Shown here: positions 1 to 64,000 of the stretch, piece after piece
How positions within the stretch are numbered: the first letter of the stretch is position 1
Layout of the letters: every line of letters starts with the position of its first letter
Virus record (IMG/VR): IMGVR_UViG_3300023174_002543
Span: 62,001-126,000 of that record
Length of the DNA stretch: 64,000 nucleotides
Strand: one strand, 5' to 3'
Translations under genes and position numbers: made by a program
The notes under the pieces: model-generated
Told to the model about the DNA's origin: nothing
The model's input: only the letters and a program-made list of their open reading frames with translations
The model's database searches: none

Positions 1-168
1 GCATATGGCAATAGTCCAAACAGCTTTAAGTTCAAAGAAAAGGGCGAAGCAGCACCAAAAGCAAAACACGGCGATGACGGTCAAAATACTAAGTCTATTG
101 TAGGCGAAGGTAAAAAGTCTGTTAAAAAACCAGTAGCTAAAACTACAACAAAGAAAATTGTTAAGTAA
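1..168 (+). CDS. 3' end of a Lys-rich protein upstream of the prohead protease (position of T4 prohead core genes); function unknown
   Basis: Frame 1 is open from base 1 (AYGNSPNSFKFKEKGEAAPKAKHGDDG...KKIVK) to TAA at 166-168; truncated by the window edge. Confidence 0.6.
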   Translation, partial: AYGNSPNSFKFKEKGEAAPKAKHGDDGQNTKSIVGEGKKSVKKPVAKTTTKKIVK

Positions 169-182
169 GGTAACCTGAGATA

Positions 183-818
183 ATGGCTTTGTATCTTAAG
201 GAAAATTTAACATTCGACCGTGCAAGCATGGTGGTTGAGTCCGTTAAAGAAGACGGTGATAAAAAGAGCCTTTACATGAAAGGCATCTTCATTCAGGGTG
301 GGGTTAAAAACGCTAATGAGCGTGTTTACCCCGTTTCTGAAATTGAAAACGCAGTACAAACATTAAACGAACAAATATCAGAAGGTAATTCAGTTCTTGG
401 TGAAGTGGATCATCCTGATGATTTAAAAATTAACCTAGACCGTGTATCACATATGATTACATCTATGTGGATGGACGGAGCTAATGGTTTCGGTAAATTA
501 AAGATTTTACCAACTCCAATGGGACAACTAGTATCAACTATGTTAGAAAGTGGAGTGAAGTTAGGAGTAAGTTCCAGAGGCAGCGGCAACGTTGATGAAG
601 GATCAGGCAAGGTTAGTGACTTTGAAATAGTCACTGTGGATATTGTCGCACAGCCAAGTGCACCTAATGCATACCCTAAAGCAATTTATGAAGGAATGAT
701 GAACTTACGTCATGGTCATAGAATGTTGGATATTGCAAAAGATGCACAAACTGACAAAAAAGTACAGAAATATTTGAAGGATGAGGTAACTCGTCTTATC
801 AATAATCTGAAGTTATAA
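183..818 (+). CDS. gp21: T4-like prohead maturation protease
   Basis: Motifs YMKGIFIQGGVKNANERVYP, LGEVDHP (His), GVSSRGSG (Ser), VDIVAQPSAPNAYP (Asp); synteny with scaffold and capsid genes. Confidence 0.95.
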   Translation: MALYLKENLTFDRASMVVESVKEDGDKKSLYMKGIFIQGGVKNANERVYPVSEIENAVQTLNEQISEGNSVLGEVDHPDDLKINLDRVSHMITSMWMDGANGFGKLKILPTPMGQLVSTMLESGVKLGVSSRGSGNVDEGSGKVSDFEIVTVDIVAQPSAPNAYPKAIYEGMMNLRHGHRMLDIAKDAQTDKKVQKYLKDEVTRLINNLKL

Positions 819-829
819 AGGGGAACAGC

Positions 830-1930
830 ATGTTTGATGCTATCAAACCATTACTTGATACAGGAATCATCAATGAAGAAACCAGCCAAGCTATAAACGA
901 AGCATGGGAATCTAAATTGAATGAGGCTAAGGAACAAGTACGTGCAGAATTGAGAGAAGAATTTGCACAACGTTATGACCACGATAAAAGCATAATGGTA
1001 GAAGCCCTAGATAAAATGGTTACAGAAGGCTTGACAGCAGAAATTGAAGAATTTCAAGCTGAAAAGGCTGCAATGAACGAAGACCGTGTGAAAGCACATC
1101 AAAAACTACGTGAAAACGCAAGTAAATTCAATGAATTCATGGTAACAAAGTTATCAGAAGAAATCAAAGAACTACGTAGTGAGCGTAAACTACAACTAGA
1201 AAGTCAGCAAAAGTTAGAGCAATTTATTGTTCATGCTTTAGCAAGAGAAATTAAAGAATTCTCACAAGACAAACAAGCAGTAGTTGAAGCAAAGGTTAAG
1301 TTAGTTGCAGAAGGACGTAAACAGTTAGAAGCATTGAAAGCAAAATTTGTTGCTGAAAGTGGAAAACGTGTTAACGAATCTGTTGCTAAACATCTAAAAG
1401 GCGAATTAAGCCAATTAAAAGAAGATATTAAGACCGCACGTGAAAACGATTTTGGTCGCCGTATTTTTGAAAGTTTCGCTAGTGAATTCAGTACAACTCA
1501 TTTAAATGAGAAGGCTGATACTCGTAAGTTAATGCAAGCATTAGCTCAAAAGGAAGAACAATTAGCAGAATCCACACAGAAAATAGCCGAAGCTAAGAAA
1601 TTAGTTGAAAGCAAAGAACGTGAAGTTCGTATTATCAAAGAATCTAGTAGCCGTCAAAAAGCTATGGATGAGTTGTTATCTACTCTAAATGAGGAAAAAG
1701 CAACTGTAATGCGTGACTTACTAGAAAGCGTCCAAACACCTCGTCTACAGGCCGCTTTCGATAAGTATTTACCAAGTGTTTTGAATACAATTACAGAAAA
1801 GAAAGAAAGTAAAAAAGCTGTCTTGTCTGAGAGTGTAAAAGAAGTTACTGGTAATAAATCTGCCACAAAACAAGTTGAAGCCGAAGACCGTAATAACGTT
1901 ATCGACCTTAGACGTTTGGCAGGGCTTTAA
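830..1930 (+). CDS. gp22: T4-like prohead core scaffold protein
   Basis: 366 aa, E/K-rich predicted coiled coil between protease and capsid genes; several (L/I)xE motifs of the gp21 cleavage type. Confidence 0.85.
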   Translation: MFDAIKPLLDTGIINEETSQAINEAWESKLNEAKEQVRAELREEFAQRYDHDKSIMVEALDKMVTEGLTAEIEEFQAEKAAMNEDRVKAHQKLRENASKFNEFMVTKLSEEIKELRSERKLQLESQQKLEQFIVHALAREIKEFSQDKQAVVEAKVKLVAEGRKQLEALKAKFVAESGKRVNESVAKHLKGELSQLKEDIKTARENDFGRRIFESFASEFSTTHLNEKADTRKLMQALAQKEEQLAESTQKIAEAKKLVESKEREVRIIKESSSRQKAMDELLSTLNEEKATVMRDLLESVQTPRLQAAFDKYLPSVLNTITEKKESKKAVLSESVKEVTGNKSATKQVEAEDRNNVIDLRRLAGL

Positions 1931-1960
1931 TCAAAAAAGACATATTAGGAGAATATAAAA

Positions 1961-3157
1961 ATGTCACAAGTTCTATTAGAAAGCCGTTGGGATGAGACTA
2001 AAGAAGCCCTACTTGAAGGTCTTAAAGGTACTCGCCGCTCAACAATGCAAGTTATTCTTGAGAATACTCGCAAATCACTTCTTGCTGAATCTTCAGCAGG
2101 CACAACAACTGCAGGTAACATCGCTACATTAAACCGTGTGATTCTACCAGTTATCCGTCGTGTAATGCCAACAGTTATCGCTAACGAGTTGGTAGGCGTT
2201 CAGCCAATGACAGGTCCAGTTGGTCAAATCCATACACTACGTGTACGTTATGCAGGTACTTTGAGTGATACTTCAGCTGCCGCAACATCAGTTCAAGCTG
2301 GTGAAGAAGCATTGAGTCCATTCAAAATTGCTCAAGCATACTCTACACAACGTAGTGACAGCAATGCATCAAGCATTTACACTGGTAATAACACTGCTAC
2401 CCTAGAAGGTAACGGTGGTAAGAATATCAGCGTACAAATCTTGAGACAAGCTGTTGAAGCTAAGTCACGTAAGTTACAAGCAAGATGGACATTTGAAGCT
2501 GCTCAAGACGCACAAAGCCAACATGGTATTGACGTTGAAGCAGAAATTATGGCCGCATTAGCACAAGAAATTACTGCTGAAATCGACCAAGAAATTCTAT
2601 TGTCATTAAGCACATTAGCTACACAAGAGTATACATACAATCAAGCAACAGTATCAGGTACTGCTACATTCGTTGGTGACGAACACGCTGCTTTAGCGGT
2701 TCTAATCAACCGTGCTGCAAACTTGATTGCACAACGCACACGTCGTGGTGCTGGTAACTGGGCAGTTGTATCACCTGCAGCATTGACAGTATTGCAATCA
2801 GCAACTACTTCAGCGTTTGCACGTACAACAGAAGGTACATTCGAAGCACCTACAAACACTAAGTTTGTTGGTACATTGAATGGTGCAATGCGTGTTTTCG
2901 TTAACACATATGCTCCAGACACACAAGCTGTTCTAGTTGGTTACAAAGGTTCATCAGAGACAGATGCAGCGGCATTCTATTGCCCATACATCCCATTGAT
3001 GAGTTCTGGTGTTGTTCTAGATCCATCAACATTCGAACCAGTCGTATCATTTATGACACGTTATGGTTATATCGAATTGACAAACACTGCATCATCTTTC
3101 GGTAATGCAGCAGATTACTTGAGCGAAATCGCTGTAAGTAACTTGACATTCTATTAA
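1961..3157 (+). CDS. gp23: T4-like major capsid protein
   Basis: VIRRVMPTVIANELVGVQPMTGPVGQIHTLR, VEAKSRKLQARWTFEAAQDAQSQHGIDVEAEI, EITAEIDQEIL, FYCPYIPL, SFMTRYG; AGGAG RBS upstream. Confidence 0.97.
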   Translation: MSQVLLESRWDETKEALLEGLKGTRRSTMQVILENTRKSLLAESSAGTTTAGNIATLNRVILPVIRRVMPTVIANELVGVQPMTGPVGQIHTLRVRYAGTLSDTSAAATSVQAGEEALSPFKIAQAYSTQRSDSNASSIYTGNNTATLEGNGGKNISVQILRQAVEAKSRKLQARWTFEAAQDAQSQHGIDVEAEIMAALAQEITAEIDQEILLSLSTLATQEYTYNQATVSGTATFVGDEHAALAVLINRAANLIAQRTRRGAGNWAVVSPAALTVLQSATTSAFARTTEGTFEAPTNTKFVGTLNGAMRVFVNTYAPDTQAVLVGYKGSSETDAAAFYCPYIPLMSSGVVLDPSTFEPVVSFMTRYGYIELTNTASSFGNAADYLSEIAVSNLTFY

Positions 3158-3181
3158 TCTAACCTTAGATTACATGAAAAT

Positions 3182-3212
3182 AAAAAAGAGCACTTCGGTG
3201 CTCTTTTTATTG
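3182..3212 (+). terminator. Intrinsic terminator after gp23, possibly bidirectional
   Basis: AAAAAGAGCAC-TTCG-GTGCTCTTTTT: 11-bp stem, UUCG tetraloop, A/T tracts on both sides. Confidence 0.9.
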
Positions 3213-3239
3213 GGCAATAATTACTATTACATAATAATG

Positions 3240-3246
3240 ATAAATA
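3240..3246 (+). promoter_or_regulatory. T4-type late promoter candidate ATAAATA
   Basis: Matches the T4 TATAAATA late -10 core; intergenic, after the terminator and 27 nt before the ATG at 3273. Confidence 0.7.
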
Positions 3247-3272
3247 CTCAATAGGATATATTCAAGGCAACC

Positions 3273-3983
3273 ATGGCAGCACCAGATCCATTCAATTCAG
3301 TAGGCGGTTATACAGTTGGAATCCCACCGCTACCAATTATTTCAGCTAATGGCAATATAAGTGCGGGTAATATCTCTGCTGATAATCTAACTATTACCTC
3401 TAATGTAACAGTCGGCGGAGATATTCGTGCGACCGGAGACATATATGGAGATACTTTTTATGGTAAGTTCGATGGCGCCATATCAGGAACATTAAATGTT
3501 CCGGGATTGTCTACTCAAATACTTTACAATACAAATGGTAATGCCGATGCTAGCCAAAATTTAACCTTTAATGCATCTACAAATACCCTTACTGTTCTAA
3601 ATGGATCTGTAACAGCTAATTCAATTACATTGGGTACAGGTCAAAATCAATTTAATACATCTTCTGTGTTTCGTTTAACTACATCTAGTACTGCACCTGA
3701 TCAAATATTAAATACAGTAAACGCATCTACAGTTTGTAGTATGGATTATATGATTATAGCAACTGATCCTGTAGCAAGCCGTAGACAAACAAGCAAAATT
3801 ATGGCTACTATATTAAACGGAAATGTTGAATATTATGAATACGGTACAATACAGGTACCTAATACAAGCCCGGGAGTCGCGGATCTTAAAGTGGCATATG
3901 TTGGTGGCAACGTTAATTTAACAGTAACACCTCTAACTAATAGTGTCAACTATAAAATAATGATAACAAGTTATAAAGAATAA
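3273..3983 (+). CDS. Virion fibre/decoration-like protein; N-terminal FNxxxG motif, C-terminal ~100-aa beta domain (here 'X')
   Basis: 236 aa; starts MAAPDPFNSVGGYTVG; C-terminal domain shared with 6026 and 10234. Confidence 0.6.
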   Translation: MAAPDPFNSVGGYTVGIPPLPIISANGNISAGNISADNLTITSNVTVGGDIRATGDIYGDTFYGKFDGAISGTLNVPGLSTQILYNTNGNADASQNLTFNASTNTLTVLNGSVTANSITLGTGQNQFNTSSVFRLTTSSTAPDQILNTVNASTVCSMDYMIIATDPVASRRQTSKIMATILNGNVEYYEYGTIQVPNTSPGVADLKVAYVGGNVNLTVTPLTNSVNYKIMITSYKE

Positions 3984-3994
3984 GGAAAACAAAA

Positions 3995-6013
3995 ATGGCA
4001 ATAAGAACATTTAATTCAGTGGCAGGTTTCTCAGTAGGTGAAGTACCAGAGACAATTATTACAACGACTGGTAACGTCACTACCGGTAACTTACTAACTG
4101 ACAATTTATATAAAGCAGACGGAGTAACTACATGGAATCTAAACGAAGCAGCAGGCTCTGTTAATCAGATTCAATTTAGTGACGGTAATGATTTAGATGC
4201 AAGCGCAAACTTAACATTTGTCGATGGTGCAAATCCAGTTTTAACTATCACAGGTAATGCTAACGTTACTAACGATTTGATTACATCAACTATTGTTACT
4301 GCCACCGGTGATCTTGTTATTGCTCCTGCAGCAGGTGGTGTTGTTAGTATTGCTGATACAGATGGAGGATCAACTGGTATTCAAGTTGGCACACCTACTG
4401 TAGGTAGTTTAACAAGCAATGCAGTTACTATGACTACTGAAACTAGTGTTACAGATGGCATTGCACAACTAAATGAAATCTTAGGTAAACTAGTTCCAGC
4501 TGCACCTCCTGATTTCCCTGCAAGTCAAACTATTGCAATTCAGAGTTTGTCATCATATCGTATGACTAACTTTACGCAAACTGATAATACTAGCACACAA
4601 GGTCATTCAGTAGCAGGTGGAACTACAGTTAACAAAATACGTAGAGCAAGTTCATATACTACTAACACTATAACAAATGCAGGTCCAGGCAATAACGGTA
4701 GAATTACTGCATATTTAAATGGTGTTGATGCTGGCAACGTGACATTAACTAATGCTCTTACTGGCGCAGGTACATATGGTAATTTAGTAATTACTAACAA
4801 TGTTGATTATAATGCAGTTAGCCCAAGCACACCTGCTGATTTTTGGAGTGTATTTTCAGCGACGGCAACTGGATCAGTAAGCCAAGGTTGGAATGAAGTT
4901 TATATACGTGATTCAGCAACTAATGCTAATACTAACGTAGTTCAATGGTATTATGATGCAAGTAATCCAGGTACACCGGTATTCAGTAGTACTTCAATTA
5001 CTGCACCAGTTAGTCCAACATTAACTTATTCAAGTACAATTCCACATTATGATTCTAGCAATCAATTTACTATTAATTTTAGTGTTAACAAACTAAGCGG
5101 TGATGTATATCCAACAAGCGATACATTTATAACAGGTACTGCAGGTGGCGCATTTAATGCCCCCGCTAGCGTAACATACGCAACGGCAGGTGTTACAACT
5201 CCATTAGCAAGAAATTTACATGTATCTAGTGGAACACAATCAGTAACAACTACTGCAGGTATTATTACTGGATTTGGTTCAAGTTCAGGTAGTCCTTCAG
5301 TAACGGTGAATAATAGTTATAATACTGCAAGTCAATCATTTGCTCCTGGTAAAACTGTACTATACAAGACAGGTACTGGTAGTTTAATGGAAGAAACTTC
5401 TATAACTATTGGTAGTACTATTGGTTCAGGTTCTGGATCAGCATCACGTATTGTTAATCCAGGTAGTGCAGATACACCGGCTATTTCAGCAAGTGCTTCT
5501 TTATTCAACAGTCAAACAGGCACGTTGCAAACATATGATGCAACAATTTCTGCCGGCGTACTAAAAAATGATGTGACTGATTATTCAACTGGATATTTTC
5601 CAGCTGGACCTAATTTAAGCGGTCAAGCTGCATCACAATATTTCACATTTAGATTTATTAGAACTTCTGTGAGTAAGTTTGATATTAAATGGACTGGTAC
5701 ACTTGCCGGATTATGGGTAGCATTACCAGGTAGTGTTATTGATACTAGCTCTACTTTGAACGGTTGGTTAACATTAGCTACTGCATATGCAGGAGCAGGA
5801 CAACCAGGTGCAGGAACTGGAGGTAACGGTAGTAACGGTGCTTCATTGGGTGGTACTGCTCCATTAGGAACGGCACAAACTAATAAGAGAATTACTGCAA
5901 CATTTGGTACTGCAAGTAGTTCAGGATCCGCAACAAATGAAATTTATGTAAGAATTAAATTAAACACTGGTCATTCAATCACGGCTCTATCATTAGAGAC
6001 AGCAAGCAATTAA
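3995..6013 (+). CDS. Virion structural protein, S/T/G-rich beta protein
   Basis: 672 aa; starts MAIRTFNSVAGFSVG; contains the NLYKADG..WNL..AAG..QIQF module shared with 6026 and 14047; AAGGA RBS. Confidence 0.6.
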   Translation: MAIRTFNSVAGFSVGEVPETIITTTGNVTTGNLLTDNLYKADGVTTWNLNEAAGSVNQIQFSDGNDLDASANLTFVDGANPVLTITGNANVTNDLITSTIVTATGDLVIAPAAGGVVSIADTDGGSTGIQVGTPTVGSLTSNAVTMTTETSVTDGIAQLNEILGKLVPAAPPDFPASQTIAIQSLSSYRMTNFTQTDNTSTQGHSVAGGTTVNKIRRASSYTTNTITNAGPGNNGRITAYLNGVDAGNVTLTNALTGAGTYGNLVITNNVDYNAVSPSTPADFWSVFSATATGSVSQGWNEVYIRDSATNANTNVVQWYYDASNPGTPVFSSTSITAPVSPTLTYSSTIPHYDSSNQFTINFSVNKLSGDVYPTSDTFITGTAGGAFNAPASVTYATAGVTTPLARNLHVSSGTQSVTTTAGIITGFGSSSGSPSVTVNNSYNTASQSFAPGKTVLYKTGTGSLMEETSITIGSTIGSGSGSASRIVNPGSADTPAISASASLFNSQTGTLQTYDATISAGVLKNDVTDYSTGYFPAGPNLSGQAASQYFTFRFIRTSVSKFDIKWTGTLAGLWVALPGSVIDTSSTLNGWLTLATAYAGAGQPGAGTGGNGSNGASLGGTAPLGTAQTNKRITATFGTASSSGSATNEIYVRIKLNTGHSITALSLETASN

Positions 6014-6025
6014 GGATAAAATATT

Positions 6026-8329
6026 ATGGCAATATCAGACGCACAAAAAGTAGACCTGTTATTTAAACAGGCATTCGGTGTAACTAAAACAGATACATCG
6101 ACTAATAAAAGTCCAAGTAATGAAGCTATTGCTAGTCCAGCGATAGTTCGCGGCGATAAAATTTGGAGTCAATCCGATCAGATACCAGGAACAGCGGCGG
6201 TCACTAGTGGAATTGTTGAACTTAAAAAGGTAGAATGTACCATTGATAATACTACTGTTCCTATAGGAGGTATTTACCCTACTTGGAAGACTGCATATAC
6301 TAATTGGATTCCTGTAGAATTTGGTCCTACATATTCTGTAAAAGTTTACGTTAATAATACTGGACAAAGTGCTGATCCTAGCGCAGGTGGTACGCAAATA
6401 TTTGATGCTGGTGTAGGTGGAGTAGGTGAATTTTACTTTAACTATAGCTCAGGCGTACTAAACTTTATTGGTGGCACGATACCTGCAGCATTGACAGGTA
6501 GTAAGAAGATTTATGTAGTTGGTTATAGATATATAGGTAGCGTTGGCTCTGCCGCACTACCATCAAATACTAATATTGGTAACATTAATATTACCGGTAA
6601 TACAATTAGTACTACTGACAATAATGGTAATACTGTTATAAGTGGTAATGGTACAGGTGGTGTAGAAATTGGTGGTACTGGTAATCTATATGCTACTAAC
6701 TTTATCGCTAGCGGTAATGTATATACTGATTCACTATTATATGCAAACGGTCAAGCATGGGACTTGCAAGAAGCAGCCGGTACTGATGGACAAATACAGT
6801 TCAACACCGGTGATAATTTTGCTGCAGATGCAAATTTATCATTCGACAGCGGTAACGCTAATCTAAAGATTATTGGTAATATTAACGTAGGTAGTACTGG
6901 TAATATAAAACTATACGGTAATGGCGCAATTAGTGCAACATCTATTAATGCTAATATAAGCGGTGACGTTGCTAATATTGGTGCTAACCTAAATGTATTG
7001 TACAATTATAATGGTAAGCTATCAAGTAATTCTACATTCCAATACACACCAGGATCAAATGCATTAACAGTTGGTAATAGTGTTACTAGTAACTACTTTA
7101 TTGGTAAATTTGATAGTACATCAAGTAACCAGTCAAATATTACTACATTAGGTAACTTAACAGTATTACAAGTTGGTAATACATCTACTACCGGCATTGT
7201 AAAACTTGACACAAATGGTAATGCTAATGCAGTTAACTTTAATGCATCAGGTGACATCAATGCAGTAAATGCAACATTCACTGGTAACTTAACTGTAACC
7301 GGTACAACTACATTCGTAAACACAACCGTTACTAGTATCAAAGATCCATTATTAACCTTAGGTGGTAATACTGACGGTGGTAATGCTACTTCATATGATG
7401 GTAAAGATAGAGGTTTAGTATTAGATAACTATACGAATGGTGTAACTCCTGGCCCATTAAATCAAGCATTCATTTGGAGAACATCTACTGGTCAATTTGA
7501 AGTTGGTGCAAACGTAGAAGTAACAGATAACGTTGTTGATATAAAACAATATGGAAATATAAAGGCATTAACATTCAAGGGTAATATTGATGCAACTAAT
7601 ATTGCAGGTACTCTTACTACTGCAAGTCAACCAAATATCACTAGTGTTGGTACATTGACCAGTGCAAATATTTCTGGATTGGCTAACGTAAGTCAATTAA
7701 AAGTTGGCGCAGTAATTTATCCCAATGTTGTAGGAACAGATGGTCAATATTTAAGAATAAATGCTACAAGTAATACAGTATATTATAGCAGTTTAGATAC
7801 AAGTAAAGTAGCAAATGGTACTACAGAGATAGAGTTATTAGAAGACAGTGATATAACATTTACAGTCGACGGAATAGCTAATGTTGTCATATTCAACACT
7901 GACGGAGCAAATATTGATGGTAACGCAAATGTATCAGGTAATGTAAATGCAATCGGCTCATTGAATGCGGATAGCGCAAATGTAACAAATGTTGTTATTG
8001 GTAATAGTAGCATTAGGGCCGCTACAGTAACTACTACTACAACATCATTGACTACCTTAGTAGCGTTAGACGCAGGTACATTTAGAGGTGTAGAATTTAT
8101 AATTAAGGGTGAAAATTCAACTGGTGGTAGATACAGTATTGCTACTATATTAGCAGTACACGACGGCGACAATCCGGTTGCAGTAGACTTTACTTCATAT
8201 GGATTAGTTAATTTAGGTGGTCAAACCGGAGTACTTACAGTAACCGGAGACGTAGATACAGTATATTTAAAAGTAACACCTAATAGCAATCAGTCAACTA
8301 TTTGGACAATTCAGTATAGACTAATCTAA
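6026..8329 (+). CDS. Fibre-like structural protein ending in domain X
   Basis: 767 aa; DP..G..DG.DRG module, TASQPNITSVGTL repeat, C-terminal X domain. Confidence 0.6.
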   Translation: MAISDAQKVDLLFKQAFGVTKTDTSTNKSPSNEAIASPAIVRGDKIWSQSDQIPGTAAVTSGIVELKKVECTIDNTTVPIGGIYPTWKTAYTNWIPVEFGPTYSVKVYVNNTGQSADPSAGGTQIFDAGVGGVGEFYFNYSSGVLNFIGGTIPAALTGSKKIYVVGYRYIGSVGSAALPSNTNIGNINITGNTISTTDNNGNTVISGNGTGGVEIGGTGNLYATNFIASGNVYTDSLLYANGQAWDLQEAAGTDGQIQFNTGDNFAADANLSFDSGNANLKIIGNINVGSTGNIKLYGNGAISATSINANISGDVANIGANLNVLYNYNGKLSSNSTFQYTPGSNALTVGNSVTSNYFIGKFDSTSSNQSNITTLGNLTVLQVGNTSTTGIVKLDTNGNANAVNFNASGDINAVNATFTGNLTVTGTTTFVNTTVTSIKDPLLTLGGNTDGGNATSYDGKDRGLVLDNYTNGVTPGPLNQAFIWRTSTGQFEVGANVEVTDNVVDIKQYGNIKALTFKGNIDATNIAGTLTTASQPNITSVGTLTSANISGLANVSQLKVGAVIYPNVVGTDGQYLRINATSNTVYYSSLDTSKVANGTTEIELLEDSDITFTVDGIANVVIFNTDGANIDGNANVSGNVNAIGSLNADSANVTNVVIGNSSIRAATVTTTTTSLTTLVALDAGTFRGVEFIIKGENSTGGRYSIATILAVHDGDNPVAVDFTSYGLVNLGGQTGVLTVTGDVDTVYLKVTPNSNQSTIWTIQYRLI

Positions 8330-8333
8330 TCTA

Positions 8334-8347
8334 ATAAGTATATAAAT
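8334..8347 (+). promoter_or_regulatory. Late promoter-like ATAAGTA / TATAAAT
   Basis: Intergenic ATAAGTA immediately followed by TATAAATG overlapping the start codon. Confidence 0.4.
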
Positions 8348-10232
8348 GGCAATCAAAAATTTTAATGTTGAACATGGCTTATCTGTCAATGATGTAACAA
8401 TCGTAGACAGTAATGCCAATGTTACTGCAAATACTTTAATATCTAATAACATTATTAGTACTAGCGGCACTAATAGTAATATTACCATCAATCCTGATGG
8501 TACCGGTATTATTGATGTAAGCAATAAAAAGATTAGTAATTTAGCTGAACCAATACTTGCAACAGACGCTGCTACAAAGGGTTATGTAGATGCGACTGCT
8601 CAAGGATTGAGTATTAAAAACTCAGTTCAATATGCAACAACTACTAATATTTTATTAGACGGAACAGTAACTACAATAGATGGTAAAACAGTAACTACCG
8701 GAGATCGTGTTCTAGTTAAAGACCAAACAGATAAAAGTAAAAATGGTATATACATAGCAAATACCACAGGTTCATGGACTCGTTCAGCAGATATGAATAT
8801 TGCTACTGAGATTTATGGTGCATTTACATTCGTTGAGACAGGTACTGAAAATCAATCAACTGGATGGGTAACTACTAATTCACCGCTAGATCCATTCACA
8901 TTGAATACAACTGATATAATATGGACACAGTTTAGTGGTACAGGTTCAGATATCAGTACAGATATAAACACGTTACATGTAACAGGTGGTACAAAAGATT
9001 ATGTATTGGCAGCTTCTGATAGTTTAGGTAACGTTGCTTTTGCTAATATTGCAAATTATTTCTTAGTTAAAACTGATATAACTACAGTGGTTGCAGGATC
9101 TACATTGGCCTTTACAATAGACTATGCTAATACTAGCTATCCCGGTGGAATATATACATTACAGCAATTGGGCCCGGTAAGTATGTCAATAAGCGACCAG
9201 TGGTCAATATCAGGTTCTAACGTTGGGACAACAAAAAACGCTTATGCAAATTATGTAGCAACTCAAGTTAATACTGCAAATGTAACAATAGCATTTACGT
9301 TAGCTAATGCTAATTTTAGTTTACAAACAACGGATACATTAACTATTGGTAGCACAGTAATAAATGACAGCAGTTCACCTAATCTAAGAACATTGTTATC
9401 TTCAATAAATGGAGTAAGTTCAGGTACTGTTACTATTCCAGCTACGAGTTTAAATGCAAACATAAACGCTAATGGGTTGAATACGGTAACAAACATAGTA
9501 AGCGTCAACCTTACTAATAGTAGAGGATCAACCGGTGCAGGTGTAAGTACGGCAAGTGGTACGAGTTTAGTGGCGACTGCTCCTACTGCATATAGTGTAA
9601 ACTCTATATCAGGTAGCTTCCCAAGTAGCAGTATACCATATTGGAGTTTAAATCAAACGTTTAACTGGACAGTGAGTACTACGGGCACTACTAGTGCGGG
9701 CAATTTAACATATAGCGGTGGCGCAATAAGCACTACCAGTTTATCAAGTGTGGGTGGCGCAAGCGGAACTAGCGGTAGCATAGATAGCACAAGTAGTTAT
9801 ACTATTACAACTAGTGATTATTATGGATTAGGATTAAATGGATATGGTAATAGAACTATTCCTAGTGCAGTAAATGGTACAGTAAGTGCTGCAACTAAAT
9901 ATTATCCGTTGTTTTGGAAGACAACTTCCAGTAGTGCATTACCAACCATAACAGTTAGTGATAGCCGTAATTCTAATAACTATGCTCTAGGGCAAGGTGC
10001 TACTACATCAACCACTGCTAGTAATTATCTTTGGTTAGCTATACCAAACGCAGGTAATGCTGCACCTTTGGCAAGTCATACCTTTAAGCATGTGTTTGGT
10101 GGATTTGATATTGTTGATACTCCTACGGTAACGGGCACACAATCTATATCTTCAGGCGGACAGAGTTACAATTATTCAATATATGGCTTTAGTGGTTTTA
10201 CGACAGCATCACTTATAATAACAACATCATAA
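8346..10232 (+). CDS. Tail-fibre-like protein with DAATKGYVD stalk, GDRVLVKDQ domain and C-terminal ~380-aa region 'Y'
   Basis: 628 aa; ISNLAEP..TDAATKGYVD and GDRVLVKDQT..KNGIY..WTRSAD are common phage fibre motifs; C-terminal region paralogous to 19408. Confidence 0.65.
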   Translation: MAIKNFNVEHGLSVNDVTIVDSNANVTANTLISNNIISTSGTNSNITINPDGTGIIDVSNKKISNLAEPILATDAATKGYVDATAQGLSIKNSVQYATTTNILLDGTVTTIDGKTVTTGDRVLVKDQTDKSKNGIYIANTTGSWTRSADMNIATEIYGAFTFVETGTENQSTGWVTTNSPLDPFTLNTTDIIWTQFSGTGSDISTDINTLHVTGGTKDYVLAASDSLGNVAFANIANYFLVKTDITTVVAGSTLAFTIDYANTSYPGGIYTLQQLGPVSMSISDQWSISGSNVGTTKNAYANYVATQVNTANVTIAFTLANANFSLQTTDTLTIGSTVINDSSSPNLRTLLSSINGVSSGTVTIPATSLNANINANGLNTVTNIVSVNLTNSRGSTGAGVSTASGTSLVATAPTAYSVNSISGSFPSSSIPYWSLNQTFNWTVSTTGTTSAGNLTYSGGAISTTSLSSVGGASGTSGSIDSTSSYTITTSDYYGLGLNGYGNRTIPSAVNGTVSAATKYYPLFWKTTSSSALPTITVSDSRNSNNYALGQGATTSTTASNYLWLAIPNAGNAAPLASHTFKHVFGGFDIVDTPTVTGTQSISSGGQSYNYSIYGFSGFTTASLIITTS

Positions 10233-10233
10233 T

Positions 10234-12510
10234 ATGGCAGCAGCAACCCTTACCTTCCCCTCACAAACGTTACTTAAGAACGTTGTTGTTCCAGTTGACG
10301 GAACAGATGCTGCTACCAAAGAATATGTAGATGGTAGAACAGGCGCCGGCAGTGTTGCTGCAGCCGGTTCTAATACACATATTCAATTTAATGATGCCGG
10401 TAGTATAGGTGCCAGTGCAAATTTAACTTTTAATAAATCAGGTAATATACTTACTATTACCGGTAACTTAGTATCAAGTAACGCTAATCTTGGTAATCTA
10501 GCAACAGCGAACTATATAAACATTGCAAATAATTTATCAGTCGCCGGCGATGCAAATATTACTGGTAACTTGACAGTACTTGGTACAGTATCCTACATTG
10601 AATCTACTACTACATATGTTACAGATCCTTTATATGAAATAGGCGGAGGTTCGCAGGGTACAACTTTATCAACGGATGATAATAAAGATCGCGGTACTAT
10701 ACTTCACTATTTTGACACTACTCCTATAGACGCTTTTATAGGTTGGGATAATAGTAATGCTGAATTTGCTATTGCGAGTAACGTTTCTGTAACTGATAAT
10801 ATTGTAACTTATAATAATTTTGGTAATATCAGAGTAGGTAATATTTTTGCCGGAAACGTAGTAAATGCTAACTTCTATACCGGTGACGGTGGACTACTTT
10901 CTAATATTATAGCATCTAGTGGTACTGCAACTACAGTCACGGCAAGCACACAACCAAATATTACTAGTCTCGGCAACTTAGTAGAATTGACAGTAGGTCA
11001 AGGATTATCTAATGTATACATTAATGGTTTTGGTAATATTACGGTTGGTAATAAGATAACTACTACCAATTTAACTGTAACCGGTAACTCTATGTTACAA
11101 GGAAATACAGAATTTCAACAAATTGTAACTCTAACATCCTCAGCGAGTAGTACAAATTCTAGCACCGGTGCATTGATATTAACATTAGGTGGTTTAGGTG
11201 TATATGGTAATATACATTCAGGAATGGGAGTCACTGGAGTTACTTTAACTGGTAATATTACTACCGCAAGTCAACCTAATATTACCTCTTTAGGTAATCT
11301 AGTAAGTTTAATAGTAGGAAACTCTACTGCAAATAGTACGTTTGGTAATGGAACTATAACTCTAACAGGTGCAGGTAATATTACAGGTGGTAATCTAGTA
11401 AGTGCTAATTATTTTACCGGCACATTAACAACCTCAAGTCAGCCAAATATAACATCAGTCGGGACGTTAAATAACACAACATTAGGCGCAAGTAACTCAT
11501 TATCAGGTGGTAATCTAGTAAGTGCTAATTATTTTACCGGCACATTAACAACTGCAACTCAACCAAATATTACAAGTTTAGGAACACTAGTAAACGTAAC
11601 GGTGTCCGGTACATCTAATTTAGGAAATGTAGGAAATGTTAGGATTACCGGTGGTAGTTCAGGCCAATACTTAAAAACAGACGGTACTGGAAATTTAAAT
11701 TGGGCTACAGTAGATACATCAAGACTAGCGAACGGTACTACTGAAATAGAGTTATTAGAAGACGGTAATATTAATTTTACCGTAGGAACACAAACAAATT
11801 CAGTTATTTTTGTGGATGATGGTAGTGTTGTTCTTGGTTCAGGTACCGGTGGAAATATCGAAGGTGCCAATGTTGTAAATGCAAATACTTTAGCAGCAAG
11901 TAATACAATAACACGAAATGGAAGAAACGTACCAACATTTGTTAGTTCAGGCACAATGCCAACTAATCCGTTATTAGGTGATGAATGGTACGATCAGGAT
12001 GACGACAGAGTTTATCAATACATCTATGATGGTGCAAATTATAATTGGGTAGAGATAAGCAGTGGTTACATCGCTGCCAATGTAGCTGCTCAAACCGGAA
12101 CATTAGTAGTAAGAGATAGTAATGCCAACGTATATGCCAACACTATACATGCCAATGCTTTAAGCGTTACTGGTACTGCTAAAATGGGTAGTATAGTCAG
12201 CGCAGGAAATGGACAGTCAGTATCTAATTCAACTGAAACTATGATTGATACCTTTCCCAAAACTTTATACAGGTCTGCTAAATACATTATATCAGCAAGA
12301 AATGATGATGGTTTCGAAGTGGCAGAAATGCTACTAATACATGACAATATGATTAGTTTTATACAAACATATGGTGATGTTAGTACTGGGACAGTACAAG
12401 ATATTGTAACTTTTAGTAGCAATATTGTAAGCGGAAACGTCTGTCTATATGCAACAGGGAGTAATTCAAATACATACGTAAATTTAGTATCAACTTATGT
12501 AACTGATTAA
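10234..12510 (+). CDS. Fibre-like structural protein ending in domain X
   Basis: 758 aa; DAATKEYVD, QFN..ASANLTF, DP..DRG module, four QPNIT repeats, GDEWY module, X domain. Confidence 0.65.
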   Translation: MAAATLTFPSQTLLKNVVVPVDGTDAATKEYVDGRTGAGSVAAAGSNTHIQFNDAGSIGASANLTFNKSGNILTITGNLVSSNANLGNLATANYINIANNLSVAGDANITGNLTVLGTVSYIESTTTYVTDPLYEIGGGSQGTTLSTDDNKDRGTILHYFDTTPIDAFIGWDNSNAEFAIASNVSVTDNIVTYNNFGNIRVGNIFAGNVVNANFYTGDGGLLSNIIASSGTATTVTASTQPNITSLGNLVELTVGQGLSNVYINGFGNITVGNKITTTNLTVTGNSMLQGNTEFQQIVTLTSSASSTNSSTGALILTLGGLGVYGNIHSGMGVTGVTLTGNITTASQPNITSLGNLVSLIVGNSTANSTFGNGTITLTGAGNITGGNLVSANYFTGTLTTSSQPNITSVGTLNNTTLGASNSLSGGNLVSANYFTGTLTTATQPNITSLGTLVNVTVSGTSNLGNVGNVRITGGSSGQYLKTDGTGNLNWATVDTSRLANGTTEIELLEDGNINFTVGTQTNSVIFVDDGSVVLGSGTGGNIEGANVVNANTLAASNTITRNGRNVPTFVSSGTMPTNPLLGDEWYDQDDDRVYQYIYDGANYNWVEISSGYIAANVAAQTGTLVVRDSNANVYANTIHANALSVTGTAKMGSIVSAGNGQSVSNSTETMIDTFPKTLYRSAKYIISARNDDGFEVAEMLLIHDNMISFIQTYGDVSTGTVQDIVTFSSNIVSGNVCLYATGSNSNTYVNLVSTYVTD
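11384..11552 (+). repeat. 49-bp perfect direct repeat, 120-bp period
   Basis: CAGGTGGTAATCTAGTAAGTGCTAATTATTTTACCGGCACATTAACAAC at 11384-11432 and 11504-11552. Confidence 0.85.
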
Positions 12511-12542
12511 AATAAAAATAGCAATGGGGATTGTTTGGAACT

Positions 12543-13094
12543 ATGGCTAATAAGTATTTTAACGTAAGACAAGGTCTCCAGACCGGAAATATAACGTTAG
12601 ACGCCACGACGGGAAATGCCAATGTAGGCAATTTGTCCACTACGGACTTGAACGTAGCTGGAAACTTAAATTCGAACCTAATACCTAAGGTCGCATCTGG
12701 CGTACCTTCAGTTCTGTCATTAGGTACCAATCTACAACGATTCAAAGATTTATATCTGTCAGGAAATGTCAATCTTCCTGGTGGACAAACACTCACTGGC
12801 AATACGGATACTGCTAGTTTTTCTGGGAATGTATATACCCCAGGTGCACTAACAGCAAACGTCATAAATGCCAACACTATAGCAGTAAATACAGAATTTA
12901 CGCTAAATAGTACTATAAATTCAACTTCTACTGATACTGGTGCATTTACAACTATGGGCGGAATCGGAGTGAAGAAGGATGTAACAGTGGGGGGTGCTAT
13001 TAATTTAGCCAACTTTGCTGTTACAGGAACAACAGTTAGAAGCAGCATTTACCATGATGATACTTCTAACTCAATAACGTTTAAATTTAATTGA
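12543..13094 (+). CDS. Short fibre-like connector protein ending SITFKFN
   Basis: Track starts at TTG 12531; ATG 12543 gives MANKYFNVRQG, which matches the paralogous N-termini; C-terminus matches that of 14047. Confidence 0.6.
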   Translation: MANKYFNVRQGLQTGNITLDATTGNANVGNLSTTDLNVAGNLNSNLIPKVASGVPSVLSLGTNLQRFKDLYLSGNVNLPGGQTLTGNTDTASFSGNVYTPGALTANVINANTIAVNTEFTLNSTINSTSTDTGAFTTMGGIGVKKDVTVGGAINLANFAVTGTTVRSSIYHDDTSNSITFKFN

Positions 13095-13107
13095 TAGGAC
13101 ATAATAA

Positions 13108-14004
13108 ATGGTAGCACCAACAACAATCGGAGCAAGATTATTAAATGATGGTACACTCTACACAGTGGGTACATTTGATGACACCGGCACTACAACAACC
13201 GGACATTCAATCACAAAAGAACATATATTTGCTGATGAATTAGACGAATTAGCACTAAATACCGGTGCCCCATCTGGAGGCTCGGTGTTGCTTAATGGAT
13301 CTAGTCAACGCATAGATGTCACTGGGTCAGAGAGTTTTATGTTTGGCACACAGGACTTCACTATTGAAGGATGGTTCGTATTATCGTCAACTTCATACGC
13401 ACGACTATGGTGTTTCCCAGACGGAGATAACGTAGAAGCCGTAAATGGTACCTTATATTACTGGAATGGTACAGGTAGTGTTTTGACCGCAGGTACGGGA
13501 TCAGCTCCGCAAGGTCGTTGGTTTCATGTAGCACTAGTAAAACGTAACGGTGTAGCAAAAGTATATCTAAACGGTGTAGCAGTAATTACTGATAATAGTC
13601 CATATAATTCAATATCATCAAGACCATTAAGTATTGGCGGTGAAGTAGGTCTTAGTACAGTTGGACAAGATCCAACTGCAGGATCAAGAGACGGTTGGTT
13701 AAATGGCAACGTAACAAATTTTCGTATAGTAAAGGGTCTAGCAGTTTATACAAGTAATTTTAGTACTGCTTATAACCCTCTTACTTCAATACCAAACACA
13801 GTTTTATTACTAAATGTAGTAAATTCTGGTAATTTAGTAACAGATAGTTCGTCACAGAATCAAACTGTTACCAATATTGGCAGTGCGACTTATAGCGCAC
13901 TAACTCCGTTAAGTACATACTTCAACGGCGCAATGAAACAATTGAAAAATGGTGCATTGCTACTAGCAAATGAGTTAGTTGAAACAGACTCAGTATTATC
14001 ATAA
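13108..14004 (+). CDS. Small core protein 'Z' carrying one inserted LamG/concanavalin-A-like domain
   Basis: DFTIEGW, WFHVALVKRNG, VTNFRIVKGLAVYTSNF; N- and C-terminal flanks align with the 76-aa ORF at 19149. Confidence 0.75.
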   Translation: MVAPTTIGARLLNDGTLYTVGTFDDTGTTTTGHSITKEHIFADELDELALNTGAPSGGSVLLNGSSQRIDVTGSESFMFGTQDFTIEGWFVLSSTSYARLWCFPDGDNVEAVNGTLYYWNGTGSVLTAGTGSAPQGRWFHVALVKRNGVAKVYLNGVAVITDNSPYNSISSRPLSIGGEVGLSTVGQDPTAGSRDGWLNGNVTNFRIVKGLAVYTSNFSTAYNPLTSIPNTVLLLNVVNSGNLVTDSSSQNQTVTNIGSATYSALTPLSTYFNGAMKQLKNGALLLANELVETDSVLS

Positions 14005-14046
14005 ACGTAATACATTAAACTTAAACATTCTTAAAGGAAAAATAAA

Positions 14047-17000
14047 ATGGCAAAATTAAAAAGCGGTACTAGAGTTTATGGTGATGCAACAGTCGACCAA
14101 ACACTAACCGTAGGTAATATAACAATCAGCGGTAACTTAGTAGTTCAAGGACAAACAACGTCTGTAGATAGCACAGTTACTAGAGTAGAAGACCCAATCT
14201 TTGAGATTGGTGGCGGTGAAGCAGGCGCGGCACTTACATCAAATGACGGTAAAGAACGTGGCATATTGATGCATTATTATGATGGCGCCGTAAAAGACGC
14301 TTTCATGGGATGGCATACAAGTAATGCACGTTTTGAATTTGGAGCAATAGCTACTGAATCATCTGGTAACATTACAGTTGGAACATACGGTAATCTTAAA
14401 GCAGGTGTATTCTTTGGTGATGGCGGCGGATTAAGCAATATCGTTGGTGGTAACGTAAGCGGAGACGTAGCAGCTGCAAACTATGCAAACTATGCAGGTA
14501 CAGTAACAGGGTCAGCACAAAGTAATATTACCAGTACTGGTACATTAACAAGTTTAACAGTTAGTGGTACAAGTAATGTTGCGGCTATTAGTTCAAATGG
14601 TGCTATTACTACTAGCGGTAGTATTACTGCAAATGGTGCTAGTTCAAATCTTACAATTGGTACATCAGCAGCAAATAATAGCGTTGCAAACATTTATGGT
14701 GACTTGAATGTTACCGGTAATCTAAATGGTACATTTACTGGTACTATCGGTGCTAAGGGCTCTAACACACACGTTCAGTTCAATGATAATGGTCAACAAA
14801 ACGGTGTTGCTGGATTTACATTCGACAAATCAACTAGCACAGTAAGTATCGCTAATATTGTTTTAGCAGGGGCTGCCGGAACTGCAAACTTTAAGGGTGA
14901 TATTAACTTAACAGGTACAAGTCAGACTATTGCTGGTGCCAACATTAAAGTTGATGCATCAACTCAATTAGAATTAGAAGGCGGAACAGCAAATATTACA
15001 TTGACTAGTTCTAATGTTAAATTAGCAACATCAGGTGGTACTGCTAATTTAGACAACACTGGTAAATTGACTGTATCTGGTGCTGCTGATTTTGCAGGCG
15101 GTAACTTCACAGTCACTACAGCTGGTAATATTGATGCTAAACGCGGTGATTTCACAAGCATCAAAAACACCGGATTAACTGATAATCAACTAGTGTTCAC
15201 TACAGGTAATGTATTGGGTGGTAATGCAGGATTAACATATGCATCTAACACATTAAGTGCTAATAACTTTGCAACTACAAATGCAAATATTACTGGTAAT
15301 ATTACAACTAAGTATAACAGTGGTAAATTATTGACTACTGATGTTGGTGGTAATTTAATTGAATCAAATGTATCATTTTCGTCAAATGAATTAACAGTTG
15401 CTAATGCTAATATAACAAATACTGCAACAATTGCTAATTTAAATATTACTAGTTTAACAACAACAGGTGGATTGTTATTCACTGGCGGTGCTAGCGGTAA
15501 TGTTACCGAGTCAGCAACTTTAACATTCACAGCGATTACTAACACACTATCTACTACTAATATTACTGCTAGTGGAAATGTAGTAGCTAATGCAATAACA
15601 TCTAATAACTTAACTGCTACACAATTAGTATTTGCTGGTGCTAGCAAAGAGTTAACATCTGATTCACACTTAACTTTCACAACAGTTAGTAACACATTAT
15701 CTACTACTAATATTACAGCTAGTGGAAATATTATTGGTGCTAGAGTTACTGCAAACAATGTGGCTGATTCTGAAATCGCATATGCTAACATTGACCATAC
15801 ATTGGTTGGTGCGTCTTCATTCACATATAATGCCGGTACAAGTACTTTATCTGCTCCTAATGTTGTTTCAAGTTCTAGTATAATAGGTGCTAAAGTTTCT
15901 GCAAATAATATTGCCGATACTCAAATCGCATATGCTAACGTTGACCATACTTTAGTAGGTAGTTCATCATTCACATATACTCCACTTACAGGCACATTAG
16001 CAGCTAATAATGTCTCAGTAACTAGTAATGTAACAGCTGCTAATGTATTCGCTAGTACTGTTGGTAATTCAGCTACAATGTTATATGGTAATGGTTATAA
16101 CATTACCGGTGTAGTTGCTAGTTCTGCTAATGCGGAAACACTAACTGGTACATATATCAATGCAGGTGTTACTGGTTCTAGTTTAACTAGTTTAGGTACC
16201 ATGAATAATATCACTATGGGCGGTGCTAATAGCATCAGTGGTGGTAATTTATTAAGTGCTAATTATGTCACAGGTACATTAACAACTGCAGCACAACCTA
16301 ACATTACTAGCTTAGGTAATTTAACTGCTGCAAATGTAACTGGTAATTTACAAGCAGGTGGTATTTTAACTGATAACTTGTACTATGCAAATGGTGGTGT
16401 TTGGGACTTACAACAAGCCGCAGGTGACACTAGTGAGATTCAATTCAACAACGGTGACAACTTTGCCGCAAGTGCTAACTTCACATTTAACTCAGGTTCT
16501 AGTACACTAACTGTAACTGGTACTGGTAATATCACAACGGTAAATGCTACAACAGTAACCGCTACAACTGGTAATATCACAACTGTAAATGCTACAACAG
16601 GTAATATCACAACTGTTAACGGTACAACTGGTAACATTACTACTGTAAATGCTACAACAGTAACAGCTACAACTGGTAATATCACAACTGTAAACACTAC
16701 AGATATTGTTGCATCAGGTAATGCTAATATCACTGGTTGGTTAAAGGCTGCTGATACAGTTATTACTGGTAACTTAACTGTTACAGGTACAACAACAAGT
16801 GTCAATACAACTACATCACAATTAACTGATCCATTACTTGATTTAGGTAACGGTGCAAATGGTGCAGCATTAACAACTAATGATGCATTTGATCGTGGTT
16901 TAGTAATGCATACACGTGTTGCGGGCACAAACAAAGACTTGTTCATGGGTTGGGATACATCTAACGCTGAATTTGTTATGGCTAAAAACGTAACAGTATC

Positions 17001-19137
17001 AGATAACGTTGTTACAGTTCCAGGAACTACTGATGCTGAAAAATTAGCAAACTTGGCTGATTTGCGTTTAGCAAACATTTATGCATACAATGCAAACTTT
17101 GGTGGTGTCGTATTCTCACAAGGTAATGTTACATTAGGTGCTGGATCATTCTTGAACGGTAATGTTAATGGTAATATCAGTGGTACTATTACTGTAACAG
17201 GTGGTAATGGTGCAATTCAATTTGCAAATGCAACCAATGCAATGACATCTAGTTCTAATTTGAATTTCAATGATTCTCTTGCTAGATTAACACTAGGTAA
17301 TGGAACAACTACCGGTGAACTTAAGGCTAATGTAGTAACTGCAAGTTATGTAGCAGGTACATTGACAACTGCAAGTCAGCCAAATGTAACTTCAGTTGGT
17401 ACACTAACAAGTTTAGATGTTACTAATGCAGTAACTGCAGGTTCATTCAAGTCTGACACATATCAGTATGCAAACGGTAGTCCAATCGACTTCCAAACTG
17501 CTGCAGGTAGTGCAACACAGATCCAGTTCAAGTCATCAAGTGGTAACGACTTAGATGCAAGTGCAAACTTAACATTTAATTCATCTACTAGTAACTTAAC
17601 AGTTAATGGTAACATTATTACTGGTGCAGGTTCTGGTGGTAATATCAGTGGTGCTAACGTAGTTAGCGCAACATTGTTCAGTGGTTCTGGTGCTAACTTA
17701 ACAAATATTAACGGTGCAAACGTAAGTGAAGTTGCATTAGCAACTAATGTTACTGCAAGCGCACAAGGTAATATTACTAGCGTTGGTACATTAACTGGAT
17801 TGACAATTGTTGCTAACGGTGACATTACTCTAAGCGGAGTAGACTCAAATATCAGTGGTGCTAATCTAATAAGTGCTGGTTACTTTAGTGGTAATGGTAG
17901 CGCATTGACTGGTGTAACTGCTACGTCAATGAATGCAGCTAATTTGACTGGTTCAACATTGTCAAGCAATGTAACAGGTTCTAGTTTAACTAGTGTTGGT
18001 ACATTAACAAGTTTAACTGTAACTGGTTCTATCACATCATCTACTGGTGACTTAGTTGCAACACTTGGTAATGTAAGTGGTAATGTTATTACAGGTACTA
18101 CATTAACTGGTACATTAAGTACTGCAGCACAACCAAACATTACAAGTGTTGGTACATTAACAAGTTTAACTGTTGCTAATACAGGTGGTTCTGGTAACAT
18201 TACTGCTGATAATGTATTTGCTAATGCAGGTATTGTAAGTGGTCAATACTTATACGGTAATGGTATAAACATCTCTAACATTGCTGGTGCTAACGTAAGT
18301 GGTTATGTACAGAATGCTAATATTGCAAATGTTGCTTACGCAGTGGCTGCAGGTAACATCACAGGTACTACATTGAACAGCAACATTGTAACTTCTAGTT
18401 TAACAACTGTTGGTACATTGGGTAGTTTAAGTGTAACTGCTACTATTACTGCTGGTAATGTACTTGCTAGTAATATTGGTAATGCAACAACAATCTTACG
18501 TGGTGATGGTGCTAATATTACAGGTGTAACAGCTAGTGCAATTGATGCAGGTAATTTAACTGGTCAAACATTATCAAGCAATGTAATTTACAGTAGCTTA
18601 ACATCTGTTGGTACACTAAGTGGACTAACTTCTAACGGTACTGTAAACTTTACTACTGCAAGTAACGTATCATTGGGCCCAGTCGCTAATGTTCATATTA
18701 CAGGCGGTACAACTGGTCAATATCTACAAACTGATGGTTCTGGTACATTAAGTTGGTCAACTGTCTCATTATCAAATATCAATAATGGTACAAGTAATGT
18801 CTCAGTAGCTAACAACGGTAACGTAACTGCCGCAATAGCCGGTAGTAATGTCATCACTATCGCTACAGCTGGATTAACTGTAACAGGTATCATTGAAGCA
18901 ACAGGAAATATTCTTGGTAATAATATTACTAGCAATAATTTCATTACTGCTAATGGTACAACTGCTGCAACAAGTGCAGCAACTGGTGCAATTAAATCAG
19001 AAGGGGGTATATCTGCTAAAGGTAACATCTACACAGGTGATGCATTAGGTTTCGCACATGGTTCTGGTAACACAGATAGTGCTGCATACATCAAATATAA
19101 CGCAACTGCAGGTAGCATAGACTTTATCTTCAATTAA
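14047..19137 (+). CDS. Long repetitive fibre protein (1696 aa)
   Basis: Starts MAKLKSGTRVYG; two DP..DRG modules, several QFN modules and QPNIT-type repeats, pentapeptide repeat; ends SIDFIFN. Confidence 0.7.
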   Translation: MAKLKSGTRVYGDATVDQTLTVGNITISGNLVVQGQTTSVDSTVTRVEDPIFEIGGGEAGAALTSNDGKERGILMHYYDGAVKDAFMGWHTSNARFEFGAIATESSGNITVGTYGNLKAGVFFGDGGGLSNIVGGNVSGDVAAANYANYAGTVTGSAQSNITSTGTLTSLTVSGTSNVAAISSNGAITTSGSITANGASSNLTIGTSAANNSVANIYGDLNVTGNLNGTFTGTIGAKGSNTHVQFNDNGQQNGVAGFTFDKSTSTVSIANIVLAGAAGTANFKGDINLTGTSQTIAGANIKVDASTQLELEGGTANITLTSSNVKLATSGGTANLDNTGKLTVSGAADFAGGNFTVTTAGNIDAKRGDFTSIKNTGLTDNQLVFTTGNVLGGNAGLTYASNTLSANNFATTNANITGNITTKYNSGKLLTTDVGGNLIESNVSFSSNELTVANANITNTATIANLNITSLTTTGGLLFTGGASGNVTESATLTFTAITNTLSTTNITASGNVVANAITSNNLTATQLVFAGASKELTSDSHLTFTTVSNTLSTTNITASGNIIGARVTANNVADSEIAYANIDHTLVGASSFTYNAGTSTLSAPNVVSSSSIIGAKVSANNIADTQIAYANVDHTLVGSSSFTYTPLTGTLAANNVSVTSNVTAANVFASTVGNSATMLYGNGYNITGVVASSANAETLTGTYINAGVTGSSLTSLGTMNNITMGGANSISGGNLLSANYVTGTLTTAAQPNITSLGNLTAANVTGNLQAGGILTDNLYYANGGVWDLQQAAGDTSEIQFNNGDNFAASANFTFNSGSSTLTVTGTGNITTVNATTVTATTGNITTVNATTGNITTVNGTTGNITTVNATTVTATTGNITTVNTTDIVASGNANITGWLKAADTVITGNLTVTGTTTSVNTTTSQLTDPLLDLGNGANGAALTTNDAFDRGLVMHTRVAGTNKDLFMGWDTSNAEFVMAKNVTVSDNVVTVPGTTDAEKLANLADLRLANIYAYNANFGGVVFSQGNVTLGAGSFLNGNVNGNISGTITVTGGNGAIQFANATNAMTSSSNLNFNDSLARLTLGNGTTTGELKANVVTASYVAGTLTTASQPNVTSVGTLTSLDVTNAVTAGSFKSDTYQYANGSPIDFQTAAGSATQIQFKSSSGNDLDASANLTFNSSTSNLTVNGNIITGAGSGGNISGANVVSATLFSGSGANLTNINGANVSEVALATNVTASAQGNITSVGTLTGLTIVANGDITLSGVDSNISGANLISAGYFSGNGSALTGVTATSMNAANLTGSTLSSNVTGSSLTSVGTLTSLTVTGSITSSTGDLVATLGNVSGNVITGTTLTGTLSTAAQPNITSVGTLTSLTVANTGGSGNITADNVFANAGIVSGQYLYGNGINISNIAGANVSGYVQNANIANVAYAVAAGNITGTTLNSNIVTSSLTTVGTLGSLSVTATITAGNVLASNIGNATTILRGDGANITGVTASAIDAGNLTGQTLSSNVIYSSLTSVGTLSGLTSNGTVNFTTASNVSLGPVANVHITGGTTGQYLQTDGSGTLSWSTVSLSNINNGTSNVSVANNGNVTAAIAGSNVITIATAGLTVTGIIEATGNILGNNITSNNFITANGTTAATSAATGAIKSEGGISAKGNIYTGDALGFAHGSGNTDSAAYIKYNATAGSIDFIFN
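16525..16704 (+). repeat. Coding tandem repeat of 12 pentapeptides (GNITT/VNATT/VTATT)
   Basis: Read directly from the translation; 15-nt periodicity in the DNA. Confidence 0.85.
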
Positions 19138-19148
19138 GGAGATAGGTC

Positions 19149-19379
19149 ATGACATCTAATGTTGCGGCTAGACTAGATAGATCCGGAAAGTTCTACACCA
19201 GAGATGGTGTAGTGCTTGACGAGGTTACTCAATCAACTCACGGTATTACGCCAACAAAGGTATATGCAGGTGAGTTGGATGAAGTGACAACTCCGGACAG
19301 TAATAGGGTCATGCAGCAAAAGAAAACGGGTAAACTTATTATTTCAGGAGTTTTTGACGAGGTGTCTGGAATAACATAA
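19149..19379 (+). CDS. Small core protein 'Z' (76 aa) without insert
   Basis: AAGGAG RBS; ARL..SG.FYT..G..LDE and MQQKKTGKLIISG.FDE align with the flanks of 13108. Confidence 0.75.
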   Translation: MTSNVAARLDRSGKFYTRDGVVLDEVTQSTHGITPTKVYAGELDEVTTPDSNRVMQQKKTGKLIISGVFDEVSGIT

Positions 19380-19382
19380 GTA
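19376..19382 (+). promoter_or_regulatory. Late promoter-like ATAAGTA
   Basis: One mismatch to ATAAATA; overlaps a stop codon, 26 nt upstream of the ATG at 19408. Confidence 0.35.
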
Positions 19383-19407
19383 ATAGTATAGGAATAAACC
19401 AGAGACC

Positions 19408-21783
19408 ATGGCACTATTAAAATCAGGTACAAGAATATACGGTAACGCTATTATAGACACTAATCTGTCTATTGATGGTACTACCGTATCCTCTGATTAT
19501 CAAACAGGTGCATTAGTAGTTAAGGGCGGGGTTGGCATCGCCGGTAACGTTTTTATTAATGCCAACTTAAACGCTAAAGATACATTAATTACAGGTAATC
19601 TAACAGTTACCGGTACAACCACAACTGTAAATTCAACTACTACCCAATTAGTAGATCCAGTCATTGATATAGGTGGAGGGGCAAATGGTGCTGCACTTAC
19701 TACTAATGACGGATTGGCTAGGGGTCTAGCATTAAATTATTATAACGTTGGTGCAAAGACAGCATTCTTAGGATTTGATAATGCAAATGGGCAATTTGCT
19801 TTTGGTAGTAACGTAAGTAATACTACAGGCACATTGACTATAAACACTTACGGTGATGTAAAAGCAAATAGTTTTGTTGGAAACCTAGTAGGTACTGCTA
19901 ATTTATCTCAAATAGAAGTTAACGGTATATCAAGATTTGGCAACGTGGGTAATGTTAAAATTACCGGCGGCGCTGATGGGTATGTGTTAAGAACAGACGG
20001 ACAAGGTAACTTAACTTGGACAACACCGTCGACTGCTGTTGCAGCTGGATCTAATAATCAAGTACAGTTTAACAACACTAATGCATTTAATGCTAGTGCT
20101 AACTTTACATTCAATAGTTCAACTAAGACATTAACAGTAGATAATATTGTTAGTAACGGTTCCGGGCTAACAAGTTTAACAGGTGCTAATGTAACTGGAT
20201 TTGTACCAAATGCAAATATAGCAAATACTGCATATAATGTTGATGGCGGCAATGTATCAGGGCAAGTAGGTAATGCATTAATAGCCGGTACAGTATATAC
20301 AAACGCACAACCAAATATAACTTCAGTTGGGACACTAAGTTCATTATCAGTTACCGGAAATATAAGTTCAGGTAACGCTACTTTAGGTAACTTAACAACA
20401 AGTAATTATTTTGTTGGTAATGGTAGTTTATTAACTTCAATAACTGGTGCTAATGTAACTGGTCAAGTAGCAAACGCATTAATAGCCGGTACTGTATATA
20501 CAAACGCACAACCAAATATCACAAGTGTCGGTAATCTAAGCAATTTATTTGTAGGTAATGCAACATCAAATGTAGTTATATCAAATGGTAATATAACTAC
20601 CTCAGGAGCATTAAGTGTTGGCGGCAATATTACAGCAAATTATATTACTGCTAACTTAGCATATGCTACTGGTTTAGGTGGTGCAGGTGGCGCAGCCGCA
20701 ACATATGTTACAAGTAACATTACAAGTATTGTGGCAGGTAGTACTATTGCAGTTGTAGCGGATTATGCTAATGCTAGTTATCCAGGTGGTGTATTTACAA
20801 TCGCACAATTGGGTCCGGTAACATTAAGCGCAACAGATGTTTGGACTGGCGGGACATCAACTAAAAATGCATACGCTAATTTTCTTGCAAGTTCAATCAA
20901 TACCAAAGATGTTAATGTTACATTAACATTAGCAAATGCTACATTTGACGTAAAAAGCACAGATAGTATAACGATTGGTGGTAGTAGCGTAACAGGTGCA
21001 AATCTGTTAGCATTGAATATTACTGGTAATGGAACATACACTATACCAAATACATATTTTAGTAGTACTGTTCAAACCACTACTACTAGTGCGGTCAGTA
21101 TAAGTTTAACTACAAGTAGAGGTGTTTATTCTAGTAGCGGAACAACACTTACTGCAACTCAACCAGTAGCATTTACATTAAATGCATTAACAGGTAGTTT
21201 CCCAAGTAGTTCAGTTCCTTACTTTAACTTAAATCAAAGTTTCAATTGGAGTGCTAGTGTAACTGGGACAGTAAGTTCTGGTAACATTACTTATAGCGGT
21301 GGCGCAATAAGTCCAACAAGTTTAACTGGTGCAGGTGCAACTAGTGGAAGTAGTGGAAGCATTGACAGTACATATAGTTATACTATAACATCCAGTGACT
21401 ATTATGGTGCTGGATTATATGGTTATGGTTCTAGAACAATACCAAGTACAGTAAATGGTACTGTAACTGCAGCAACAAAATACTATCCAGTATTCTATAA
21501 AATAACAAATAATTCAACTATACCAACGTTGACTACTAGCGATAGTTATCTAACACGTAACTATGCAATAGGTGATGGTGCAACAACTAGCGCAACAACT
21601 AGTCAATATTTATGGATAGCAATTCCAGGCACAAGTAGTCATACTTTTGCTTATACATTCTTAGGCAGTCAAGTTGGTCAAGATCCAGCAGTGACTGGCA
21701 GTCAAACAATTTCTGGATATTCTTATAATATCTATGGGTTCACGAATTTCTCTGTGGCCACTGCTTTATATACGGTGACATAA
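19408..21783 (+). CDS. Fibre-like protein with C-terminal region Y
   Basis: 791 aa; starts MALLKSGTRIYG; C-terminal ~355 aa paralogous to 8346 (YPGG..T..QLGPV, FPSSS.PY..LNQ.FNW, TKYYP.F.K, Y.IYGF). Confidence 0.65.
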   Translation: MALLKSGTRIYGNAIIDTNLSIDGTTVSSDYQTGALVVKGGVGIAGNVFINANLNAKDTLITGNLTVTGTTTTVNSTTTQLVDPVIDIGGGANGAALTTNDGLARGLALNYYNVGAKTAFLGFDNANGQFAFGSNVSNTTGTLTINTYGDVKANSFVGNLVGTANLSQIEVNGISRFGNVGNVKITGGADGYVLRTDGQGNLTWTTPSTAVAAGSNNQVQFNNTNAFNASANFTFNSSTKTLTVDNIVSNGSGLTSLTGANVTGFVPNANIANTAYNVDGGNVSGQVGNALIAGTVYTNAQPNITSVGTLSSLSVTGNISSGNATLGNLTTSNYFVGNGSLLTSITGANVTGQVANALIAGTVYTNAQPNITSVGNLSNLFVGNATSNVVISNGNITTSGALSVGGNITANYITANLAYATGLGGAGGAAATYVTSNITSIVAGSTIAVVADYANASYPGGVFTIAQLGPVTLSATDVWTGGTSTKNAYANFLASSINTKDVNVTLTLANATFDVKSTDSITIGGSSVTGANLLALNITGNGTYTIPNTYFSSTVQTTTTSAVSISLTTSRGVYSSSGTTLTATQPVAFTLNALTGSFPSSSVPYFNLNQSFNWSASVTGTVSSGNITYSGGAISPTSLTGAGATSGSSGSIDSTYSYTITSSDYYGAGLYGYGSRTIPSTVNGTVTAATKYYPVFYKITNNSTIPTLTTSDSYLTRNYAIGDGATTSATTSQYLWIAIPGTSSHTFAYTFLGSQVGQDPAVTGSQTISGYSYNIYGFTNFSVATALYTVT

Positions 21784-21784
21784 T

Positions 21785-22714
21785 ATGGCATTAATATTCC
21801 CCGCACCAGCCCAGATTAAGAACTTATTAGCGCCGACTGATAATACTGATGCCGCAACCAAATTATATGTTGATAATCAAGTAAGTGGAGCAACTGTCAG
21901 TGTATCAGGTAGTAATACACAATTACAATTTAACAACGCCGGTTCTTTTGGTGCAAGTAGTAATTTAACATTTAATAGTTCAACTAATCTATTAACAGTT
22001 ACTGGTAATATTGCAACCAGTAATTTATCAGTAACAGGTAATGTGTCATTTACTGGTGCAAATGTAAGTTTAGGTAATATAAGTAATCTACGTATAAGTG
22101 GTGGTACTGCTGATTATGTTCTAAAAACAGATGGAACAGGCAATCTAAGTTGGACTGCACAAAGCGTAGGAACATTAACTGCTGACGTAGATGCATTTAC
22201 TGGTGATGGAAGCAATGTTGCATTCACATTAGCAAATACACCTGCAGGTGAAAACTTCACAATGGTTGCCGTACAAGGTGTACTACAGCCTAAAACAACT
22301 TATTCATTAAGTGGTAATGTATTAACATTTACTAGCGCACCCCCAAGCACAGCAGTAGTTGAAGTCACTACGTTTGGTGGCTCTGTTATGTCAGGTGGCG
22401 GTGGCGGCGGAACTAGTCCTGCGTTAACTTGGAACATTGCAAGTAGTAATGCAACAATGACTGCAAACAATGGATACTTTGTAGACACATCAAGTGGTGC
22501 AAAAACAATGACATTACCAACTAGTGCAACGTTAGGTGATACTATTCGTATCAATGACTTGGCTGGATCTTTCTCTACAAACAACTTAACAGTAGCAAGA
22601 AATGGTCATAAGATTCAGGGTATTGCACAAGATTTATTAGTAGATGTAGAACAAAGTAGTTTTGGTTTAGTATACAGTAACAGCACATATGGCTGGAAAG
22701 TATTGGAGTTATAA
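21785..22714 (+). CDS. Fibre protein with FTGDG domain and a C-terminal domain resembling T4 gp34 N-terminal repeats
   Basis: DAATKLYVD; VDAFTGDGSNVAFTL; GYFVDTSSGAKTMTLPT..LGDTIRIND..GSFSTNNLTVARNGHKIQG..GW. Confidence 0.6.
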   Translation: MALIFPAPAQIKNLLAPTDNTDAATKLYVDNQVSGATVSVSGSNTQLQFNNAGSFGASSNLTFNSSTNLLTVTGNIATSNLSVTGNVSFTGANVSLGNISNLRISGGTADYVLKTDGTGNLSWTAQSVGTLTADVDAFTGDGSNVAFTLANTPAGENFTMVAVQGVLQPKTTYSLSGNVLTFTSAPPSTAVVEVTTFGGSVMSGGGGGGTSPALTWNIASSNATMTANNGYFVDTSSGAKTMTLPTSATLGDTIRINDLAGSFSTNNLTVARNGHKIQGIAQDLLVDVEQSSFGLVYSNSTYGWKVLEL

Positions 22715-23964
22715 TGGCAACAAATTTAAAATCAGTTAAAGCATCTGCTCTTACTTCTGTTATAACTAGTGTTGCAAGCCCTGGTGTAAAGATAACTGGG
22801 TTAACATATCCAAGTGGTGCCAGTGCAGGAAATCCAGCAGGTGGCGAAACAATTACTGTTAATGGTAGTGGATTTAATACCGGTGCAATAGTGTATATTG
22901 ATACTACAAATTGCTCAACTACATATGTTAGTGCAACAAGTTTAACATTTACAAGTCCTGCTAAAAGCATAGCAAGTTATCATTTATTCGTTTACAATAC
23001 TGATGGTAGTTCAGGCATGTTGCCGGCGGGTATGATTTATAGCGCAATGCCAATATGGGTTACTAGTAGCGGATCATTGGGAATGGCTAGTATTGGATAT
23101 AGTTTTTCATCTACAGTGAGTGCTACCGGTGACGGTACAGTTACATACAGTTTAACTAGTGGTTCACTACCAACCGGCTTAAGTTTGAATACTAGTAGTG
23201 GTGTAATTTCAGGAACGACTGGTGGATCGGCATCAACCTTCAATTTTGTAATTTCTGCTACAGACAGTCAAAATCAAGTTACTACTAGAAGTTTTAGTAT
23301 AGAAACAAGTACTGGATCTGAATTACTCACCCCACCTAACAAAACTAAATTGTTAGGTTTACAATTTAATAGTAGTGGATTAACTGTTACTGGTTCTTGG
23401 ACAGTTACTACATATGGCTCATTGTCATATCAAACAACCGGTGGCGTAAGAAATACAGGCTATGCGACAGGATGGAGTACAACTAATTACCTAACAATAA
23501 ATCAAATAAATAATGCTACCGCCTCTACTATGAGAGATAAAACATACATGGCTTGGTATAAAGGCACACAAACTGCTGCTAAACCAACCGGAAATTATTC
23601 TCCGTCAGTTCCTATTTTTGCTGAACTAACTGGTTCAGTTTATTGGGGACTTGGCATAGATGACGGCAAAATAGCTGTATCTAATGGAGGTCAAAATAAA
23701 GGATCTACTTCAATTAATACCGGTAGTTGGTTTTTCTTAGCATGGGTAGTGAAATCAAATTCTGATGTTGACGCATATGTTAATGGTGTTAAAGAACTAA
23801 CAAATATTGCAGTAAACAATAGTTATCCGGGTACTAAGTATATAGGAAACGGATATAATTACGGGCCAATGGAAAATCCTACTGCATTAGACGCTATTCA
23901 AATAATAGATGGGGAGTTAACCGGTGCTGAGATACTTTCTATATATACACAAGGTACACAATGA
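22714..23964 (+). CDS. IPT/TIG + Ig-like + divergent LamG adhesin-like protein
   Basis: GGETITVNGSGF, YSLTSGSLPTGLSLNTSSGVISGT, WFFLAWVVK..YVNG; TAATG overlap with the upstream gene. Confidence 0.65.
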   Translation: MATNLKSVKASALTSVITSVASPGVKITGLTYPSGASAGNPAGGETITVNGSGFNTGAIVYIDTTNCSTTYVSATSLTFTSPAKSIASYHLFVYNTDGSSGMLPAGMIYSAMPIWVTSSGSLGMASIGYSFSSTVSATGDGTVTYSLTSGSLPTGLSLNTSSGVISGTTGGSASTFNFVISATDSQNQVTTRSFSIETSTGSELLTPPNKTKLLGLQFNSSGLTVTGSWTVTTYGSLSYQTTGGVRNTGYATGWSTTNYLTINQINNATASTMRDKTYMAWYKGTQTAAKPTGNYSPSVPIFAELTGSVYWGLGIDDGKIAVSNGGQNKGSTSINTGSWFFLAWVVKSNSDVDAYVNGVKELTNIAVNNSYPGTKYIGNGYNYGPMENPTALDAIQIIDGELTGAEILSIYTQGTQ

Positions 23965-24851
23965 GTTTAAGTATAGGACCAGGAATATCAATAGGCGGTG
24001 GAATAAACTTTCTACAAGAAGGTAGTGGGCCTACGATTGATTACTTAGTAGTTGCTGGCGGCGGCTCAGGCGGAACAGGATACTATGGTGGCGGTGGCGG
24101 AGCCGGCGGCGTTTTAGAATCATCTACTACTATCTCACCGGGAGTAACATACACTATCACTGTGGGCACAGGCGGTGTTGGTACCACGACTCAAACCAAT
24201 AGAGGTGGTAATGGTGGTAATAGTTCTATAAGTGGATCAGGATTTTCAACCATTACTGCTATAGGTGGTGGCGGTGGCGGCAGTCGCAATAATGATACAG
24301 CAAACGGAAACGCAACCGGAGCAAACGGTGGATCCGGCGGTGGCACGGCTTTCCCTCCTACTAGTGTGGGTGGTCGAGGAGTTTACCCAGGATCAGCATA
24401 TCTGAGCCAGACACGGCAAGGATATGATGGTGCTCCTGCGCCAGTGTACGGAACAGACTACGGGTCTGGTGGTGGTGGAGCCGGGGGAGAAGGAAAATGT
24501 CTCAGCGTTAATTCCACAGTCGACGGCGGCGTAGGAATACAATCATCTATAACAGGCACATCAACATATTATGGTGGCGGAGGTGGAGGCGCATATGGCA
24601 GCGGCAGCGGTGGCACAGGAGGTGGAGGCAATAGAAATACTGCTGGTACGGCAAATACAGGCGGAGGCGGTGGCGGCGCTACCGACAATAATGGTCAGGG
24701 TGGTAACGGTGGCTCAGGGGTGGTAATAATTCGCTATGCAGATACATTCGCAGCCGCAAGTAGTACAATAGGATTAGCAGCAGGATATCCTGTCGTTAGC
24801 GGTGGATATAGAATATACAAATGGATCACTAGTGGTTCAATTACATTTTGA
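23961..24851 (+). CDS. Glycine-rich-domain virion protein
   Basis: IDYLVVAGGGSGG..GGGGAGG, ANTGGGGGG, GGSGVVIIRY, YRIYKW..SGSITF; ATGA overlap. Confidence 0.7.
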   Translation: MSLSIGPGISIGGGINFLQEGSGPTIDYLVVAGGGSGGTGYYGGGGGAGGVLESSTTISPGVTYTITVGTGGVGTTTQTNRGGNGGNSSISGSGFSTITAIGGGGGGSRNNDTANGNATGANGGSGGGTAFPPTSVGGRGVYPGSAYLSQTRQGYDGAPAPVYGTDYGSGGGGAGGEGKCLSVNSTVDGGVGIQSSITGTSTYYGGGGGGAYGSGSGGTGGGGNRNTAGTANTGGGGGGATDNNGQGGNGGSGVVIIRYADTFAAASSTIGLAAGYPVVSGGYRIYKWITSGSITF

Positions 24852-24893
24852 GAGTAAGTAATAATTTGTACATATGATAAAAGCAAATTATAG

Positions 24894-24900
24894 ATAAATA
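24894..24900 (+). promoter_or_regulatory. T4-type late promoter candidate ATAAATA
   Basis: Intergenic, 26 nt upstream of the ATG at 24926. Confidence 0.65.
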
Positions 24901-24925
24901 TATACAATAAAAGGGGTTTTCAACC

Positions 24926-26491
24926 ATGTCAATTTTAAAAATTAAAGCATTCAGTATAGATTCAACCGATTCATTCACGTTTGGTAATGCTAATATAACA
25001 ACCACATTAAACGGTAATATTGCTAATTTTACTGGAAATATTACAAGTATCAATGCTAATTTAGGTAACTTAGTAGTTGCTAATTACTTTAGTGGTAATG
25101 GTAGTTTATTAACTTCAATAGCCGGCGCAAATGTAACCGGTCAAGTAGGCAACGCATTAGTGGCAGGTACTGTTTATGGTGCAGCTCAAGGTAATATCAC
25201 TTCAGTTGGTACATTAACAACATTAGCAATAGCAGGTACAGGTAGTATAACTGGTGCTAACTTAGTAAGTGCTAATTATGTCACCGGTACACTAACAACC
25301 GGAGCACAACCAAACATCACTTCAGTAGGCACATTAACTGGACTAACAGTTAATGGTGACATTACAAGTACTGGTAACTTGATTGTTGCTGGTACAACTA
25401 CATATGTTAACAGTACAGTAACATCTATTAAAGATCCTATCATTGAACAAGGTTCAGGTGCAAACAATGCAACATTAACATCAGATGATGGAATGGATCG
25501 TGGTCAATTATTACATTATTACACAGGTGGCGCAACACGTGATGCGTTCATGGGTTGGAAAAATAGTACAGGTGAATTCACATTTGCTAGTAACGTAACA
25601 AATTCAGATAACGTAGTAACAGTTAATACATTAGGTAAAATTAAAGCAGGAGATGCTAATTTAGGTAACTTAGTAACATCAAATTACTTTACTGGTAATG
25701 GTAGTTTATTAACTTCAATCACCGGTGCTAACGTAACTGGTCAAGTGGGTAATGCATTAGTTGCTGGTACAGTCTATACTAATGCTCAACCAAACATTAC
25801 AAGTGTTGGTACATTAGCCGGTGTAACTGCAACAGGTGTTATTAACTTAACTGGGGCAAGTAATGTAAGTTTGGGTGCAGTGGGTAATGTTAAGATTACC
25901 GGTGGAACAAATGGATATGTATTAAGTACAGACGGTTCAGGTAATTTAAGTTGGACAGCTGCTGCAGTAGGTACCGGTAATGCTAATATTGCTGGTTCCA
26001 ACACACAGATTTTCTTTAATAACGCAGGTAGCAATACATTAGGTACTAGTGCAAATCTTACATTTAATAACTCTACAAATACATTATCTGCAACTAACAT
26101 AACAGGTACATTAACAACAGCCGCACAACCAAACGTAACTAGTCTTGGAACATTAACTGGTTTAACAGTAAGTGGTCTAACTAATTTAGGTGCCGTAGGT
26201 AATCTTACGATTACAGGCGGAACAAATGGATATGTTTTATCAACTAATGGATCCGGAGCATTAGCTTGGATAGCACAAAAGGCAATAACGTCGGCAGTAG
26301 ACGAATTTACAGGTGACGGTACTACTGTAGCATTTACATTAAGTATGGCACCAACTAATAAAAACTATACAATTGCATCAGTTCAGGGTGTAATGCAACC
26401 GAAGAGTTCATATAGTGTAAGTGGAACTACATTTACGTTTAGTACTGCACCACCAAATACTTCATTAATTGAAATTACAACATTAAGTTAA
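24926..26491 (+). CDS. Fibre-like protein ending in an FTGDG domain
   Basis: 521 aa; QPNIT repeats, DP..DRG module, two GY.LST.G.G.L.W modules, VDEFTGDGTTVAFTL. Confidence 0.65.
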   Translation: MSILKIKAFSIDSTDSFTFGNANITTTLNGNIANFTGNITSINANLGNLVVANYFSGNGSLLTSIAGANVTGQVGNALVAGTVYGAAQGNITSVGTLTTLAIAGTGSITGANLVSANYVTGTLTTGAQPNITSVGTLTGLTVNGDITSTGNLIVAGTTTYVNSTVTSIKDPIIEQGSGANNATLTSDDGMDRGQLLHYYTGGATRDAFMGWKNSTGEFTFASNVTNSDNVVTVNTLGKIKAGDANLGNLVTSNYFTGNGSLLTSITGANVTGQVGNALVAGTVYTNAQPNITSVGTLAGVTATGVINLTGASNVSLGAVGNVKITGGTNGYVLSTDGSGNLSWTAAAVGTGNANIAGSNTQIFFNNAGSNTLGTSANLTFNNSTNTLSATNITGTLTTAAQPNVTSLGTLTGLTVSGLTNLGAVGNLTITGGTNGYVLSTNGSGALAWIAQKAITSAVDEFTGDGTTVAFTLSMAPTNKNYTIASVQGVMQPKSSYSVSGTTFTFSTAPPNTSLIEITTLS

Positions 26492-26500
26492 AGGATAAAA

Positions 26501-26857
26501 ATGAGTCATTTTGCACAAATAGATGAAAACAATATTGTAACAAGAGTCCTTGTTATAGAACAAGATGTGATTGATACGGGTTTATTTGGTGAACCTAATT
26601 CGTTTGTACAAACTAGCTATAACACACAAGGTGGAGTGCACCTATTAGGTGGCGCACCCCTACGTAAAAATTATGCAGGAATTGGATATACTTACGATAT
26701 AAGTCGTGATGCATTTATTCCCCCTAAGCCGTATAATAGTTGGGTATTGAATGAAAGTACATGCTTATATGATGCACCTACTCCAATGCCAACAGATCCA
26801 GATAAAAGATATTCATGGGATGAAGCAACAACGTCATGGATAGAAATTACACAATAA
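26501..26857 (+). CDS. Conserved small phage protein, possible fibre-assembly accessory
   Basis: MSHFAQIDENNIVTRV, QTSYNT, LRKNYAGIGYTYD..RDAFIPPKPY.SW; charged composition unlike its neighbours. Confidence 0.6.
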   Translation: MSHFAQIDENNIVTRVLVIEQDVIDTGLFGEPNSFVQTSYNTQGGVHLLGGAPLRKNYAGIGYTYDISRDAFIPPKPYNSWVLNESTCLYDAPTPMPTDPDKRYSWDEATTSWIEITQ

Positions 26858-26878
26858 CTTAGTTATGTAAATAACAAA

Positions 26879-26914
26879 ATATCCATGCTTGTAACCGGGC
26901 ATGGATATCCTTTT
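26879..26914 (+). terminator. Probable intrinsic terminator
   Basis: ATATCCATGC-loop-GCATGGATAT 10-bp stem followed by CCTTTT, intergenic. Confidence 0.6.
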
Positions 26915-26916
26915 AG

Positions 26917-26923
26917 ATAAATA
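26917..26923 (+). promoter_or_regulatory. T4-type late promoter candidate ATAAATA
   Basis: Directly after the hairpin, 26 nt upstream of the ATG at 26949. Confidence 0.7.
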
Positions 26924-26948
26924 CTATAATAAGATGGTATAAAAACAC

Positions 26949-29900
26949 ATGTCCCTAGTAAAAATAGAACCGCTAATAGCTAATAATGTTGCCAATTTTA
27001 CGTTTGGTGGACTTACAATCACCGCTAATGCGGTTTTTGGTAATGCAAACCTGGGTAACTTGGCTAGTGCAAATCACGTAATTGTAACAAGTAACATAAC
27101 TGCAGGTAATATAGGTAATACTGCAACTTATTTTTACGGTAACGGATATAATCTAACTGGAATAGTTGCCACAACTGCAGCATCATTGGTTAGTGGAAAC
27201 AGCAACGTAAGACTAGTTGCAAATGGTAATGCTAGTATTAGTATAACTGGATCTAGTAATATTGTAGTTGTTAGTAGCGCCGGTGTTAATGTAGCAGGAT
27301 ATTTAAATGCTACAAGTCTTCTAGGGGAAGCAGGCAATTTAAGTAATATACAAGCCGCTAATGTATCAGGAACAGTGGCAAATGCAAACTATTCTGCATA
27401 CGCAGGTAATATAACTATTGCCGCACAAAGTAATATAACAAGTTTAGGATTACTAACAGGCCTATCAGTTAACGGAAATACAAGTGTTATCGGTAACTCT
27501 AATGTTGTGGGTAATATCAATGTTTCAGGTGGAAACACCAATATTACCGGTAATCTAACTGCAAATAACATTACAACAAGTGGTTCAGGTGGCAACATTT
27601 CCGGTGCTAATAATATATCAGCAAATACATTTACCGGTACACTAACAACAGCATCCCAATCAAATATCACTTCACTTGGCACATTGACAACTTTAGCAAT
27701 TGCTGGTACAGGTAATGTATCAGGTGCTAACTTAGTAAGTGCTAACTATGTAGCTGGAACACTAACAACAGCTGCTCAACCCAATATAACATCTGTTGGT
27801 ACACTAAGCGGTATAACTAGTACAGGGACTGTAAATTTTACGGGTGCAAGTAATGTAAGTTTAGGTCCAATAGGTAATGTAAAAGTAACAGGTGGTACTA
27901 CCGGCCAGTATTTACAAACAGATGGTAGCGGTAATCTAAGTTGGGTAACGTTATCAATATCAGGTTCTAGCATTAGTAATGGTAATAGTAATATTAATAT
28001 ACCAAGTGCAAACGGTAATATAAACATAAGCGCAGTTGGCAATGCTAATGTATTAGTAGTTACGGGTACAGGGGTAAACGTATCCGGCACATTAAATACA
28101 ACAGGTAATCTAACTGCAAGCAATATCACAACAAGTGGTTCAGGCGGTAACATTTCTGGTGCTAATAACATATCAGCAAATACATTTACCGGTACTTTAA
28201 CAACTGCAGCACAACCCAATATTACAAGTTTGGGCACACTAACAAGTTTAAGCGCAGGTGATACTACTATTACAGGTAATCTAACAGTATCAGGCGCATT
28301 TGAATATGCAAACGTAACTTCATTCAGAGTTAAAGACCCAATTATTGAACAAGGTGGAAATACTGCAGGTGGTGCATTAACTAGTAATGATGGATATGAC
28401 AGAGGTCAATTATTACATTATTACACCGGTAGTACTGCAACAGATGCATTCATGGGTTGGAAGAACTCTGGAGCAGAGTTTATATTTGCAAGTAATGCTA
28501 GTGTTAGTAGCGAAGTCGTAACAGTTAATACTTATGGTAATATACATACAGGAAATGCTAATCTAGGTAATTTAACAACAAGTAATTATTTTGCGGGTAC
28601 ATTGACAACTGCGGCTCAACCTAACATTACAAGTGTCGGTACATTAACAAATACAACGTTAGGTGGAAGTAATTCATTTACTGGTGGCAACTTAGTAAGT
28701 GCTAATTATTTAACAGGTACACTAACAACTGCTTCACAACCAAATATTACTTCAGTTGGTACACTAACAACATTGGCAATTGCTGGCACAGGCAATGTAT
28801 CAGGTGCTAATTTAGTAAGTGCTAATTATGTTACAGGTACATTAACAACAGCCGCACAGCCTAACATTACAAGTTTAGGAACACTAAGTTCATTAATAGT
28901 TACAGCAAACATAACATCAGGTAATGCCAACTTAGGTAACGTAGCAAATGCTAATTTCTTTAGCGGTAGTGGTCAATATCTAACAAGTGTAACTGCGGTA
29001 ACAGCTGGAACGGTAACAACTAATGCACAACCAAACGTTACAAGTTTAGGTACATTAACTTCTGTAACTATAGGTAATAGCACAAGTAACACAACAATGA
29101 ATGCTAGTAGTATTACTAGTAATGTAAATGTAGCATTAACTGGTAATAATATAAACTTAGGTCCAATCGGTAATATCAAAATCAGTGGAGGAACTGCTGG
29201 ATATTTTATTACTACAGATGGCGCTGGTAATTTAAGTTGGGGTGCTGCATCAGGTGGTGGCGGGGTATCTGCTAGCGGTAGTAATACTCAAATTCAATTT
29301 AATGATAATGGTAGTTTGGGTGCAGTTGCTAACCTAACATTTGATAAATCAACTAATACATTAAGTACCGGTAGAGTTGTAACAAGCATAGGTGCTAATT
29401 TAGGTAGCAATATTAGTAATGTATATATTGGTGGCGGTTCAGCAAATCAAATATTAAAGACAGATGGTAGTGGTAATTTATCTTGGGTAGCACAACCAGT
29501 AGCAAGCATAACAGTAGATAACTTTACCGGTGATGGAACTACAACTGCATATACATTAAGTGTAACACCAACGAGTATTAATCAAACAATCGTTAATTAT
29601 AATGGTGTATTCCAATTACGTACAAGCGCATACACACTAAGTGGGACAACACTAACTTTCACTGAAGCACCTTCAGAAGGATCGACAATTGAAGTTACAA
29701 CTACATTAGGTGCTATGAGTGGCGCCGGCGCATTTGTGACAAGAAGTTATGCAGGCACCGGAGTTTTAACAACCTTTGCAGTCACTAGTGGATGCACAGT
29801 AAATAGCGTGATTGTATCTGAAAACGGATTGATTCAAACACCAACAACAGACTACACTATATCAGGTAGCACATTGACGTTTGTAGTTGCTCCAGCAAAC

Positions 29901-30137
29901 GGTGTAGTTATTCAAATTCGTGAATTAGCAGTAGCAGTGGCAACCGCAACGTCTTCACCAGTAACAATTCAAAATCAAGGTAGTAATTTAACAACATCTA
30001 CTTCATTAATAAACTTTACCGGTAGTGGAGTAACATCTACTAATAGCGGTGGTAACGTAACAGTAACAATTTCAGGTGGGTCAGGCGGTGCAAGTAACGC
30101 CAGACTTACTGGATATAATTTAGTATTCGGAGGATAA
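26949..30137 (+). CDS. Long fibre protein with two FTGDG-type domains, ending NLVFGG
   Basis: 1062 aa; many QPNIT repeats, internal duplications, DP..DRG module. Confidence 0.7.
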   Translation: MSLVKIEPLIANNVANFTFGGLTITANAVFGNANLGNLASANHVIVTSNITAGNIGNTATYFYGNGYNLTGIVATTAASLVSGNSNVRLVANGNASISITGSSNIVVVSSAGVNVAGYLNATSLLGEAGNLSNIQAANVSGTVANANYSAYAGNITIAAQSNITSLGLLTGLSVNGNTSVIGNSNVVGNINVSGGNTNITGNLTANNITTSGSGGNISGANNISANTFTGTLTTASQSNITSLGTLTTLAIAGTGNVSGANLVSANYVAGTLTTAAQPNITSVGTLSGITSTGTVNFTGASNVSLGPIGNVKVTGGTTGQYLQTDGSGNLSWVTLSISGSSISNGNSNINIPSANGNINISAVGNANVLVVTGTGVNVSGTLNTTGNLTASNITTSGSGGNISGANNISANTFTGTLTTAAQPNITSLGTLTSLSAGDTTITGNLTVSGAFEYANVTSFRVKDPIIEQGGNTAGGALTSNDGYDRGQLLHYYTGSTATDAFMGWKNSGAEFIFASNASVSSEVVTVNTYGNIHTGNANLGNLTTSNYFAGTLTTAAQPNITSVGTLTNTTLGGSNSFTGGNLVSANYLTGTLTTASQPNITSVGTLTTLAIAGTGNVSGANLVSANYVTGTLTTAAQPNITSLGTLSSLIVTANITSGNANLGNVANANFFSGSGQYLTSVTAVTAGTVTTNAQPNVTSLGTLTSVTIGNSTSNTTMNASSITSNVNVALTGNNINLGPIGNIKISGGTAGYFITTDGAGNLSWGAASGGGGVSASGSNTQIQFNDNGSLGAVANLTFDKSTNTLSTGRVVTSIGANLGSNISNVYIGGGSANQILKTDGSGNLSWVAQPVASITVDNFTGDGTTTAYTLSVTPTSINQTIVNYNGVFQLRTSAYTLSGTTLTFTEAPSEGSTIEVTTTLGAMSGAGAFVTRSYAGTGVLTTFAVTSGCTVNSVIVSENGLIQTPTTDYTISGSTLTFVVAPANGVVIQIRELAVAVATATSSPVTIQNQGSNLTTSTSLINFTGSGVTSTNSGGNVTVTISGGSGGASNARLTGYNLVFGG

Positions 30138-30138
30138 C

Positions 30139-30510
30139 ATGGCAGCACCAAATTTAATCGGGGCAACAACAATAAACGGTAAAACCGCAGGGGCAAATTT
30201 AACAACAACAAGCGCAACACTAGTATTAAACAATGCGTCAAGTTCTGGTAAATGTTTGAAAGTAAACACACTAAACGTTACTAATACTACTAGTTCAGCA
30301 GTAAACATAACTATTGCATGGTACAATCAAGCAAGTTTAGGCGGCACAGCTTTTGCTATAGCAAGTGGTATGAGTGTTCCTGGTAATGCAACATTGAACG
30401 TAATTGATAAAAGTAGTCAATATTACTTAGAAGAAAATACAAGTTTAGGCGCCACCGCCGGTACCGGCAGTTCATTGATAGTAACTTGTAGTTACGAGGA
30501 CATTAGTTAA
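30139..30510 (+). CDS. Small beta-rich adaptor-like protein
   Basis: 123 aa; paralogue of 41919 (MAxPN..TTI.GKTAG, YLEEN.SL, CSYE.IS). Confidence 0.6.
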   Translation: MAAPNLIGATTINGKTAGANLTTTSATLVLNNASSSGKCLKVNTLNVTNTTSSAVNITIAWYNQASLGGTAFAIASGMSVPGNATLNVIDKSSQYYLEENTSLGATAGTGSSLIVTCSYEDIS

Positions 30511-30512
30511 AA

Positions 30513-31664
30513 ATGGTTAAAAGATACGTTGGCGGAGTTATGAGTGCTAACACCTTTAGTGTTACTACTACTTCTGCCAGTGGATTTTTTAACCCATCTA
30601 ATCATATACAGTATAAACAAGCAAGTTTATGGCCCGCCCAATATATTAGACCAACTACAGTAGATTATTTAATAGTTGCAGGTGGAGGCGCAGGAGGTGG
30701 CTGGACATTAGATGGTGGCGGTGGAGGTGGTGGCGGCTTTGTAACTGCAACAGGCGCTTCAATAACTGCAGGAACATTAACCATAACCGTCGGTGGCGGC
30801 GGGACATATACGTATAATACAGTATCTCCTGGTCAAAATAGTAATATATCTGGTGCGGGGATTACAAATACTGTTGCAACAGGCGGTGGTGGCGGCTCAA
30901 GTTACAATGGAACAAGTTATGTTAACGGCGGATCAGGTGGTTCTGGTGGTGGCGCCGGCGGTTCTGGTACCGGCGGAGCGGCAAGTCCTGCTGGACAAGG
31001 TAACGCAGGCGGCAACGGTGCTCAAGGCAGTAAAAATGCAGCCGGTGGCGGAGGCGGTGCAGGAGCAGTAGGAGCCGTAGGTATCGCAAACGGAGCAGCC
31101 GGAAAAGGCGGAGATGGATTAACTTCCGCATTACTACCTTCAGCATCAAGTACATCTAGTAATACATTGGGCACCGGTACATTATCATTCACGGTGGCTA
31201 GTGGACTGCTTTTTGTTGCGGGACAATCGATACGTGTATACAATAGTGTAGGAAACTATATGTATGGTGTTGTTAATAGTTATTCGGGCACTACATTAAG
31301 TTTTAACAGTGTCTATTCTGTTGGGTCTGGTACATACACAAGTTGGACAATTGACTATGTGTTTTCTGGTGGTGGCGGTGGATCTTCAGAGGCAGCAACA
31401 AATGCCGGTGGTGCCGGCGGCGCAGGCGGCGGCGGCCGGGGTGCAGGAAATCAACAAGGTTTTACTGCTGGTTCAACAAATAGCGGTGGTGGAGCTGGTG
31501 GTGGATATAGTAGTTCCGGTGTTAATGGCGGCAGTGGAATGGTAATAATTAGACATAGTAGTAGTAGTTCACAAGCACTTAGTTCAATAGGTAGCCCAAC
31601 AATTTATACTTCAGGTGGATACACAATATATATGTTTACTGGATCAGGCAGTTTAACTTTTTAA
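30513..31664 (+). CDS. Glycine-rich-domain protein with a ~75-aa inserted module
   Basis: VDYLIVAGGGAGGG ... GGSGMVIIRH ... YTIYMFTGSGSLTF; non-Gly insert at ~31131-31357. Confidence 0.7.
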   Translation: MVKRYVGGVMSANTFSVTTTSASGFFNPSNHIQYKQASLWPAQYIRPTTVDYLIVAGGGAGGGWTLDGGGGGGGGFVTATGASITAGTLTITVGGGGTYTYNTVSPGQNSNISGAGITNTVATGGGGGSSYNGTSYVNGGSGGSGGGAGGSGTGGAASPAGQGNAGGNGAQGSKNAAGGGGGAGAVGAVGIANGAAGKGGDGLTSALLPSASSTSSNTLGTGTLSFTVASGLLFVAGQSIRVYNSVGNYMYGVVNSYSGTTLSFNSVYSVGSGTYTSWTIDYVFSGGGGGSSEAATNAGGAGGAGGGGRGAGNQQGFTAGSTNSGGGAGGGYSSSGVNGGSGMVIIRHSSSSSQALSSIGSPTIYTSGGYTIYMFTGSGSLTF

Positions 31665-31679
31665 CAATTAGAGAATACA

Positions 31680-34600
31680 ATGACAACAAAGATTGCACTT
31701 ACAAACATAGCAGATACTGCACTAGCGACACTGACAGGTCCAAAGATTACTACGATTGTTTATCCAGGTGATGATACTGCAACTGACGTAGCAGGTGGAC
31801 AAACAATTAACTTAACCGGTAATGGATTTCAAAGTGGTTGTAGTGTATTGGTTGCTAGTACTGCGTCTAGTGTAGTCACCTTTATTAGTGCAACACAAAT
31901 TAGTTTTCTTGCTCCTGCACTATCAGCAGGTACGTATGTTATATACGTTATTAATCCAGATGGTGGCACTGCTATTAGTATTCCAGGTATTAGTTATAGT
32001 GGAACACCAAATTGGTCAACTAGTGCCGGTACACTAGGTACTGTATATGAAACAGGTAGTATTAGTGCAACACTAACTGCCACAGGCGATGCACCAATCA
32101 CATATACATTAGCAACCGGTACATTGCCACCAGGTTCTTCATTGAATAGTAATGGAACATTGTCAGGTACTGCACAAGCAACAGGAAGTGCAACTACATA
32201 TAATTTTACAATTAAAGCAAGTGATGCACAGAATCAAGATACAAATCGTGCCTTTAGCATTACAATCAATCCAGACGTTGTAACATGGAGTTCGCCGGCA
32301 AGTCTTGCAACATATAACGTAAATACAAATACTCCGATTGCAAACGTGACGATGAGTGCAACTAGTGCGGCAGGTGGTAGTATTACATATACTGCTGATA
32401 CATTACCGACTGGTTTAAGTATTACTGGTGCAAATATTGCAGGTACACCAACCGTTGTTGCTAGTACTACAACTGTGTTGACTGCTACTGCAACAAGTAC
32501 AAGAACTGCAACAAGAACAATAAATTGGGTTGTTACTGTTGCTAATGATACATATTGGAAAAACACTACATTGTTATTGAACGGTGAGACAACGGTTACA
32601 CCATTTATTAGTGACGCAAGTAGTAACAGTTTTGGTTTAACTATTAATGGTGATACAAAACCTGTATTGTTTAATCCATATCAAGGTGGTTATTATAGTA
32701 ACTATTTTAATGGAAGTAGTGATTATTTAGTTGTCACATACAATTCTTCATTTGCTATTGGCTCTAATGATTTTACTATTGAAATGTGGTTAAATTTTGG
32801 TGCTGTTGGAAATCAACCGTTAGTAGGAAGTCTAGCATCTAATGGTACAGGAGCCGGATGGGAATTACTTTATAATTTTAGTGTCACTGCTTTTAGATTT
32901 TTCTTTAATAATGCTTATATTACTTTTAATAGTTTCACTCCTACTATAGGTACTTGGTATCATGTAGCACTGACTAGGGTATCAACTAATGCAATATTGT
33001 ATATCAATGGTGTTTCATATGGAACTCAGGCTTTATCAGCAAGTATTGCATGGTCATCCGGTAATATGTTAATAGGCGCCTTTACAGACCTTACAGTAGG
33101 TTGGTTTAATGGATATATTTCTAATTTGCGAGTAGTTAATGGTACCGCAGTTTACACATCAGCATTTACACCAAGTACAACACCATTAACCGCAATTACA
33201 AATACAAGTTTATTGACAAATCAAAGTAATAGATTTATTGATAAATCAACTAACGCATTAGCAATAACAATAAATGGTTCACCACAAATATCACCTAATA
33301 TACCATTCACTGCAAACAGTAGTTACAGTACCTATGGTAGTACATACTTTGATGGTAGTGGGGATTATCTATTACCACCGGACAGTTCTTTGAACTTATC
33401 TACATCTAGTTGGTGTATAGAATATTGGATGTACCCGACAACCATATCTAGCGGTTATTATGGATTATGGGCCTGTAATAGTAGTACAGGTTTTAGACAA
33501 GGTATCTATACTGATTCAGGCACACATTATATAGTTGTATTGAACGGAGGCGGCGGCTATGGTGGAATGGTTCTAACTGCTGCAAATAAAGTTATTACAA
33601 CTAATACGTGGTTTCACGTAGCTCTTGCTTGTGATGGTACTACAATCCGACAATTTGTTAACGGAGCATTAACAACTACTGGATCAGCATCAACATTTGC
33701 TTCATCTGGTCCTTCAATAGGTTCATGGGCCACTACTAATTATTTTAATGGGTATATGAGTGATTTCCGTGTAGTTAAAGGTACGGCAGTCTACACAACT
33801 ACATTCACCCCACCTACATCACCACTAACAGCAATAACAAACACAAGTTTATTAACACTACAATACAACGGTGGTGCAACTAATCAAGCTATTATAGATA
33901 ATAGTAACTTCAATAATATTATTACAAGAGCAGGTAACACAAGTCAAGGTACATTTAGTCCTTATAGTCAAACAGGCTGGAGTACTTACTTTAATGGCAC
34001 CAATGATAATGTAACAATAGCATCAAATACTTCTTTAAATATTGAAGCAGTTGATTTTACTATTGAAGCATGGATTTATATGAATGTAATGCCTACTGCT
34101 ACGTCAACGACAGGTTGGGGTAGTGATTATGATAGTTGGTTTGTGATATATGAAAGAAGTGCAGGTGGTACAACCGGTTGGCAATTTAGAGTTGGTGCAA
34201 CATTATTGACATTGGGTGGTACCGGTGATAGTTCAATATGTTGGGGGACACATGGAATGTCTGCTGGTACATGGTACCATGTAGCAGTATCTAGACAATC
34301 CGGAACTTATAAATTATTTGTGAATGGCACCTCATTATCATTGACTACTCAAGCAGTATCTATGGCAACCTCAGGAGCATACTATATTGGTTCTGAAGAC
34401 ACATCAGGTGCTAACTTTAAGGGTTATATTAGTAATTTACGTGTAATTAAGGGCACCGCATTATATACTGCCGGATTTACTCCACCAACAAGCCCGTTAA
34501 CTCCAACCACAGATACAGTTTTGTTAACTTGTCAATCTAATAGATTAGTTGATAATAGCAGTTCATTAAATACAATCAGTAGAACTGGAACAAATACATC

Positions 34601-36494
34601 AATTCAAGCCTACTCACCATTCGGTAGTATACGTGAAGCAGTGCCTATTAGCTATAGTACATCATTTACAGGAAGTAACACCGACTCACTGAGTATAGCA
34701 GATAATGACAAACTTGATGCATTTACTGATTTCACAATTGAATGTTGGGTATATTTTACTTCAGTGTCAGGTGGTGTTGTATTGGCTAAAGGGTGGGACG
34801 CTGGTTCATTATTCGCACCATATCTAATTTATATTAATGGTGGTGATTTATCATTTACCGGAACATCTGCTTCAGGTTCTTGGGATCAACTCAATAAAGT
34901 TATAATTTCAAGTGTTGCGGTGAATACATGGTACCATGTTGCCGTAACTAGATCAGGTAGTTCATTGAAACTATTTTCAAATGGAGCACTAATTACTACT
35001 ATTTCTTATGGTACTACTTTGATGAATAGTACATCTGCCTTTACTATAGGTTCTGCAGGTGCAGGATATAATCCTATGACAGGCTATGTATCAAACGTGA
35101 GAATTATTAAAGGTACAGCATTATATACATCAGCGTTTACTCCAAGTACAACACCATTAACTACTACAAGTCAAGGTGCGACTGCTAGCCAAGTATCATT
35201 TTTGGGTTGTCAAAATACAACACAACTGGATAATTCATCTAATGCGTTTGCTGTTTCACAAACAGGTTCACCTAAAATTTACAAATTCAACCCATTCGGA
35301 TACACCGCACAGAGTGTCGTAAGTTATACCCCAAGTTTACATGGTGGTAGTGTTTACTTTGATGGTACCAGTGACTATCTAACCCTTGCTAATAATACTG
35401 CATGGTCTTCTTTATCAGGCGATTTTACAATTGAATGTTGGTTCTATTTTATGAACTCTACTCAGCAACAACAGGTATTATTTACCCAGCGTAGTTCTAG
35501 TACCCAATATGTACCGTACTTATTTTGGACTACTAACGCAACAATTGTGATGTATTCAAGTTCAGATAATGGTAGTTGGAATATCATTAACAATACGACT
35601 GTGGTATCTAGTTGGACCCCACAAACATGGAATCATTTTGCTTTTACTAGAAGTGGTTCTACTAATAGAATATTCTTTAACGGTGTTCAAACATATACCT
35701 ATACTAACTCATCATCATTTACTAATAGTGGTACATTTAACTTGGGTATGAGTCCCGGCGAAACAAATGCAGCAGCATATGGATATATAGCAGATGCAAG
35801 ACTTACAAAAACTGCAATATATACAAGTAACTTTGTACCACCAACGCAACCATTAACAAACTATTCTGCTAGTGTTCCTTCAGCATTATTATTGAACTTT
35901 ACTAACGGTGGTATAGTTGACCAACACGGTAGTAATGTATTAGAGAATGTGGGTAATGCACAGTTAAGTACTGCGGTTAAGAAGTATAATAACAGTAGTA
36001 TCTATTTTGATGGTACCGGGGATTACCTAAGTATGCCTTCAAACCAACTAATGAATTTTGGTACTGGTGATTTTACTGTTGAAGCGTGGGTGTACCCTAA
36101 TTCATTATCTAGTGATTGGTTTATAATAACCGCATCTGGTTCAGGTGGTTTCTTCATTGGATACTCATCCACTACTACTCTAGGATACGGTTGGGGACGT
36201 GTAGGGACAGCCTGGGACTATCGTGTTGCTTCTACTGCAACAACCGGTGCTTGGCAACATGTTGCAGTAACAAGAAGTGGTACTAGTATGAGATTGTTTG
36301 TTAATGGAACACAAGCCGGGACAACACAGACTATATCGACATCATATGATATGAGTACAACTAGTACTACAGTAGGAAGTCAGGGAGCAAACTATTATTT
36401 GAATGGTTACATAGACGACCTAAGAATAACAAAAGGATACGCACGTTATACTAGTAACTTCACCGCCCCTACATCAGCATTAATAACTAAGTAA
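31680..36494 (+). CDS. IPT/TIG + two Ig-like + six LamG/ConA-like domains; adhesin-like virion protein
   Basis: 1604 aa; six (F/W)(T/C)(I/V)E.W ... W.HVA/WNHFA ... motif sets; N-terminal stalk paralogous to 22714. Confidence 0.8.
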   Translation: MTTKIALTNIADTALATLTGPKITTIVYPGDDTATDVAGGQTINLTGNGFQSGCSVLVASTASSVVTFISATQISFLAPALSAGTYVIYVINPDGGTAISIPGISYSGTPNWSTSAGTLGTVYETGSISATLTATGDAPITYTLATGTLPPGSSLNSNGTLSGTAQATGSATTYNFTIKASDAQNQDTNRAFSITINPDVVTWSSPASLATYNVNTNTPIANVTMSATSAAGGSITYTADTLPTGLSITGANIAGTPTVVASTTTVLTATATSTRTATRTINWVVTVANDTYWKNTTLLLNGETTVTPFISDASSNSFGLTINGDTKPVLFNPYQGGYYSNYFNGSSDYLVVTYNSSFAIGSNDFTIEMWLNFGAVGNQPLVGSLASNGTGAGWELLYNFSVTAFRFFFNNAYITFNSFTPTIGTWYHVALTRVSTNAILYINGVSYGTQALSASIAWSSGNMLIGAFTDLTVGWFNGYISNLRVVNGTAVYTSAFTPSTTPLTAITNTSLLTNQSNRFIDKSTNALAITINGSPQISPNIPFTANSSYSTYGSTYFDGSGDYLLPPDSSLNLSTSSWCIEYWMYPTTISSGYYGLWACNSSTGFRQGIYTDSGTHYIVVLNGGGGYGGMVLTAANKVITTNTWFHVALACDGTTIRQFVNGALTTTGSASTFASSGPSIGSWATTNYFNGYMSDFRVVKGTAVYTTTFTPPTSPLTAITNTSLLTLQYNGGATNQAIIDNSNFNNIITRAGNTSQGTFSPYSQTGWSTYFNGTNDNVTIASNTSLNIEAVDFTIEAWIYMNVMPTATSTTGWGSDYDSWFVIYERSAGGTTGWQFRVGATLLTLGGTGDSSICWGTHGMSAGTWYHVAVSRQSGTYKLFVNGTSLSLTTQAVSMATSGAYYIGSEDTSGANFKGYISNLRVIKGTALYTAGFTPPTSPLTPTTDTVLLTCQSNRLVDNSSSLNTISRTGTNTSIQAYSPFGSIREAVPISYSTSFTGSNTDSLSIADNDKLDAFTDFTIECWVYFTSVSGGVVLAKGWDAGSLFAPYLIYINGGDLSFTGTSASGSWDQLNKVIISSVAVNTWYHVAVTRSGSSLKLFSNGALITTISYGTTLMNSTSAFTIGSAGAGYNPMTGYVSNVRIIKGTALYTSAFTPSTTPLTTTSQGATASQVSFLGCQNTTQLDNSSNAFAVSQTGSPKIYKFNPFGYTAQSVVSYTPSLHGGSVYFDGTSDYLTLANNTAWSSLSGDFTIECWFYFMNSTQQQQVLFTQRSSSTQYVPYLFWTTNATIVMYSSSDNGSWNIINNTTVVSSWTPQTWNHFAFTRSGSTNRIFFNGVQTYTYTNSSSFTNSGTFNLGMSPGETNAAAYGYIADARLTKTAIYTSNFVPPTQPLTNYSASVPSALLLNFTNGGIVDQHGSNVLENVGNAQLSTAVKKYNNSSIYFDGTGDYLSMPSNQLMNFGTGDFTVEAWVYPNSLSSDWFIITASGSGGFFIGYSSTTTLGYGWGRVGTAWDYRVASTATTGAWQHVAVTRSGTSMRLFVNGTQAGTTQTISTSYDMSTTSTTVGSQGANYYLNGYIDDLRITKGYARYTSNFTAPTSALITK

Positions 36495-36500
36495 TAAATA
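36494..36500 (+). promoter_or_regulatory. T4-type late promoter candidate ATAAATA
   Basis: Overlaps the stop codon; only 4 nt before the ATG at 36505, so the transcript would be nearly leaderless. Confidence 0.45.
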
Positions 36501-36504
36501 CAGT

Positions 36505-39500
36505 ATGGCTTTAACTAAAATCCCCGGTTTTGCATTAGATAGAACAAGTAATGTTACATTTGCAAATGCAAATGTAGTAGGAAACCTAACGTCTGGAAAC
36601 GCCAATTTAGGCAATTTAGCAACTGCTAATTTCTTCAGTGGAAACGGTAGTTTATTAACTGGTATTAGCACATCTATTGTATCTAATGGTAATAGCAATG
36701 TAAATATTCCAAGTGCAAACGGTAATGTCAATATATCCGCAGTTGGCAACGCTAATATTGCAGTTATAACTGGAACGGGTGTTAATGTAGCAGGATATTT
36801 AACTACAACAGGCAACATAACTGCTAATAACGTAACTGCAAATATTCTTGTCAGCACTATTGCTACTGGTACTGCACCATTAACTGTCACATCAAATACT
36901 AAAGTAACAAATCTAAATGCAGATTTACTAGATGGATATAATACTGCTACTGCAAATACCGCAAATACAATATCAGTAAGAGATGCAAACGGTAATTTAT
37001 CTGCAAATTTCTTTACAGGTAATGGATATTATTTAACTGGTATTGACCAATTAGCAGCTAATTCCGCAGATGCTGCAAACTATATTGCCAACGGAACAAG
37101 CAACATTAACACTCCAGTCGCTAATGGAAACATTACGGTTAGTATTGCTGGTGTAGGTAATACAGTAGTGTTTACTAGTACTGGTGTTAATCTATCAGGT
37201 TATTTAAATGCAACTGGTAATTTAACTGCAAGTAATTTATCACTAACCGGTAATGTAACTAGTGTACTAAATGTTACCGGTAATGCAAACGTTGGAAACT
37301 TAAACACAACTGGTAGCGTAAATGCAAACAATTTAACACTTACTGGTAATTTAGTTGTAAATGGTACAACAACAACTATTAATTCAACTACTACATATCT
37401 TGACGATCCATTACTTGAATTAGGTGGTAATACAAATGGTGCTGCATTACAAGTAAATGATGGTAAAGACCGTGGTTTATATCTACATCGTTATGAAGGT
37501 GTAGCTGGCTCAGGTGGTAAATTAGTAGATTCGTTCATAGGTTGGGACGATAGTAATGCAGAATTTTCATTTGGTAGTAATGTATATGTAACTAATGATG
37601 TAGTAACATTTAACAATCTTGGTAATGTTCGTGCAAATTACTTCTTTGGTAATGGTAGTCAATTAACCGGATTATCGGCAACTACTGCTATATCATTAAT
37701 TAATGGTAGTAGTAATGTTGTTGTAACAAATAACGGTAATATAACAGCTGGTGTAGGTGGTAACGCTAGTATAATGACATTGACACCCACTGGTGCAAAC
37801 TTTGGTGGGTATATAACAACTATTGGTAATATAAGTGCCGGTAATAGTGTATCAGCAACTTATTTCGTAGGTAGTGGTCAATATATAACTGGATTAGGAT
37901 CATTAAGCAATGGTACTAGTAATATCAGTATCCCAACATCTAGTGGTAACATTGTTTTTAGTGCAGGTGGCAGCTTTGCAATTTTACAAGTAACACAAAC
38001 AGGTACTAATGCATCAGGATATCTAACAGTCAGTGGCAACTTACTTGCAAATACTATTACATCAAATGGTTTTGCAAACATTCAAGGATCATTAACTGCG
38101 GCAAATGCTAACTTAGGTAACTTAGCAACCGCTAATTACTTTAACGGTACATTAACAACATTATCAAATAGCCAAGCTAATATTGATACTGTTGGTACAT
38201 TACGATACTTAAATGTATCTAATAGTACCGGTGGCAATGGTAATATTGTTTCTATCAATGCTACACTGGGTAATTTAGCAAGGGCTAACTTCTTTCAAGG
38301 TGATGGTGGTCTATTAACTAACATTGGTGCACCTAACTTAGTATTCTTAGGTAATAGTAATATTAACATTCCGTCTGCGAATGGAAACATTACGGTAACA
38401 GTTAGTGGTAATGCAAATACAGTTGTGTTTACTGGTACAGGTGTTAATGTTGCAGGTTATGCTAATATTACTGGTACTACTACAACAGGTAATTTAACTG
38501 TAACTAGCAATATAACTAGTGGAAATGCTAACTTAGGTAATTTAGCAAGCGCAAACTTTATCTCAGTTACAAGTAATATTACAGCTGGTAATTTAATAGG
38601 TTCATATGCTAATGGTAATAGTAATGTTAATATACCAAGTGCTAATGGCAATGTAAACATAAGTGCTGCGGGCAATGCAAATATTGTTATAGTAACTGGG
38701 ACCGGCGCAAATATTACAGGTACAGCGAATGTTAGTGGTAATTTAACTGCAGGTAATGCCAGTCTTGGTAATTTAGCAAATGCTAATTACTTGCAAGGTA
38801 CTTTAATAACACAAAATCAACCAAACATCACTGGTTTAGGTACACTATTAAACATTGTTGTTACTGCTAATGCTAACATAGGCGGTAATGTATTCATTGG
38901 TAATAGTAGTTCAAATATAACATTAGCCAATACTGGTGTTATTATTGCTACTGGTAATTTAACTGCACCAAATGCCAACTTAGGTAACTTAGTAACTGCA
39001 AACTACACAAATGCAGTATTAACAACTGCAGCACAACCCAATATTACAAGCATTGGAACATTAGGTAACTTAACAGTTACTAATAACGTATCAGCAAATG
39101 TGTTAACTACCGGTTCAGGAACTAACGGTAATTTAGTAATCAATCCAGACGGCACTGGTCAGTTAATTATTGATGCATCCACTCCGTTATTATTATCAGG
39201 TAATACACTAACTAGTAACGGTAATATTGCATTTAGTGGTGCAAACGTAACATTAGGTCCAGCAGGTAATGTACGTATTGCCGGTGGTACAGTTAATCAA
39301 TATCTAAAGACAGATGGCAGTGGTAATTTAAGTTGGGGCACACCTAGTGGTGGAGGCGGTGGCGGAACTGCATTAACTTATACTGCGGCAGCAACACCTC
39401 CCGGAACTGCAAACATTGCCGATCAATGGTATAATACAACTACAAATACTCTATATGAGTATATGAATGATGGTACTACAAGTTTTTGGATTGATATACA

Positions 39501-39801
39501 AACACCGACAGTTAGTTCAGCAAGTACAGGCAGCGCATTATTAGTACAAGATGAAGGTACTGCATTAACTTATACTGCAAACACATTGAATTTTACAGGT
39601 TCCGGAGTAACTGCAACTAATAGTGGTAATGTGGTAACTGTAACAGTAGGTGGTACACCATTAGCAATTCAATTACAGGGTACTAACTTAACAACAACAG
39701 CAAACACAATCAATTTCGTAGGTGGCGGAACTAGCGTCACTGCTTCAGGTAATGTAGCAACAGTAAACATATTAAGCCCATTCTTGTTAATGGGAGCATA
39801 A
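36505..39801 (+). CDS. Long fibre protein ending PFLLMGA
   Basis: 1098 aa; repeated SNGNSNVNIPSANGN.NISA.GNAN modules, DP..DRG module, DQWY module. Confidence 0.7.
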   Translation: MALTKIPGFALDRTSNVTFANANVVGNLTSGNANLGNLATANFFSGNGSLLTGISTSIVSNGNSNVNIPSANGNVNISAVGNANIAVITGTGVNVAGYLTTTGNITANNVTANILVSTIATGTAPLTVTSNTKVTNLNADLLDGYNTATANTANTISVRDANGNLSANFFTGNGYYLTGIDQLAANSADAANYIANGTSNINTPVANGNITVSIAGVGNTVVFTSTGVNLSGYLNATGNLTASNLSLTGNVTSVLNVTGNANVGNLNTTGSVNANNLTLTGNLVVNGTTTTINSTTTYLDDPLLELGGNTNGAALQVNDGKDRGLYLHRYEGVAGSGGKLVDSFIGWDDSNAEFSFGSNVYVTNDVVTFNNLGNVRANYFFGNGSQLTGLSATTAISLINGSSNVVVTNNGNITAGVGGNASIMTLTPTGANFGGYITTIGNISAGNSVSATYFVGSGQYITGLGSLSNGTSNISIPTSSGNIVFSAGGSFAILQVTQTGTNASGYLTVSGNLLANTITSNGFANIQGSLTAANANLGNLATANYFNGTLTTLSNSQANIDTVGTLRYLNVSNSTGGNGNIVSINATLGNLARANFFQGDGGLLTNIGAPNLVFLGNSNINIPSANGNITVTVSGNANTVVFTGTGVNVAGYANITGTTTTGNLTVTSNITSGNANLGNLASANFISVTSNITAGNLIGSYANGNSNVNIPSANGNVNISAAGNANIVIVTGTGANITGTANVSGNLTAGNASLGNLANANYLQGTLITQNQPNITGLGTLLNIVVTANANIGGNVFIGNSSSNITLANTGVIIATGNLTAPNANLGNLVTANYTNAVLTTAAQPNITSIGTLGNLTVTNNVSANVLTTGSGTNGNLVINPDGTGQLIIDASTPLLLSGNTLTSNGNIAFSGANVTLGPAGNVRIAGGTVNQYLKTDGSGNLSWGTPSGGGGGGTALTYTAAATPPGTANIADQWYNTTTNTLYEYMNDGTTSFWIDIQTPTVSSASTGSALLVQDEGTALTYTANTLNFTGSGVTATNSGNVVTVTVGGTPLAIQLQGTNLTTTANTINFVGGGTSVTASGNVATVNILSPFLLMGA

Positions 39802-39810
39802 GGAAAATAT

Positions 39811-40140
39811 ATGGCAATAGTTTATAAAGTATTAGGACAATTAAATCCATCGGCAGCAACAGCAACAACATTATATACAGTACCTGCAAGTACAAGTACA
39901 GTAGCGTCTACTATTACAATTTGTAATCAAGCTGGAAGTAGTGACAATTATAGAATTGCAATTAGACCTGCAGGAGAAGCACTAGCCGCAAAACATTATA
40001 TTGCATATAACGGTGTTATTCCGGCATATGATAGTATAAGTTTAACAATTGGTATAACATTAGCAACAACAGATGTAGTTACCGTATATGCGGGTACTGC
40101 TAATTTAAGTTTTAATTTATTTGGTTCGGAGATTAGTTAA
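39811..40140 (+). CDS. Small beta-rich adaptor-like protein
   Basis: 109 aa; MAIVYKVLGQ..P.AATATTLYTVP ... FGSEIS; distant paralogue of 30139 and 41919. Confidence 0.6.
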   Translation: MAIVYKVLGQLNPSAATATTLYTVPASTSTVASTITICNQAGSSDNYRIAIRPAGEALAAKHYIAYNGVIPAYDSISLTIGITLATTDVVTVYAGTANLSFNLFGSEIS

Positions 40141-41087
40141 TGGCTGTAAAAACCCATAGCGTACAGAAACATAGTTCTAAGAATCTTAATAGTACTAATA
40201 TCACAAATCCACTTTCACCGTTCTTTTCTAGTATAAGTCCGGCAATCGGTGGTAAAACAACTTGGAATGCAACTGACGGAGATTTAGTAATTACTACTCC
40301 AGGAGAATATACTCTTATTGCAGGTACAGGCGGGTCAAAAATAATTAAAATGTGGGGTGCTGGTGGCAAGCCCACAAACGGTGGAAGTGTGTCTTGGGGC
40401 GCCGGCGGAGCCGGCGGTGGTGCAGTAGGAACAGTCACGTTTGTCGGTGGCACTACTTATAAAATAAGAGTGCCTTCGGCGGGTAATAATAGTGGCACTA
40501 ACCCAGCAACTGCATATGGTGGCGGTAACGGAGGCGGTACATACTCAGTGGGTGTTAGTGGAGGTGGTGGTGGCTATGCTGGAATATTCAATACCTCAGT
40601 TACACAGGGCAATGCAGTATTAATGGCAGGTGGAGGAGGTGGCGGTGCATCTCATAGAGGTGACGGACTTGGTGGTCGCCCCGGAGTAGCCGGAGGCGGA
40701 ACTACTGGACAAAACGCCGCAGATGCATATATCTCTAGTCCTGGAACACAATCTGCAGGTGGTATTACTGCTAGCGGCGGATCAGGTGGACAAACAGGCT
40801 CTGCACTACAGGGTGGTAATTCTAGCGGAGGTGGAGGTGGAGGTGGCGGTGGTTACTGGGGAGGTGGCGGAGGTGGCCCTCAAGCAACTCAATCTGACGG
40901 TGCCTGTGGAGGCGGTGGTGGAAGTGGATATTATAACCCGTCCGTAGTGACATCAGCTACACTATATACTGGCTCAGGTACCACACCGGGTAACTCAGGT
41001 GATTCAGATAGACCGACAAACGTGGGTGGGTCTGGTGCTGGTTTAGGTACAGCCTATGACGGTGCTGTAGTAATAAAGGCAACTTAA
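40140..41087 (+). CDS. Glycine-rich-domain protein
   Basis: IKMWGAGG..GAGGAGGG, AGGGGG, GGGGSGYY, DGAVVIK; TAATG overlap. Confidence 0.7.
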   Translation: MAVKTHSVQKHSSKNLNSTNITNPLSPFFSSISPAIGGKTTWNATDGDLVITTPGEYTLIAGTGGSKIIKMWGAGGKPTNGGSVSWGAGGAGGGAVGTVTFVGGTTYKIRVPSAGNNSGTNPATAYGGGNGGGTYSVGVSGGGGGYAGIFNTSVTQGNAVLMAGGGGGGASHRGDGLGGRPGVAGGGTTGQNAADAYISSPGTQSAGGITASGGSGGQTGSALQGGNSSGGGGGGGGGYWGGGGGGPQATQSDGACGGGGGSGYYNPSVVTSATLYTGSGTTPGNSGDSDRPTNVGGSGAGLGTAYDGAVVIKAT

Positions 41088-41091
41088 ACAA

Positions 41092-41098
41092 CTAAATA
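41092..41098 (+). promoter_or_regulatory. Late promoter-like CTAAATA
   Basis: One mismatch to ATAAATA; intergenic, upstream of 41117. Confidence 0.45.
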
Positions 41099-41116
41099 TA
41101 CATAGAGATAATAAAC

Positions 41117-41917
41117 ATGGCATTCCCAACATCACCAATAGACGGACAAGTAACAATACAAAATGGTATACGATATACCTATGCTTCCGCCACAAATAGT
41201 TGGACACGCAGTCCGGCGACTAGTTCTACACTAAGTGTTATTAGTGATAGTTTTACCGGTGATGGCACTACAGTTAGTTATACATTAAGCAACACACCGG
41301 CAAGTATTGATGTAGTGACTGCTATTGTAGACGGTGTACCTCAATTACGTGGTGCTTTTACACTATTAAGTAATGTTGTAACATTTACCGGTACCCCTTC
41401 AAATGGTGCATTAATTGAAGTACGTACAATGCAAGCAAGTGGTTTAGGTATATTAACTGGATTAGTCTATGATACTTTCACTGGAAACGGTAGTACAACT
41501 GCTTATACATTAACTACACAACCATCAAATAAAAATTTTACAATAGTAACAATTGGTGGACTAGTTCAAAATAAAGTTAACTACAACGTAAGTGGAACAA
41601 CACTTACATTCACTACAGCACCCCCAAACACATCACCTATTGAAGTAATCACATTAGGTCCTGCAATTACTACATCAACACCAAACACTTTACAAAACGG
41701 TACTAGTAGTGTAAATGTATTGCAAAATGGTAATGTAACTATATCAAGCGCAGGTACAAGTAACGTAGTTGTAGTAAGTAATACAGGTGCTACAGTAACA
41801 AATGCATCTATTACTGGAAATTTAACAGTATCAGGTAACATTATCACACCAAGTGGACAAGTGGTAAATACTTTAGGAAAAAGTATAGCAATGTCCATAG
41901 TATTCGGAGGAATTTAA
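41117..41917 (+). CDS. Short fibre/connector with two FTGDG domains, ending SIVFGGI
   Basis: MAFPTSP..GQ..GIRYTY; SDSFTGDGTTVSYTL and YDTFTGNGSTTAYTL. Confidence 0.6.
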   Translation: MAFPTSPIDGQVTIQNGIRYTYASATNSWTRSPATSSTLSVISDSFTGDGTTVSYTLSNTPASIDVVTAIVDGVPQLRGAFTLLSNVVTFTGTPSNGALIEVRTMQASGLGILTGLVYDTFTGNGSTTAYTLTTQPSNKNFTIVTIGGLVQNKVNYNVSGTTLTFTTAPPNTSPIEVITLGPAITTSTPNTLQNGTSSVNVLQNGNVTISSAGTSNVVVVSNTGATVTNASITGNLTVSGNIITPSGQVVNTLGKSIAMSIVFGGI

Positions 41918-41918
41918 A

Positions 41919-42281
41919 ATGGCAAATCCAAACATAGTAAACGTAACGACAATCACAGGAAAAACAGCAGGACAGGCTATAACAACATCACCAACTGCAA
42001 TAGTAACTAATAGCGCCAGTAGTGGAAAATTATTAAAAATAAACTCATTATATATTTCAAATGTTAACGGGACAGGAAGTGCAGACGTTACAGTAGATGT
42101 TTATAAAAATGGTGCTACTGCTTATAGATTGGCATATTTAATCACAGTACCGGCAAAATCAACTATAAATGTAATTGCAAAAGATGTACAAGTTTATTTA
42201 GAAGAAAATGATAGTTTAAGATTAACTGCTAGTAGTAGTAGTTACCTTGAAGGTGTATGTAGTTATGAGGAAATTAGTTAA
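41919..42281 (+). CDS. Small beta-rich adaptor-like protein
   Basis: 120 aa; paralogue of 30139, ends CSYEEIS. Confidence 0.6.
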   Translation: MANPNIVNVTTITGKTAGQAITTSPTAIVTNSASSGKLLKINSLYISNVNGTGSADVTVDVYKNGATAYRLAYLITVPAKSTINVIAKDVQVYLEENDSLRLTASSSSYLEGVCSYEEIS

Positions 42282-43426
42282 TGAGTACTAATCCGTTTAA
42301 GGGACTCGGGGCAATAAATCTATTGCCATCAGATCCTGCTATATATCCAACAATGAAACTTAACAGCATCGGTGCACGTAGTATATCTTTGGGTATGCAA
42401 TATTTCTATAGCTACAATGGTTATTGGCCAAATCTTGGAACTAGTATGGGTATAGCAGTAGCACACGCAGGTAGTCCATATGTTACTATATATTCACAAT
42501 CAAACGACTTACTTAGTAAAGTAAATGATCCAACTACTTTACCTGCGTCAACGGCGCAGAGTGTTTCAGTTAGTCCTGATACCATATACCTAACAGTATC
42601 ACATGCAACTACCCCGTATATTACTATATATAAAAGAAGTGGTGATACATTCACTAAATTACCTAACCCAACTACATTACCTTCTAATACCACCTGGGCA
42701 ACGATGTTTAGTTCTGACGGGGTATACCTTGCAACTGTACACACAAATCCTCCTTATGTTACTATATATAAAAGAAATGGAGACACATTTACTAAATTAA
42801 CTGACCCAGCTACATTACCTGCATCTCTTGGTAATGGTGTAGCATTTAGTCCAGATGTTACATATCTGACCGTAGCACACGATACTACCCCGTTTATTAC
42901 TATCTATAAAAGAAGCGGTGACACGTTTACTAAATTAACTAATCCATCTACCTTACCCACTGGAGCAGGCAATGGTGTTGCATTTAGTGCAGATGGTACT
43001 TATATGGCAGTAGCCCATTCAATTACTCCATTTATTACTATCTATAAAATCGATAAAGCAACAGATACGTTTACTAAATTATCTAATCCAAGTACATTGC
43101 CTACAAATACCGCCAATGCTGTGGCATTTAGTCCAGACGGTACTTATTTAGCAGTAGGACACTCAGTGAGCCCATATATCACTATCTATAAAAGAAGTGG
43201 TGATACATTCACTAAGTTAAGTAATCCATCTACATTACCTTCACCTTCAACTACTATTAATTGTGTAGCATTTAGTCCTGATAATATTTATTTGGCATTA
43301 ACACATGCTGGCGGTACTTTTCTTGCTATATACAAAAGAAGTGGCGATACCTTCACTAAAATGAGTGATCCTAGTGTGATACCTGCCAGTGCGGCTAATG
43401 GGGTAACATTTATACCCGTAATATAA
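42281..43426 (+). CDS. Seven-bladed beta-propeller (WD40-like) protein
   Basis: Seven ~46-aa repeats of the type VAFSPDGTYLAV.H...PYITIYKRSGDTFTKL.NP.TLP. Confidence 0.8.
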   Translation: MSTNPFKGLGAINLLPSDPAIYPTMKLNSIGARSISLGMQYFYSYNGYWPNLGTSMGIAVAHAGSPYVTIYSQSNDLLSKVNDPTTLPASTAQSVSVSPDTIYLTVSHATTPYITIYKRSGDTFTKLPNPTTLPSNTTWATMFSSDGVYLATVHTNPPYVTIYKRNGDTFTKLTDPATLPASLGNGVAFSPDVTYLTVAHDTTPFITIYKRSGDTFTKLTNPSTLPTGAGNGVAFSADGTYMAVAHSITPFITIYKIDKATDTFTKLSNPSTLPTNTANAVAFSPDGTYLAVGHSVSPYITIYKRSGDTFTKLSNPSTLPSPSTTINCVAFSPDNIYLALTHAGGTFLAIYKRSGDTFTKMSDPSVIPASAANGVTFIPVI

Positions 43427-43442
43427 AATAGGATAACAAACA

Positions 43443-44150
43443 ATGGCATTAACACAACTAGAATCATACATGGTAAACAGTACAGGTACATCGTTTACTT
43501 TCCCAAATGTTACTGTAACCGGTAACGTAACAGGAACTTATTTTAATGGCAATGGTTCAGCATTAACCGGTATAGTAGCGACTGTTGCACAAACAGTAAC
43601 AACGGCTGCACAACCTAATATTACAAGTTTTGGTACACTAACCAATACAATATTAGGTGGAAGTAACTCATTTACCGGTGGTAATTTAGTAAGTGCTAAT
43701 TATGTAGCCGGCACACTAACAACAGCCGCACAACCCAATATTACTTCGGTTGGTATATTGACTGGTTTAACAGTATCCGGTCCCACCTCTTATGGATTAT
43801 CCTCTGACATTCTTATTACTAAGTCCGGTTCAACCGGGGTAGTAGTACATGATATAGCACCTGGCGCAGTTTTTTATCATACTAGTGTTGCCGCAAATTT
43901 TACTGCAAATTTTACTAATGTGCCTACTACTGAGGGTAGAGTATTAATGGCAACTATTATAATTAGTCAAGGTGCTACACCCTACATATCAAATGGAGTG
44001 CAAATTGACGGATCATCACAAACTATAAAATGGCTTGGTTCAGCCGCACCAACCGGCACTGCAAGTAAAATAGACATAATATCGTTTAGTTTAATAAGAA
44101 CAGGTGCTGCTTGGATCGTTCTTGGACAAGCGTCAGTAAATTACGGATAA
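43443..44150 (+). CDS. Short fibre protein with a C-terminal phage-tail-type beta domain
   Basis: MALTQ..FTFPNVTV, two QPNIT repeats, IIISQG..IKWLG..APTGT..DIISF..W. Confidence 0.6.
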   Translation: MALTQLESYMVNSTGTSFTFPNVTVTGNVTGTYFNGNGSALTGIVATVAQTVTTAAQPNITSFGTLTNTILGGSNSFTGGNLVSANYVAGTLTTAAQPNITSVGILTGLTVSGPTSYGLSSDILITKSGSTGVVVHDIAPGAVFYHTSVAANFTANFTNVPTTEGRVLMATIIISQGATPYISNGVQIDGSSQTIKWLGSAAPTGTASKIDIISFSLIRTGAAWIVLGQASVNYG

Positions 44151-44155
44151 TAACA

Positions 44156-45034
44156 ATGAGACTTAACTCGTTTTCTGGATCAAAAATATCGTCAGCTGCG
44201 ATCCCGGGTTCTAGTGGCGGCGGGGCCAGTCCAACAGGTCAAGTAGTTTTTGCTGTGAATATTGGTGGATCTACTTCATTGAATACAACATGGACTGCGC
44301 CTGCAGGTGTTACTAGTGTTAGTGTTTTAGTAGTCGGTGGAGGTGGATATAATGCAAGTATAAATAACGGAGGAACAGGTGGAGGTGGCGCCGGCGCACT
44401 GGCATATAAGAATAACATAACTGTTGTACCCGGGAATGGTTATGTGGTTGTAGCTGGTGGCTCAGGTAATCCAGGTCCAGGTGGTAGTTCGTCTTTTACT
44501 GCAGGATTTGGCACAATAACTGCCGGAGGCGGTGGTGGTTCTTCAGTTTTTAACGTTAGTGCTAGAAACGGTGGCGCAGGCGGACAACCATCAGGTGTAT
44601 ATGATGCAGGATTTGCGGGAGGTAATGGTGGAAGTTACGCAACTGGTACAGGTTGGGGAGGTGGCGGTGGGGCAGCCGGATATTCAGGGGCAGGCGGTAC
44701 TGGAGGAAGTAACAATGCTGCTGGCAATGCCGCCGCTACAGATAGCGGAGGTGGTGGCGGGGGCGGAAGTGGCTCAGGCCAAGGTGGCACAACAGGTGGA
44801 AATATAGGTTTATTAGGAAAAGGCTCAACCGGGACAGGCGGCGCCTCTGGTGCAAATCCCGGCAACCCGGGTAGCGATGGAGGGGCGGGTGGGCTTGGTG
44901 GTATGTTTGGATATGGTGGCGGTGGGTCTGGTTGGAACGGTGGGTCTAGTGCTATGGGAGGCAGGGGCGCAGTACGCATAATATGGCCGGGTACTACTAG
45001 ACAATTTCCATCAACTCAAACAGGTGATTTATAA
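44156..45034 (+). CDS. Glycine-rich-domain protein
   Basis: TWTAPAGVTSVSVLVVGGGG, GGRGAVRIIWPG..RQFPST; ATG 44156 preferred over the track's TTG 44111, which overlaps the upstream gene. Confidence 0.7.
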   Translation: MRLNSFSGSKISSAAIPGSSGGGASPTGQVVFAVNIGGSTSLNTTWTAPAGVTSVSVLVVGGGGYNASINNGGTGGGGAGALAYKNNITVVPGNGYVVVAGGSGNPGPGGSSSFTAGFGTITAGGGGGSSVFNVSARNGGAGGQPSGVYDAGFAGGNGGSYATGTGWGGGGGAAGYSGAGGTGGSNNAAGNAAATDSGGGGGGGSGSGQGGTTGGNIGLLGKGSTGTGGASGANPGNPGSDGGAGGLGGMFGYGGGGSGWNGGSSAMGGRGAVRIIWPGTTRQFPSTQTGDL

Positions 45035-45044
45035 GGATTAAAAC

Positions 45045-45470
45045 ATGTCATTAACACTAGTCAGGTCAACAGGTACAGATTTTACAGGAAATACAGTAAG
45101 TATATCCACAAACTATGGTGGAAATGTCCCACCTATCGTATTAAATGATATAAGCAACTACTTTGATGGTCAAACTTGCTTGTTTCCATTGAAGCAGGAG
45201 ACAAGTAGCATAAATACATTCATAGATTCAAAAGACATAATGGTCACGATTAATGGTATGGTTTTAAACCCATATGTAACAGAAAATCGCTTGCCATGGT
45301 TAGTTGACTATGATTCATATAGAGGATATAGAGTGGTAGGAAGTAATGTTGTTATTTATAATTCACCGGATCCCGGTGACCGCGCCACTGTAATTATCAT
45401 AGGTCAAAGTCAGACAAAACAAGTAAGAAGATACCCATTCTCACCAACAACAATAGGATTAGGAGATTAA
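45045..45470 (+). CDS. Hypothetical protein
   Basis: 141-aa ORF with AAGGA RBS; FTGDG-domain-like segment (YFDG..LFPL..DIMVTINGMVL). Confidence 0.55.
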   Translation: MSLTLVRSTGTDFTGNTVSISTNYGGNVPPIVLNDISNYFDGQTCLFPLKQETSSINTFIDSKDIMVTINGMVLNPYVTENRLPWLVDYDSYRGYRVVGSNVVIYNSPDPGDRATVIIIGQSQTKQVRRYPFSPTTIGLGD

Positions 45471-45474
45471 TTAA

Positions 45475-48400
45475 ATGGCAAAGCACGTAATCGCGGAACA
45501 ATATTCATTTAGCCCGCTAACAAAAACACTTGTAATTAGTAATAGATACTTACGACAAGAACAATTAATGTTAATTACAAACACCACACGTAACGTGGTT
45601 ATGTACAACTTCAGTGATCCTACATTGGGTGCTACAGTTACTAACGTAATTAACCCATTAAACGCACAACCAACATGTACTATTGTATTAAATTATAATA
45701 CTGCGGCACATAGTTCTAGTGATAAAATCTCTATTTTAGTTGAAGAAACAAGTGAGACATTTATTCCCCAAGAAGTGTTAGTTGATCCAGTTAATAAATT
45801 ACGTGTTAGTCAACCCCAGTCATTGATTGATACTGACTTTGAATATAGCCCACAAAATACCAAATGGGAAACATTGAACCTGATTAATAATAGACCTTTT
45901 GCTTATATCAATTCGTTTCTCCCAATTACTATCAGTGATATTACTGCAACTAGTAATAGTAGAACCATAACAATTACTTCAAATGGACATGGGTTGACGG
46001 CGGGAACACCTGTTAACGTTCAAGATACATTGTTTGGTGGCGCCGACGGTACATATATGATTGATAGCGTTACCTCCAATACAATCGTCTATACTTGCAG
46101 ATATACATACACAAGTGCTACTGGTACAATTTTTAATGCTAATACAACTACTGCATATCAAGGATACGTTTACACTGGTTCAGCGATTGCAATGACAAGT
46201 GCAACATATTCAGGTAGTTTAATTACCGTAACCACATCTGTAGCGCATGGATTGGCAATTGGTAATGAAATTGCGTTGACTGGTGCTACTGCAAGTACAA
46301 ACGCACCAAACGGTAGTTGGACTGTGTGTACAGTATTAAGTCCAACAGTATTCGTCTTCAACTCAAATGCAACACCAACTGGTACATTGAGCGTTGGTGC
46401 AGCAAGTTTATATGGTCGACCATTAGGTTCTGTTAATCATAGAGCATTTGATGGTGGTGTAACATTTAGTACAAATGCCGCAAGTCATAATCAACAATTT
46501 ATTCGTCAAACACGTAGATATTTCCGTTATCAATCTGGTAAAGGCATGCAAATGTCTACTGGTACTATTTTAGAACCAAACATTACAGTAGACCAAATTA
46601 TTAGTTCAGGTACTACTGTTACCGTGTATACCAAGTACCCACATAACTTACAAATGGGCGCTGATGTAACTGTTACCGGTTGTAATGAAACTGCGTATAA
46701 TGGTACATTCAAAGTATTATATGTATTGGATACATATCGTATTCAATATACTGCATTGAGTACCCCAAGTGCAACTATTGCTAGTGGTAATTATGTTCTG
46801 TCAATTAGCGGATGGTATGGTGGTGCAACACGTGTTGGATTATTTGATAATCAAAATGGTGTATTCTTTGAATATGACGGACAAAATATATTTGCTGTAA
46901 AACGTGCAAGCACTTTTCAATTATCAGGATTAGTATCAGTAACTGCTGGTTCTAGTACTGTAACAAGCGCAGGTATTAATGGTATTAATACGGTTTTTAG
47001 CAAGCAATTAGTACCCGGTGATTATATTGTTATTAAGGGTATGAGTTATCGAATAGATACAATTGCAAGTGATACATCTATGACAATACTACCTGCGTAT
47101 CGTGGTTCAGTCAACGTAACAAATGCGGTGGTCACTAGAACAATAGATCAGAAAACAATATCAACTAATTGGAATATTGATAAATGTAATGGTACTGGTA
47201 TTAGTGGATTCAATTTAGATTTAACTAAAATGCAAATGTTCTATTTAGATTATAGTTGGTACGGCGCTGGCTTTATTCGTTGGGGCTTCCGTGGATCAAC
47301 CGGTGATATTGTTTACTGTCATAAACTACCAAACAATAACGTAAACTATGAAGCATATATGCGTTCTGGTAACTTACCTGCACGTTATGAAACAACCACA
47401 TACCCCGCAGTTACAGTGTTAACATACCCAATTGCACAAAGTGATACAACTATCACAGTTGCAAGTACTGCGGGATTTAACAGTGTTGGTAGTGTGGTAG
47501 TCAGGGGTAATAGCAATTACGAATATATTAACTATACTAGTATTTCTGCAACACAATTTATAGGTTGTACCCGTGGTCAAAGTGGAGGAACAATTACAGT
47601 TTCTAGTACAACATTAGGTAGTAATGTACTATTAACAACTAATACGGGTGGTATACAAATAGGTCAATATATATTTGGTACTGGAATTCAAGCTACTGCA
47701 TATGTTACTGGTTTTGTACCTAATACAAGTATTACAATGAGTATTTCGGCTACTGCAAATGGAACAAACGTGAGTTTATATTTTGCCCCAATGGGAGTAA
47801 CTGCAGCAAGTAGTGGTACATTTGCATTAACTAACGCAACAACATCTCAACCAAGTGGTACTAACCCAATCGCAGTTGAACAACATTCACCTTTATATTC
47901 AAGTACAATCAGTCATTGGGGTACTTCAGTAATTATGGATGGTCGTTTTGATAACGATAAATCATATGTGTTTACTAGAGGTATGGTTACTGCGCTACAA
48001 GTTGGCGGCAACACGACAAATGCCATTATGAGTATTCGTATTGCACCTAGTGTAAGTAACGGTGTCGTTGGTACAGCATTGGGCATTCGTGAAATTGTTA
48101 ACCGCATGCAATTAGTTTTACAACAACTGGACGTTTTCAGTAATGGTCAATTCTTGATGACTTGTATATTGAACGGAATTACAAACAGTGCAACACCAAA
48201 CTGGCAACCAGTTGGCGGTTCTAGTCTAGCACAATATGTTTTCCATACAACTGGTACAACAATTCTAGGTGGTGAAACGGTTTATGGTTTCTACTTGAAT
48301 AGTTCAGGTGCTACAGGTGGTTCTACTACTCAGCAAGATTTGAACTTAGTTCGTGACTTGGGTACAAGTATATTAAGCGGCGGTTCTTTACTTGCTAACA

Positions 48401-48510
48401 CTGGCATCTATCCAGACGGTCCAGACGTTATTACAATTGTAGCGCAGAACTTAGCAGGTAGTTCAGGTAATTTACAGGCTCGTTTATCTTGGACAGAGGC
48501 TCAGGCTTAA
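45475..48510 (+). CDS. Large virion structural protein with FCCH-like inserted modules
   Basis: 1011 aa; LMLITNTT.N..MYNFSDP, RVSQPQSLIDTDFEY, RQTRRYFRYQSGKG, FYLDYSWYGAG.IRWG; repeated T.TT..HGL..G..V..G..NG module. Confidence 0.6.
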   Translation: MAKHVIAEQYSFSPLTKTLVISNRYLRQEQLMLITNTTRNVVMYNFSDPTLGATVTNVINPLNAQPTCTIVLNYNTAAHSSSDKISILVEETSETFIPQEVLVDPVNKLRVSQPQSLIDTDFEYSPQNTKWETLNLINNRPFAYINSFLPITISDITATSNSRTITITSNGHGLTAGTPVNVQDTLFGGADGTYMIDSVTSNTIVYTCRYTYTSATGTIFNANTTTAYQGYVYTGSAIAMTSATYSGSLITVTTSVAHGLAIGNEIALTGATASTNAPNGSWTVCTVLSPTVFVFNSNATPTGTLSVGAASLYGRPLGSVNHRAFDGGVTFSTNAASHNQQFIRQTRRYFRYQSGKGMQMSTGTILEPNITVDQIISSGTTVTVYTKYPHNLQMGADVTVTGCNETAYNGTFKVLYVLDTYRIQYTALSTPSATIASGNYVLSISGWYGGATRVGLFDNQNGVFFEYDGQNIFAVKRASTFQLSGLVSVTAGSSTVTSAGINGINTVFSKQLVPGDYIVIKGMSYRIDTIASDTSMTILPAYRGSVNVTNAVVTRTIDQKTISTNWNIDKCNGTGISGFNLDLTKMQMFYLDYSWYGAGFIRWGFRGSTGDIVYCHKLPNNNVNYEAYMRSGNLPARYETTTYPAVTVLTYPIAQSDTTITVASTAGFNSVGSVVVRGNSNYEYINYTSISATQFIGCTRGQSGGTITVSSTTLGSNVLLTTNTGGIQIGQYIFGTGIQATAYVTGFVPNTSITMSISATANGTNVSLYFAPMGVTAASSGTFALTNATTSQPSGTNPIAVEQHSPLYSSTISHWGTSVIMDGRFDNDKSYVFTRGMVTALQVGGNTTNAIMSIRIAPSVSNGVVGTALGIREIVNRMQLVLQQLDVFSNGQFLMTCILNGITNSATPNWQPVGGSSLAQYVFHTTGTTILGGETVYGFYLNSSGATGGSTTQQDLNLVRDLGTSILSGGSLLANTGIYPDGPDVITIVAQNLAGSSGNLQARLSWTEAQA

Positions 48511-48536
48511 TTTTTATATTATTGGATTTGATATAG

Positions 48537-49106
48537 ATGACATCAAGAATAGCAATTGCACATACTGTGAGTACTACTCAACCTATAAGCGGTGCTATAG
48601 GGGATGAGTGGTACAATCCAACTTCCAATAAATTATATAAAAATATATCATACAGTGCTACTAGCCCACAATGGATAGAATTATTTTCTACTACAGCCAC
48701 TACTAGTACTGCTAGTTTTGGTAATTTGAATGTTAGTGGTCAATTAAATGTTGGTGCCGGTGGCAGTTTAAACGTTAGTAACTTTGTACAAACTATCAAT
48801 CTTTCTATGCCCGGATCTGTATCAGGTCCATTAGTAGGAACTGCTAGATTTTATCCAAGTCGTACAGTTACATTAACGGCTGTAAACGCTAATTTAGGAT
48901 CTGCCCCATCCGGAAATTTTATATTTCAGATACTGAAAAATAGCTTTAGTATAGGATATAATTTTACAATTACTGCACAAAATCCATTAATGACTGTTAT
49001 ATATTTACCAAATATAACACTTACAGTTAATGATTTCTTAACAATAAATATTTTAAATGGTAGTGCAACAGGGAATGACCTAGCAGTAAAAATCAGTTAC
49101 ATATAA
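48537..49106 (+). CDS. Small fibre/connector-like protein
   Basis: 189 aa; GDEWYNP..LY..W module also seen in 10234 and 36505; beta-rich C-terminus. Confidence 0.55.
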   Translation: MTSRIAIAHTVSTTQPISGAIGDEWYNPTSNKLYKNISYSATSPQWIELFSTTATTSTASFGNLNVSGQLNVGAGGSLNVSNFVQTINLSMPGSVSGPLVGTARFYPSRTVTLTAVNANLGSAPSGNFIFQILKNSFSIGYNFTITAQNPLMTVIYLPNITLTVNDFLTINILNGSATGNDLAVKISYI

Positions 49107-49110
49107 AAAG

Positions 49111-49117
49111 ATAAATA
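49111..49117 (+). promoter_or_regulatory. T4-type late promoter candidate ATAAATA
   Basis: Intergenic, upstream of the AGGA RBS and the ATG at 49134. Confidence 0.65.
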
Positions 49118-49133
49118 CATTATAGGAAAAATT

Positions 49134-49550
49134 ATGAACAAAAGTTATTTAACAGAAGTGTTTGGCGCACAAGAAGGATTTGTATACGAATACACAGGAA
49201 CTGTTCCTGAGGGAATTAATCCTGAATCCGCCGAAATGTCGGAACATGTAACACTAGATTTCTTAGCAGGGCACGGTGATAATTTAATTGCTACTAGAGT
49301 AGTTCAGTTTCCATATCAACATAATAAAATTTTGCTTTATGCAAAAACAGATATGGATATGAATACATCAAGTGAATTTGCATTAATATCACATTTAGTC
49401 CCGGACGTAATAGTTGCCCCAGTAGAAGTTCAACAACCAACTGAAACTTCTGAGACAACTGAAACTGCTGAGACAACTGAAACTGCTGAGACAACTGAAA
49501 CTGCTGAGACAACTGAACCTTCAACAGATTCAAACGAACAAGGACAATAA
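49134..49550 (+). CDS. Acidic hypothetical protein with a TETAET repeat tail
   Basis: 138-aa ORF, E/T-rich C-terminus. Confidence 0.55.
   Translation: MNKSYLTEVFGAQEGFVYEYTGTVPEGINPESAEMSEHVTLDFLAGHGDNLIATRVVQFPYQHNKILLYAKTDMDMNTSSEFALISHLVPDVIVAPVEVQQPTETSETTETAETTETAETTETAETTEPSTDSNEQGQ
49440..49517 (+). repeat. 18-bp coding tandem repeat, 4.3 copies
   Basis: ACTGAAACT(T/G)CTGAGACA x4 plus ACTGAA. Confidence 0.9.
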
Positions 49551-49551
49551 A

Positions 49552-50385
49552 ATGTTAGTAAGATATAGAACAACAGGTAATCAAACACTAGCAAACTTTC
49601 AAACAGATTTAAACGCTATCATTACCGGCGGTGTTGCTGCAACAACTGATTTGACAGCCCCAGCTAGAACATTTAGTTCCATATTTGGAACATATCCAGC
49701 GGGTATTTATAGTCGTGTAAATGGATCTACTTATACATATAGCAAAGCACATAATGTCATTGCCGGTTATACTCATTATTTTAGATTTGGATTTACAGCT
49801 ACAACATTAAACACATTGGATTTAGCACAGAGTTACACATCAGGTACTGATACACTAGTCAATACATTTCAAAGAACTTCGTTAGGTATTAATCCAACTG
49901 TTAACTATGATCCTAATTATCCGATTGGTATGGATATTATTGTTAGTAACAAGGGTATTTTCCTTCAAGCACTACAATCTAACCAAGCACTTGGCATTTT
50001 TGATATTGGTCATAGCGGGGTCACACGTGCTTATACTAGCTCTATGTTAATGGTGTTGCAAGACATGCAAAACGTTATTAACTATGGTGCAAATACTGGT
50101 ATTACAATCCCGTATACATATAGTTTTGATACATTAAGTTACGTCACTAATTCAACTACATCACATATTAACATTACACCATTAAAGAAATTTACTGCAA
50201 CTTCACAATTAGCAGTATTTGAAAATCCAGTATATTTGACCAACACGCCTTCAGGTAGTACTATTAACTTGATATATGGTCTTTATAAACTTCCTACTGC
50301 TACTTTCTCAGGTATTCAACTTTACCAAGATAGCAACAGTTTATATCGTTTAAGTTTAAACGATTATGCAATATTAATTAACTAA
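49552..50385 (+). CDS. Hypothetical, probable virion protein
   Basis: 277 aa, T/S/Y-rich; 1-nt gap to the upstream gene. Confidence 0.5.
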   Translation: MLVRYRTTGNQTLANFQTDLNAIITGGVAATTDLTAPARTFSSIFGTYPAGIYSRVNGSTYTYSKAHNVIAGYTHYFRFGFTATTLNTLDLAQSYTSGTDTLVNTFQRTSLGINPTVNYDPNYPIGMDIIVSNKGIFLQALQSNQALGIFDIGHSGVTRAYTSSMLMVLQDMQNVINYGANTGITIPYTYSFDTLSYVTNSTTSHINITPLKKFTATSQLAVFENPVYLTNTPSGSTINLIYGLYKLPTATFSGIQLYQDSNSLYRLSLNDYAILIN

Positions 50386-50397
50386 GAGAATAAAAAT

Positions 50398-51918
50398 ATG
50401 TTAGTATCTTTCAATCCAATGATTAACACAGGCGCAACAGTTGATGCTGCCTACATGAATTTTTTACGTTGTGTAAAAGCAATTTGTACTGCGGCAGCAG
50501 GTACAAGTAGTTTGACTGTAAATCCAATACTTGCTATTAACGGTACTAGTGATAGTACTATGAATTGTATTACTAGAATTTATGCTAATGCAGAAGCAGG
50601 CGGCTGGATAGAAAGTACTAGCAGTAACGTAATTCAACCGGGTACTGCATTTACTGCTATTGCAAGTGCTAGTATATTCCTATATAAATTTGATGCATAC
50701 AATGGTTCTGGTAAAGGCAGCATACCTTATAACAAATTATGTTTTCACACTAATACTGATGGCGGTAGTGACTTTACAGGTATGAATCGTACTATACCGC
50801 CTAGAAGTCAGTTTGCAAGTTATCCACAAGTTATGATGACATTTGGTAGTAGCACAACTACTGATTGGACTGATACTAGATTTGTACCTACTGGAACGGT
50901 AGCGGGTACTAATTATGTGAATTATGGTTATGCAACAGCAGGTGCTAGTGGATCTGGATATCAAAATCAAAGTATGACATGTCATGGTTTTATGAGCACT
51001 AGTGCAAGCTATTGGGGATTAAACTCAATGAACCCGTTTGCGTTAAACAGAACTTTCTTTTTGTCAGTTACTGCCAGCTATTGTATATTGTGGGAACAAT
51101 CTAGTCTTAACAGTTATACAACAGCACCGTTCTATGCAAACGATTTACAATTAAATAGCAATGCCGGTGCACTCACCGGTCAATCACCTACTTATAGTAA
51201 TAGTAGTTATACTAGCCCATATTATGGTTGTCTATATTACGGTGGACTGCGTGAAACACAAGCATGGGAAAATGCTATTTCAACTAATCCACCTTGGGTA
51301 GTAATGAATCTTTCATTTCACCGTTATCCCACACCACCTAACAGTACAAGTAGTGTGATGAATGGTACTCCAAATTGGATGGGTGCATATATGTGTACTA
51401 TCAATGATAGTGGTGTTGTAAACACCACGCCCACTACATATGTATCTGGTAATAGAAATGGTGCCTATGATTTTGATTTACCTTCAGGACACAACACAAG
51501 TTATAACTGTTATATTAACTTATATGGCGGCGCACAAAATCATAACGGAACTAATCCATATTCAGGACTACTAAGCCCATTTGTAACTAGAAGTTGGACA
51601 GGTAATCCTAGTTATGCAAGTGTTTCAGGGGGTGTAGCTAACACAAATCAATTTTATATGCCAACAGTTGATCCAGTAACTGGTACTGCTGTTCCTAGTG
51701 CATATCCTATTGTTGCACGTAGACTTACATCAGGTTCTTGGACACCCGGTGGTGCTATTCGTGGATTATATAGAAGTTTAAGTATGCCAGTCGCAACTAT
51801 GAGAAACTATTTTGCCCCTGGTCAAACATTCAATATTTATAACTCCGTTACTGCAACAACAGATACTTACTTACCAGTTATTTGGGGTGAAGATATGTTC
51901 TTGGTTCGTTACGCATAA
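50398..51918 (+). CDS. Hypothetical, probable virion protein
   Basis: 506 aa, T/S/G/Y-rich; weak terminal similarity to 49552. Confidence 0.5.
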   Translation: MLVSFNPMINTGATVDAAYMNFLRCVKAICTAAAGTSSLTVNPILAINGTSDSTMNCITRIYANAEAGGWIESTSSNVIQPGTAFTAIASASIFLYKFDAYNGSGKGSIPYNKLCFHTNTDGGSDFTGMNRTIPPRSQFASYPQVMMTFGSSTTTDWTDTRFVPTGTVAGTNYVNYGYATAGASGSGYQNQSMTCHGFMSTSASYWGLNSMNPFALNRTFFLSVTASYCILWEQSSLNSYTTAPFYANDLQLNSNAGALTGQSPTYSNSSYTSPYYGCLYYGGLRETQAWENAISTNPPWVVMNLSFHRYPTPPNSTSSVMNGTPNWMGAYMCTINDSGVVNTTPTTYVSGNRNGAYDFDLPSGHNTSYNCYINLYGGAQNHNGTNPYSGLLSPFVTRSWTGNPSYASVSGGVANTNQFYMPTVDPVTGTAVPSAYPIVARRLTSGSWTPGGAIRGLYRSLSMPVATMRNYFAPGQTFNIYNSVTATTDTYLPVIWGEDMFLVRYA

Positions 51919-51927
51919 ATATAAGTA
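51915..51927 (+). promoter_or_regulatory. Late promoter candidates ATAAATA plus ATAAGTA
   Basis: Overlapping tandem motifs upstream of the GGGG RBS and the ATG at 51949. Confidence 0.65.
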
Positions 51928-51948
51928 TAACTTAATTTTAGGGGTAAC

Positions 51949-54900
51949 ATGGCAGACTCAAGCCTATCTAGTTTAGCACTATCCACATATAGCACAAATA
52001 CTTATTACAGTACATGGTTTAGTGGCACAGGATATTTAACTATACCAGCCGGATCTCAACTTGAATTTGGTGCTAATAATTTTACTATTGAGTTATGGTG
52101 GTACCCCACTTCAACAGTAAGACAAGCAATATATCATGGTAGTTTTGGTACAGATTGGTCTGTTGGTATTGACTATAATTCAGTCAGTACGAATAAAATT
52201 GGAATTTGGGCTAGTAGTAACGGTACTAGTTGGAATTTAATTAACAGTGACGCTGCTGGAAATGGTATAGGTACAATAACACCAACACAAAATGCATGGA
52301 ATCATATAGCGTATGTACGTAATGGTACAACATGGTCATTATATGTTAATGGTGTTGTAAGTGTAAATATTACTGGTTTGTCAGGTACGATTGTAAGTAG
52401 ATCCGCATCTACTAAAGCAATTGGTTGTTGGTGGTCAACAGGTGCTATGAGCCAAATACAAGGTTACGTAAGTAATTTTAGAATTCTTAATGGTACAGCA
52501 TTATATACCACAGCCTTTGATCCTCCCATCCAACAATTAACTGCAATTGCAAATACTGTTTTATTAACTTGTCAAAATATTACATCGATAGATAATAGTA
52601 CTGCTAATGGCGGAGTTGGTTTTGCTATTACCAGAAATAGCACTACCATCGGTGTTAGGCAGTTTACCCCACCATTATTAGTAACCAGTTCAGCAACATT
52701 AACTCCTACTTATAATAGCGGCACATTAACTTATACATTTAGTGCACCTACTAACATCTCTGTGATAAGAGTAATACCAACTGCAAATGATGCTGCAAAT
52801 GCAAGTATTAAATTCAACGGCAATGTTACATTAACTAGCGGTCAACCAACGGTAGCAAGTGCTGCACCATATTTGAATAGTGGCTATAGTGCAAACTTTG
52901 TTAGTGGTTTATTACAAACCGCACATAATACCAATCTTAACATAGCTGGATATGCTTGGACTATTGAGTTTTGGACATATATTACTACAAGTAGCCTTAC
53001 ATGTATATTTTTTACAAAAAAAGCAAGCGGCGCAAGTACCGGTATAGCATATCAAGGTGGATTGCAATCAGGGGTACCGAGTTTTAGCCAGGCAGGTAGC
53101 ACTAGTTTTGTCAACACCGGCATACGTATGCCATTAAATGCATGGACGCATGTTGTGTACGTATATGACGGTGGTGTTGCATCCACTAGTACGGGAAACA
53201 TATCCGTATACTTTAATGGTGAAAAGGTGGTTAACTTTGTTGTTAATACCTTTGTAGACAACACAGAACCATTGACTATTGGTGGTAGTAGAGGTTTAAC
53301 AGAATGGACAATTGGCAACATCAGTAACTTCAGAATGGTTAAGGGTTATCAATTATATAATGGTAATTTTACACCACCAACACAACCTTATGGTTTAACT
53401 CAACCTGCAAGCGCAGGTGTTCCTGCAATTATTAGTTCTGATATTAATAGCGGGTTTTTTAGTGGTACTAATGCATATCTTACTGTTCCTGGTACCAATA
53501 TAACTAATATTTTTACAGGTGATTTTACAATTGAAGCATGGTTATATCCAACTGCTGCCTTTGGCGCTTCTTGGGTTACGGCTGATGGTGGATTTTCAGA
53601 AATCCCAGTAATGATTTGTAACGCATCACCAACTGCGTTAAATTATTATTGGGCATTTGGTCCTAGTAGTACAGGTACTGTTAGATTTATTACTAGTTCT
53701 ATATATTTTAATACGGTAACTTCAACTGCAACTTGTACTGTTAATGCTTGGAATCATCTAGCACTTGTTAAAATTGGTACTACATATAAAATTTATGTTA
53801 ATGGCATAGGAACTTCAGGTACTACTATAACTACTTCGCCTGGTACAGCCTTTTCAGATGCTGTGGGTATTTCTATTGGTGCAAACAATAATAAATATGT
53901 CACTGGTTATATTAGTAATGCAAGAATAGTTAAAGGCACTGCCGTATATACTGAAAATTTCAGACCTTCAATCACACCATTAACTGCTATTTCAAATACA
54001 AGTTTATTAGTATTACAAAATAGATTAACCAGTGATGCAAGTACAAATAACTTAACACTAACAAACACTAACGTTACTGTAAATACTTCTATAACTCCAT
54101 TTGTTCTACCAGTTACAAGTTTAGTACAACCAAACGGTAGTAGCGTATTTTTTAACGGTAGCACATCACTAAGCGGTAGTGCTGACTTTACTGCAACAGG
54201 TAATTTTACAATTGAATGCTGGATTTATCCTACAGTATCTACTGAATGTGATATTTTAAAAATAGGTAATGAAGCAACGGGTCGTATAGTATTTGGTACA
54301 GGTTTGCCTGCAGCCGGTAATTTGTTTTATAACATTTATGGTGGAAGTAGCATTGTGATTGCTACAGGTATATCGACCAACACATGGCAACATGTCGCTA
54401 TTGTAAGAATCGGCACAACACTTACAGGTTATATCAATGGTGTTGCTGGAACTCCTGTAACAGGTGTGTCTGGAACATTAGGTAACACTAGTGGATTTAG
54501 TACAATGACTACTGGTACTGGATACATTACTAATTTGCGTTATGTTGTTGGCACTGCCTTATATACAAGTAACTTTAACGTATATAATTCACCACTAGTT
54601 ACAATAACAAATACAAAATTATTAATATTACAATCAAGTGTCACTACTGATAGTAGTACAAATAATTATACATTAACACCTACTTCACCTGCACCAACAT
54701 TATCAACTACAATCACCCCGTTTATAACTTACGGTGCAGCCAGTACACAATTCTTAAGCACTGCACTTGCATATCAAACTGTGGCAAATCCATATAGTCT
54801 TGCACTATCAATGGGTCAAGGACATAATAATTTTACTGCTGAAGCATGGGTATATTTAACCGCTAGTCCTGGTGGAGCACCAGGTGCTTTTATCATGCAA

Positions 54901-57900
54901 AAGGGTACAGGAGCAACAGGTGGCGTAGAGTGGGCTTTTAGTGTATACAATACTGGTATTTATTTTACATATGTTTCAGGTATCCCAACAGGCACTACTA
55001 CAAGCAATTCAATTACTGCAAATATTGTCACTGGTAGATGGATGCATTTGGCATTTACAAAAGTTGGAACTAGTTTGCATTTTTGGCTTAATGGAACTTA
55101 TGTTTATACACTTAATGGTGTGAACAATTTATATTATACTGCACAATATAATAGTTATTTTACTGTTGCAAATAATCAAGCCGCTAGTGGCGCTGCATTC
55201 CCAGGATTCATTAGTAACGCACGTGTAGTATACGGTAAAGCAATATATACTACCAACTATGATGCACCGTTTATACCAAGCACTACACCATTAACTGTTA
55301 CACAAACTGCAACCTCATCAATTGCTAGTATTGATAATGCTAATTCATATAATATAGTTAACGGTAATAGTGTATTCTTTAATGGTACTAATGACTTCTT
55401 AACATTCCCTGAGCCAGCAAACTTATTTAATAGTGCATTATTTAACGGAACGAATCAATTTTTAATTCTCAACTCTGCATCACCGGGCCCGGCATTTGCT
55501 TTTGGTACGGGTGATTTTACTATTGAATTTTATTTTAATGGACCACCACAAACTAACAGGTTCTTTTATGATAATAGACCTAGCTCACCTAACGGATATC
55601 CACATGTAACTACAGGACTTACTACCAGCGTACTACGTTGGGGACCTACCAATCTACAAGGATCAATAATTATAGGTGATAATAAATGGCACCATTGTGC
55701 AGTAACAAGAGAGTCAGGTACAATAAAACTTTGGATAGATGGAGTATTAGACACAAGCGGCAGTGATACAACAAATTATAGTACCAATTATGGCGTCTAT
55801 ATAGCTTTTGATTCTGTTCCTTCAACTTGGCTAGCAGGCTTTTTAAGTAATTATCGTATTATAAAAGGTACTGCATTATACACAACAAATTTCACACCAA
55901 GTACAACACCATTAACAAGAACAAGCCAAGGCGCTATAGCAAGTCAGGTTTCGTTATTGACTTTGCAAAATCCTACAATCGTAGACAATTCAACTAATGC
56001 ATTTACTATTACAAACAGCGGAACGCCGTCAACACCAACATCACTAAATCACCCATTCGCACTATACGTAGGTGATGGTACAAACGTAACAATTGAAGCG
56101 TGGATTATGTTAGGTTCGGTACCAACTGCTCCGAGAGGTTTTATTATTAATAATAGTGCAACCACTACAGGTTATTTTGGTATTGCGGTCGAATCAGGTA
56201 CAACAAATGCAGCACGTTCTATATCAGTATGGAGTGACAGTAACGCTACATCAGTACTAGCATCAACCACATTAGTTCCATTATATACATGGACACATGT
56301 TGCAGTAATGTTTGCTAATAATTTAATAACAGTTTATATCAACGGTGTACGTGATGCAACTACTGTTGCTAAAACTACTATTTGGCAAGCCGCGACATTG
56401 GGTACAGTGTATATCGGCAGACAGGCAAGTACAGCTGCACAATATTTTCCTGGATATATAACTAATTTAAGAGTAGTATATGGAACCGCTCTATATTCTA
56501 TAAATACAGTCAAGTTCACTGTACCCACAGGCCCATTAACTGCAATCACAAATACAGTATTCTTGGGATTACAGTCTAGCGTTACATTTGATGCCAGTAC
56601 TAACAATGCAACAATAACAAAAGGGTCAGGCGCAACTGGTTTAATACTAGCACCATTAACAAGTCCATTCCAAACTTATTTACCAAGTGTTACCAATGGA
56701 TATAGTATTGGGCTTGGATTTCTTGGTTCAGGAGCTAATGATTACATTAGCTATATCTTTGGTAATGGAGTTGCTGGCATTCAAATGACAGGTGATTTTA
56801 CTGTTGAAACTTGGGTGTTCTTACCACAATATCCTAGCAATAGAATTGCTATTCTCAATAGTCAAAACACAGCCAATGACGCTGGCGCCGGATGGGATAT
56901 TCTATCTACTGGTCAAGTTTCATTTAACTCGGGTGGTAACACGTGGCTTAGTAGTACTACTTTTATTGGAATTAACACTTGGTATCATCTAGCACTTACT
57001 AGACAAAATTCTACTGTTAGATTGTGGATTAATGGTGTGCAGGATGTCACAACTGGTACAACTACAGTTTCATTTGCTCAACCTAGCACTAACGTAATAT
57101 ATATAGGACGTAACGCATCAGGCTTAGTTGGAAACGCTTATTTTAGCAATTATAGATGGTTTATTGGTACATGTTTATATACCGGTACTTTTACCCCAAG
57201 TCTAACACCATACGCAACAACAACTAATGCAAATGCAAATGTATCGGCAGTAAATGGTATAACATCATATCCCAATATAGGAAGTTATGGTCTTACTTAT
57301 AGCGGTAGTATAAGTATGACTAACGCTGGTCATGCAGTTACTAGTACTACTGTAGGAACTTATACTGGTTATTGGGATTTGGCTACATATGATTTTACTG
57401 TTGAAGCATGGTTTAATAACACACTAATGACAGGATTTGGTAGTATTACTGCAATCGTAATTGCGGGTAATGGTGCAAATGCATCAGACAATGCGTGGTC
57501 ATTATCTACGACAAAATCTAGTTTAACTCAAGCAACACTAATTTTCTCTAGTGGTGGCTCTGGTCAAGCGCAACAACTAACACACACAACCCCAACACTT
57601 AATATTAACTCAAATCAATGGTATCATGTTGCAGTAGTTCGTATAGGAATCACACATACAATATATCTAAATGGTTTACCGGTTAGTGTATTCATATTGT
57701 CTAGCGGACAGTTGATGGGCGCTACAGCAATGCCTTCAACTTATGCAAAAATTGCGATTGGTTCTAATTTGTCAAATGGAACAGTAACACAACCCTTCAA
57801 CGGTTATATTAGTAACGTTCGTGCAATAAAGGGATATGGTGTGTATACTGGTCAATTCTTACCAAGTACAAGTCCATTAACAAACACACAAAGTGCAGTT

Positions 57901-60900
57901 AACAATAATAATGCAATTACAGGCACAGTTACCAGTTTACTAGCATTGCAAAATTCAACTACCTTAGATGCAAGTTCAAATAATTTAACATTAACTGCTA
58001 CCGGTAGCCCAACAGTAAGTTCAACAGTTGTTCCTTTTCTACCTGGTGTAAATGGTTATAGCACTTACTTTAATGGTACTACTGATTATATTCAGATGCC
58101 CATCCCAACATCAGCCGCTACTGCTGCAAATGGGCAGTTTACGCTTGAAACATGGATATATTGTACTAATATCTTAACTAATCCTTTTATTGTAAGTTCT
58201 TGGTATTTCTCAACTCCGTTGTCAAGTTCATGGCAATTGCAATTGTTTAATGGTTATTTACAATTTGGTTATGGAATTGGTAGTGTTACTAATACTATAA
58301 CCGGTACTACTAGAACAGTTTCATCTAGTACATGGACTCATGTTGCAGTAACAAGAGATTCAAACAATCTTATTACTTTCTATGTGAATGGTATAGCAGA
58401 TGCCACTACAACAACTGTAGTAGGTACATTTAATACCAACGTTAATCAAGGTGTAAGAATAGGATCAGGTGTTGGTTCTGGTCAGGCTTGGTTATTGGGA
58501 TTTCAAGGATATATCAGTAACTTAAGATTTGTCAGAGGTATAACTGTATACACCGGTGCATTCACACCACAAACAACACCATTAACTGTAACACAAAGTT
58601 CAGGTACTAATATTAGTGCAATTTCTGCTGCCGCATCAAATGCATATAGTCTTGCATTTGTTGGCAATAACGGTGCAGCATTAGCCAACGTTAATATTCC
58701 GCAATATCTTAGCGTATCAGGTGGGTCGTTATTCAACTTTGGTACAGGTAATTATACAATTGAATGCTGGGCATATGCAAATACTATTAGTGATGGTAGA
58801 ACTATATTCAATATGTATTCAAGTTTTTTTGGAACCTTTATCAGATATGCAAGCACAACCGGATGGCAACTATATTATAATGCCGGTGGAAGTTCAACTA
58901 CCTATACTTTTAACAGTACCAATAGTGGACTTGGTTTTTGGGTTCATCATGCACTAGTTAGGTCTAGTGGTACACTATATTGGTATATTAATGGAGTGAA
59001 TGTGTTCAGTGTAGCAGAGTCTACGAATTATGTATACACTACATTAGATATCGGATATTATAATTCACCTACATACAATTGGAGCGGATTCATTAGTAAC
59101 TTTAGAATTGTTAAAGGAACTGCAATCTATACTAGTGGTACAGCATCATTTACCGTACCTACTTCCCCGTTGACTGCGGTTGCAGGCACATTGATATTAA
59201 CTGGACAAAATGCAACTATCGTTGATAACGGTACTGCAAACTTTGGTGCTAGCTTTACTATTTTTAATAATAACGCAGTTACAACCACTGCACTTATTTC
59301 TCCGTTCATAAGTGGAAATACACAATTATTATTGTTGCAATCTCCCACATTATTTACATCAATGACTGATGCTGGACCTAGTAACTTTATGGGAACAGTT
59401 ACAGGATTACCAGTAGTTAATACTACTAGTATGACATTTTCACCGTTCTTGAATGCTAACGGACGTAGTGTATTCTTTACAGGAAGCAGTCAATATATAA
59501 CTGCACCAAGCAACAGTGTATTTACATTTGGTACAGATGATTTTACTATTGAGGGTTGGATATATTTAGTAAATGGTACTACAAGTGGCACATTATATGA
59601 TGCCAGAACAGGTTTAACTACCGTTAGCGCACAAATTTACATTCAATCAAACATTGTTAATTATGCAGTGGCAGGTGTTAGTGTCATTAATTCTAGTACA
59701 ACAATACAACCATTAAGTACTGCAACATGGTATCACATCGCAGTGGTTCGTATTTCAAATGTAACAAGATTATATGTAAACGGGTTGCAAGCAGGTAATA
59801 GTTATGTAGATAATAATAACTATGTTATCGGTGCACCGTATATTGGTACCGGCTTCGGTTCTAGCAATCCATTGAATGGATATATTAGTAATCTACGTGT
59901 AGTTGATGGCACCGGAGTATATTCAAATAGTTTTGTTGTTCCAATTACACCATTAACAAGTACACAAAGTAGTAGTTCAAGTATTATAGCATTGAATAAT
60001 GCAACACCAGTTTTAGGTAATAGTGTTTATTTTAACGGCGCTAGTGATTATATGAAAGTTTCTGGTGTAGTGTCTTTCATGAATACAGGCGACTTTACAA
60101 TTGAAACATATTACTATCCAACTAGTTTTGCAGCAGTCACTACATTATTTGGTCAATATACAGCCGCAACAACAGCATTGGGCTATTGGAACGTTCAAAT
60201 AACTACTGCAGGTATTATAACGGTATACTATAATGGTTCTACTAACTTTCCTGCAAGTACTGCAATTTTTGTTAATGAATGGGTACATATTGCACTAGTA
60301 AGAATTAGCGGTACTATTACATTATATGTTAACGGGGTAAGTTACGGAACAGCGAGTTTTGCAACTCAGTTTGGTTTAACAAGTATCTCATCACCGTTAT
60401 TTATTGGTGCAACACAGTTAAGTGGACCAGTGCAATATGCGTTAGGTTATATGAGTAACTTCCGTATTGTTAAAGGTTTAGGTGTTTATACAGGAGCATT
60501 TACAGTACCAACTAGCCCATTAGGTAGTACACAAAGTTCAGGTACTAATATCGCTGCAATAACCGGTACAAGTACAAGTTTACTTCTATTCCAAAATTCA
60601 CCTTATACCGACAATAGTACATTCAATAATCCTATAACAGGTTTTGGTAATCCATTATATTCACCAGTATTCAGTCCATCATTCTTTAGTTATCCAACTC
60701 CGGCAAACGGTAATAGTGGTTACTTCAATGGTTCAACTTCATATCTATCACTAACACAACCTAGCAATGCAAGTACAGGTGATTTTACAATTGAATTATG
60801 GGCTTATCCTACATCACTTACCGCTATAGGTTATTTAATGAGCACAAGCACTGCTGCATCTACTGCTTCTACTACTAACGGATATGTAGCATTAAACGGT

Positions 60901-63900
60901 ACAACTCAATATCTAACTGTACCTTCTAATAACGGATTTGTTTTTGGTACAGGAGATTTCACAATTGAATGTTGGGTACTAACTAGTCAGGCGGCTACGA
61001 ACGGTGCATCAACAACGGATAGATTCATATTTGGTGCTATTGGAAATACTCCTTCATGGTCTATATATCTTCAAAACGGTGCTACATTAATACCTAATTT
61101 TTATTCACCAACCGGATCTGTGGCTAGCTCAATATCTGTTTCAACGGGTGTTTGGACTCATATAGCGGTCGTAAGATATAGTGGAAACATGTATATATAT
61201 GTTAACGGTGCATTGGGAGGTACTGTAGCAAATAATACTAACTATACTGCTAGTGGAACACAATATATAGGTCGTGCTGATGATGCTGCTAATAAATTCT
61301 TCAACGCAAATATTTCTAACTTAAGAGTTGTAAAAGGTACAGCAGTTTATACTGGTGCATTCTCAGTACCAACATCACCGTTAACCGCTATACAACTTTC
61401 AGGATTGAACATATCGGCCATTAGTGCAGGTGTTGCAGGAACTAGTGGCACACAATTATTAGCATTACAGTCTGCTCTTACTACTGATGCTAGTGTGAAT
61501 GCACTTACATTAACTGCCATAGCTACTCCAACATTTACTGCCTCAGGTGGTCCAATCACCGGTAGCCCTCTTAGCGCAGGTTCTTTCCATCTATGGATAG
61601 CCACTAACGGTACAGTAAATTTGGCTGTAGATCAGGCTGCTGTAAGTATTGTTAGTGTATTCCCTTCAGTGGCTAAACAAAATACATGGACACATGTTGC
61701 GATTACACGAACCAACGGCGTAGTATATTTATTTGTCAATGGTTATAGAGTGGCTTCATCACTAGCTAAAACAACATTGTGGGGTGGTACTGATACATTA
61801 AACATTGGTCGTTATCAGCCAAGTGGAAATCAATACTTTGTAGGATATATCACTAACGTGAGATTTGTATATGGAACGTCAGGAATATACACAAGTAATC
61901 CATTAACTCCACCTTACACTACACCATTGACTGCTGTTACAGGTACAACATTGTTATTGTTACAATCAACACTAACTAAAGATAATAGTGCTAATAACGT
62001 AACAGTTACAAATAATAATGTGATATTATCAACGTATACCAATCCGTATACAACAATGAAGTTGCCATTCTTATTAAGTGCTCAAAATGGATATGGTATC
62101 AATGCCGGCACCGTAGTAAGAGATAATAGTATATTTAACACTTCATTACAAAGTACCAGCACTAGTTATGTAACATATATGGCTGCAGTAAGTCCTTTTG
62201 GAGTGACCCCCACTCTACTAGTTGGTCAATCAGCCATGCAACGTGATGAAAGTATCAACAGCCTAGTTCCACAAACAATTACCACAACAGCCACAATAAT
62301 GCCTTATGTAACACCATTCAGTGGTAATGCAGTTGCATTTAACGGCAGTACAAGTTATATTACTGGTACTAACTTATACAACAGTTTGGGCGGGGACTTC
62401 ACAATTGAATTCTTTATGATGGCAGGTCCACAAACTGCTACAGTCGGTGGATTACTGTTAGGCAGAAACATAAGCTGGTCTACTACAAATAATAATTATT
62501 ATATCATGTGTAGTTCACCCGGTGGAGTTGGGAAAAACTCATTACAAACTATACAAATTTATAACCCGCTTATTAGTATAACTTCACCTGTGTATTTAGG
62601 ATTAACCTCGGTTTGTGATAGCAAATGGCATCATATTGCTATTGTAAGAATTAATGGTATTGTAAAAATATACATCGATGGAGTATTAGATACAAGTCCG
62701 TTTAGTAGCTTTGCGAATACGGGTATTTGGGACTATAGCAATTATACTATTGGTAGTAATCCAAATGACGCTGGGTCAACAGTAGCCCAATTAGCATACA
62801 ACGGTATGTTAAGTAACTTGCGTATTATTAATGGTACCGGTATTTACACAGGCACGTTCACCCCTCCTACAAATAACTTAACAACATCACAATCTAGTAG
62901 AACAAATGTTGTTCAATATACATCAACAACACCAAGTTCAACAGGTTATAGTTTGCAATTTAATTCAGCGACTGGTAGTTATCTAACTACAACCTATTCC
63001 CCTGTACTAAGTTTAGGAACAAATGACTATACGATTGAGTTCTGGCACTTCTTATCAGGTAAATCAGCAGCAAATCAACCTTGTTTGTTCAGTAATGCTA
63101 ATAGTTCTAGTGCTGGCGTTTTAAATATGTATGCCGGACATGCTAGTGCCAATGTACTAAAATATCAACTTGCATTTAACACTCAGTCGGTAATAGCTAC
63201 TTATATAACCATGCAAAGTGTATCAAATATCATCTATGGCAAGTGGACACATATTGCATTGGTAAGAAGATCAGGGGTTGTGTATCTATATATTAATGGT
63301 ACACTTGATTCTACTAGCGGTTTAGGTAATTATTCTGTATACAGTTCTCAATGGTACATAGGTAATGATGTGACAAATTCAGCTTTAGGATATATTTCTG
63401 GCTTCATCAGCAACTTCCGTGTCACAAACGGTCTAGCAGTTTATACCGGTAACTTTACAGTACCAACTAGTGCATTAACAACAACACAAAGTTCAGGTAC
63501 AAACATTGCTGCAATAACCAATACAAGTCTGGCTAATGGTGGTGCAATATCTATTGTAGCCAGTGGTTCACAATATATAAATACCACCATGGTATTAACA
63601 ACTGCAACCACTAACATGACAGTTGAGGCTTGGGTAAATTTCACTTTATTCCCAACGTCAAATACTTGGATAGGTGGCACTGCAACTATTTTTAGTACAA
63701 GCGGTAATAGTTATTCAAGCGGTATACATTTTGTATTAGGTTCAACTAATATATATGTTGTAATAACAAATACTGTATACGGTGGTTATGCACACAACAT
63801 GGTTGCTGGAACTTGGTATCATCTTGCGTATGTTATAAATAACGGGGTCGTTACATTCTTTATAAATGGTATTTCTGTGGGTAGTATATCAGGTATCCCT

Positions 63901-63999
63901 GTTACTTTTGGAGCACCTAGTTATTCTGTAATAGGTGCATCTGATACCAGCGGATCATATGGTATCGGTAGTATTGGTGGCGGTAGCGTTGGGTACATT
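51949..63999 (+). CDS. Giant multi-LamG/ConA-like adhesin-like protein, at least 4017 aa, truncated by the window end
   Basis: ATG 51949 (MADSSLSSLALSTY); manual translation of many segments gives 18 xTxE.W cores in the same frame up to ...GSVGYI. The track lists no + ORF here, as expected if there is no in-frame stop inside the window. Confidence 0.9.
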   Translation, partial: MADSSLSSLALSTYSTNTYYSTWFSGTGYLTIPAGSQLEFGANNFTIELWWYPTSTVRQAIYHGSFGTDWSVGIDYNSVSTNKIGIWASSNGTSWNLINSDAAGNGIGTITPTQNAWNHIAYVRNGTTWSLYVNGVVSVNITGLSGTIVSRSASTKAIGCWWSTGAMSQIQGYVSNFRILNGTALYTTAFDPPIQQLTAIANTVLLTCQNITSIDNSTANGGVGFAITRNSTTIGVRQFTPPLLVTSSATLTPTYNSGTLTYTFSAPTNISVIRVIPTANDAANASIKFNGNVTLTSGQPTVASAAPYLNSGYSANFVSGLLQTAHNTNLNIAGYAWTIEFWTYITTSSLTCIFFTKKASGASTGIAYQGGLQSGVPSFSQAGSTSFVNTGIRMPLNAWTHVVYVYDGGVASTSTGNISVYFNGEKVVNFVVNTFVDNTEPLTIGGSRGLTEWTIGNISNFRMVKGYQLYNGNFTPPTQPYGLTQPASAGVPAIISSDINSGFFSGTNAYLTVPGTNITNIFTGDFTIEAWLYPTAAFGASWVTADGGFSEIPVMICNASPTALNYYWAFGPSSTGTVRFITSSIYFNTVTSTATCTVNAWNHLALVKIGTTYKIYVNGIGTSGTTITTSPGTAFSDAVGISIGANNNKYVTGYISNARIVKGTAVYTENFRPSITPLTAISNTSLLVLQNRLTSDASTNNLTLTNTNVTVNTSITPFVLPVTSLVQPNGSSVFFNGSTSLSGSADFTATGNFTIECWIYPTVSTECDILKIGNEATGRIVFGTGLPAAGNLFYNIYGGSSIVIATGISTNTWQHVAIVRIGTTLTGYINGVAGTPVTGVSGTLGNTSGFSTMTTGTGYITNLRYVVGTALYTSNFNVYNSPLVTITNTKLLILQSSVTTDSSTNNYTLTPTSPAPTLSTTITPFITYGAASTQFLSTALAYQTVANPYSLALSMGQGHNNFTAEAWVYLTASPGGAPGAFIMQKGTGATGGVEWAFSVYNTGIYFTYVSGIPTGTTTSNSITANIVTGRWMHLAFTKVGTSLHFWLNGTYVYTLNGVNNLYYTAQYNSYFTVANNQAASGAAFPGFISNARVVYGKAIYTTNYDAPFIPSTTPLTVTQTATSSIASIDNANSYNIVNGNSVFFNGTNDFLTFPEPANLFNSALFNGTNQFLILNSASPGPAFAFGTGDFTIEFYFNGPPQTNRFFYDNRPSSPNGYPHVTTGLTTSVLRWGPTNLQGSIIIGDNKWHHCAVTRESGTIKLWIDGVLDTSGSDTTNYSTNYGVYIAFDSVPSTWLAGFLSNYRIIKGTALYTTNFTPSTTPLTRTSQGAIASQVSLLTLQNPTIVDNSTNAFTITNSGTPSTPTSLNHPFALYVGDGTNVTIEAWIMLGSVPTAPRGFIINNSATTTGYFGIAVESGTTNAARSISVWSDSNATSVLASTTLVPLYTWTHVAVMFANNLITVYINGVRDATTVAKTTIWQAATLGTVYIGRQASTAAQYFPGYITNLRVVYGTALYSINTVKFTVPTGPLTAITNTVFLGLQSSVTFDASTNNATITKGSGATGLILAPLTSPFQTYLPSVTNGYSIGLGFLGSGANDYISYIFGNGVAGIQMTGDFTVETWVFLPQYPSNRIAILNSQNTANDAGAGWDILSTGQVSFNSGGNTWLSSTTFIGINTWYHLALTRQNSTVRLWINGVQDVTTGTTTVSFAQPSTNVIYIGRNASGLVGNAYFSNYRWFIGTCLYTGTFTPSLTPYATTTNANANVSAVNGITSYPNIGSYGLTYSGSISMTNAGHAVTSTTVGTYTGYWDLATYDFTVEAWFNNTLMTGFGSITAIVIAGNGANASDNAWSLSTTKSSLTQATLIFSSGGSGQAQQLTHTTPTLNINSNQWYHVAVVRIGITHTIYLNGLPVSVFILSSGQLMGATAMPSTYAKIAIGSNLSNGTVTQPFNGYISNVRAIKGYGVYTGQFLPSTSPLTNTQSAVNNNNAITGTVTSLLALQNSTTLDASSNNLTLTATGSPTVSSTVVPFLPGVNGYSTYFNGTTDYIQMPIPTSAATAANGQFTLETWIYCTNILTNPFIVSSWYFSTPLSSSWQLQLFNGYLQFGYGIGSVTNTITGTTRTVSSSTWTHVAVTRDSNNLITFYVNGIADATTTTVVGTFNTNVNQGVRIGSGVGSGQAWLLGFQGYISNLRFVRGITVYTGAFTPQTTPLTVTQSSGTNISAISAAASNAYSLAFVGNNGAALANVNIPQYLSVSGGSLFNFGTGNYTIECWAYANTISDGRTIFNMYSSFFGTFIRYASTTGWQLYYNAGGSSTTYTFNSTNSGLGFWVHHALVRSSGTLYWYINGVNVFSVAESTNYVYTTLDIGYYNSPTYNWSGFISNFRIVKGTAIYTSGTASFTVPTSPLTAVAGTLILTGQNATIVDNGTANFGASFTIFNNNAVTTTALISPFISGNTQLLLLQSPTLFTSMTDAGPSNFMGTVTGLPVVNTTSMTFSPFLNANGRSVFFTGSSQYITAPSNSVFTFGTDDFTIEGWIYLVNGTTSGTLYDARTGLTTVSAQIYIQSNIVNYAVAGVSVINSSTTIQPLSTATWYHIAVVRISNVTRLYVNGLQAGNSYVDNNNYVIGAPYIGTGFGSSNPLNGYISNLRVVDGTGVYSNSFVVPITPLTSTQSSSSSIIALNNATPVLGNSVYFNGASDYMKVSGVVSFMNTGDFTIETYYYPTSFAAVTTLFGQYTAATTALGYWNVQITTAGIITVYYNGSTNFPASTAIFVNEWVHIALVRISGTITLYVNGVSYGTASFATQFGLTSISSPLFIGATQLSGPVQYALGYMSNFRIVKGLGVYTGAFTVPTSPLGSTQSSGTNIAAITGTSTSLLLFQNSPYTDNSTFNNPITGFGNPLYSPVFSPSFFSYPTPANGNSGYFNGSTSYLSLTQPSNASTGDFTIELWAYPTSLTAIGYLMSTSTAASTASTTNGYVALNGTTQYLTVPSNNGFVFGTGDFTIECWVLTSQAATNGASTTDRFIFGAIGNTPSWSIYLQNGATLIPNFYSPTGSVASSISVSTGVWTHIAVVRYSGNMYIYVNGALGGTVANNTNYTASGTQYIGRADDAANKFFNANISNLRVVKGTAVYTGAFSVPTSPLTAIQLSGLNISAISAGVAGTSGTQLLALQSALTTDASVNALTLTAIATPTFTASGGPITGSPLSAGSFHLWIATNGTVNLAVDQAAVSIVSVFPSVAKQNTWTHVAITRTNGVVYLFVNGYRVASSLAKTTLWGGTDTLNIGRYQPSGNQYFVGYITNVRFVYGTSGIYTSNPLTPPYTTPLTAVTGTTLLLLQSTLTKDNSANNVTVTNNNVILSTYTNPYTTMKLPFLLSAQNGYGINAGTVVRDNSIFNTSLQSTSTSYVTYMAAVSPFGVTPTLLVGQSAMQRDESINSLVPQTITTTATIMPYVTPFSGNAVAFNGSTSYITGTNLYNSLGGDFTIEFFMMAGPQTATVGGLLLGRNISWSTTNNNYYIMCSSPGGVGKNSLQTIQIYNPLISITSPVYLGLTSVCDSKWHHIAIVRINGIVKIYIDGVLDTSPFSSFANTGIWDYSNYTIGSNPNDAGSTVAQLAYNGMLSNLRIINGTGIYTGTFTPPTNNLTTSQSSRTNVVQYTSTTPSSTGYSLQFNSATGSYLTTTYSPVLSLGTNDYTIEFWHFLSGKSAANQPCLFSNANSSSAGVLNMYAGHASANVLKYQLAFNTQSVIATYITMQSVSNIIYGKWTHIALVRRSGVVYLYINGTLDSTSGLGNYSVYSSQWYIGNDVTNSALGYISGFISNFRVTNGLAVYTGNFTVPTSALTTTQSSGTNIAAITNTSLANGGAISIVASGSQYINTTMVLTTATTNMTVEAWVNFTLFPTSNTWIGGTATIFSTSGNSYSSGIHFVLGSTNIYVVITNTVYGGYAHNMVAGTWYHLAYVINNGVVTFFINGISVGSISGIPVTFGAPSYSVIGASDTSGSYGIGSIGGGSVGYI

Positions 64000-64000
64000 A

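What the first reader, a model, noticed from the sequence alone, without database searches (positions are those of the whole stretch)
9076..21880. Junction type 2: duplicated region Y followed by a DAATK-start gene across an identical 12-nt junction
Seen: 8346 and 19408 have unrelated N-halves but paralogous C-terminal regions of ~355-385 aa. Both stop one base before the next ATG within the identical string CATAATATGGCA (10228-10239 and 21779-21790). The next genes begin L.FP....KN...P.D.TDAATK.YVD. The junction is conserved while the coding DNA around it has diverged. Inference: selected translational coupling and a stoichiometric partnership; a fused product by readthrough or frameshift is possible but unsupported.
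Basis: partly seen in the sequence, partly recalled or inferred. Interest (0 to 1): 0.62.

Follow-up and report, generated by a model that had tools for sequence, protein, structure and literature searches.

The report
Conserved fibre-gene joint in jumbo phage
Two pairs of neighbouring fibre genes in a 367-kb freshwater phage share a conserved unit: a C-terminal beta-sandwich region, a stop and start codon almost touching, and a 30-33-residue N-terminal peptide on the next protein. The same unit occurs in all 32 related phage loci examined, so it is most likely a translationally coupled connector between two fibre proteins, which is real and tidy but of a familiar kind.

Summary
CATAATATGGCA sits at 10228-10239 and 21779-21790 and nowhere else in the 367-kb phage genome. 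The upstream proteins share only a C-terminal region Y (52% identity, E 8e-106). The downstream proteins share an N-terminal head ending in DAATK.YVD.

Within the window the 12-nt identity is weak evidence. Six of the bases are stop and start codons, and the alignment has three other exact runs of 12 nt or more. Homologues make the case.
- In 32 of 32 related loci (Y 31-76% identical), Y ends its protein at a TAA and a head-type gene follows.
- The gap is 1 nt in most loci, and 0, 2 or 3 nt in a few. Two distant loci have 15 and 29 nt.
- Most junctions have no Shine-Dalgarno site.
- The last codon (TCA) and the second codon (GCA) are conserved at synonymous sites.
- The last ~105 residues of Y and the head travel together. 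One locus carries exactly this patch swapped in, and two classes of the pair persist in two related jumbo phages.

Best reading: a translationally coupled docking pair that joins two fibre proteins. A frameshift or readthrough fusion is disfavoured: all three frame relations occur, there is no slippery site or RNA structure, and none of the 66 homologue clusters is fused. Binding itself is unproven. The result is a new variant of a known kind, of moderate interest.

The parts
8346..10232 (+). Gene for the upstream fibre-like protein of pair 1 (P0001, 628 aa). The N-part is unrelated to pair 2. It carries its own internal neck motif at aa 66-82.
   Evidence: ORF list, translation, PHROG hits on residues 11-260 only.
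9066..10229 (+). Region Y, copy 1 (aa 241-628): a string of Ig/FN3-like beta-sandwich domains.
   Evidence: 52% identity to copy 2. AF2 model pLDDT 75, all-beta, with FN3 matches at Z 8.7 for Y residues 175-290. 66 homologue clusters, with Y always C-terminal.
9900..10229 (+). Yc, the last beta-sandwich domain of Y, copy 1 (aa 519-628). This is the part that travels with the head.
   Evidence: AF2 pLDDT 93, pTM 0.87. No close solved relative, best Z 4.7. Mosaic patch in L010.
10228..10239 (+). Junction 1: last two bases of the final Ser codon, TAA, one spacer base, ATG, GCA.
   Evidence: No Shine-Dalgarno site upstream, -1.2 kcal/mol. RNA here is unusually unstructured, z +2.73.
10234..12510 (+). 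Gene for the downstream fibre protein of pair 1 (P0003, 758 aa).
   Evidence: Fibre repeats are shared with many window proteins.
10234..10332 (+). Head, copy 1 (aa 1-33): a 10-residue extension specific to this system, followed by the generic fibre neck motif that ends in DAATK.YVD.
   Evidence: Head alignment. Profile positions 11-39 match solved fibres just after their anchor domains.
19408..21783 (+). Gene for the upstream fibre-like protein of pair 2 (P0002, 791 aa). Its N-terminus is shared with the 1696-aa protein at 14047.
20707..21780 (+). Region Y, copy 2 (aa 434-791).
21451..21780 (+). Yc, copy 2 (aa 682-791).
   Evidence: Alignment A3. Class partition together with the head.
21779..21790 (+). 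Junction 2: the same 12 bases. A GGTGA lies 6 nt upstream of the ATG and may serve as a weak Shine-Dalgarno site.
   Evidence: The orthologue in a related jumbo phage has TAAATG with gap 0.
21785..22714 (+). Gene for the downstream protein of pair 2 (P0004, 309 aa): head, fibre repeats, a DUF4183-like part, and a C-terminal domain resembling the region near the N-terminus of long tailspike families.
21785..21874 (+). Head, copy 2 (aa 1-30).

Best explanation
The window lies in the structural region of a 367-kb freshwater T4-like jumbo phage. Just downstream of the prohead protease and major head protein genes is a battery of mosaic fibre genes.

Two of these gene pairs contain the same conserved joint cassette:
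- about 360-390 C-terminal residues made of Ig/FN3-like beta-sandwiches (region Y), whose last ~105-110 residues (Yc) form the core;
- a TAA stop;
- zero to three bases;
- an ATG that opens a 30-33-residue head on the next protein.

The head consists of a short extension specific to this system (M-A-x-L-x-F-P-S-P-T) followed by the neck motif (L-K-N-x-x-x-P-x-x-x-x-D-A-A-T-K-x-Y-V-D). In T7-type tail fibres that motif follows the N-terminal anchor domain.

Proposed mechanism (inferred):
1. Ribosomes that finish the upstream protein restart at the adjacent ATG. The junction is unstructured and mostly lacks a Shine-Dalgarno site, so the two chains are made in equal numbers and close together.
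2. The anchor-less head then docks on Yc of the upstream protein. The upstream protein thereby serves as the anchor or proximal segment, and the downstream protein as the distal or branch segment of one fibre.
3. Everything outside the cassette (the upstream N-part and the downstream shaft and tip) is freely shuffled.
4. The phage keeps two diverged, probably non-cross-reacting versions of the connector.

Shown: the anatomy, the conservation, the co-segregation of Yc and the head, and the lack of fusion signals. Inferred: reinitiation, physical docking, and orthogonality of the two versions.
For: **Conserved adjacency**
- 22 IMG/VR loci have Y at 40-76% identity. In every one, Y is the C-terminus of a protein of variable length (421-1470 aa) that stops at TAA. 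The next ATG lies 1 nt (18 loci) or 2 nt (4 loci) away and opens a protein of 143-921 aa with the head.
- The pattern continues in more distant loci: L028, L045 and L047 have gap 1, L048 gap 3, L034 gap 0, L046 gap 15 and L025 gap 29.

**Y is always C-terminal**
- It is C-terminal in all 66 homologue clusters found among 1.84 billion proteins.

**Signals at the junction**
- Anti-Shine-Dalgarno pairing is -0.3 to -1.3 kcal/mol at most junctions. The genome median is -4.3, and a third of genes reach -6 or stronger.
- There is no conserved RNA structure, and junction 1 folds worse than 199 of 200 shuffles.
- At the last codon, TCA is used in 16 of 17 Ser cases against a 27% baseline. At codon 2, GCA is used in 17 of 17 Ala cases against a 53% baseline. 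Neighbouring third positions carry 1-2 bits of entropy.

**Yc and the head behave as one unit**
- Only about 33 residues of the head are conserved; after them the downstream proteins diverge into different architectures.
- L010 matches L017 at 70-96% on both flanks. Across the last ~105 residues of Y and the first ~30 of the next protein it instead matches L008/L004 at 80-93%, against 40-56% for L017.
- No pair of loci has head identity of 85% or more with Yc identity of 66% or less.
- Two classes persist in two related jumbo phages. Yc/head identity is 72/84 and 62/77 between orthologues but 47-52/46-54 across classes, whereas the whole of Y (last 360 aa) is as similar across classes (63%, L007 against W2) as between orthologues (64%), so the N-terminal part does not sort by class.

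**The head lacks its own anchor**
- The head profile matches solved fibres immediately after their 125-150-residue anchor domains: 8vbx_R at 126-160, 9m4c_B at 152-180, 8i4m_e at 136-159.
- In other phage fibres the motif lies 46-657 residues into the chain.

**Precedent**
- In phage KP32, the 29-residue N-terminal conserved peptide of RBP2 docks on the branching domain of RBP1 (PMC13352976).
Against: - No direct evidence of binding exists. The only complex prediction gave no verdict.
- Tight stop-start borders are common in this genome: 21 with a 1-nt gap, and many ATGA and TAATG overlaps. Tightness alone is therefore not special.
- Copy 2 and its orthologue, together with L028 and L048, have usable Shine-Dalgarno-like pairing of -6.8 to -7.4 kcal/mol. 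Reinitiation is therefore not obligatory everywhere.
- Two distant homologues have gaps of 15 and 29 nt, and their heads are diverged.
- The mosaic patch in L010 is bounded by strongly conserved motifs. It could reflect where homologous recombination is easiest rather than selection for a co-adapted pair.
- The codon statistics treat related sequences as independent.
- Yc weakly resembles domains in uncultured-phage proteins labelled tail fiber (TM 0.5-0.65). This would also fit a distal binding domain.
Confidence: 0.6

Rival explanations
1. Linkage without contact. The two modules are conserved for separate reasons: Yc as a distal Ig-like binding or decoration domain, and the head as a generic fibre N-terminus that docks elsewhere on the virion. 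The tight border would then simply be the compact operon style of this phage, inherited with the duplication.
For: - Borders with a 1-nt gap, and ATGA or TAATG overlaps, are common in the genome.
- The DAATK neck motif is generic in phage fibres.
- The complex prediction gave no support.
- Yc resembles domains in uncultured-phage 'tail fiber' proteins only at fold level.
- Strings of Ig-like domains with a conserved C-terminal domain are also the plan of T4 Hoc head fibres (PMC10385173, abstract), and this cluster follows the major head protein gene.
Against: - Adjacency holds in 32 of 32 loci down to 31% identity, even though both flanks have been replaced many times.
- Yc and the head sort into the same classes while the rest of Y does not.
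- The L010 patch spans exactly Yc plus the head.
- The head protein has no anchor domain of its own.
- Neither Pfam nor the PDB profile search listed a Hoc match.
Confidence: 0.27
2. Programmed recoding. A share of ribosomes shifts frame or reads through the TAA and makes a Y-head fusion protein, so the pair is really one long fibre.
For: - In gene order, the pair looks like a single long fibre split just before the neck motif.
- Single-chain fibres with the motif 460-657 residues into the chain do exist.
Against: - The stop is TAA in every locus.
- Gaps of 0, 1, 2, 3, 15 and 29 nt put the downstream ATG in all three frames relative to the upstream gene, so no single recoding event is conserved.
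- The codons before the stop (ACW TCA, or GTG ACA) cannot re-pair after a +1 or -1 shift, as the sequence itself shows.
- RNAalifold finds no conserved pairs, and junction 1 is unusually unstructured.
- None of the 66 homologue clusters has Y followed by the head in one chain.
Confidence: 0.03
3. Assembly factor. The Y-bearing protein, or its Y region, acts as a chaperone needed to fold or trimerise the downstream fibre and is not itself joined to it in the virion.
For: - Fibre genes are often accompanied by dedicated assembly proteins (general knowledge of T4 gp38/gp57 and Tfa proteins).
- Equal and local synthesis would suit a chaperone.
Against: - Known fibre chaperones are small and are encoded downstream of their client.
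- The Y proteins are 421-1726 aa long and have fibre repeats of their own in the N-part.
- The conserved contact candidate on the client is its N-terminus, whereas fibre chaperones usually act on C-terminal tips (general knowledge).
Confidence: 0.06

Closest known systems
[quoted passage not shown]
   Same: - Two receptor-binding or fibre proteins are encoded by neighbouring genes.
- The second has no anchor domain and carries a short conserved N-terminal peptide (29 aa there, 30-33 aa here), followed by a freely exchangeable body.
- The peptide and its docking domain form a modular pair.
   Different: - In KP32 the docking domain is T4 gp10-like and lies near the N-terminus of RBP1. Here the candidate docking domain is an Ig-like beta-sandwich at the extreme C-terminus, and no gp10-like match was found in Y.
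- Binding is proven there and not here.
- The sequences are unrelated.
T4 long tail fibre joints (gp34-gp35-gp36-gp37). The conserved gp36 C-terminus / gp37 N-terminus border is flanked by variable regions (own knowledge, not checked with tools).
   Same: - Consecutive genes encode consecutive fibre segments.
- The C-terminus of one joins the N-terminus of the next.
- The joint is conserved while the flanks recombine.
- The related loci here are T4-like; L022 carries gp19- and gp20-like genes by my reading of its ORFs.
   Different: - No sequence similarity to T4 fibre proteins was detected.
- Y is built of Ig/FN3-like sandwiches.
- The head carries the T7-type neck motif.
T7 gp17-type tail fibre N-terminus (Pfam PF03906) and solved fibres 8vbx_R, 9m4c_B and 8i4m_e
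   Same: The neck motif ending in DAATK.YVD matches the end of this domain and the same position in solved fibres.
   Different: - Those fibres have a 125-150-residue anchor domain before the motif in the same chain. Here the chain starts only 10-12 residues before the motif.
- The Pfam scores (17.6 and 15.1 bits) are below the 25.2-bit cut-off.
Translational coupling by termination-reinitiation at overlapping or abutting stop and start codons in bacterial and phage operons (general knowledge)
   Same: Stop and start lie 0-3 nt apart, most copies have no Shine-Dalgarno site, the local RNA is unstructured, and an A-rich context with GCA as second codon is present.
   Different: Nothing distinctive in the mechanism. 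What is unusual is how strictly this particular border is kept across proteins only 31-76% identical.
T4 Hoc head fibre (PMC10385173)
   Same: A string of Ig-like domains ends in a conserved C-terminal domain, and the gene neighbourhood lies just after the major head protein gene.
   Different: - No sequence or profile match to Hoc was listed.
- Y is appended to long fibre-repeat proteins.
- Y is always followed by a head-type gene.

Membership tests
Translationally coupled gene pair (termination-reinitiation) | Stop codon of the upstream gene within a few bases of the downstream start | tested here: met
   The gap is 1 nt at both window junctions. In homologues it is 0-3 nt in 30 of 32 loci.
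Translationally coupled gene pair (termination-reinitiation) | No independent ribosome-binding site for the downstream gene | tested here: inconclusive
   Met at junction 1 and most homologues, at -0.3 to -1.3 kcal/mol. Junction 2, L034, L028 and L048 have -6.8 to -7.4 kcal/mol.
Translationally coupled gene pair (termination-reinitiation) | Downstream translation depends on translation of the upstream gene | not testable with these tools
   This needs a reporter with an early stop in the upstream gene. No RNA or ribosome-profiling runs hold this phage.
Programmed frameshift or readthrough fusion | Slippery site or leaky stop, with a conserved frame relation | tested here: not met
   The stop is TAA in all loci. 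The codons before the stop cannot re-pair after a shift. Gaps of 0, 1, 2, 3, 15 and 29 nt give all three frame relations.
Programmed frameshift or readthrough fusion | Conserved stimulatory RNA structure | tested here: not met
   RNAalifold finds 0 pairs on 18 sequences. Junction 1 has z +2.73 and junction 2 has z +0.26.
Programmed frameshift or readthrough fusion | Fused homologues or a fusion product | tested here: not met
   None of the 66 clusters has Y followed by the head in one chain. The fusion product itself cannot be tested here.
T7 gp17-type tail fibre N-terminal domain (Pfam PF03906) | Full N-terminal anchor domain scoring above the gathering cut-off | tested here: not met
   Only profile positions 109-151 of 157 match in P0001, at 17.6 bits. 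P0004 scores 15.1 bits. The cut-off is 25.2. P0003 and P0004 begin 10-12 residues before the motif.
T7 gp17-type tail fibre N-terminal domain (Pfam PF03906) | Neck motif at the end of the domain | tested here: met
   Head profile positions 11-39 match solved fibres at residues 126-160, 152-180 and 136-159, with E 5e-7 to 0.014.
Branching-domain / conserved-peptide RBP pair (KP32 type) | Short conserved N-terminal peptide on the second protein, followed by an exchangeable body | tested here: met
   About 33 residues are conserved and the architectures diverge afterwards.
Branching-domain / conserved-peptide RBP pair (KP32 type) | T4 gp10-like branching domain in the first protein | tested here: not met
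   Y models as Ig/FN3-like sandwiches. Pfam, PHROGs, the PDB profile search and the fold searches listed no gp10-like match in Y.
Branching-domain / conserved-peptide RBP pair (KP32 type) | Physical binding of the peptide to the domain | tested here: inconclusive
   The complex prediction returned no verdict, which counts neither for nor against. Only indirect co-segregation evidence is available.
Hoc-like head decoration fibre | Homology to Hoc or to its capsid-binding C-terminal domain | tested here: not met
   Pfam, the PDB profile search and the fold searches listed no Hoc match for Y or Yc. Only the general plan of Ig-like beads is shared.

The most novel reading that the evidence does not exclude
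The Y/head pair is a stably split fibre. On this reading, the anchor domain that in T7-type fibres precedes the neck motif has been replaced by Yc, a beta-sandwich carried on the C-terminus of a different fibre protein. The 10-residue extension (M-A-x-L-x-F-P-S-P-T) of the downstream chain completes or clamps that sandwich non-covalently, in the manner of donor-strand complementation. Phages would keep several orthogonal versions of this connector, at least two per jumbo phage, so that each distal fibre finds only its own proximal fibre. That would make it a natural, portable plug-and-socket system for building multi-segment or branched fibres.
Probability: 0.25. Interest if true: 0.6.

Novelty: new variant of a known kind. 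Interest (0 to 1): 0.42.

Why it matters
If Yc and the head are a true docking pair, they define a compact (about 140-residue), sequence-recognisable connector. It shows which fibre proteins of uncultured freshwater T4-like and jumbo phages are assembled onto which, and these genomes encode a dozen or more mosaic fibre proteins whose wiring is otherwise unreadable.

Two diverged versions in one phage would be a natural example of orthogonal connectors. That is useful as a design principle for modular receptor-binding proteins, as has been done with the KP32 conserved peptide.

The case also gives a clean comparative example of a stop-start border kept under selection, including at synonymous sites, across proteins that have diverged to about 31% identity.

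Tried and rejected
- **Complex prediction.** Y (394 aa, alignment A1) with the head (60 aa, alignment A2) scored 0.01-0.02 against a mark of 0.32. The tool's verdict is 'no answer', so it counts neither for nor against binding. A trimeric set-up would exceed the size limit for full Y and was not run.
- **Cultured-phage search.** Megablast of both gene pairs and tblastn of Y against 50,697 phage records found nothing. tblastn of the head plus the next 47 residues found only the generic repeat after the head, in Flavobacterium and cyanophage records.
- **Family scans.** Pfam and PHROGs gave no family for Y. The hits on P0001 cover residues 11-260 only, and the single hit on P0002 is a weak match to a 2079-aa structural protein family. 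The ESM Atlas feature search gave no usable hit.
- **Fold searches.**
  - Whole Y gave only generic FN3/Ig strings.
  - Yc alone gave no PDB match above Z 4.7.
  - BFVD and the Atlas gave only fold-level matches to uncharacterised phage proteins.
  - Two weak Yc rows come from phage tail complexes: 8ck1_B at Z 3.8 and 9efk_AE at Z 3.7. I noted them as a lead that Yc might resemble a fibre anchor domain, but they are too weak to use.
- **RNA structure.** None is conserved at the junction.
- **Head-gene search.** Only 10 were confirmed, and the one with the motif right at the protein's N-terminus is a known Y locus. The reverse exclusivity (head implies Y) therefore stays untested.
- **RNA runs.** None hold this phage. 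Laying contigs only confirmed the sequence.
- I considered reading L034 (gap 0, in frame) through its TAA to fold a natural 'fusion'. I did not do it, because the genome shows no sign of an alternative code.
Full report
**1. What is there**

The window is bases 62,001-126,000 of a 367,104-bp virus record that CheckV rates as complete. The record is found in lake and freshwater metagenomes.

The window opens with a prohead protease and a T4-type major head protein (phrog_207 and phrog_138). A long run of plus-strand genes for mosaic fibre-like proteins follows. These share short repeat modules in many combinations.

The four ORFs of the finding are:
- 8346-10232 (P0001, 628 aa)
- 10234-12510 (P0003, 758 aa)
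- 19408-21783 (P0002, 791 aa)
- 21785-22714 (P0004, 309 aa)

**2. Checking the observation**

- The string CATAATATGGCA lies at 10228-10239 and 21779-21790. It has no other copy in the genome.
- P0001 241-626 and P0002 434-789 are 52% identical (E 8e-106). Their N-halves are unrelated.
- P0003 and P0004 align from their first residues over about 75 residues.

A DNA alignment shows one contiguous duplicated segment, about 9050-10480 against about 20700-22030, that runs across the gene border. Within it the 12-nt run is one of four exact runs of 12 nt or more, and the longest is 20 nt. Six of the twelve bases are the stop and start codons. A stop, one base, then ATG occurs at 21 other-or-same borders in this genome: 7 on the plus strand and 14 on the minus strand.

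So the facts are right, but the window alone does not show selection on the junction.

**3. Homologues settle it**

A scan of IMG/VR with region Y returned 22 loci at 40-76% identity. In every one:
- Y is the C-terminal ~360-390 residues of a protein whose total length varies from 421 to 1470 aa.
- The stop is TAA.
- The next ATG is 1 nt away in 18 loci, or 2 nt away in one lineage of four contigs.
- The next protein (143-921 aa) begins with the same head.

A related 223-kb contig carries two copies, like the window. Its second copy is the orthologue of pair 2 and reads TAAATG, a gap of 0.

An exhaustive profile-free search of 1.84 billion representative proteins found only 66 clusters with Y. 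In all of them Y ends the protein, and none has the head fused after it.

Contigs for more distant members (31-41% identity) gave gaps of 1 nt (L028, L045, L047), 3 nt (L048), 15 nt (L046, with an AAGGA) and 29 nt (L025). The next gene was head-type each time, although the DAATK part is degraded in L046, L047 and L025.

Adjacency is therefore 32 of 32, and a gap of 0-3 nt holds in 30 of 32.

**4. Signals at the junction**

- *Shine-Dalgarno usage.* The genome does use Shine-Dalgarno sites: G is enriched at -11 to -8, and a third of genes pair with the 16S tail at -6 kcal/mol or stronger. Junction 1 and most homologues pair at only -0.3 to -1.3 kcal/mol. Junction 2, its orthologue and two distant loci do have a GGTGA-type match of -6.8 to -7.4 kcal/mol.
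- *Synonymous sites.* The last sense codon is TCA in 16 of 17 Ser cases (TCA is 27% of Ser codons in these genes). Codon 2 is GCA in 17 of 17 Ala cases (53% baseline). Nearby third positions vary freely. Relatedness inflates these odds, but the local contrast is plain.
- *RNA structure.* No structure is conserved (0 pairs on 18 sequences). Junction 1 is less structured than 199 of 200 shuffles.
- *Independent assembly.* An independent sample's contig reproduces 9000-10460 exactly.

**5. What the parts are**

- *Region Y.* It models as an all-beta string of Ig/FN3-like sandwiches (pLDDT 75; FN3 matches at Z 8.7 over Y residues 175-290).
- *Yc.* The last domain, about 110 residues, models at pLDDT 93 and pTM 0.87 as a beta-sandwich with no close solved relative (best Z 4.7). 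It has fold-level matches only to uncharacterised phage proteins, some labelled tail fiber.
- *The head.* Only about 33 residues are conserved, after which the downstream proteins diverge into different architectures. Profile positions 11-39 of the head match solved tail fibres and tailspikes immediately after their 125-150-residue N-terminal anchor domains: 8vbx_R, 9m4c_B and 8i4m_e. This agrees with the weak Pfam hit to the end of Phage_T7_tail.
- *The motif elsewhere.* In other phage fibres the motif lies 46-657 residues into the chain.

The downstream proteins here are therefore anchor-less. They begin 10-12 residues before the neck motif, with an extension specific to this system (F-P-S-P-T-Q-L). 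That extension is the most persistent part of the head in distant homologues.

**6. Yc and the head behave as one unit**

- Across 18 distinct loci, head identity tracks Yc identity (Spearman 0.58). Yc identity does not track the sequence after the head (0.05).
- L010 is a clear mosaic. Both flanks match L017 at 70-96%, but the last ~105 residues of Y and the first ~30 residues of the next protein match L008/L004 at 80-93%, against 40-56% for L017.
- No pair of loci has a near-identical head with a divergent Yc.
- In the two related jumbo phages the two copies fall into two classes defined by Yc and the head together. Identities are 72/84 and 62/77 between orthologues and 47-54 across classes. 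Whole Y is as similar across classes as within them.

The caveat is that the patch is bounded by the best-conserved motifs, so recombination mechanics could produce it without selection for co-adaptation.

**7. Explanation**

The best reading is a joint cassette. The upstream protein ends in a docking domain (Yc). The downstream protein starts with a docking peptide in place of an anchor domain. The abutting stop and start deliver the two chains in equal numbers from the same ribosomes. The parts outside the cassette are shuffled freely. I put this at about 0.6.

The rivals are:
- *Linkage without contact* (0.27). Tight borders are common in this genome, and no binding evidence exists.
- *Recoding fusion* (0.03). 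TAA is the stop everywhere, all three frame relations occur, and there is no slippery site, no RNA structure and no fused homologue.
- *Chaperone role for the Y protein* (0.06). This is unlikely given the size and fibre repeats of the Y proteins.

**8. Comparison with known systems**

- The closest functional analogue is the KP32-type pair. [quoted passage not shown] The present case differs in three ways: the candidate socket is an Ig-like C-terminal domain rather than a gp10-like N-proximal one, the sequences are unrelated, and binding is unproven.
- T4 long-fibre joints are a second analogue (own knowledge).
- The head is not a member of the T7 gp17 N-terminal family, since it has only that domain's terminal motif.
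- Hoc shares only the general plan of Ig-like beads.

**9. Verdict**

Its significance comes from comparative data rather than from the identical 12-mer.

The system is a new variant of known kinds (translational coupling, and a docking-peptide fibre pair) in a domain family with no Pfam or PHROG annotation. Interest is moderate at 0.42.

No restricted material was met.

Noticed in passing
window 26949-30510 and 41117-42281: This is a second duplication that crosses a gene border. The C-terminus of the 1062-aa protein (aa 833-1062) resembles the 266-aa protein at 41117 (37% identity). The small proteins that follow (123 aa at 30139, 120 aa at 41919) are 48% identical. Both borders are TAA, one base, ATG GCA.
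   Followed up: partly
window 51949 to beyond 64000 (genome 113949 onward); also a gene beginning at genome base 21234 (window coordinate -40767): There is an open reading frame of 8153 aa made of about 200-residue repeats that are also found in the 298-aa (13108) and 1604-aa (31680) proteins. A second giant ORF of 5727 aa lies upstream of the window.
   Followed up: no
L010 (IMGVR_UViG_3300027969_000341), about 4800-5210: This locus holds a recombinant patch of roughly 400 nt. It covers the last ~105 codons of the Y gene, the junction and the first ~30 codons of the next gene. The patch comes from another class, while both flanks match L017.
   Followed up: yes
window 9870-9913 and 10483-10515: In the laid metagenome contigs, other organisms' contigs match the window only at these two short islands, each with 3 differences. 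One lies at the start of Yc and the other about 80 codons into the downstream gene. They may mark conserved crossover points that flank the cassette.
   Followed up: no
window 8346-9065 (P0001 aa 1-240): The upstream protein of pair 1 has its own neck motif (aa 66-82, ending DAATKGYVD) after about 65 residues. Its N-part matches PHROGs labelled head decoration and virion structural protein (phrog_2647, phrog_24595). It may itself dock on something, and whether these are tail or head fibres remains open.
   Followed up: partly
window 22442-22714 (P0004 aa 220-309): The C-terminal domain of the 309-aa downstream protein matches positions 93-174 of several 1000-1160-aa tailspike and tail-protein PHROGs. 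That is a domain normally found near the N-terminus of spikes. P0004 may be an adaptor that offers a further attachment site.
   Followed up: no
L021-L024 (for example L022 500-5529): In small T4-like contigs the Y gene (421 aa, almost nothing but Y) sits after tail-tube-like and portal-like genes (my reading of the ORFs) and a collagen-repeat protein. It starts immediately after that protein's stop (gap 0). Its partner is only 143 aa.
   Followed up: partly
protein P0061 (825 aa, metagenomic): This homologue has the middle part of Y duplicated in tandem within one chain, and still ends with a Yc-like domain.
   Followed up: no
window 19408-20055 and 14047-14790: P0002 and the 1696-aa protein share their first ~216-247 residues (32% identity, E 2e-23). 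This may be a common attachment domain used by two different fibres.
   Followed up: no

What the first reader, a model, noticed from the sequence alone, without database searches (positions are those of the whole stretch)
12925..19470. Junction type 3: ...SIxFxFN tail, then small core Z, then MAxLKSGTRxYG fibre (twice in tandem)
Seen: 12543 ends TGAFTTMGGIGVKKDV...SITFKFN and 14047 ends TGAIKSEGGISAKGNI...SIDFIFN. Each is followed by a Z gene (13108, 19149) and then by a gene starting MAKLKSGTRVYG or MALLKSGTRIYG. Inference: Z is a coupling collar joining one fibre's C-terminus to the next fibre's N-terminus.
Basis: partly seen in the sequence, partly recalled or inferred. Interest (0 to 1): 0.7.

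Follow-up and report, generated by a model that had tools for sequence, protein, structure and literature searches.

The report
Three-hairpin coupler joining phage tail fibres
In this uncultivated giant phage, two small unannotated "Z" proteins, each built from three copies of one hairpin motif, most likely act as single-copy knee joints linking three trimeric tail-fibre proteins end to end, as gp35 does in phage T4.

Summary

A profile of the core finds 205 representative proteins. The core stands alone, is split by an insert, or sits at either end of cargo proteins of up to about 2,000 aa. It is never fused to either partner motif. In every true core locus I could read, it lies between a fibre with the tail motif and a fibre with the MA-x-L-x-x-G(S/T) start.

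The parts
12543..13094 (+). Fibre A (183 aa), the first segment of the chain. Its N-terminus MANKYFNV... resembles the N-termini of other fibre genes in the window. Its C-terminus carries the tail motif.
   Evidence: Conserved at 171-270 aa in 13 related loci.
13020..13091 (+). Tail docking motif of A: the last 24 aa, ...VTGTTVRSSIYHDDTSNSITFKFN.
   Evidence: Alignment A3: F87 and F89 are invariant and S84 is nearly invariant across 16 A and B tails.
13108..14004 (+). [not shown]
14047..19137 (+). Fibre B (1696 aa), the middle segment. It has the N-terminal docking motif and the C-terminal tail motif.
   Evidence: The shaft shares modules with cyanomyovirus structural proteins.
14047..14118 (+). 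N-terminal docking motif of B: MAKLKSGTRVYGDATVDQTLTVGN.
   Evidence: Alignment A4: M1, A2, L4, R9, Y11, G12 and D17 are invariant; residues 1-12 are 71% identical across 20 downstream fibres, against 31-37% further in.
19063..19134 (+). Tail docking motif of B: the last 24 aa, ...SGNTDSAAYIKYNATAGSIDFIFN.
19149..19379 (+). [not shown]
   Evidence: 62 homologue clusters, 24 invariant columns; repeat-to-repeat hhalign P 2e-13, 6e-7, 1.4e-6; pLDDT 45 alone; pLDDT up to 82 in the complex.
19408..21783 (+). Fibre C (791 aa), the distal segment. It has the N-terminal docking motif. Its C-terminal domain is related to that of the gene at 8346-10232.
19408..19479 (+). N-terminal docking motif of C: MALLKSGTRIYGNAIIDTNLSIDG.

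Best explanation

The Z core is a ~75-aa module of three homologous hairpins, each ending (F/L)-D-E-V-(T/S). On its own the core is disordered. At a junction, one copy of Z folds against the fibre ends. In the model, the first strand of each of its three repeats pairs with the C-terminal strand (...S-I/L-D-F-I-F-N) of one chain of the upstream trimer. One polypeptide thus satisfies a threefold end.

This is the logic of the T4 long-tail-fibre knee: (gp34)3 - gp35 monomer - (gp36)3. Here it is reduced to its minimal core and used twice in tandem.

Shown: the motifs, the repeats, the synteny and the range of architectures. Predicted by a model: the 3:1 tail-Z interface and the N-terminus contact. 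Inferred: the order of assembly, hinge flexibility and the role of the LamG domain.

For: (b) Conservation. The block recurs in 13 related loci. The same flanks occur around Z cores of very different architecture: L017 (1139-aa protein with a C-terminal core), L018 (core plus LamG), L019 (75 aa), L021/L024/L027 (462-aa glycine-rich protein plus core), L025/L029 (80 aa), L028 (core plus 600 aa), L030, L031, L042 and L043. One pattern hit, L022, was an unrelated fibre repeat.

(c) Only the docking ends are conserved. Residues 1-12 of 20 downstream fibres average 71% identity, against 37% for residues 13-24 and 31% for 31-110.

(d) Triple repeat. hhalign gives R1-R3 probability 98% (P 2e-13), R1-R2 92% (P 6e-7) and R2-R3 90% (P 1.4e-6).

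(e) Complex prediction. Scores were 0.52, 0.62 and 0.79, median 0.62, best of three controls 0.00. That mark was reached by 58 of 80 solved complexes and 2 of 110 mismatched pairs; these counts hold only roughly here, because my own alignments were used. Runs agreed in at least 49% of their contacts. Partner pLDDT was 48, 67 and 82.
  - These are the equivalent first strands of repeats 1, 2 and 3. The repeat structure was not given to the model.

(g) Architectures. Among the best 150 of 205 representatives, 31 are stand-alone, 39 have an N-terminal core, 37 a C-terminal core and at least 11 a split core. None carries the tail motif or the N-terminal motif. That is what a 1:3:3 stoichiometry predicts.

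(h) T4 precedent.
  - gp35 is a monomer that binds trimeric gp36 and then joins trimeric gp34 (PMC3004832).
  - Its anchoring 'tower-like' domain is built from residues 1-21 plus 324-372, with globular domains inserted between (bioRxiv 10.64898/2026.03.06.709160).
  - gp35 is absent from the PDB copy searched, so the high score is unlikely to be recall of a solved structure.
Against: - There is no experimental evidence. The phage is uncultivated and there is no virion proteomics.
- The complex held only two of the three downstream N-termini, because of the six-chain limit. Their contacts are not among the 40 most confident pairs.
- The alignments used were my own and shallow (16-30 rows).
- All loci surveyed are metagenomic. 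Many belong to related lineages, so part of the synteny is inherited rather than independently maintained.
- Sequence similarity to T4 gp35, gp34 and gp36 is not significant.
Confidence: 0.7

Rival explanations
1. Z binds only the C-terminal tip of the upstream fibre, as a cap or tip adhesin in the way T2-type gp38 sits on gp37. The downstream MA-x-LKSGTR fibre attaches elsewhere, for example to the baseplate or to another fibre.
Confidence: 0.15
2. [not shown]
Against: There is no match to any chaperone family in Pfam, PHROGs or NCBIfam. The core is fused to large structural-looking cargo, including LamG domains and repeat proteins of 1,000-2,000 aa, which a transient chaperone would not need. 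The tight link to the downstream N-terminal motif is left unexplained.
Confidence: 0.07
3. The three elements travel together only as a gene cassette inherited by descent. The end motifs are general fibre-folding signals and there is no specific three-way contact.
For: All examples come from metagenomic phage contigs of possibly related lineages. The TGA-x4-GG-x-G motif upstream of the tail is a common fibre motif and also occurs near the N-terminus of C.
Against: Other fibre genes in the same window lack both motifs. Only the terminal 12-24 residues are conserved, while the fibre bodies and the Z cargo have been exchanged. The predicted interface is specific and the controls scored 0.00.
Confidence: 0.04

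Closest known systems
Phage T4 gp35, the long-tail-fibre 'kneecap' or proximal connector, with its partners gp34 (C-terminus) and gp36 (N-terminus)
   Same: - Gene order is fibre, small connector, fibre (T4 genes 34-35-36).
- The connector is a single copy between two trimers (PMC3004832).
- By eye the ends look alike: gp34 ...KTVKFEWVE, gp36 MADLKVGST..., gp35 ...KTGKVFGQEFREV.
- gp35's N-terminal hairpin and its first C-terminal hairpin are related to each other (P 1.4e-4). This hints at a repeat-built anchor there too.
   Different: - There is no significant sequence relationship. Whole-domain hhalign gives P 0.01-0.08. The best of nine segment comparisons gives P 1.1e-4.
- The Z-core profile finds nothing in the T4 genome at E <= 10.
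- In a rank test over the T4 six-frame translation, the gp36 N-terminus ranked 17 of 1158, the gp35 C-terminus 20 of 633, and the gp34 tail did not score.
- Z has no ILEI/PANDER domain (PF15711 is found in gp35 but not in Z).
- The joint is used twice in tandem here.
Laminin_G_3 / concanavalin A-like lectin domains of phage structural proteins (PF13385)
Tip-binding fibre accessory proteins: T2-type gp38 adhesin, and Tfa or T4 gp38 assembly proteins (from general knowledge)
   Same: They are small proteins encoded just downstream of a fibre gene and bind its C-terminal end.
Branched tailspike and fibre assemblies built on trimeric T4 gp10-like adaptor domains (CBA120, G7C, RaK2-like jumbo phages; from general knowledge)
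   Same: They let several receptor-binding proteins share one attachment point, and they are common in large phages.

Membership tests
T4 gp35 (long tail fibre kneecap / proximal connector) | Detectable sequence homology to the gp35 family | tested here: not met
   hhalign of a 109-sequence Z-core alignment against a 21-sequence gp35 alignment gave probability below 4% and P 0.013-0.079. The best single-hairpin match gave P 1.1e-4 in one of nine tests. The Z profile finds no match in the T4 genome.
T4 gp35 (long tail fibre kneecap / proximal connector) | ILEI/PANDER-like domain (PF15711) plus a CBM-like domain | tested here: not met
   [not shown]
T4 gp35 (long tail fibre kneecap / proximal connector) | Gene lies between the gene of the proximal fibre and the gene of the next fibre segment | tested here: met
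T4 gp35 (long tail fibre kneecap / proximal connector) | Anchor domain formed from N- and C-terminal segments, with globular domains inserted | tested here: met
   [not shown]
T4 gp35 (long tail fibre kneecap / proximal connector) | One copy contacts the C-terminus of one trimer and the N-terminus of the next | tested here: inconclusive
   [not shown]
[not shown]
   41.3 bits against a cut-off of 27.6. The model has pLDDT ~90 over residues 55-268. Foldseek finds LamG and pentraxin structures at E ~1e-7.
Tail fibre assembly chaperones and adhesins (Tfa, gp38 types) | Match to a known chaperone or adhesin family | tested here: not met
   [not shown]

The most novel reading that the evidence does not exclude
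The Z core is a general, previously undescribed 'socket' module of environmental phages. It is a single polypeptide that mimics threefold symmetry with three hairpins. It joins any fibre carrying the tail motif to any fibre carrying the MA-x-LKSGTR start, and at the same time displays an arbitrary monomeric cargo at the joint. If so, fibre connectivity and branching could be read directly from genome sequence by matching end motifs. T4 gp35 would be one highly derived member of this class.
Probability: 0.45. Interest if true: 0.75.

Novelty: new variant of a known kind. Interest (0 to 1): 0.62.

Why it matters
How multi-protein phage fibres are wired together is known in detail for very few phages, and genome annotation cannot yet predict it. 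Four things would follow if this holds.

- A three-part sequence code (tail motif, triple-hairpin core, N-terminal motif) would predict which fibre proteins are joined end to end, in a large group of uncultivated phages.
- It would offer a simple structural answer to the 3:1 symmetry mismatch at a fibre knee.
- The 76-aa core is a small, tractable model for the poorly resolved T4 gp34-gp35-gp36 joint.
- The core appears to carry many different cargo domains, so it may be a natural way of adding lectins or side branches to fibres. That bears on host-range evolution and on engineering modular receptor-binding proteins in laboratory phages.

Tried and rejected
- **Homology to T4 gp35, gp34 and gp36.** The ends look alike by eye, but the resemblance did not survive testing.
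  - Whole-domain hhalign was not significant.
  - The Z profile found nothing in T4.
  - The rank test gave gp36 N-terminus 17 of 1158, gp35 C-terminus 20 of 633, and no score for the gp34 tail.
  - I keep T4 as the functional analogue only.
- **Cultured relatives by capsid protein.** Vibrio phage 2.275.O and PA5oct-like phages share ~67% identity in the major capsid protein. The 2.275.O region after the capsid gene has no comparable fibre block.
- **Solved structures.** The only PDB sequence hits to the core are chance EFDEVT matches in fatty-acid-binding proteins, with E above 0.06.
- **ESM Atlas.** It returned only unannotated viral clusters, with scores below 0.9.
- **The search for related loci with the broad core alignment.** I replaced it with DNA pattern scans.
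- **Contexts without DNA.** Several encoding-contig look-ups returned gene tables only, so the flanks could not be read.
- **Natural fusions.** I searched for Z fused to either partner motif and found none in 150 representatives.
- **Literature.** A search for the FDEVT motif in phage papers found nothing relevant.

Full report
**Context.** The window is bases 62001-126000 of a 367,104-base IMG/VR virus record that CheckV rates as complete. All long ORFs lie on the + strand. The first genes are a T4-type head module. The major capsid protein (1961-3157) is about 67% identical to those of jumbo myoviruses such as Vibrio phage 2.275.O and Pseudomonas phage PA5oct. From about 3.3 kb to 52 kb the window is an almost unbroken run of fibre-like genes. 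After that, an ORF of more than 4,000 codons runs off the end of the window. The DNA has no near match among GenBank phages.

**The observation.** It is correct as written.
- Gene A (12543-13094, 183 aa) ends ...SITFKFN.
- Gene B (14047-19137, 1696 aa) starts MAKLKSGTRVYG and ends ...SIDFIFN.
- Gene C (19408-21783, 791 aa) starts MALLKSGTRIYG.

The gaps between genes are 11-42 nt and each holds a Shine-Dalgarno-like AGGA or AAGGAG. Across the whole genome there are only these two long ORFs ending F-x-F-N and only these two KSGTR N-termini. There are only two Z cores, by protein search and by profile. The pattern is exact and exclusive, so it is not chance.

| Architecture | Count |
|---|---|
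| Core stands alone (135 aa or less) | 31 |
| Core at the N-terminus, followed by other domains | 39 |
| Core at the extreme C-terminus of a longer protein | 37 |
| Core split by an insert | at least 11 |

- N-terminal cores are often followed by Laminin_G_3.
- C-terminal cores include T/S/G/N-rich repeat proteins of 1,000-2,000 aa that start MAxxYWVGGxGxW and have no Pfam match.
- Some inserts lie after repeat 1 rather than repeat 2.
- No Pfam, PHROG or NCBIfam model covers the core.
- The core has no PDB relative and no tblastn match in GenBank phages.

More telling are the distant cores. Some were reached through the representative search (L017, L018, L019). Others came from two DNA pattern scans that specify only two FDEVT motifs and nothing about the neighbouring genes (L020-L031, L042, L043). 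One pattern hit, L022, is an unrelated fibre repeat.

In every other locus, wherever the neighbour could be read:
- The upstream gene ends ...Y-x-(Y/F)-N-x4-S-(L/I/V/F)-D-(F/T)-x-F-(N/G/A/V).
- The downstream gene starts MA-(K/N/L/R)-L-x-x-G-(S/T)-x-(I/V)-YG.

|---|---|---|
| 1 | 0.52 | 48 |
| 2 | 0.62 | 67 |
| 3 | 0.79 | 82 |
| Best of three controls | 0.00 | not applicable |

The median score is 0.62 and the runs agree in 49-80% of contacts. The pass mark was reached by 58 of 80 solved complexes and 2 of 110 mismatched pairs in the tool's calibration. Those counts hold only roughly here, because my own alignments were used and the job is not a simple pair.

- residues 6-10 (AARLD),
- residues 32-34 (within HGITP),
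- residues 53-59 (RVMQQKK).

**Mechanism proposed.** A, B and C are consecutive trimeric segments of one long fibre. A single Z at each joint folds on binding. It uses its three hairpins to satisfy the three C-terminal strands of the proximal trimer, and it offers a platform for the three N-terminal strands of the distal trimer.

A single-copy coupler explains three things:
- why the core is an internal triplication;
- why it is never fused to its trimeric partners, since a fusion would give three cores per joint;

What the LamG domain binds is unknown. By analogy with T4 it could bind a glycan on the host or another virion part.

The T4 ends also look similar by eye, but the resemblance did not pass my tests:
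- Whole-domain hhalign gave P 0.01-0.08.
- The Z profile found nothing in the T4 genome.
- In a six-frame rank test the gp36 N-terminus ranked 17 of 1158, the gp35 C-terminus 20 of 633, and the gp34 tail did not score.

The only hints are single-hairpin matches at P ~1e-4. One is Z repeat 2 against the last hairpin of gp35. The other is gp35's N-terminal hairpin against its own first C-terminal hairpin. I therefore say that Z works like gp35, and I do not file it as a gp35 family member.

**Rivals.**
- A tip cap or adhesin that binds the tail only (0.15). This leaves the obligatory downstream N-terminal motif unexplained.
- A non-structural chaperone (0.07). This is hard to reconcile with the large structural cargo fused to the core.
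- Pure cassette linkage (0.04). This does not fit conservation confined to the terminal residues, or the specific interface.

**Verdict.** The joint is a new variant of a known kind: the T4 knee in minimal, modular form, used twice in tandem. It defines an unannotated protein module that is widespread in environmental phage sequences. All support is computational. Confidence in the mechanism is about 0.7.

Noticed in passing
[not shown]
   Followed up: partly
window 3273, 3995, 8346 and 12543 (gene starts): Four fibre genes share an N-terminal motif MA(I/N/A)(K/R)xFN(V/S)xxG(L/F/Y)(S/Q/T)(V/T)G. The motif at 3273 is more divergent: MAAPDPFNSVGGYTVG. This could be a common docking end for A and three other fibres.
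   Followed up: no
window 30139-30510 and 41919-42281; also 39811-40140: There are paralogous small genes of 109-123 aa. Two of them start MAAPNLIGATTINGKTAG... and MANPNIVNVTTITGKTAG... and end ...SYE(D/E)IS. Each follows a fibre ending ...VFGG(I). The first is followed by a glycine-rich protein ending ...GSGSLTF. This may be another junction or adaptor class.
   Followed up: no
[not shown]
   Followed up: no
window 10234-12510, 14047-19137 (twice) and 19408-21783: A module recurs inside the fibre shafts...V(T/E)DP(L/I)(Y/F)E(I/L)GGG...(D/E)RG...(F/G)W(D/H)(N/T)SN(A)(E/R/Q)F... It is the part that matches cyanomyovirus structural proteins at ~43% identity.
   Followed up: no
[not shown]
   Followed up: yes
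L022 (reverse strand, first ~400 nt): The only false hit of the Z-core DNA pattern is a fibre with a tandem repeat GGATFDEVTVRGGITASGGLYVG. The FDEVT string there sits in a different repeat context and has no Z-type neighbours.
   Followed up: partly
L017:357-641: A 94-aa ORF lies between the tail-bearing fibre and the 1139-aa Z-core protein. It starts MAARYWVGGTDTW, like the N-terminus of the long protein itself. It may be a duplicated or degraded 5' fragment.
   Followed up: no

What the first reader, a model, noticed from the sequence alone, without database searches (positions are those of the whole stretch)
13108..14004. A whole LamG domain inserted into a 76-aa protein, with the empty version in the same genome
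Seen: removing ~13258-13920 from the 298-aa ORF leaves ARLLNDGTLYT..FDD..HSIT..IFADELDEL + AMKQLKNGALLLANELVE. This aligns with the 76-aa ORF at 19149 (ARLDRSGKFYT..LDE..HGIT..VYAGELDEV + VMQQKKTGKLIISGVFDEV). Both sit in the same junction context. This is a natural with/without pair showing that the couplers can display an optional lectin side branch.
Basis: seen in the sequence. Interest (0 to 1): 0.7.

Follow-up and report, generated by a model that had tools for sequence, protein, structure and literature searches.

The report
Three-clamp fibre-joint adaptor carrying a lectin
A freshwater jumbo phage has two related small proteins, one of 76 residues and one with a whole sugar-binding LamG domain looped into it, and they belong to an undescribed family of adaptors predicted to clamp the tail end of one fibre protein and to hang optional cargo at the joint before the next fibre.

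Summary
With the LamG domain (aa 56-269) removed, the 298-aa ORF aligns end to end with the 76-aa ORF: z = 12.4 against shuffles, and family profiles give E 7e-19 for the N part and 2.8e-10 for the C part.

Both proteins belong to conserved families with no Pfam, PHROG, NCBIfam or PDB match. The shared ~75-aa module is three short units, each ending in FDEVT. Units 1 and 3 are homologous.

In relatives the module occurs:
- alone;
- at the N- or C-terminus of cargo proteins (LamG, Gly-rich, FN3+BNR, glucanase-like beta-helix);
- split by cargo between units 2|3 (as here), between units 1|2, or at both places.

Every module gene follows a fibre gene whose product ends in a conserved tail (...S-I/L-D-F/T-x-F). 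Nearly every one precedes a fibre gene starting MA-K/L-L..GT..YG. This genome has exactly two such triads, in series.

A complex prediction puts one 76-aa module on a trimer of the upstream fibre's tail, one unit per tail. The score was 0.75 against a best control of 0.01. A predicted contact pair also co-varies across 58 cassettes.

The two window genes are old paralogues, not a recent insertion. Contact with the downstream fibre is inferred only from gene order.

The parts
12543..13094 (+). Upstream fibre-like protein of cassette 1 (listed as 187 aa from TTG 12531; relatives start at the ATG at 12543). Its last ~55 aa, about nt 12920-13091, are the conserved C-terminal tail domain ('socket'), ending SITFKFN here.
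   Evidence: It aligns with the C-terminus of the 1696-aa fibre and with 19 other tails (A4). It is one of only two such tails in the 367-kb genome.
13108..14004 (+). 298-aa protein: the three-unit module with a LamG domain nested between unit 2 and unit 3.
   Evidence: About 196 homologous clusters of 285-323 aa keep both flanks.
13126..13251 (+). Units 1 and 2 of the module in the 298-aa protein (aa 7-26 and aa 33-48, each ending in D-D/E).
   Evidence: hhalign N part E 7e-19 against the 76-aa family. Invariant A9 R10 L11 G15 T16 L17 D24 A42 D46 E47.
13273..13914 (+). Nested LamG (Laminin_G_3, concanavalin-A-like) beta-sandwich, aa 56-269.
   Evidence: Pfam E 2.2e-10. pLDDT mostly above 90. 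Foldseek matches to pentraxin and laminin-G domains, probability 1.0, TM by target 0.6-0.69.
13924..13986 (+). Unit 3 of the module in the 298-aa protein (aa 273-293).
   Evidence: hhalign C part E 2.8e-10 against the 76-aa family. Invariant N273 G274 K277 Q278 K280 G282 L284 E289 E292.
14047..19137 (+). 1696-aa fibre protein. Its N-terminal peptide MAKLKSGTRVYG ('plug', nt 14047-14082) belongs to cassette 1. Its C-terminal tail domain ('socket', about nt 18964-19134, ending SIDFIFN) belongs to cassette 2.
   Evidence: The last 89 aa were used as a trimer in the complex prediction.
19149..19379 (+). 76-aa stand-alone module. Unit 1 is aa 5-27 (nt 19161-19229) and unit 2 is aa 31-47 (nt 19239-19289). 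The variable linker aa 48-52 (nt 19290-19304) is the equivalent of the cargo site. Unit 3 is aa 53-76 (nt 19305-19376).
   Evidence: 62 homologous clusters of 76-79 aa at 49-100% identity. Units defined. Predicted to bind the tail trimer through aa 2-11, 30-39 and 50-59.
19408..21783 (+). 791-aa fibre protein whose N-terminus MALLKSGTRIYG is the 'plug' of cassette 2 (nt 19408-19443).

Best explanation
The 76-aa protein and the flanks of the 298-aa protein are paralogous copies of an undescribed ~75-aa adaptor module. The module is three short beta-hairpin-like units, each ending in F-D-E-V-T, and units 1 and 3 are duplicates of each other. One module chain sits on the extreme C-terminal end of a trimeric fibre protein, the product of the gene directly upstream. 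The first strand of each unit pairs with the last ~9 residues (S-I/L-D-F/T-x-F-x) of one of the three fibre chains. A single polypeptide therefore caps a threefold fibre end. The linkers between units and both termini point away from that interface, so whole domains can be carried there. In the 298-aa protein a LamG lectin domain is looped out between units 2 and 3. In relatives the cargo is LamG, a glycine-rich domain, FN3+BNR, a glucanase-like beta-helix or unnamed beta domains, at any of the four positions. The capped end then most likely serves as the docking platform for the conserved N-terminal peptide of the fibre encoded directly downstream. On that reading this phage builds a serial chain: 187-aa protein / LamG adaptor / 1696-aa fibre / bare adaptor / 791-aa fibre, with a sugar-binding side branch at the first joint. 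Shown directly: the homology, the nesting, the repeat structure, the gene triads and the architectures. Predicted in silico with one independent check: the 1:3 clamp on the tail. Inferred only: virion location, docking of the downstream fibre and glycan binding by the LamG.
For: Both are conserved gene families, and synteny is conserved in relatives at ~53-59% identity. The repeat structure is unit 1 against unit 3 at hhalign E 4e-12, with unit 2 sharing only the FDEVT end. An exhaustive profile search found 191 representatives. Of 145 classified, the module is alone in 30, N-terminal in 48, C-terminal in 42, split 2|3 in about 24 and internal in 1. Splits at 1|2 and unit-cargo-unit-cargo-unit proteins are. 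Gene triads: in the module-anchored sample the upstream protein ends in the tail in ~26-27 of 28 cases, and the downstream protein starts with the peptide in ~24 of 27. All 24 tails and all 24 peptides in those loci flank a module gene. The whole genome has exactly 2 tails, 2 modules and 2 peptides, in series. In an independent peptide-anchored scan, all 46 complete module ORFs with upstream DNA follow a tail-bearing protein. Complex prediction, three tail fragments plus one module: score 0.75, best of 3 controls 0.01. That mark was reached by 58 of 80 solved complexes and 2 of 110 mismatched pairs. The runs agree in at least 86% of contacts and the partner's pLDDT is at least 72, against 46 as a monomer. 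The interface is tail residues 81-89 of all three copies with module aa 2-11, 30-39 and 50-59. No solved relative exists, so the pass is not from memory. Covariation: tail position 86 (F or T) against the residue before the unit-1 Arg (position 7), a top predicted contact. F goes with Ala in 18 of 19 cassettes and T with Ser/Thr in 32 of 39; Fisher p ~3e-10, not corrected for relatedness.
Against: No experiment supports any of this, and the phage is uncultured. The complex score comes from a predictor run with my own unpaired alignments and a 3:1 stoichiometry that lies outside its calibration. Only one stoichiometry and one partner could be tried. The conserved FDEVT ends are not in the predicted interface, so their role is unexplained. 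The downstream N-terminal peptide is not exclusive to modules. In 26 of 115 peptide-anchored loci it follows a ~1000-aa virion protein ending SWTEAQA, with no module present, so it may dock elsewhere. No protein fuses the module to either the tail or the peptide. The covariation table contains related sequences, perhaps only 4-6 independent lineages on the F side. The window's own cassette-1 tail has T where relatives have the conserved D (SITFKFN). Monomer models of the module are unreliable.
Confidence: 0.6

Rival explanations
1. Cap or cargo anchor only. The module clamps the distal end of the upstream fibre and presents LamG or other cargo there. It does not connect to the next fibre, which attaches to the particle independently. 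The gene order then reflects only tandem fibre genes.
For: Only the tail interaction has in-silico support. The N-terminal peptide also occurs directly after a ~1000-aa SWTEAQA virion protein with no module, so it has another docking partner. Adhesins that sit on fibre tips and are encoded just downstream of the fibre gene are known (gp38 of T2/S16-type phages, PMC6957217, PMC3157838).
Against: In module-anchored loci the next gene starts with this particular peptide in ~24 of 27 cases, rather than with any of the other fibre N-terminus types present in the same genomes. A cargo-less 76-aa cap is conserved across the clade, which suggests a structural role of its own. The genome holds equal numbers (2:2:2) of the three elements, in series.
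Confidence: 0.25
2. Assembly chaperone. The module transiently holds the three C-terminal tails of the upstream fibre together to start trimerisation, like tail fibre assembly proteins. It is not a stable virion component.
For: The module gene lies 9-13 nt downstream of the fibre gene in all loci. It is predicted to bind the three C-terminal tails. T4 gp38 and gp57A and Tfa-type proteins act on fibre C-termini (PMC3004832).
Against: Many family members carry large receptor-binding or glycan-degrading cargo: LamG, FN3+BNR, a glucanase-like beta-helix, and 800-2000-aa beta-helix proteins. That makes sense only if the protein stays on the particle. There is no match to any tail-fibre-assembly family in Pfam, PHROGs or NCBIfam.
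Confidence: 0.1
3. Recent domain insertion or deletion within this genome: the 298-aa gene is the 76-aa gene that lately acquired LamG, or the 76-aa gene lately lost it.
For: The same genome holds both forms and the flanks align collinearly.
Against: Flank identity is only about 31-33%. Both forms are separately conserved, with the same synteny, in relatives down to ~53% identity. On the module tree the 76-aa family is a separate clade (SH-aLRT 98). The LamG-split family is an 8-row clade (99) nested among other architectures. No with/without polymorphism appears in metagenome contigs.
Confidence: 0.03
4. Chance resemblance of low-complexity fibre sequence, with no real relationship between the two ORFs.
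For: The proteins are short and the fibre genes are rich in N, T, S and G.
Against: z = 12.4 against shuffles. Profile E-values are 7e-19 and 2.8e-10. Invariant residues are shared across 191 representatives.
Confidence: 0.01

Closest known systems
T4 long-tail-fibre knee proteins gp35 (monomer) and gp36, between gp34 and gp37 (PMC3004832, PMC5537660)
   Same: Small proteins encoded between the genes of two serial trimeric fibre segments. gp35 is a single chain at a joint between trimers. Gene order follows assembly order.
   Different: There is no sequence similarity: no PHROG or Pfam hit and no tblastn hit in 50,697 phage records. gp35 has 372 aa and binds the N-terminal side (gp36). Here the module has ~75 aa, is built of three repeats and is predicted to clamp the C-terminal tails of the upstream fibre. 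It also carries interchangeable cargo.
PAAR-repeat proteins on VgrG/gp5 spikes (PMC8651086)
   Same: A single small chain with internal repeats that caps a threefold trimer end. It occurs bare or extended by many different cargo domains.
   Different: No PAAR motif and no Pfam hit. The partner is a fibre's C-terminal tail, not a beta-helical spike tip. The cargo here is glycan-binding or glycan-degrading domains, and it can be nested between the repeats as well as terminal. The resemblance is one of logic only.
Branched receptor-binding-protein systems: anchor/branching domain plus conserved docking peptide (KP32-type, RaK2/phiKp24 hyperbranched fibres; PMC6872550, PMC13352976, PMC9700779, PMC10253068)
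   Same: Multi-protein fibre trees in which a short conserved N-terminal peptide of one fibre docks on another protein. This phage's major capsid protein is 65-68% identical to that of a group of cultured jumbo myoviruses (Vibrio phage 2.275.O, PA5oct, E. coli jumbo phages). From my own knowledge I place that group near the RaK2-type phages.
   Different: No T4 gp10-like branching domain was detected. The joint is made by a separate three-unit protein. The module, tail and peptide were not found in cultured phage records.
Tip adhesins and tail fibre assembly proteins encoded downstream of fibre genes (gp38 of S16/T2-type phages, Tfa; PMC6957217, PMC3157838)
   Same: Encoded directly after the fibre gene. 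They bind the fibre's C-terminal end and can carry the receptor-binding function.
   Different: No homology. Here another fibre gene with a dedicated N-terminal peptide nearly always follows, and the cargo-free form is conserved.
LamG / Laminin_G_3 domains of cyanophage and other phage structural proteins
   Same: The nested domain is an ordinary member (Pfam above threshold; 28-34% identity to cyanophage virion proteins).
   Different: It is nested inside another small module rather than arrayed in tandem, as it is in the window's 1604-aa and 8159-aa LamG proteins.

Membership tests
Laminin_G_3 / concanavalin-A-like LamG (PF13385) | Profile match above the curated gathering score | tested here: met
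   E 2.2e-10, 41.3 bits against a cutoff of 27.6, aa 64-189
Laminin_G_3 / concanavalin-A-like LamG (PF13385) | Two-sheet jelly-roll beta-sandwich fold | tested here: met
   Model aa 56-269 has pLDDT mostly above 90. Foldseek matches pentraxin and laminin-G domains, probability 1.0, TM by target 0.6-0.69
Laminin_G_3 / concanavalin-A-like LamG (PF13385) | Calcium or carbohydrate-binding site on the sandwich rim | not tested
   Residue-level comparison was not done. Ligand unknown
Three-unit FDEVT adaptor module (family defined here) | Three units in order, each ending in (F/L)-D-E-(V/I)-(T/S), with R-L..G in units 1 and 3 | tested here: met
   Both window proteins match the profile: E 5.6e-29 for the 76-aa protein and E 2.4e-12 for the 298-aa protein in two pieces. 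Alignments A1-A3
Three-unit FDEVT adaptor module (family defined here) | Gene lies between a fibre gene ending in the S-I/L-D-F/T-x-F tail and a fibre gene starting MA-K/L/R-L..G...YG | tested here: met
   Both window genes. The cassette-1 tail is a variant, SITFKFN
PAAR-repeat cap proteins (PF05488) | PAAR motifs / profile match | tested here: not met
   No Pfam family at E <= 0.1 for the 76-aa protein
PAAR-repeat cap proteins (PF05488) | Single chain with pseudo-threefold repeats capping a trimer | tested here: inconclusive
   Three units, with units 1 and 3 homologous. The predicted 1:3 complex has one unit per chain. This is a prediction only, and the partner is of a different kind
T4 gp35/gp36-type fibre knee proteins | Sequence homology to gp35 or gp36 | tested here: not met
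   No PHROG hit. No tblastn match in phage records at E <= 0.1
T4 gp35/gp36-type fibre knee proteins | Located physically between two fibre segments in the virion | not testable with these tools
   Only gene order and a predicted contact with the upstream segment are available
Tail fibre assembly / chaperone proteins (Tfa, gp38-like) | Profile match to a known assembly-protein family | tested here: not met
   No hit in Pfam, PHROGs or NCBIfam
Tail fibre assembly / chaperone proteins (Tfa, gp38-like) | Encoded directly downstream of the fibre gene and binds its C-terminal end | tested here: met
   Gap of 11-13 nt after the fibre stop codon. Predicted binding to the last nine residues; in silico only
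Branching-domain / docking-peptide RBP systems (T4 gp10-like) | T4 gp10-like branching domain in the primary fibre | tested here: not met
   No such Pfam hit in the 187-, 1696- or 791-aa proteins. NCBIfam, run on the 187- and 791-aa proteins only, gave none either

The most novel reading that the evidence does not exclude
The tail, module and N-terminal peptide form a portable, self-contained joint system. A single-chain three-clamp adaptor resolves the step from a trimer to one chain at a fibre end. It lets phages chain fibre segments in series and hang up to three or four arbitrary glycan-binding or glycan-degrading domains at each joint. The cargo-free and LamG-bearing forms in this genome are two states of that system. 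If true, it is a new, widespread building principle of phage host-recognition organs (>120 viral contigs for the peptide, 191 protein-cluster representatives for the module), and a ready-made scaffold for displaying domains on fibres.
Probability: 0.4. Interest if true: 0.8.

Novelty: new variant of a known kind. Interest (0 to 1): 0.68.

Why it matters
Phage host range is set by fibres, and how multi-segment and branched fibres are joined is known for only a few model phages. This is a sequence-defined joint element found in hundreds of uncultured, mostly freshwater phages. It has a concrete, testable binding model: one chain, three clamps, three fibre tails. It also shows natural evidence that whole domains are tolerated at four positions. 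That gives structural biologists a small target (76 aa plus an ~90-aa fibre fragment) to solve. It gives annotators a rule for recognising fibre joints and side-branch lectins or enzymes in metagenomic phages. It is also a clean natural example of domain nesting between repeat units.

Tried and rejected
(1) The downstream fibre's N-terminal peptide as a fourth copy of the module unit, which would make the module a single-chain mimic of a trimeric N-terminus. hhalign gave E 0.04-0.1. Unit-HMM scores were only ~2 SD above shuffles, and single shuffles scored higher. Rejected as unsupported.

(2) The fibre's C-terminal tail as homologous to the units. hhalign gave E 0.35-0.72. Rejected.

(3) Monomer structure comparison of the 76-aa protein with the flanks. 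Both were modelled at pLDDT below 50, so no superposition was possible.

(4) The search for related loci with the diverse module alignment failed because no stretch was conserved enough. I replaced it with two degenerate DNA pattern scans. In the first, about 50 of 68 hits were chance matches and were filtered out with the profile.

(5) Cultured phage records: no module and no N-terminal peptide. Only LamG and a generic fibre domain were found there.

(6) Fusions of the module with the tail or the peptide (a Rosetta-stone test): none among 150 representatives.

(7) ESM Atlas look-alikes gave only unnamed viral clusters below the informative score.

(8) My first tail regex was too strict. It called 15 loci 'no tail', and inspection showed variant tails (SLDTVF-A/L/V/E) in all 15.

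(9) The complex with the downstream fibre, and the LamG paralogue with the 187-aa protein, could not be run because only one complex job was allowed.

Full report
**What is there.** The window is bases 62,001-126,000 of a 367-kb IMG/VR virus record. Near-identical DNA occurs in lake and freshwater metagenomes of at least two studies. The window encodes a head protease, a T4-type major head protein and a very long run of fibre-like genes. The major head protein is 65-68% identical to those of Vibrio phage 2.275.O, Pseudomonas phage PA5oct and E. coli jumbo phages. This is therefore an uncultured freshwater relative of that jumbo-myovirus group.

**Checking the observation.**
- Pfam Laminin_G_3 matches aa 64-189 of the 298-aa protein above the curated cutoff.
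- An AlphaFold model built from 24 homologues gives a confident beta-sandwich for aa 56-269 and disordered-looking flanks. The sandwich matches pentraxin and laminin-G structures.
- BLASTP of the two ORFs gives E 1e-5 for the N flank and 0.021 for the C flank.
- With aa 51-271 removed, the 77 remaining residues align globally with the 76-aa protein. There are 25 identities, and the score is 79 against 13.6 +/- 5.3 for 2000 shuffles.
- Both proteins are conserved families. There are 62 clusters of 76-79 aa and about 196 clusters of 285-323 aa that keep both flanks.
- Profile-profile comparison of the families gives E 2.5e-13 overall, 7e-19 for N against N and 2.8e-10 for C against C.
- Contigs of two runs from different studies carry the LamG gene in one piece without joints. 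Either sample may be the window's source. A third study holds a 99% variant across the LamG/unit-3 boundary.

**What the small protein is.** A diverse alignment shows three units, each ending in F-D-E-V-T:
- unit 1: R-L-x-x-T-G-x-L-x-x-x-G-x-FDEVT;
- unit 2: S-x-x-x-x-T-x-T-x-x-Y-A-x-x-FDEVT;
- unit 3: V-A-x-R-x-x-x-x-G-x-L-x-V-S-G-x-FDEVTGI.

Units 1 and 3 are homologous (hhalign E 4e-12). Unit 2 shares only the FDEVT end. Nothing in Pfam, PHROGs, NCBIfam, PDB sequences or the ESM Atlas names this module.

**Survey of relatives.** An exhaustive profile search of 1.84 billion representatives found 191 proteins at E <= 1e-3. Of 145 that could be classified:
- the module stands alone in 30;
- it is N-terminal in 48;
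- it is at the extreme C-terminus of 180-2026-aa proteins in 42;
- it is split between units 2 and 3 in about 24;
- it is internal in 1.

N-terminal modules precede LamG, Gly_rich_2, FN3+BNR or an alpha-1,3-glucanase-like beta-helix. Cargo at the 2|3 site includes LamG, LamG+Gly_rich_2 (P0292) and at least four unnamed beta domains (P0189, P0193/L007, P0209, P0265). Viral contigs add proteins split between units 1 and 2 (L009, L057). They also add proteins of the form unit-cargo-unit-cargo-unit(-cargo), such as L027, which has a LamG after each unit, and L077, L098, L146, L151 and L170. The window's 298-aa protein is thus one state of a family in which any inter-unit linker or terminus can carry a domain.

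**Age of the pair.** On a tree of 145 modules the 76-aa family is a separate clade (SH-aLRT 98). The window's LamG-split family is an 8-row clade (99) nested among other architectures. The split state needs at least two changes on strongly supported branches and 15 on the best tree, though the alignment has only 73 columns. Relatives at 53-59% identity already have both genes in the same places. The two genes are old paralogues, not a recent indel.

**Genomic context.** In every locus with enough flank, the gene directly upstream of a module gene ends in a conserved ~55-aa domain. Its tail reads ...Y..YN....S-I/L-D-F/T-x-F-x (alignment A4). The gene directly downstream starts MA-K/L/R-L..G-T/S..YG.
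- In the module-anchored sample this holds for ~26-27 of 28 upstream genes and ~24 of 27 downstream genes. In both exceptions I inspected (L009, L057) a different gene directly follows the module gene. In L057 a gene with the conserved N-terminal peptide lies about 900 nt further downstream; for L009 none was identified.
- All 24 tails and all 24 peptides in those loci flank a module gene.
- The whole 367-kb genome has exactly two tails, two modules and two peptides. They are arranged in series: 187-aa protein (tail) / 298-aa LamG module / 1696-aa fibre (peptide ... tail) / 76-aa module / 791-aa fibre (peptide).
Of 115 peptides, 68 follow a module gene and 26 follow a ~1000-aa virion protein ending SWTEAQA, a homologue of window ORF 45475-48510. 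Three follow a unit-3-like end, 12 are cut by the locus edge, 2 are other cases and 4 lie at the edge.
- In that sample all 46 complete module ORFs with upstream DNA follow a tail-bearing protein: 31 by pattern and 15 with variant last residues.

The tail-module link is therefore obligatory in these data. The module-peptide link is strong in one direction only.

**Mechanism.** The single complex prediction allowed used three copies of the last 89 aa of the 1696-aa fibre and one copy of the 76-aa protein.
- The score was 0.75 (runs 0.70, 0.76, 0.75) and the best of 3 controls was 0.01.
- That mark was reached by 58 of 80 solved complexes and by 2 of 110 mismatched pairs.
- The runs agree in at least 86% of contacts, and the partner's pLDDT is at least 72, against 46 alone.
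- Those counts hold only roughly here, because my own alignments and a 3:1 assembly were used.
- The interface is the last nine residues of all three fibre copies against module aa 2-11 (first strand of unit 1), 30-39 (unit 2) and 50-59 (unit 3). That is one unit per chain.
- The best-defined pairs are F86-A7, D85-R8, I84-L9 and S83-D10, with the equivalent set on unit 3. D85 and R8 are each nearly invariant in their families.

An independent check supports the interface. Across 58 distinct cassettes, tail position 86 co-varies with the residue before the unit-1 Arg. F goes with Ala in 18 of 19 cassettes and T goes with Ser/Thr in 32 of 39. Fisher p is ~3e-10, not corrected for relatedness.

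No solved structure resembles either partner, so the pass is not recall of a known complex. The cargo sites (both linkers and both termini) and the FDEVT ends lie outside the predicted interface. This fits cargo pointing outward and leaves a conserved surface free. I infer, but did not test, that this free surface receives the next fibre's N-terminal peptides.

**Comparison with known systems.** In logic the module resembles T4 gp35, a monomer at the knee between trimeric half-fibres, encoded between their genes (PMC3004832). It also resembles PAAR proteins, small repeat-built single chains that cap a trimer and carry many cargo types (PMC8651086). It is homologous to neither. It differs from branching-domain/docking-peptide systems of Klebsiella phages (PMC6872550, PMC13352976, PMC9700779) because the joint is a separate three-unit protein. 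It differs from tip adhesins and chaperones (PMC6957217) because another dedicated fibre gene follows and the cargo-free form is conserved.

**Verdict.**
- The nested LamG is an ordinary LamG.
- What is new is the adaptor family and its tail/module/peptide cassette.
- My confidence is about 0.97 for homology and nesting, about 0.7 for the three-clamp cap on the upstream fibre, and about 0.5 for a true coupler.

Noticed in passing
window 8346-10232 / 10234-12510 and 19408-21783 / 21785-22714: A second, module-free type of fibre-gene junction occurs twice. The upstream protein ends ...YGF(S/T)xF...T(S/T). The next gene starts 1-2 nt later with MA..(L/I)(T/I)FP...KN...P.D.TDAATK.YVD. The same pairing recurs in relatives (L003, L004, L028, L058, L065).
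   Followed up: partly
window 51931 to beyond 64000 (genome 113931-138407): A giant open frame of 8159 aa starts here and runs off the window. Its first 1000 aa already hold four Laminin_G_3 domains. That is why no ORF over 90 aa is listed after 51918.
   Followed up: partly
window 45475-48510: A 1011-aa virion structural protein (phrog_5838) ending SWTEAQA. In 26 smaller viral contigs its homologue is followed, 7 nt later, by a fibre gene with the same MAKL..GTRIYG N-terminus that follows module genes. It may be the other docking partner of that peptide. In this window it is followed by a different 189-aa gene.
   Followed up: partly
window 31680-36494 and 22714-23964: A 1604-aa protein has TIG-like/He_PIG domains followed by six Laminin_G_3 domains. 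A 416-aa protein has TIG + He_PIG and a LamG-like C-terminus. LamG is the dominant decoration of this fibre locus.
   Followed up: partly
window 23961-24851, 30513-31664, 40140-41087, 44111-45034: Four glycine-rich proteins. Two match Pfam Gly_rich_2 and two are below threshold. Three of them are preceded by small ORFs of ~109-123 aa with no family (30139-30510, 39811-40140, 41919-42281). The first and third of these small ORFs are clear paralogues.
   Followed up: partly
window 42281-43426: A 381-aa protein made of repeats (...TFTKL.NP.TLP...) that match WD40 and lactonase-type beta-propellers, sitting among the fibre genes.
   Followed up: no
window 12531-13094: The mechanical ORF starts at TTG 12531, but relatives begin at the Met of MANKYFNV (ATG 12543). 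Its tail reads SITFKFN, where all relatives have the otherwise nearly invariant Asp (SIDFKFN).
   Followed up: partly
window 12413-13048(-), 15186-15824(-), 16440-17078(-) and others: Long antisense open frames (up to 212 aa in the window, 1980 aa genome-wide) lie inside the fibre genes. They are most likely by-products of the N/T/S/G-rich codon composition, not genes.
   Followed up: no
loci L005, L068 and proteins P0196, P0239, P0255, P0270: Proteins of 860-2026 aa that start MA.(Y/R)YWVGG.G.W......NW carry the module at their extreme C-terminus. They sit between a tail-bearing fibre gene and a peptide-bearing fibre gene. They have no Pfam family, and their repetitive sequence looks beta-helix-like to me. 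They are the largest cargo seen on the module.
   Followed up: partly

Follow-up and report, generated by a model that had tools for sequence, protein, structure and literature searches.

A 24.5-kb gene of an uncultivated freshwater jumbo myovirus encodes an 8,153-residue protein with 34 LamG domains, a candidate virion adhesion fiber

Laminin G3 domains have been noted on the tail fibers and further parts of the virions of jumbo phages (PMC7824862). Arrays of LamG domains in phage structural proteins are already known, and the giant protein described here is a new, very large example. T4-like cyanophages carry LamG/ConA-like proteins labeled 'virion structural' or 'baseplate wedge subunit/initiator' (PHROGs 701, 3545, 8510, 13163, 1469 and 18802), in which, as in the giant protein, tandem Laminin_G_3 domains occur in products of the structural module, and some of these profiles are very long (phrog_701, 6,136 positions). 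Similarity between the cyanophage proteins and the giant is, however, confined to the LamG repeats, at ~28-38% identity. The 'virion structural protein' labels of such PHROGs trace to cyanophage proteomics and to orthology transfer (PMC3037559). Fibers of several thousand residues are feasible, as illustrated by gp85 of Synechococcus phage S-CREM2, a long tail fiber of 4,971 aa that is represented in virions by 286 unique peptides (PMC10665884). This is likewise a giant single-gene fiber of a T4-related phage, but it lacks LamG domains, carries a C-terminal Peptidase_S74 intramolecular chaperone and is not homologous to the giant protein; as a Peptidase_S74-type fiber without LamG, it was rejected as an experimentally verified homolog.

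Jumbo phages of the Rak2/phiKp24 type share with the phage considered here a related jumbo-myovirus backbone and long blocks of many fiber genes. Their branched apparatus bears many separate depolymerase tailspikes, whereas the giant protein is one chain of 34 non-catalytic lectin-like domains. Hyperbranched fibers have been tied to a broad capsule range (review PMC13282480). Beyond phages, laminin LG domains, neurexin LNS domains and pentraxins have the same jelly-roll fold and also occur as tandem arrays, with laminin alpha2 LG4-5 and neurexin LNS pairs as the top structural counterparts, but sequence identity is 10-22%, and the giant differs in having no EGF spacers and in its phage context. 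The Hc-N subdomain of clostridial neurotoxins (PF07953) is a generic LamG-like jelly-roll that gave weak structural matches to the giant and 'faint' precomputed Pfam matches in its relatives; a neurotoxin relationship was rejected as fold-level only, and Pfam found no translocation, protease or Hc-C domain in the giant. Searches of the literature for described LamG fibers or for a 'largest phage protein' turned up no specific account.

The stretch of DNA analyzed here, hereafter the window, comprises 64,000 nucleotides of the IMG/VR virus record IMGVR_UViG_3300023174_002543, and all features given below lie on its + strand. A preliminary description of the window had proposed an unannotated giant ORF of at least 4,017 aa from an ATG at 51949 to the window edge. 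The ORF proved real, as frame 1 contains no stop from that ATG through 63999 (4,017 codons, 3' end open). Extension of the contig, which the preliminary description had asked for, carried the same ORF 12,410 nt further, to genome position C1:138410 (L001:1-12411), for a full length of 8,153 aa and 858 kDa with 34 LamG domains. The gene measures 24.5 kb, or 6.7% of the 367,104-bp genome. The ORF at 51949..63999 is therefore the 5' half of a genuine gene; that the window holds only half of it had been missed, and truncation by the window edge is the simplest explanation for the reported lack of annotation.

Several observations bear on the start and integrity of this gene. The ATG at 51949 is the first possible start because an in-frame stop lies upstream at 51928, and a Shine-Dalgarno-like AGGGG, read from the sequence, is found 4 nt 5' of it (51940..51944). 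The N-terminus, MADSSLSSLALSTYS..., is conserved in the orthologs P0004, P0006 and P0012. At this base composition, where the probability of a stop is 0.069 per codon, a frame of 8,153 codons would remain open by chance with P ~1e-253, and a chance ORF is accordingly excluded; the longest open stretch in the remaining five frames is 128 aa. Metagenome contigs from two independent studies matched 58000-63465 (5.5 kb), including the junctions of a nested domain described below, with 0 mismatches and 0 gaps. DNA-level tandem repeats were not found in the gene, and, given this and the identical independent contigs, both recent DNA-level repeat expansion and assembly collapse were rejected. Apparent joints in the contig layout, with sides of 21-45 nt, were dismissed as cross-matches among paralogous repeats.

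From N- to C-terminus, a short leader and one LamG domain are followed by a weak cadherin-like module; then come the other 33 LamG domains, among which lie ~31 spacers of ~40 aa each, and the chain closes with a C-terminal region of 611 aa that is not LamG; the 34 LamG domains account for 75% of its residues. The 18 LamG/ConA-like cores previously seen in the window correspond to 18 stretches matching Pfam Laminin_G_3 (PF13385; E = 2.3e-234), their fold being borne out by structure comparison, and 16 more stretches lie beyond the window edge. These two sets score 768 and 784 bits, respectively, against a gathering cut-off of 27.6, and single domain matches (38.8-88.4 bits) each exceed that cut-off; the N-terminal piece of one split domain, D15, scores 19.6 bits and passes only together with its in-frame neighbors. 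Domain boundaries (D01-D34) were set by segmentation with an HMM built in this analysis. The positions earlier given for the 18 cores fall within a few bases of the FT[IV]E.W strand of D01-D18, as located by a strict regular expression in 12 of the 18 and by domain boundaries in the other six. The cores had also been called highly diverged, in agreement with a median pairwise identity of 30% (range 20-72%) among the LamG domains of the giant.

The conserved N-terminal module contains D01 (aa 16-203; 51994..52557, from our own HMM segmentation) and, after it, the weak cadherin-like beta-sandwich module (aa 247-302; 52687..52854; PF12733), which together align to aa 16-291 of P0012. The PF12733 match scores 21.2 bits in the giant, under the 24.2-bit cut-off, and 26.3 bits in P0012, over it. 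Domains D02-D18 and their ~40-aa spacer units, of the pattern 'LLxLQxSxxxDxSxN...T...PF', fill the remainder of the window (52873..63999), the edge of which severs D18. Only one subfamily of closely related domains exists in the array (D12, D24, D26, D31 and D34, 57-72% identical), and D12 (aa 2502-2675; 59452..59973) is its first member.

One LamG domain is nested within another. D14 (aa 2974-3151; 60868..61401), supported by segmentation, an AlphaFold model and spanning contigs, is an insertion in a loop of D15, one spacer unit accompanying it. The N-terminal piece of D15, with its FTIE core strand (aa 2918-2979; 60700..60885), was recognized by alignment to the orthologous domain A10 of P0004, and its C-terminal piece (aa ~3190-3333; 61516..61947) is 54% identical to A10 from the 'HLWI' strand on. 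In P0004, A10 is contiguous, aligning to the N-terminal piece of D15 and then to aa ~3190-3333, and D14 is absent. The close spacing of two of the previously listed cores, 60781 and 60955, is explained by this arrangement, since the first lies in the N-terminal part of the split D15 and the second in the inserted D14.

Structure prediction confirms, at the level of a model, that the array domains adopt the LamG-type beta-sandwich jelly-roll fold. For aa 2866-3340 as modeled by AlphaFold, pLDDT over the D14 core is 77-95, and Foldseek placed laminin LG4-5, neurexin LNS, pentraxins and perlecan LG3 at the head of its solved structures for this model (probability 1.00). Compared with a viral structure library (BFVD), the same model hits cyanophage entries labeled 'structural protein' and 'LamG-like jellyroll'. 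The positions invariant across the LamG domains (E, W.H.A, NG, N.R and Y) are fold-core motifs, and no ligand-binding residues conserved across the domains were found. No loop of the LamG fold stands out as hypervariable between orthologs, as one might if a binding site were under diversifying selection. Pfam found neither a Peptidase_S74 or other chaperone domain nor a hydrolase domain in the giant.

The C-terminal 611 aa comprise a stalk built from ~40-aa units and, after it, a domain of ~220 aa. AlphaFold2 modeled this region with a pLDDT of 31 from a 10-sequence alignment, too low for use, and a predicted complex of three chains of the last 237 aa (13-row alignment), three being the number in canonical homotrimeric fibers, reached ~25. 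Neither aa 2480-3340 nor a C-terminal profile matched any PDB sequence, the C-terminal 237 aa drew nothing usable from the ESM Atlas in a feature search, and among 50,697 phage records, from which that of this phage may be missing, there was no match to the C-terminal region by tblastn or to the ORF by megablast. At E <= 1, Pfam returned nothing credible for the stalk and the domain that follows it or for small neighboring ORFs (189, 138, 277, 506 and 145 aa) except the weak cadherin-like match. A role for the C-terminal domain as tip or anchor is a guess, because of the pLDDT of 31 and the lack of a recognizable family. The preliminary description had also passed over the two non-LamG ends, which are the conserved 'business ends' of the protein, and the nature of the array as an expandable insert between them.

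The phage itself is an uncultivated freshwater jumbo myovirus, with a genome estimated by CheckV to be ~100% complete, and is present in lake samples (runs X1-X3). Its major head protein (phrog_138; window 1961-3157) finds its best matches in Vibrio phage 2.275.O (68%) and PA5oct (67%). A 1,011-aa conserved virion structural protein of the same block (phrog_5838; 45475..48510), which serves as a synteny anchor and is 86% identical in the relative L004, is ~45% identical to proteins of S-PM2 and S-RSM4. This had prompted consideration of a cyanophage identity, which was rejected given that head protein and the absence of psbA (no PF00124 match in the 367-kb genome). Diversification by a diversity-generating retroelement (DGR) was rejected as well, there being no reverse transcriptase (PF00078) match in this ~100% complete genome. 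The giant gene is the last of a one-strand (+) virion/fiber block that opens with the major head protein, contains many fiber and structural matches and includes a second LamG-array protein (1,604 aa, 6 LamG; 31680..36494), and it shares the strand and tight spacing of that block. Directly upstream lies a 506-aa ORF without a family match (50398..51918; 56% identical in L004) that is also fast-evolving and may encode a partner or assembly protein. Downstream is nrdA, and the giant gene here borders nucleotide-metabolism genes (nrdA and nrdB). PHROG matches of the giant protein are to families labeled 'virion structural protein' or 'baseplate wedge subunit', although these matches run through generic LamG repeats. 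For phrog_13163, which reported 17 repeated stretches, the best stretch, the one with its profile range listed, covers positions 509-719 of 976, a LamG-type repeat in which no T4 gp7-type core is seen.

Relatives of the gene differ greatly in length. Among 1.84 billion representatives, only 10 clusters fall into the family defined by the C-terminal 611 aa, and the N-terminal leader is common to them. The same syntenic slot in L004 encodes P0012, a protein of 549 aa with one LamG domain that corresponds to aa 14-296 joined to aa 7932-8152 of the giant. P0006 (5,843 aa) has 24 LamG domains and P0004 (6,010 aa) has 25, compared with 34 in the giant; both have the N-terminal leader, the C-terminal domain and collinear LamG arrays in common with it, their arrays differing from that of the giant by whole-domain indels among collinear orthologous domains. 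P0004, for example, is without D10-12, the nested D14, D25, D30 and D33-34. Further relatives, namely P0013 and P0014 (6,995 and 6,996 aa), P0015 (6,550 aa) and P0016 (5,928 aa), are linked by overall similarity of 42-48% only. In a search that covered a length band up to 7,030 aa, orthologs of 5,133-6,996 aa were intact. P0004, P0006 and P0013-P0016 are all 'hypothetical protein', and no description of them was found in the literature.

The surroundings of the slot are far better preserved than its occupant. Downstream synteny (the 145-aa ORF and nrdA) was seen in L003, L005 and L006, and in the flank comparison, which covered L003-L006 in place of the genomes of P0004 and P0006, flanking genes are 72-96% identical (nrdA 88-96%, the 1,011-aa virion protein 86%). 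The conserved ends of the slot gene, by comparison, are only 32-45% identical between relatives, and best-matching array domains average 46-58%. These alignments show that the slot gene evolves much faster than the phage backbone and that the array is an expandable insert between two conserved, non-repetitive ends. Orthologous array positions are 60% identical as against 30% for paralogs, even at paralog-variable positions; each position keeps its own identity, which fits position-specific roles. D13, D29 and D32 are 77-84% conserved.

On balance, we consider the giant protein to be a probable virion adhesion or host-recognition fiber with an expandable LamG array. The preliminary description had called it a multivalent, multi-specificity adhesin; 'adhesin' stands as a reasonable guess at function, with the correction that the context is that of a phage virion/fiber protein and not of a cellular adhesin. 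Virion location, anchored end, glycan binding and oligomeric state are all features that we infer. One end would dock the protein on the virion, and the chain would project as a long beads-on-a-string fiber, on the order of 100-150 nm if each LamG domain adds ~4 nm, an estimate. The diverged lectin-like domains, the distal end or both could engage host surface polysaccharide through low-affinity, multivalent contacts during reversible adsorption. The array grows and shrinks through whole-domain gain and loss, including the one domain-in-domain insertion, and the locus outpaces the phage backbone in evolution, as is usual for host-recognition genes. A bolder proposal, which we hold to be unlikely but worth stating, is that of an 'accordion' adhesin locus, in which a 549-aa two-ended fiber with one LamG domain was inflated by stepwise whole-domain insertion, the nested LamG included, to 24, 25 and 34 position-specific lectin domains, producing a putative single-chain glycan reader of multiple specificity that would govern host range or attachment to particles in lakes.

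The array might instead be a passive shaft, its LamG domains being only length-setting beads, with all specific binding left to the conserved terminal domain, such that the protein is a fiber but not a multi-specificity lectin. P0012 retains only the two ends and a single LamG domain, which implies that the ends carry the indispensable function; array length seems free to vary from 1 to 34 domains, conservation across domains is limited to fold-core residues and no loop is hypervariable between orthologs. The retention of a distinct sequence at each position (60% versus 30%) would nonetheless be unexpected of interchangeable spacers, for which a cheaper repeat such as an Ig-like domain or coiled-coil would suffice, and LamG, LNS and pentraxin folds typically bind ligands. 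We hold this passive role to be unlikely, though deserving of serious consideration. Less probable still is that the giant decorates the capsid or tail as a 'hair' tethering virions to such non-host material as mucus, particles or biofilm matrix instead of serving as a host-receptor fiber. Jumbo phages with capsid fibers (PTm1) or tail hairs (Erwinia phage Y3) are known (review PMC13282480), and the giant lies far downstream of the head gene yet in the same block, with no result placing it at the baseplate; but so fast a change in sequence and in length, set against a backbone 90% identical, is more typical of host-range determinants, and the surrounding block is rich in tail-fiber-like matches.

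It is very improbable that the giant is a non-virion protein displayed on or released from the infected host, for instance as a superinfection block or decoy. Its placement in the virion does derive from context, and nrdA and nrdB adjoin the gene, but inspection by eye revealed no signal peptide or membrane anchor at the N-terminus, strand and tight spacing are common with the structural block, and PHROG and BFVD alike yield structural proteins as relatives. Misassembly is common in repetitive genes, and an artefactual ORF would be the remaining explanation, whether because repeats were collapsed or expanded in a chimeric assembly or because a pseudogene in decay stays open by chance. We regard it as scarcely credible in light of the lack of DNA-level tandem repeats (paralogs being only ~30% identical), the agreement of contigs from two studies over 5.5 kb with the nested junctions included, the chance probability calculated above for 8,153 open codons and the intact long orthologs.

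The gene demonstrates that phage genomes can bear the cost of 24.5 kb for one gene, and it adds a clean example of domain-in-domain insertion within the LamG fold. Half of it was hidden by truncation at the window edge, and its family is wholly 'hypothetical' across public databases. Were the 'accordion' proposal true, the 8,153-aa protein would stand among the largest phage-encoded proteins and would represent a solution distinct from the many-tailspike branched fibers of related jumbo phages. If our reading is right, these phages offer a natural series of one fiber protein with 1, 24, 25 and 34 lectin-like modules on otherwise near-identical backbones (compared for L003-L006), a series that would suit the study of how repeat number and domain identity relate to adsorption, reach and host range in freshwater.

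The open reading frame (ORF) that begins at an ATG at position 51949 (+) runs to 63999 without an in-frame stop, leaving the window with its 3' end open after 4,017 aa (ORF listing with open ends allowed), as the preliminary description had it, and extension along the contig carries the frame on to 8,153 aa (C1:113949-138410). The gene occupies 6.7% of its source record, a single IMG/VR contig of 367,104 bp with a completeness of about 100% (CheckV) in which the window spans C1:62001-126000, and encodes a protein of 858 kDa with a pI of 6.6. An AGGGG motif 4 nt upstream of the ATG and a preceding in-frame stop at 51928 (both +) were read from the sequence. Given a stop probability of 0.069 per random codon at the local composition (A 0.32, T 0.31), a full-length frame free of stops has a probability of about 1e-253; since, moreover, the longest open stretch in the other five frames is 128 aa, the ORF did not arise by chance. 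Its third codon position has a strong bias (T 0.46, G 0.075), which is what coding sequence would be expected to show. Pfam places 18 Laminin_G_3 (PF13385) stretches in the window portion (E = 2.3e-234), where these domains also match Laminin_G_1/2 more weakly, and the second half of the protein, encoded just downstream of the window (L001), contributes 16 more. The 18 lectin-like cores first picked out by eye correspond to the FT[IV]E.W conserved strand of consecutive domains; a strict regular expression recovers 12 to within 0-6 nt, and the other six were deduced from domain boundaries.

An HMM trained on the repeats of this protein delimits 34 complete LamG domains (D01-D34) of ~170-200 aa each, accounting for 75% of residues; T, S, G and N make up 45% of the protein and charged residues only 5%. 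A leader (aa 1-15) precedes D01 (aa 16-203) and a weak cadherin-like beta-sandwich (PF12733, aa ~247-302), which scores 21.2 bits here, below the cut-off, and 26.3 bits, above it, in a mini-orthologue (P0012). The array of D02-D34 follows (aa 309-7542), and then a non-LamG C-terminal region (aa 7543-8153) in which about seven more spacer units form a stalk, and a terminal domain of ~220 aa carries three 'DVANSNLAE'-type repeats and the invariant end ...PTYSYTDGV.ITAANVQ...NTQIWYQT. The spacer, a ~40-aa unit ('LLxLQxSxxxDxSxNxxTLT..G.P......PF'), stands in one to four copies between many domains, about 31 overall; it resembles the usual N-terminal hairpin of Laminin_G_3 proteins ('LLLHFDG...DSS...H.VT..G') and is not resolved in the AlphaFold model. 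A four-spacer internal block (aa ~5508-5684; L001 about 4470-5000) duplicates the start of the stalk (aa 7543-7730; L001 about 10576-11140) at 42% identity. Consecutive spacers may be all that remains of deleted domains, or a stalk element copied inward.

The 34 domains adopt the LamG fold. Top Foldseek matches in the PDB for a model of aa 2866-3340 are laminin alpha2 LG4-5, neurexin-1 LNS, the Limulus and PTX3 pentraxins, perlecan LG3 and agrin LG; clostridial neurotoxins are also matched through their LamG-like Hc-N subdomain, at fold level only. The best matches in a viral structure library are ConA-like proteins of uncultured Caudovirales, together with Synechococcus phage models named 'structural protein', 'LamG-like jellyroll' and 'baseplate wedge initiator'. 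The high divergence noted among the cores is borne out by a median paralogous-domain identity of 30% (range 20-72%), and the paralogues are old. Only one close set exists (D12, D24, D26, D31 and D34, 57-72% identity), and no DNA-level tandem repeats are detectable in the gene.

Relatives of this protein differ greatly in length. Among 1.84 billion representatives, just 10 clusters matched its C-terminal 611 aa, and two of these are full-length giants sharing the N-terminal leader, namely P0004 (6,010 aa, 25 LamG) and P0006 (5,843 aa, 24 LamG). A word-indexed search for array relatives, confined to 2,209-7,030 aa and E <= 1e-20, found 209 LamG arrays in that band, the nearest clade being 42-48% identical (5,421-6,996 aa) and P0017 (5,133 aa) slightly more distant (35%); all of these nearest arrays, P0017 included, are annotated 'hypothetical'. 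The domains of the giant and P0004 are collinear, with 23 orthologous positions (22 reciprocal best matches and G21/A16, a collinear pair) that are 39-84% identical, and with whole-domain presence/absence at D04, D10-12, D14, D25, D30 and D33-34. On the contig of the most informative relative (L004), gene order matches that of our genome on both sides of the slot: ORFs of 1,012, 189, 95, 276 and 477 aa precede it, and a 144-aa ORF, nrdA, nrdB and glutaredoxin come after it. The slot gene there is P0012, of only 549 aa, which aligns with 33% identity to giant aa 14-296 and with 45% identity to aa 7932-8152 and, judged by alignment, amounts to the giant's two ends directly joined. The architecture is two-ended, with an expandable middle. 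A few genes further downstream in L004, past nrdB and glutaredoxin, are a PAAR-motif protein (16754-17035) and a 1,143-aa ORF.

The middle also contains one domain within another, a finding that arose from a closely spaced pair of cores (60781 and 60955, only 58 aa apart). First comes an N-terminal LamG fragment of 60 aa (aa 2918-2979), then a complete D14, one spacer unit and finally D15, which has no N-terminal strands of its own. The P0004 counterpart, A10, is contiguous, aligning to giant aa 2893-2975 and resuming at aa ~3190 (C-part 54% identical), and domain-by-domain comparison found no D14 counterpart in P0004; the ~215 aa of D14 and spacer were thus inserted into a loop of D15. In an AlphaFold model of aa 2866-3340, to which solved pairs of LG domains can be aligned across ~390 columns, the D14 core has a pLDDT of 77-95 and both D15 pieces form beta-strands (55-84). 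That these two pieces pack together is suggested by the P0004 alignment. Contigs of two independent studies span both nested junctions without difference, and an artefact is among the less likely explanations of the giant, which is a genuine gene of 24.5 kb, intact and independently assembled.

The giant lies in a virion gene block. Every substantial ORF of the window is on the + strand, and packing is tight; the block starts with the major head protein (1961-3157, +, phrog_138), includes many large proteins whose PHROG matches are to fibre, tail or structural families, and ends with the giant, after which come a 145-aa ORF and nrdA. Among its members are a 1,011-aa 'virion structural protein' (45475-48510, +, phrog_5838), whose best cultured relatives are T4-like marine cyanophages (S-PM2 and S-RSM4 proteins about 45% identical), and two further + strand LamG proteins, one of 1,604 aa (31680-36494), in which a non-LamG N-terminus of ~330 aa precedes six Laminin_G_3 domains, and one of 298 aa with a single domain (13108-14004). 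No PHROG match was found for the large + strand ORFs at 14047-19137 (1,696 aa), 10234-12510 (758 aa) and 22714-23964 (416 aa). Three single-LamG ORFs lie elsewhere on the minus strand (194181, 342601, 344086). A second giant ORF, of 5,727 aa (C1:21233-38416, minus strand, L008), matches phrog_10938 'virion structural protein' (E = 2.8e-269) and has no PF13385 match, so it is not a LamG array; the two giant genes together make up about 11% of the genome. The head protein is nearest to Vibrio phage 2.275.O (349 kb, 68%) and the PA5oct group (287 kb, 67%), nrdA is nearest to Xanthomonas phages (61%), psbA is absent from the 367-kb genome, 33 tRNA genes are present, and the sequence is found in lake-water and freshwater metagenomes; the phage is accordingly a jumbo myovirus from fresh water that belongs to the T4 superfamily and carries some fibre genes of cyanophage type. 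Its genes thus form a mosaic of relationships, with a head protein like those of Vibrio phage 2.275.O and PA5oct and a 1,011-aa protein like those of cyanophages. The 33 tRNA genes form an island of about 15 kb (C1:155234-170028, partly in L002) that includes an Ile-tRNA with a TAT anticodon.

The giant evolves much faster than this backbone. Flanking genes of relatives are 72-96% identical to ours (nrdA 88-96%, the 1,011-aa protein 86%, a 141-aa ORF 94%), whereas the slot-gene ends are only 32-45% identical and best-matching array domains average 46-58%. Just upstream, a 138-aa ORF (49134-49550, +) and a 506-aa ORF (50398-51918, +), neither with a family match, are 41% and 56% identical against 72-94% for their neighbours, and may change together with the fibre as its partners, adaptors or chaperones. 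The 145-aa ORF directly downstream (L001:12451-12888, +) likewise matches no family; it follows the slot gene in every relative, at 72-92% identity. Within the array, 32 orthologous domain pairs average 60% identity versus 30% for paralogues, with no hypervariable column block in the LamG fold. Because columns under next to no constraint in paralogues (10-15%) retain 40-56% conservation between orthologues, each array position has kept its own identity. This fits position-specific roles, and is by itself no proof of different ligands. The main rival of the host-binding fibre proposed below makes the LamG array a passive shaft. Decoration for non-host adhesion and a non-virion role are both less likely.

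Phage structural proteins with LamG domains in tandem are already known, annotated and uncharacterised, with PHROG profiles of up to 6,136 positions, and the giant is an extreme member, the longest seen (the array-relative search band ended at 7,030 aa). The literature searched held no description of its unique, very rare C-terminal module, of a series from 549 to 8,153 aa at one syntenic slot, or of LamG nested in LamG; these three features leave the expected class of mechanism unchanged. The general picture of a fibre is supported by reports of Laminin G3 domains on jumbo-phage fibres and virion components (PMC7824862) and of hair-like and hyperbranched appendages in jumbo phages (PMC13282480); the 4,971-aa fibre of S-CREM2, verified in virions, is not homologous to the giant. 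We infer that the protein would be exposed on the virion as a fibre, docked by one end, and that its lectin-like domains and/or distal end would bind host surface glycans multivalently.
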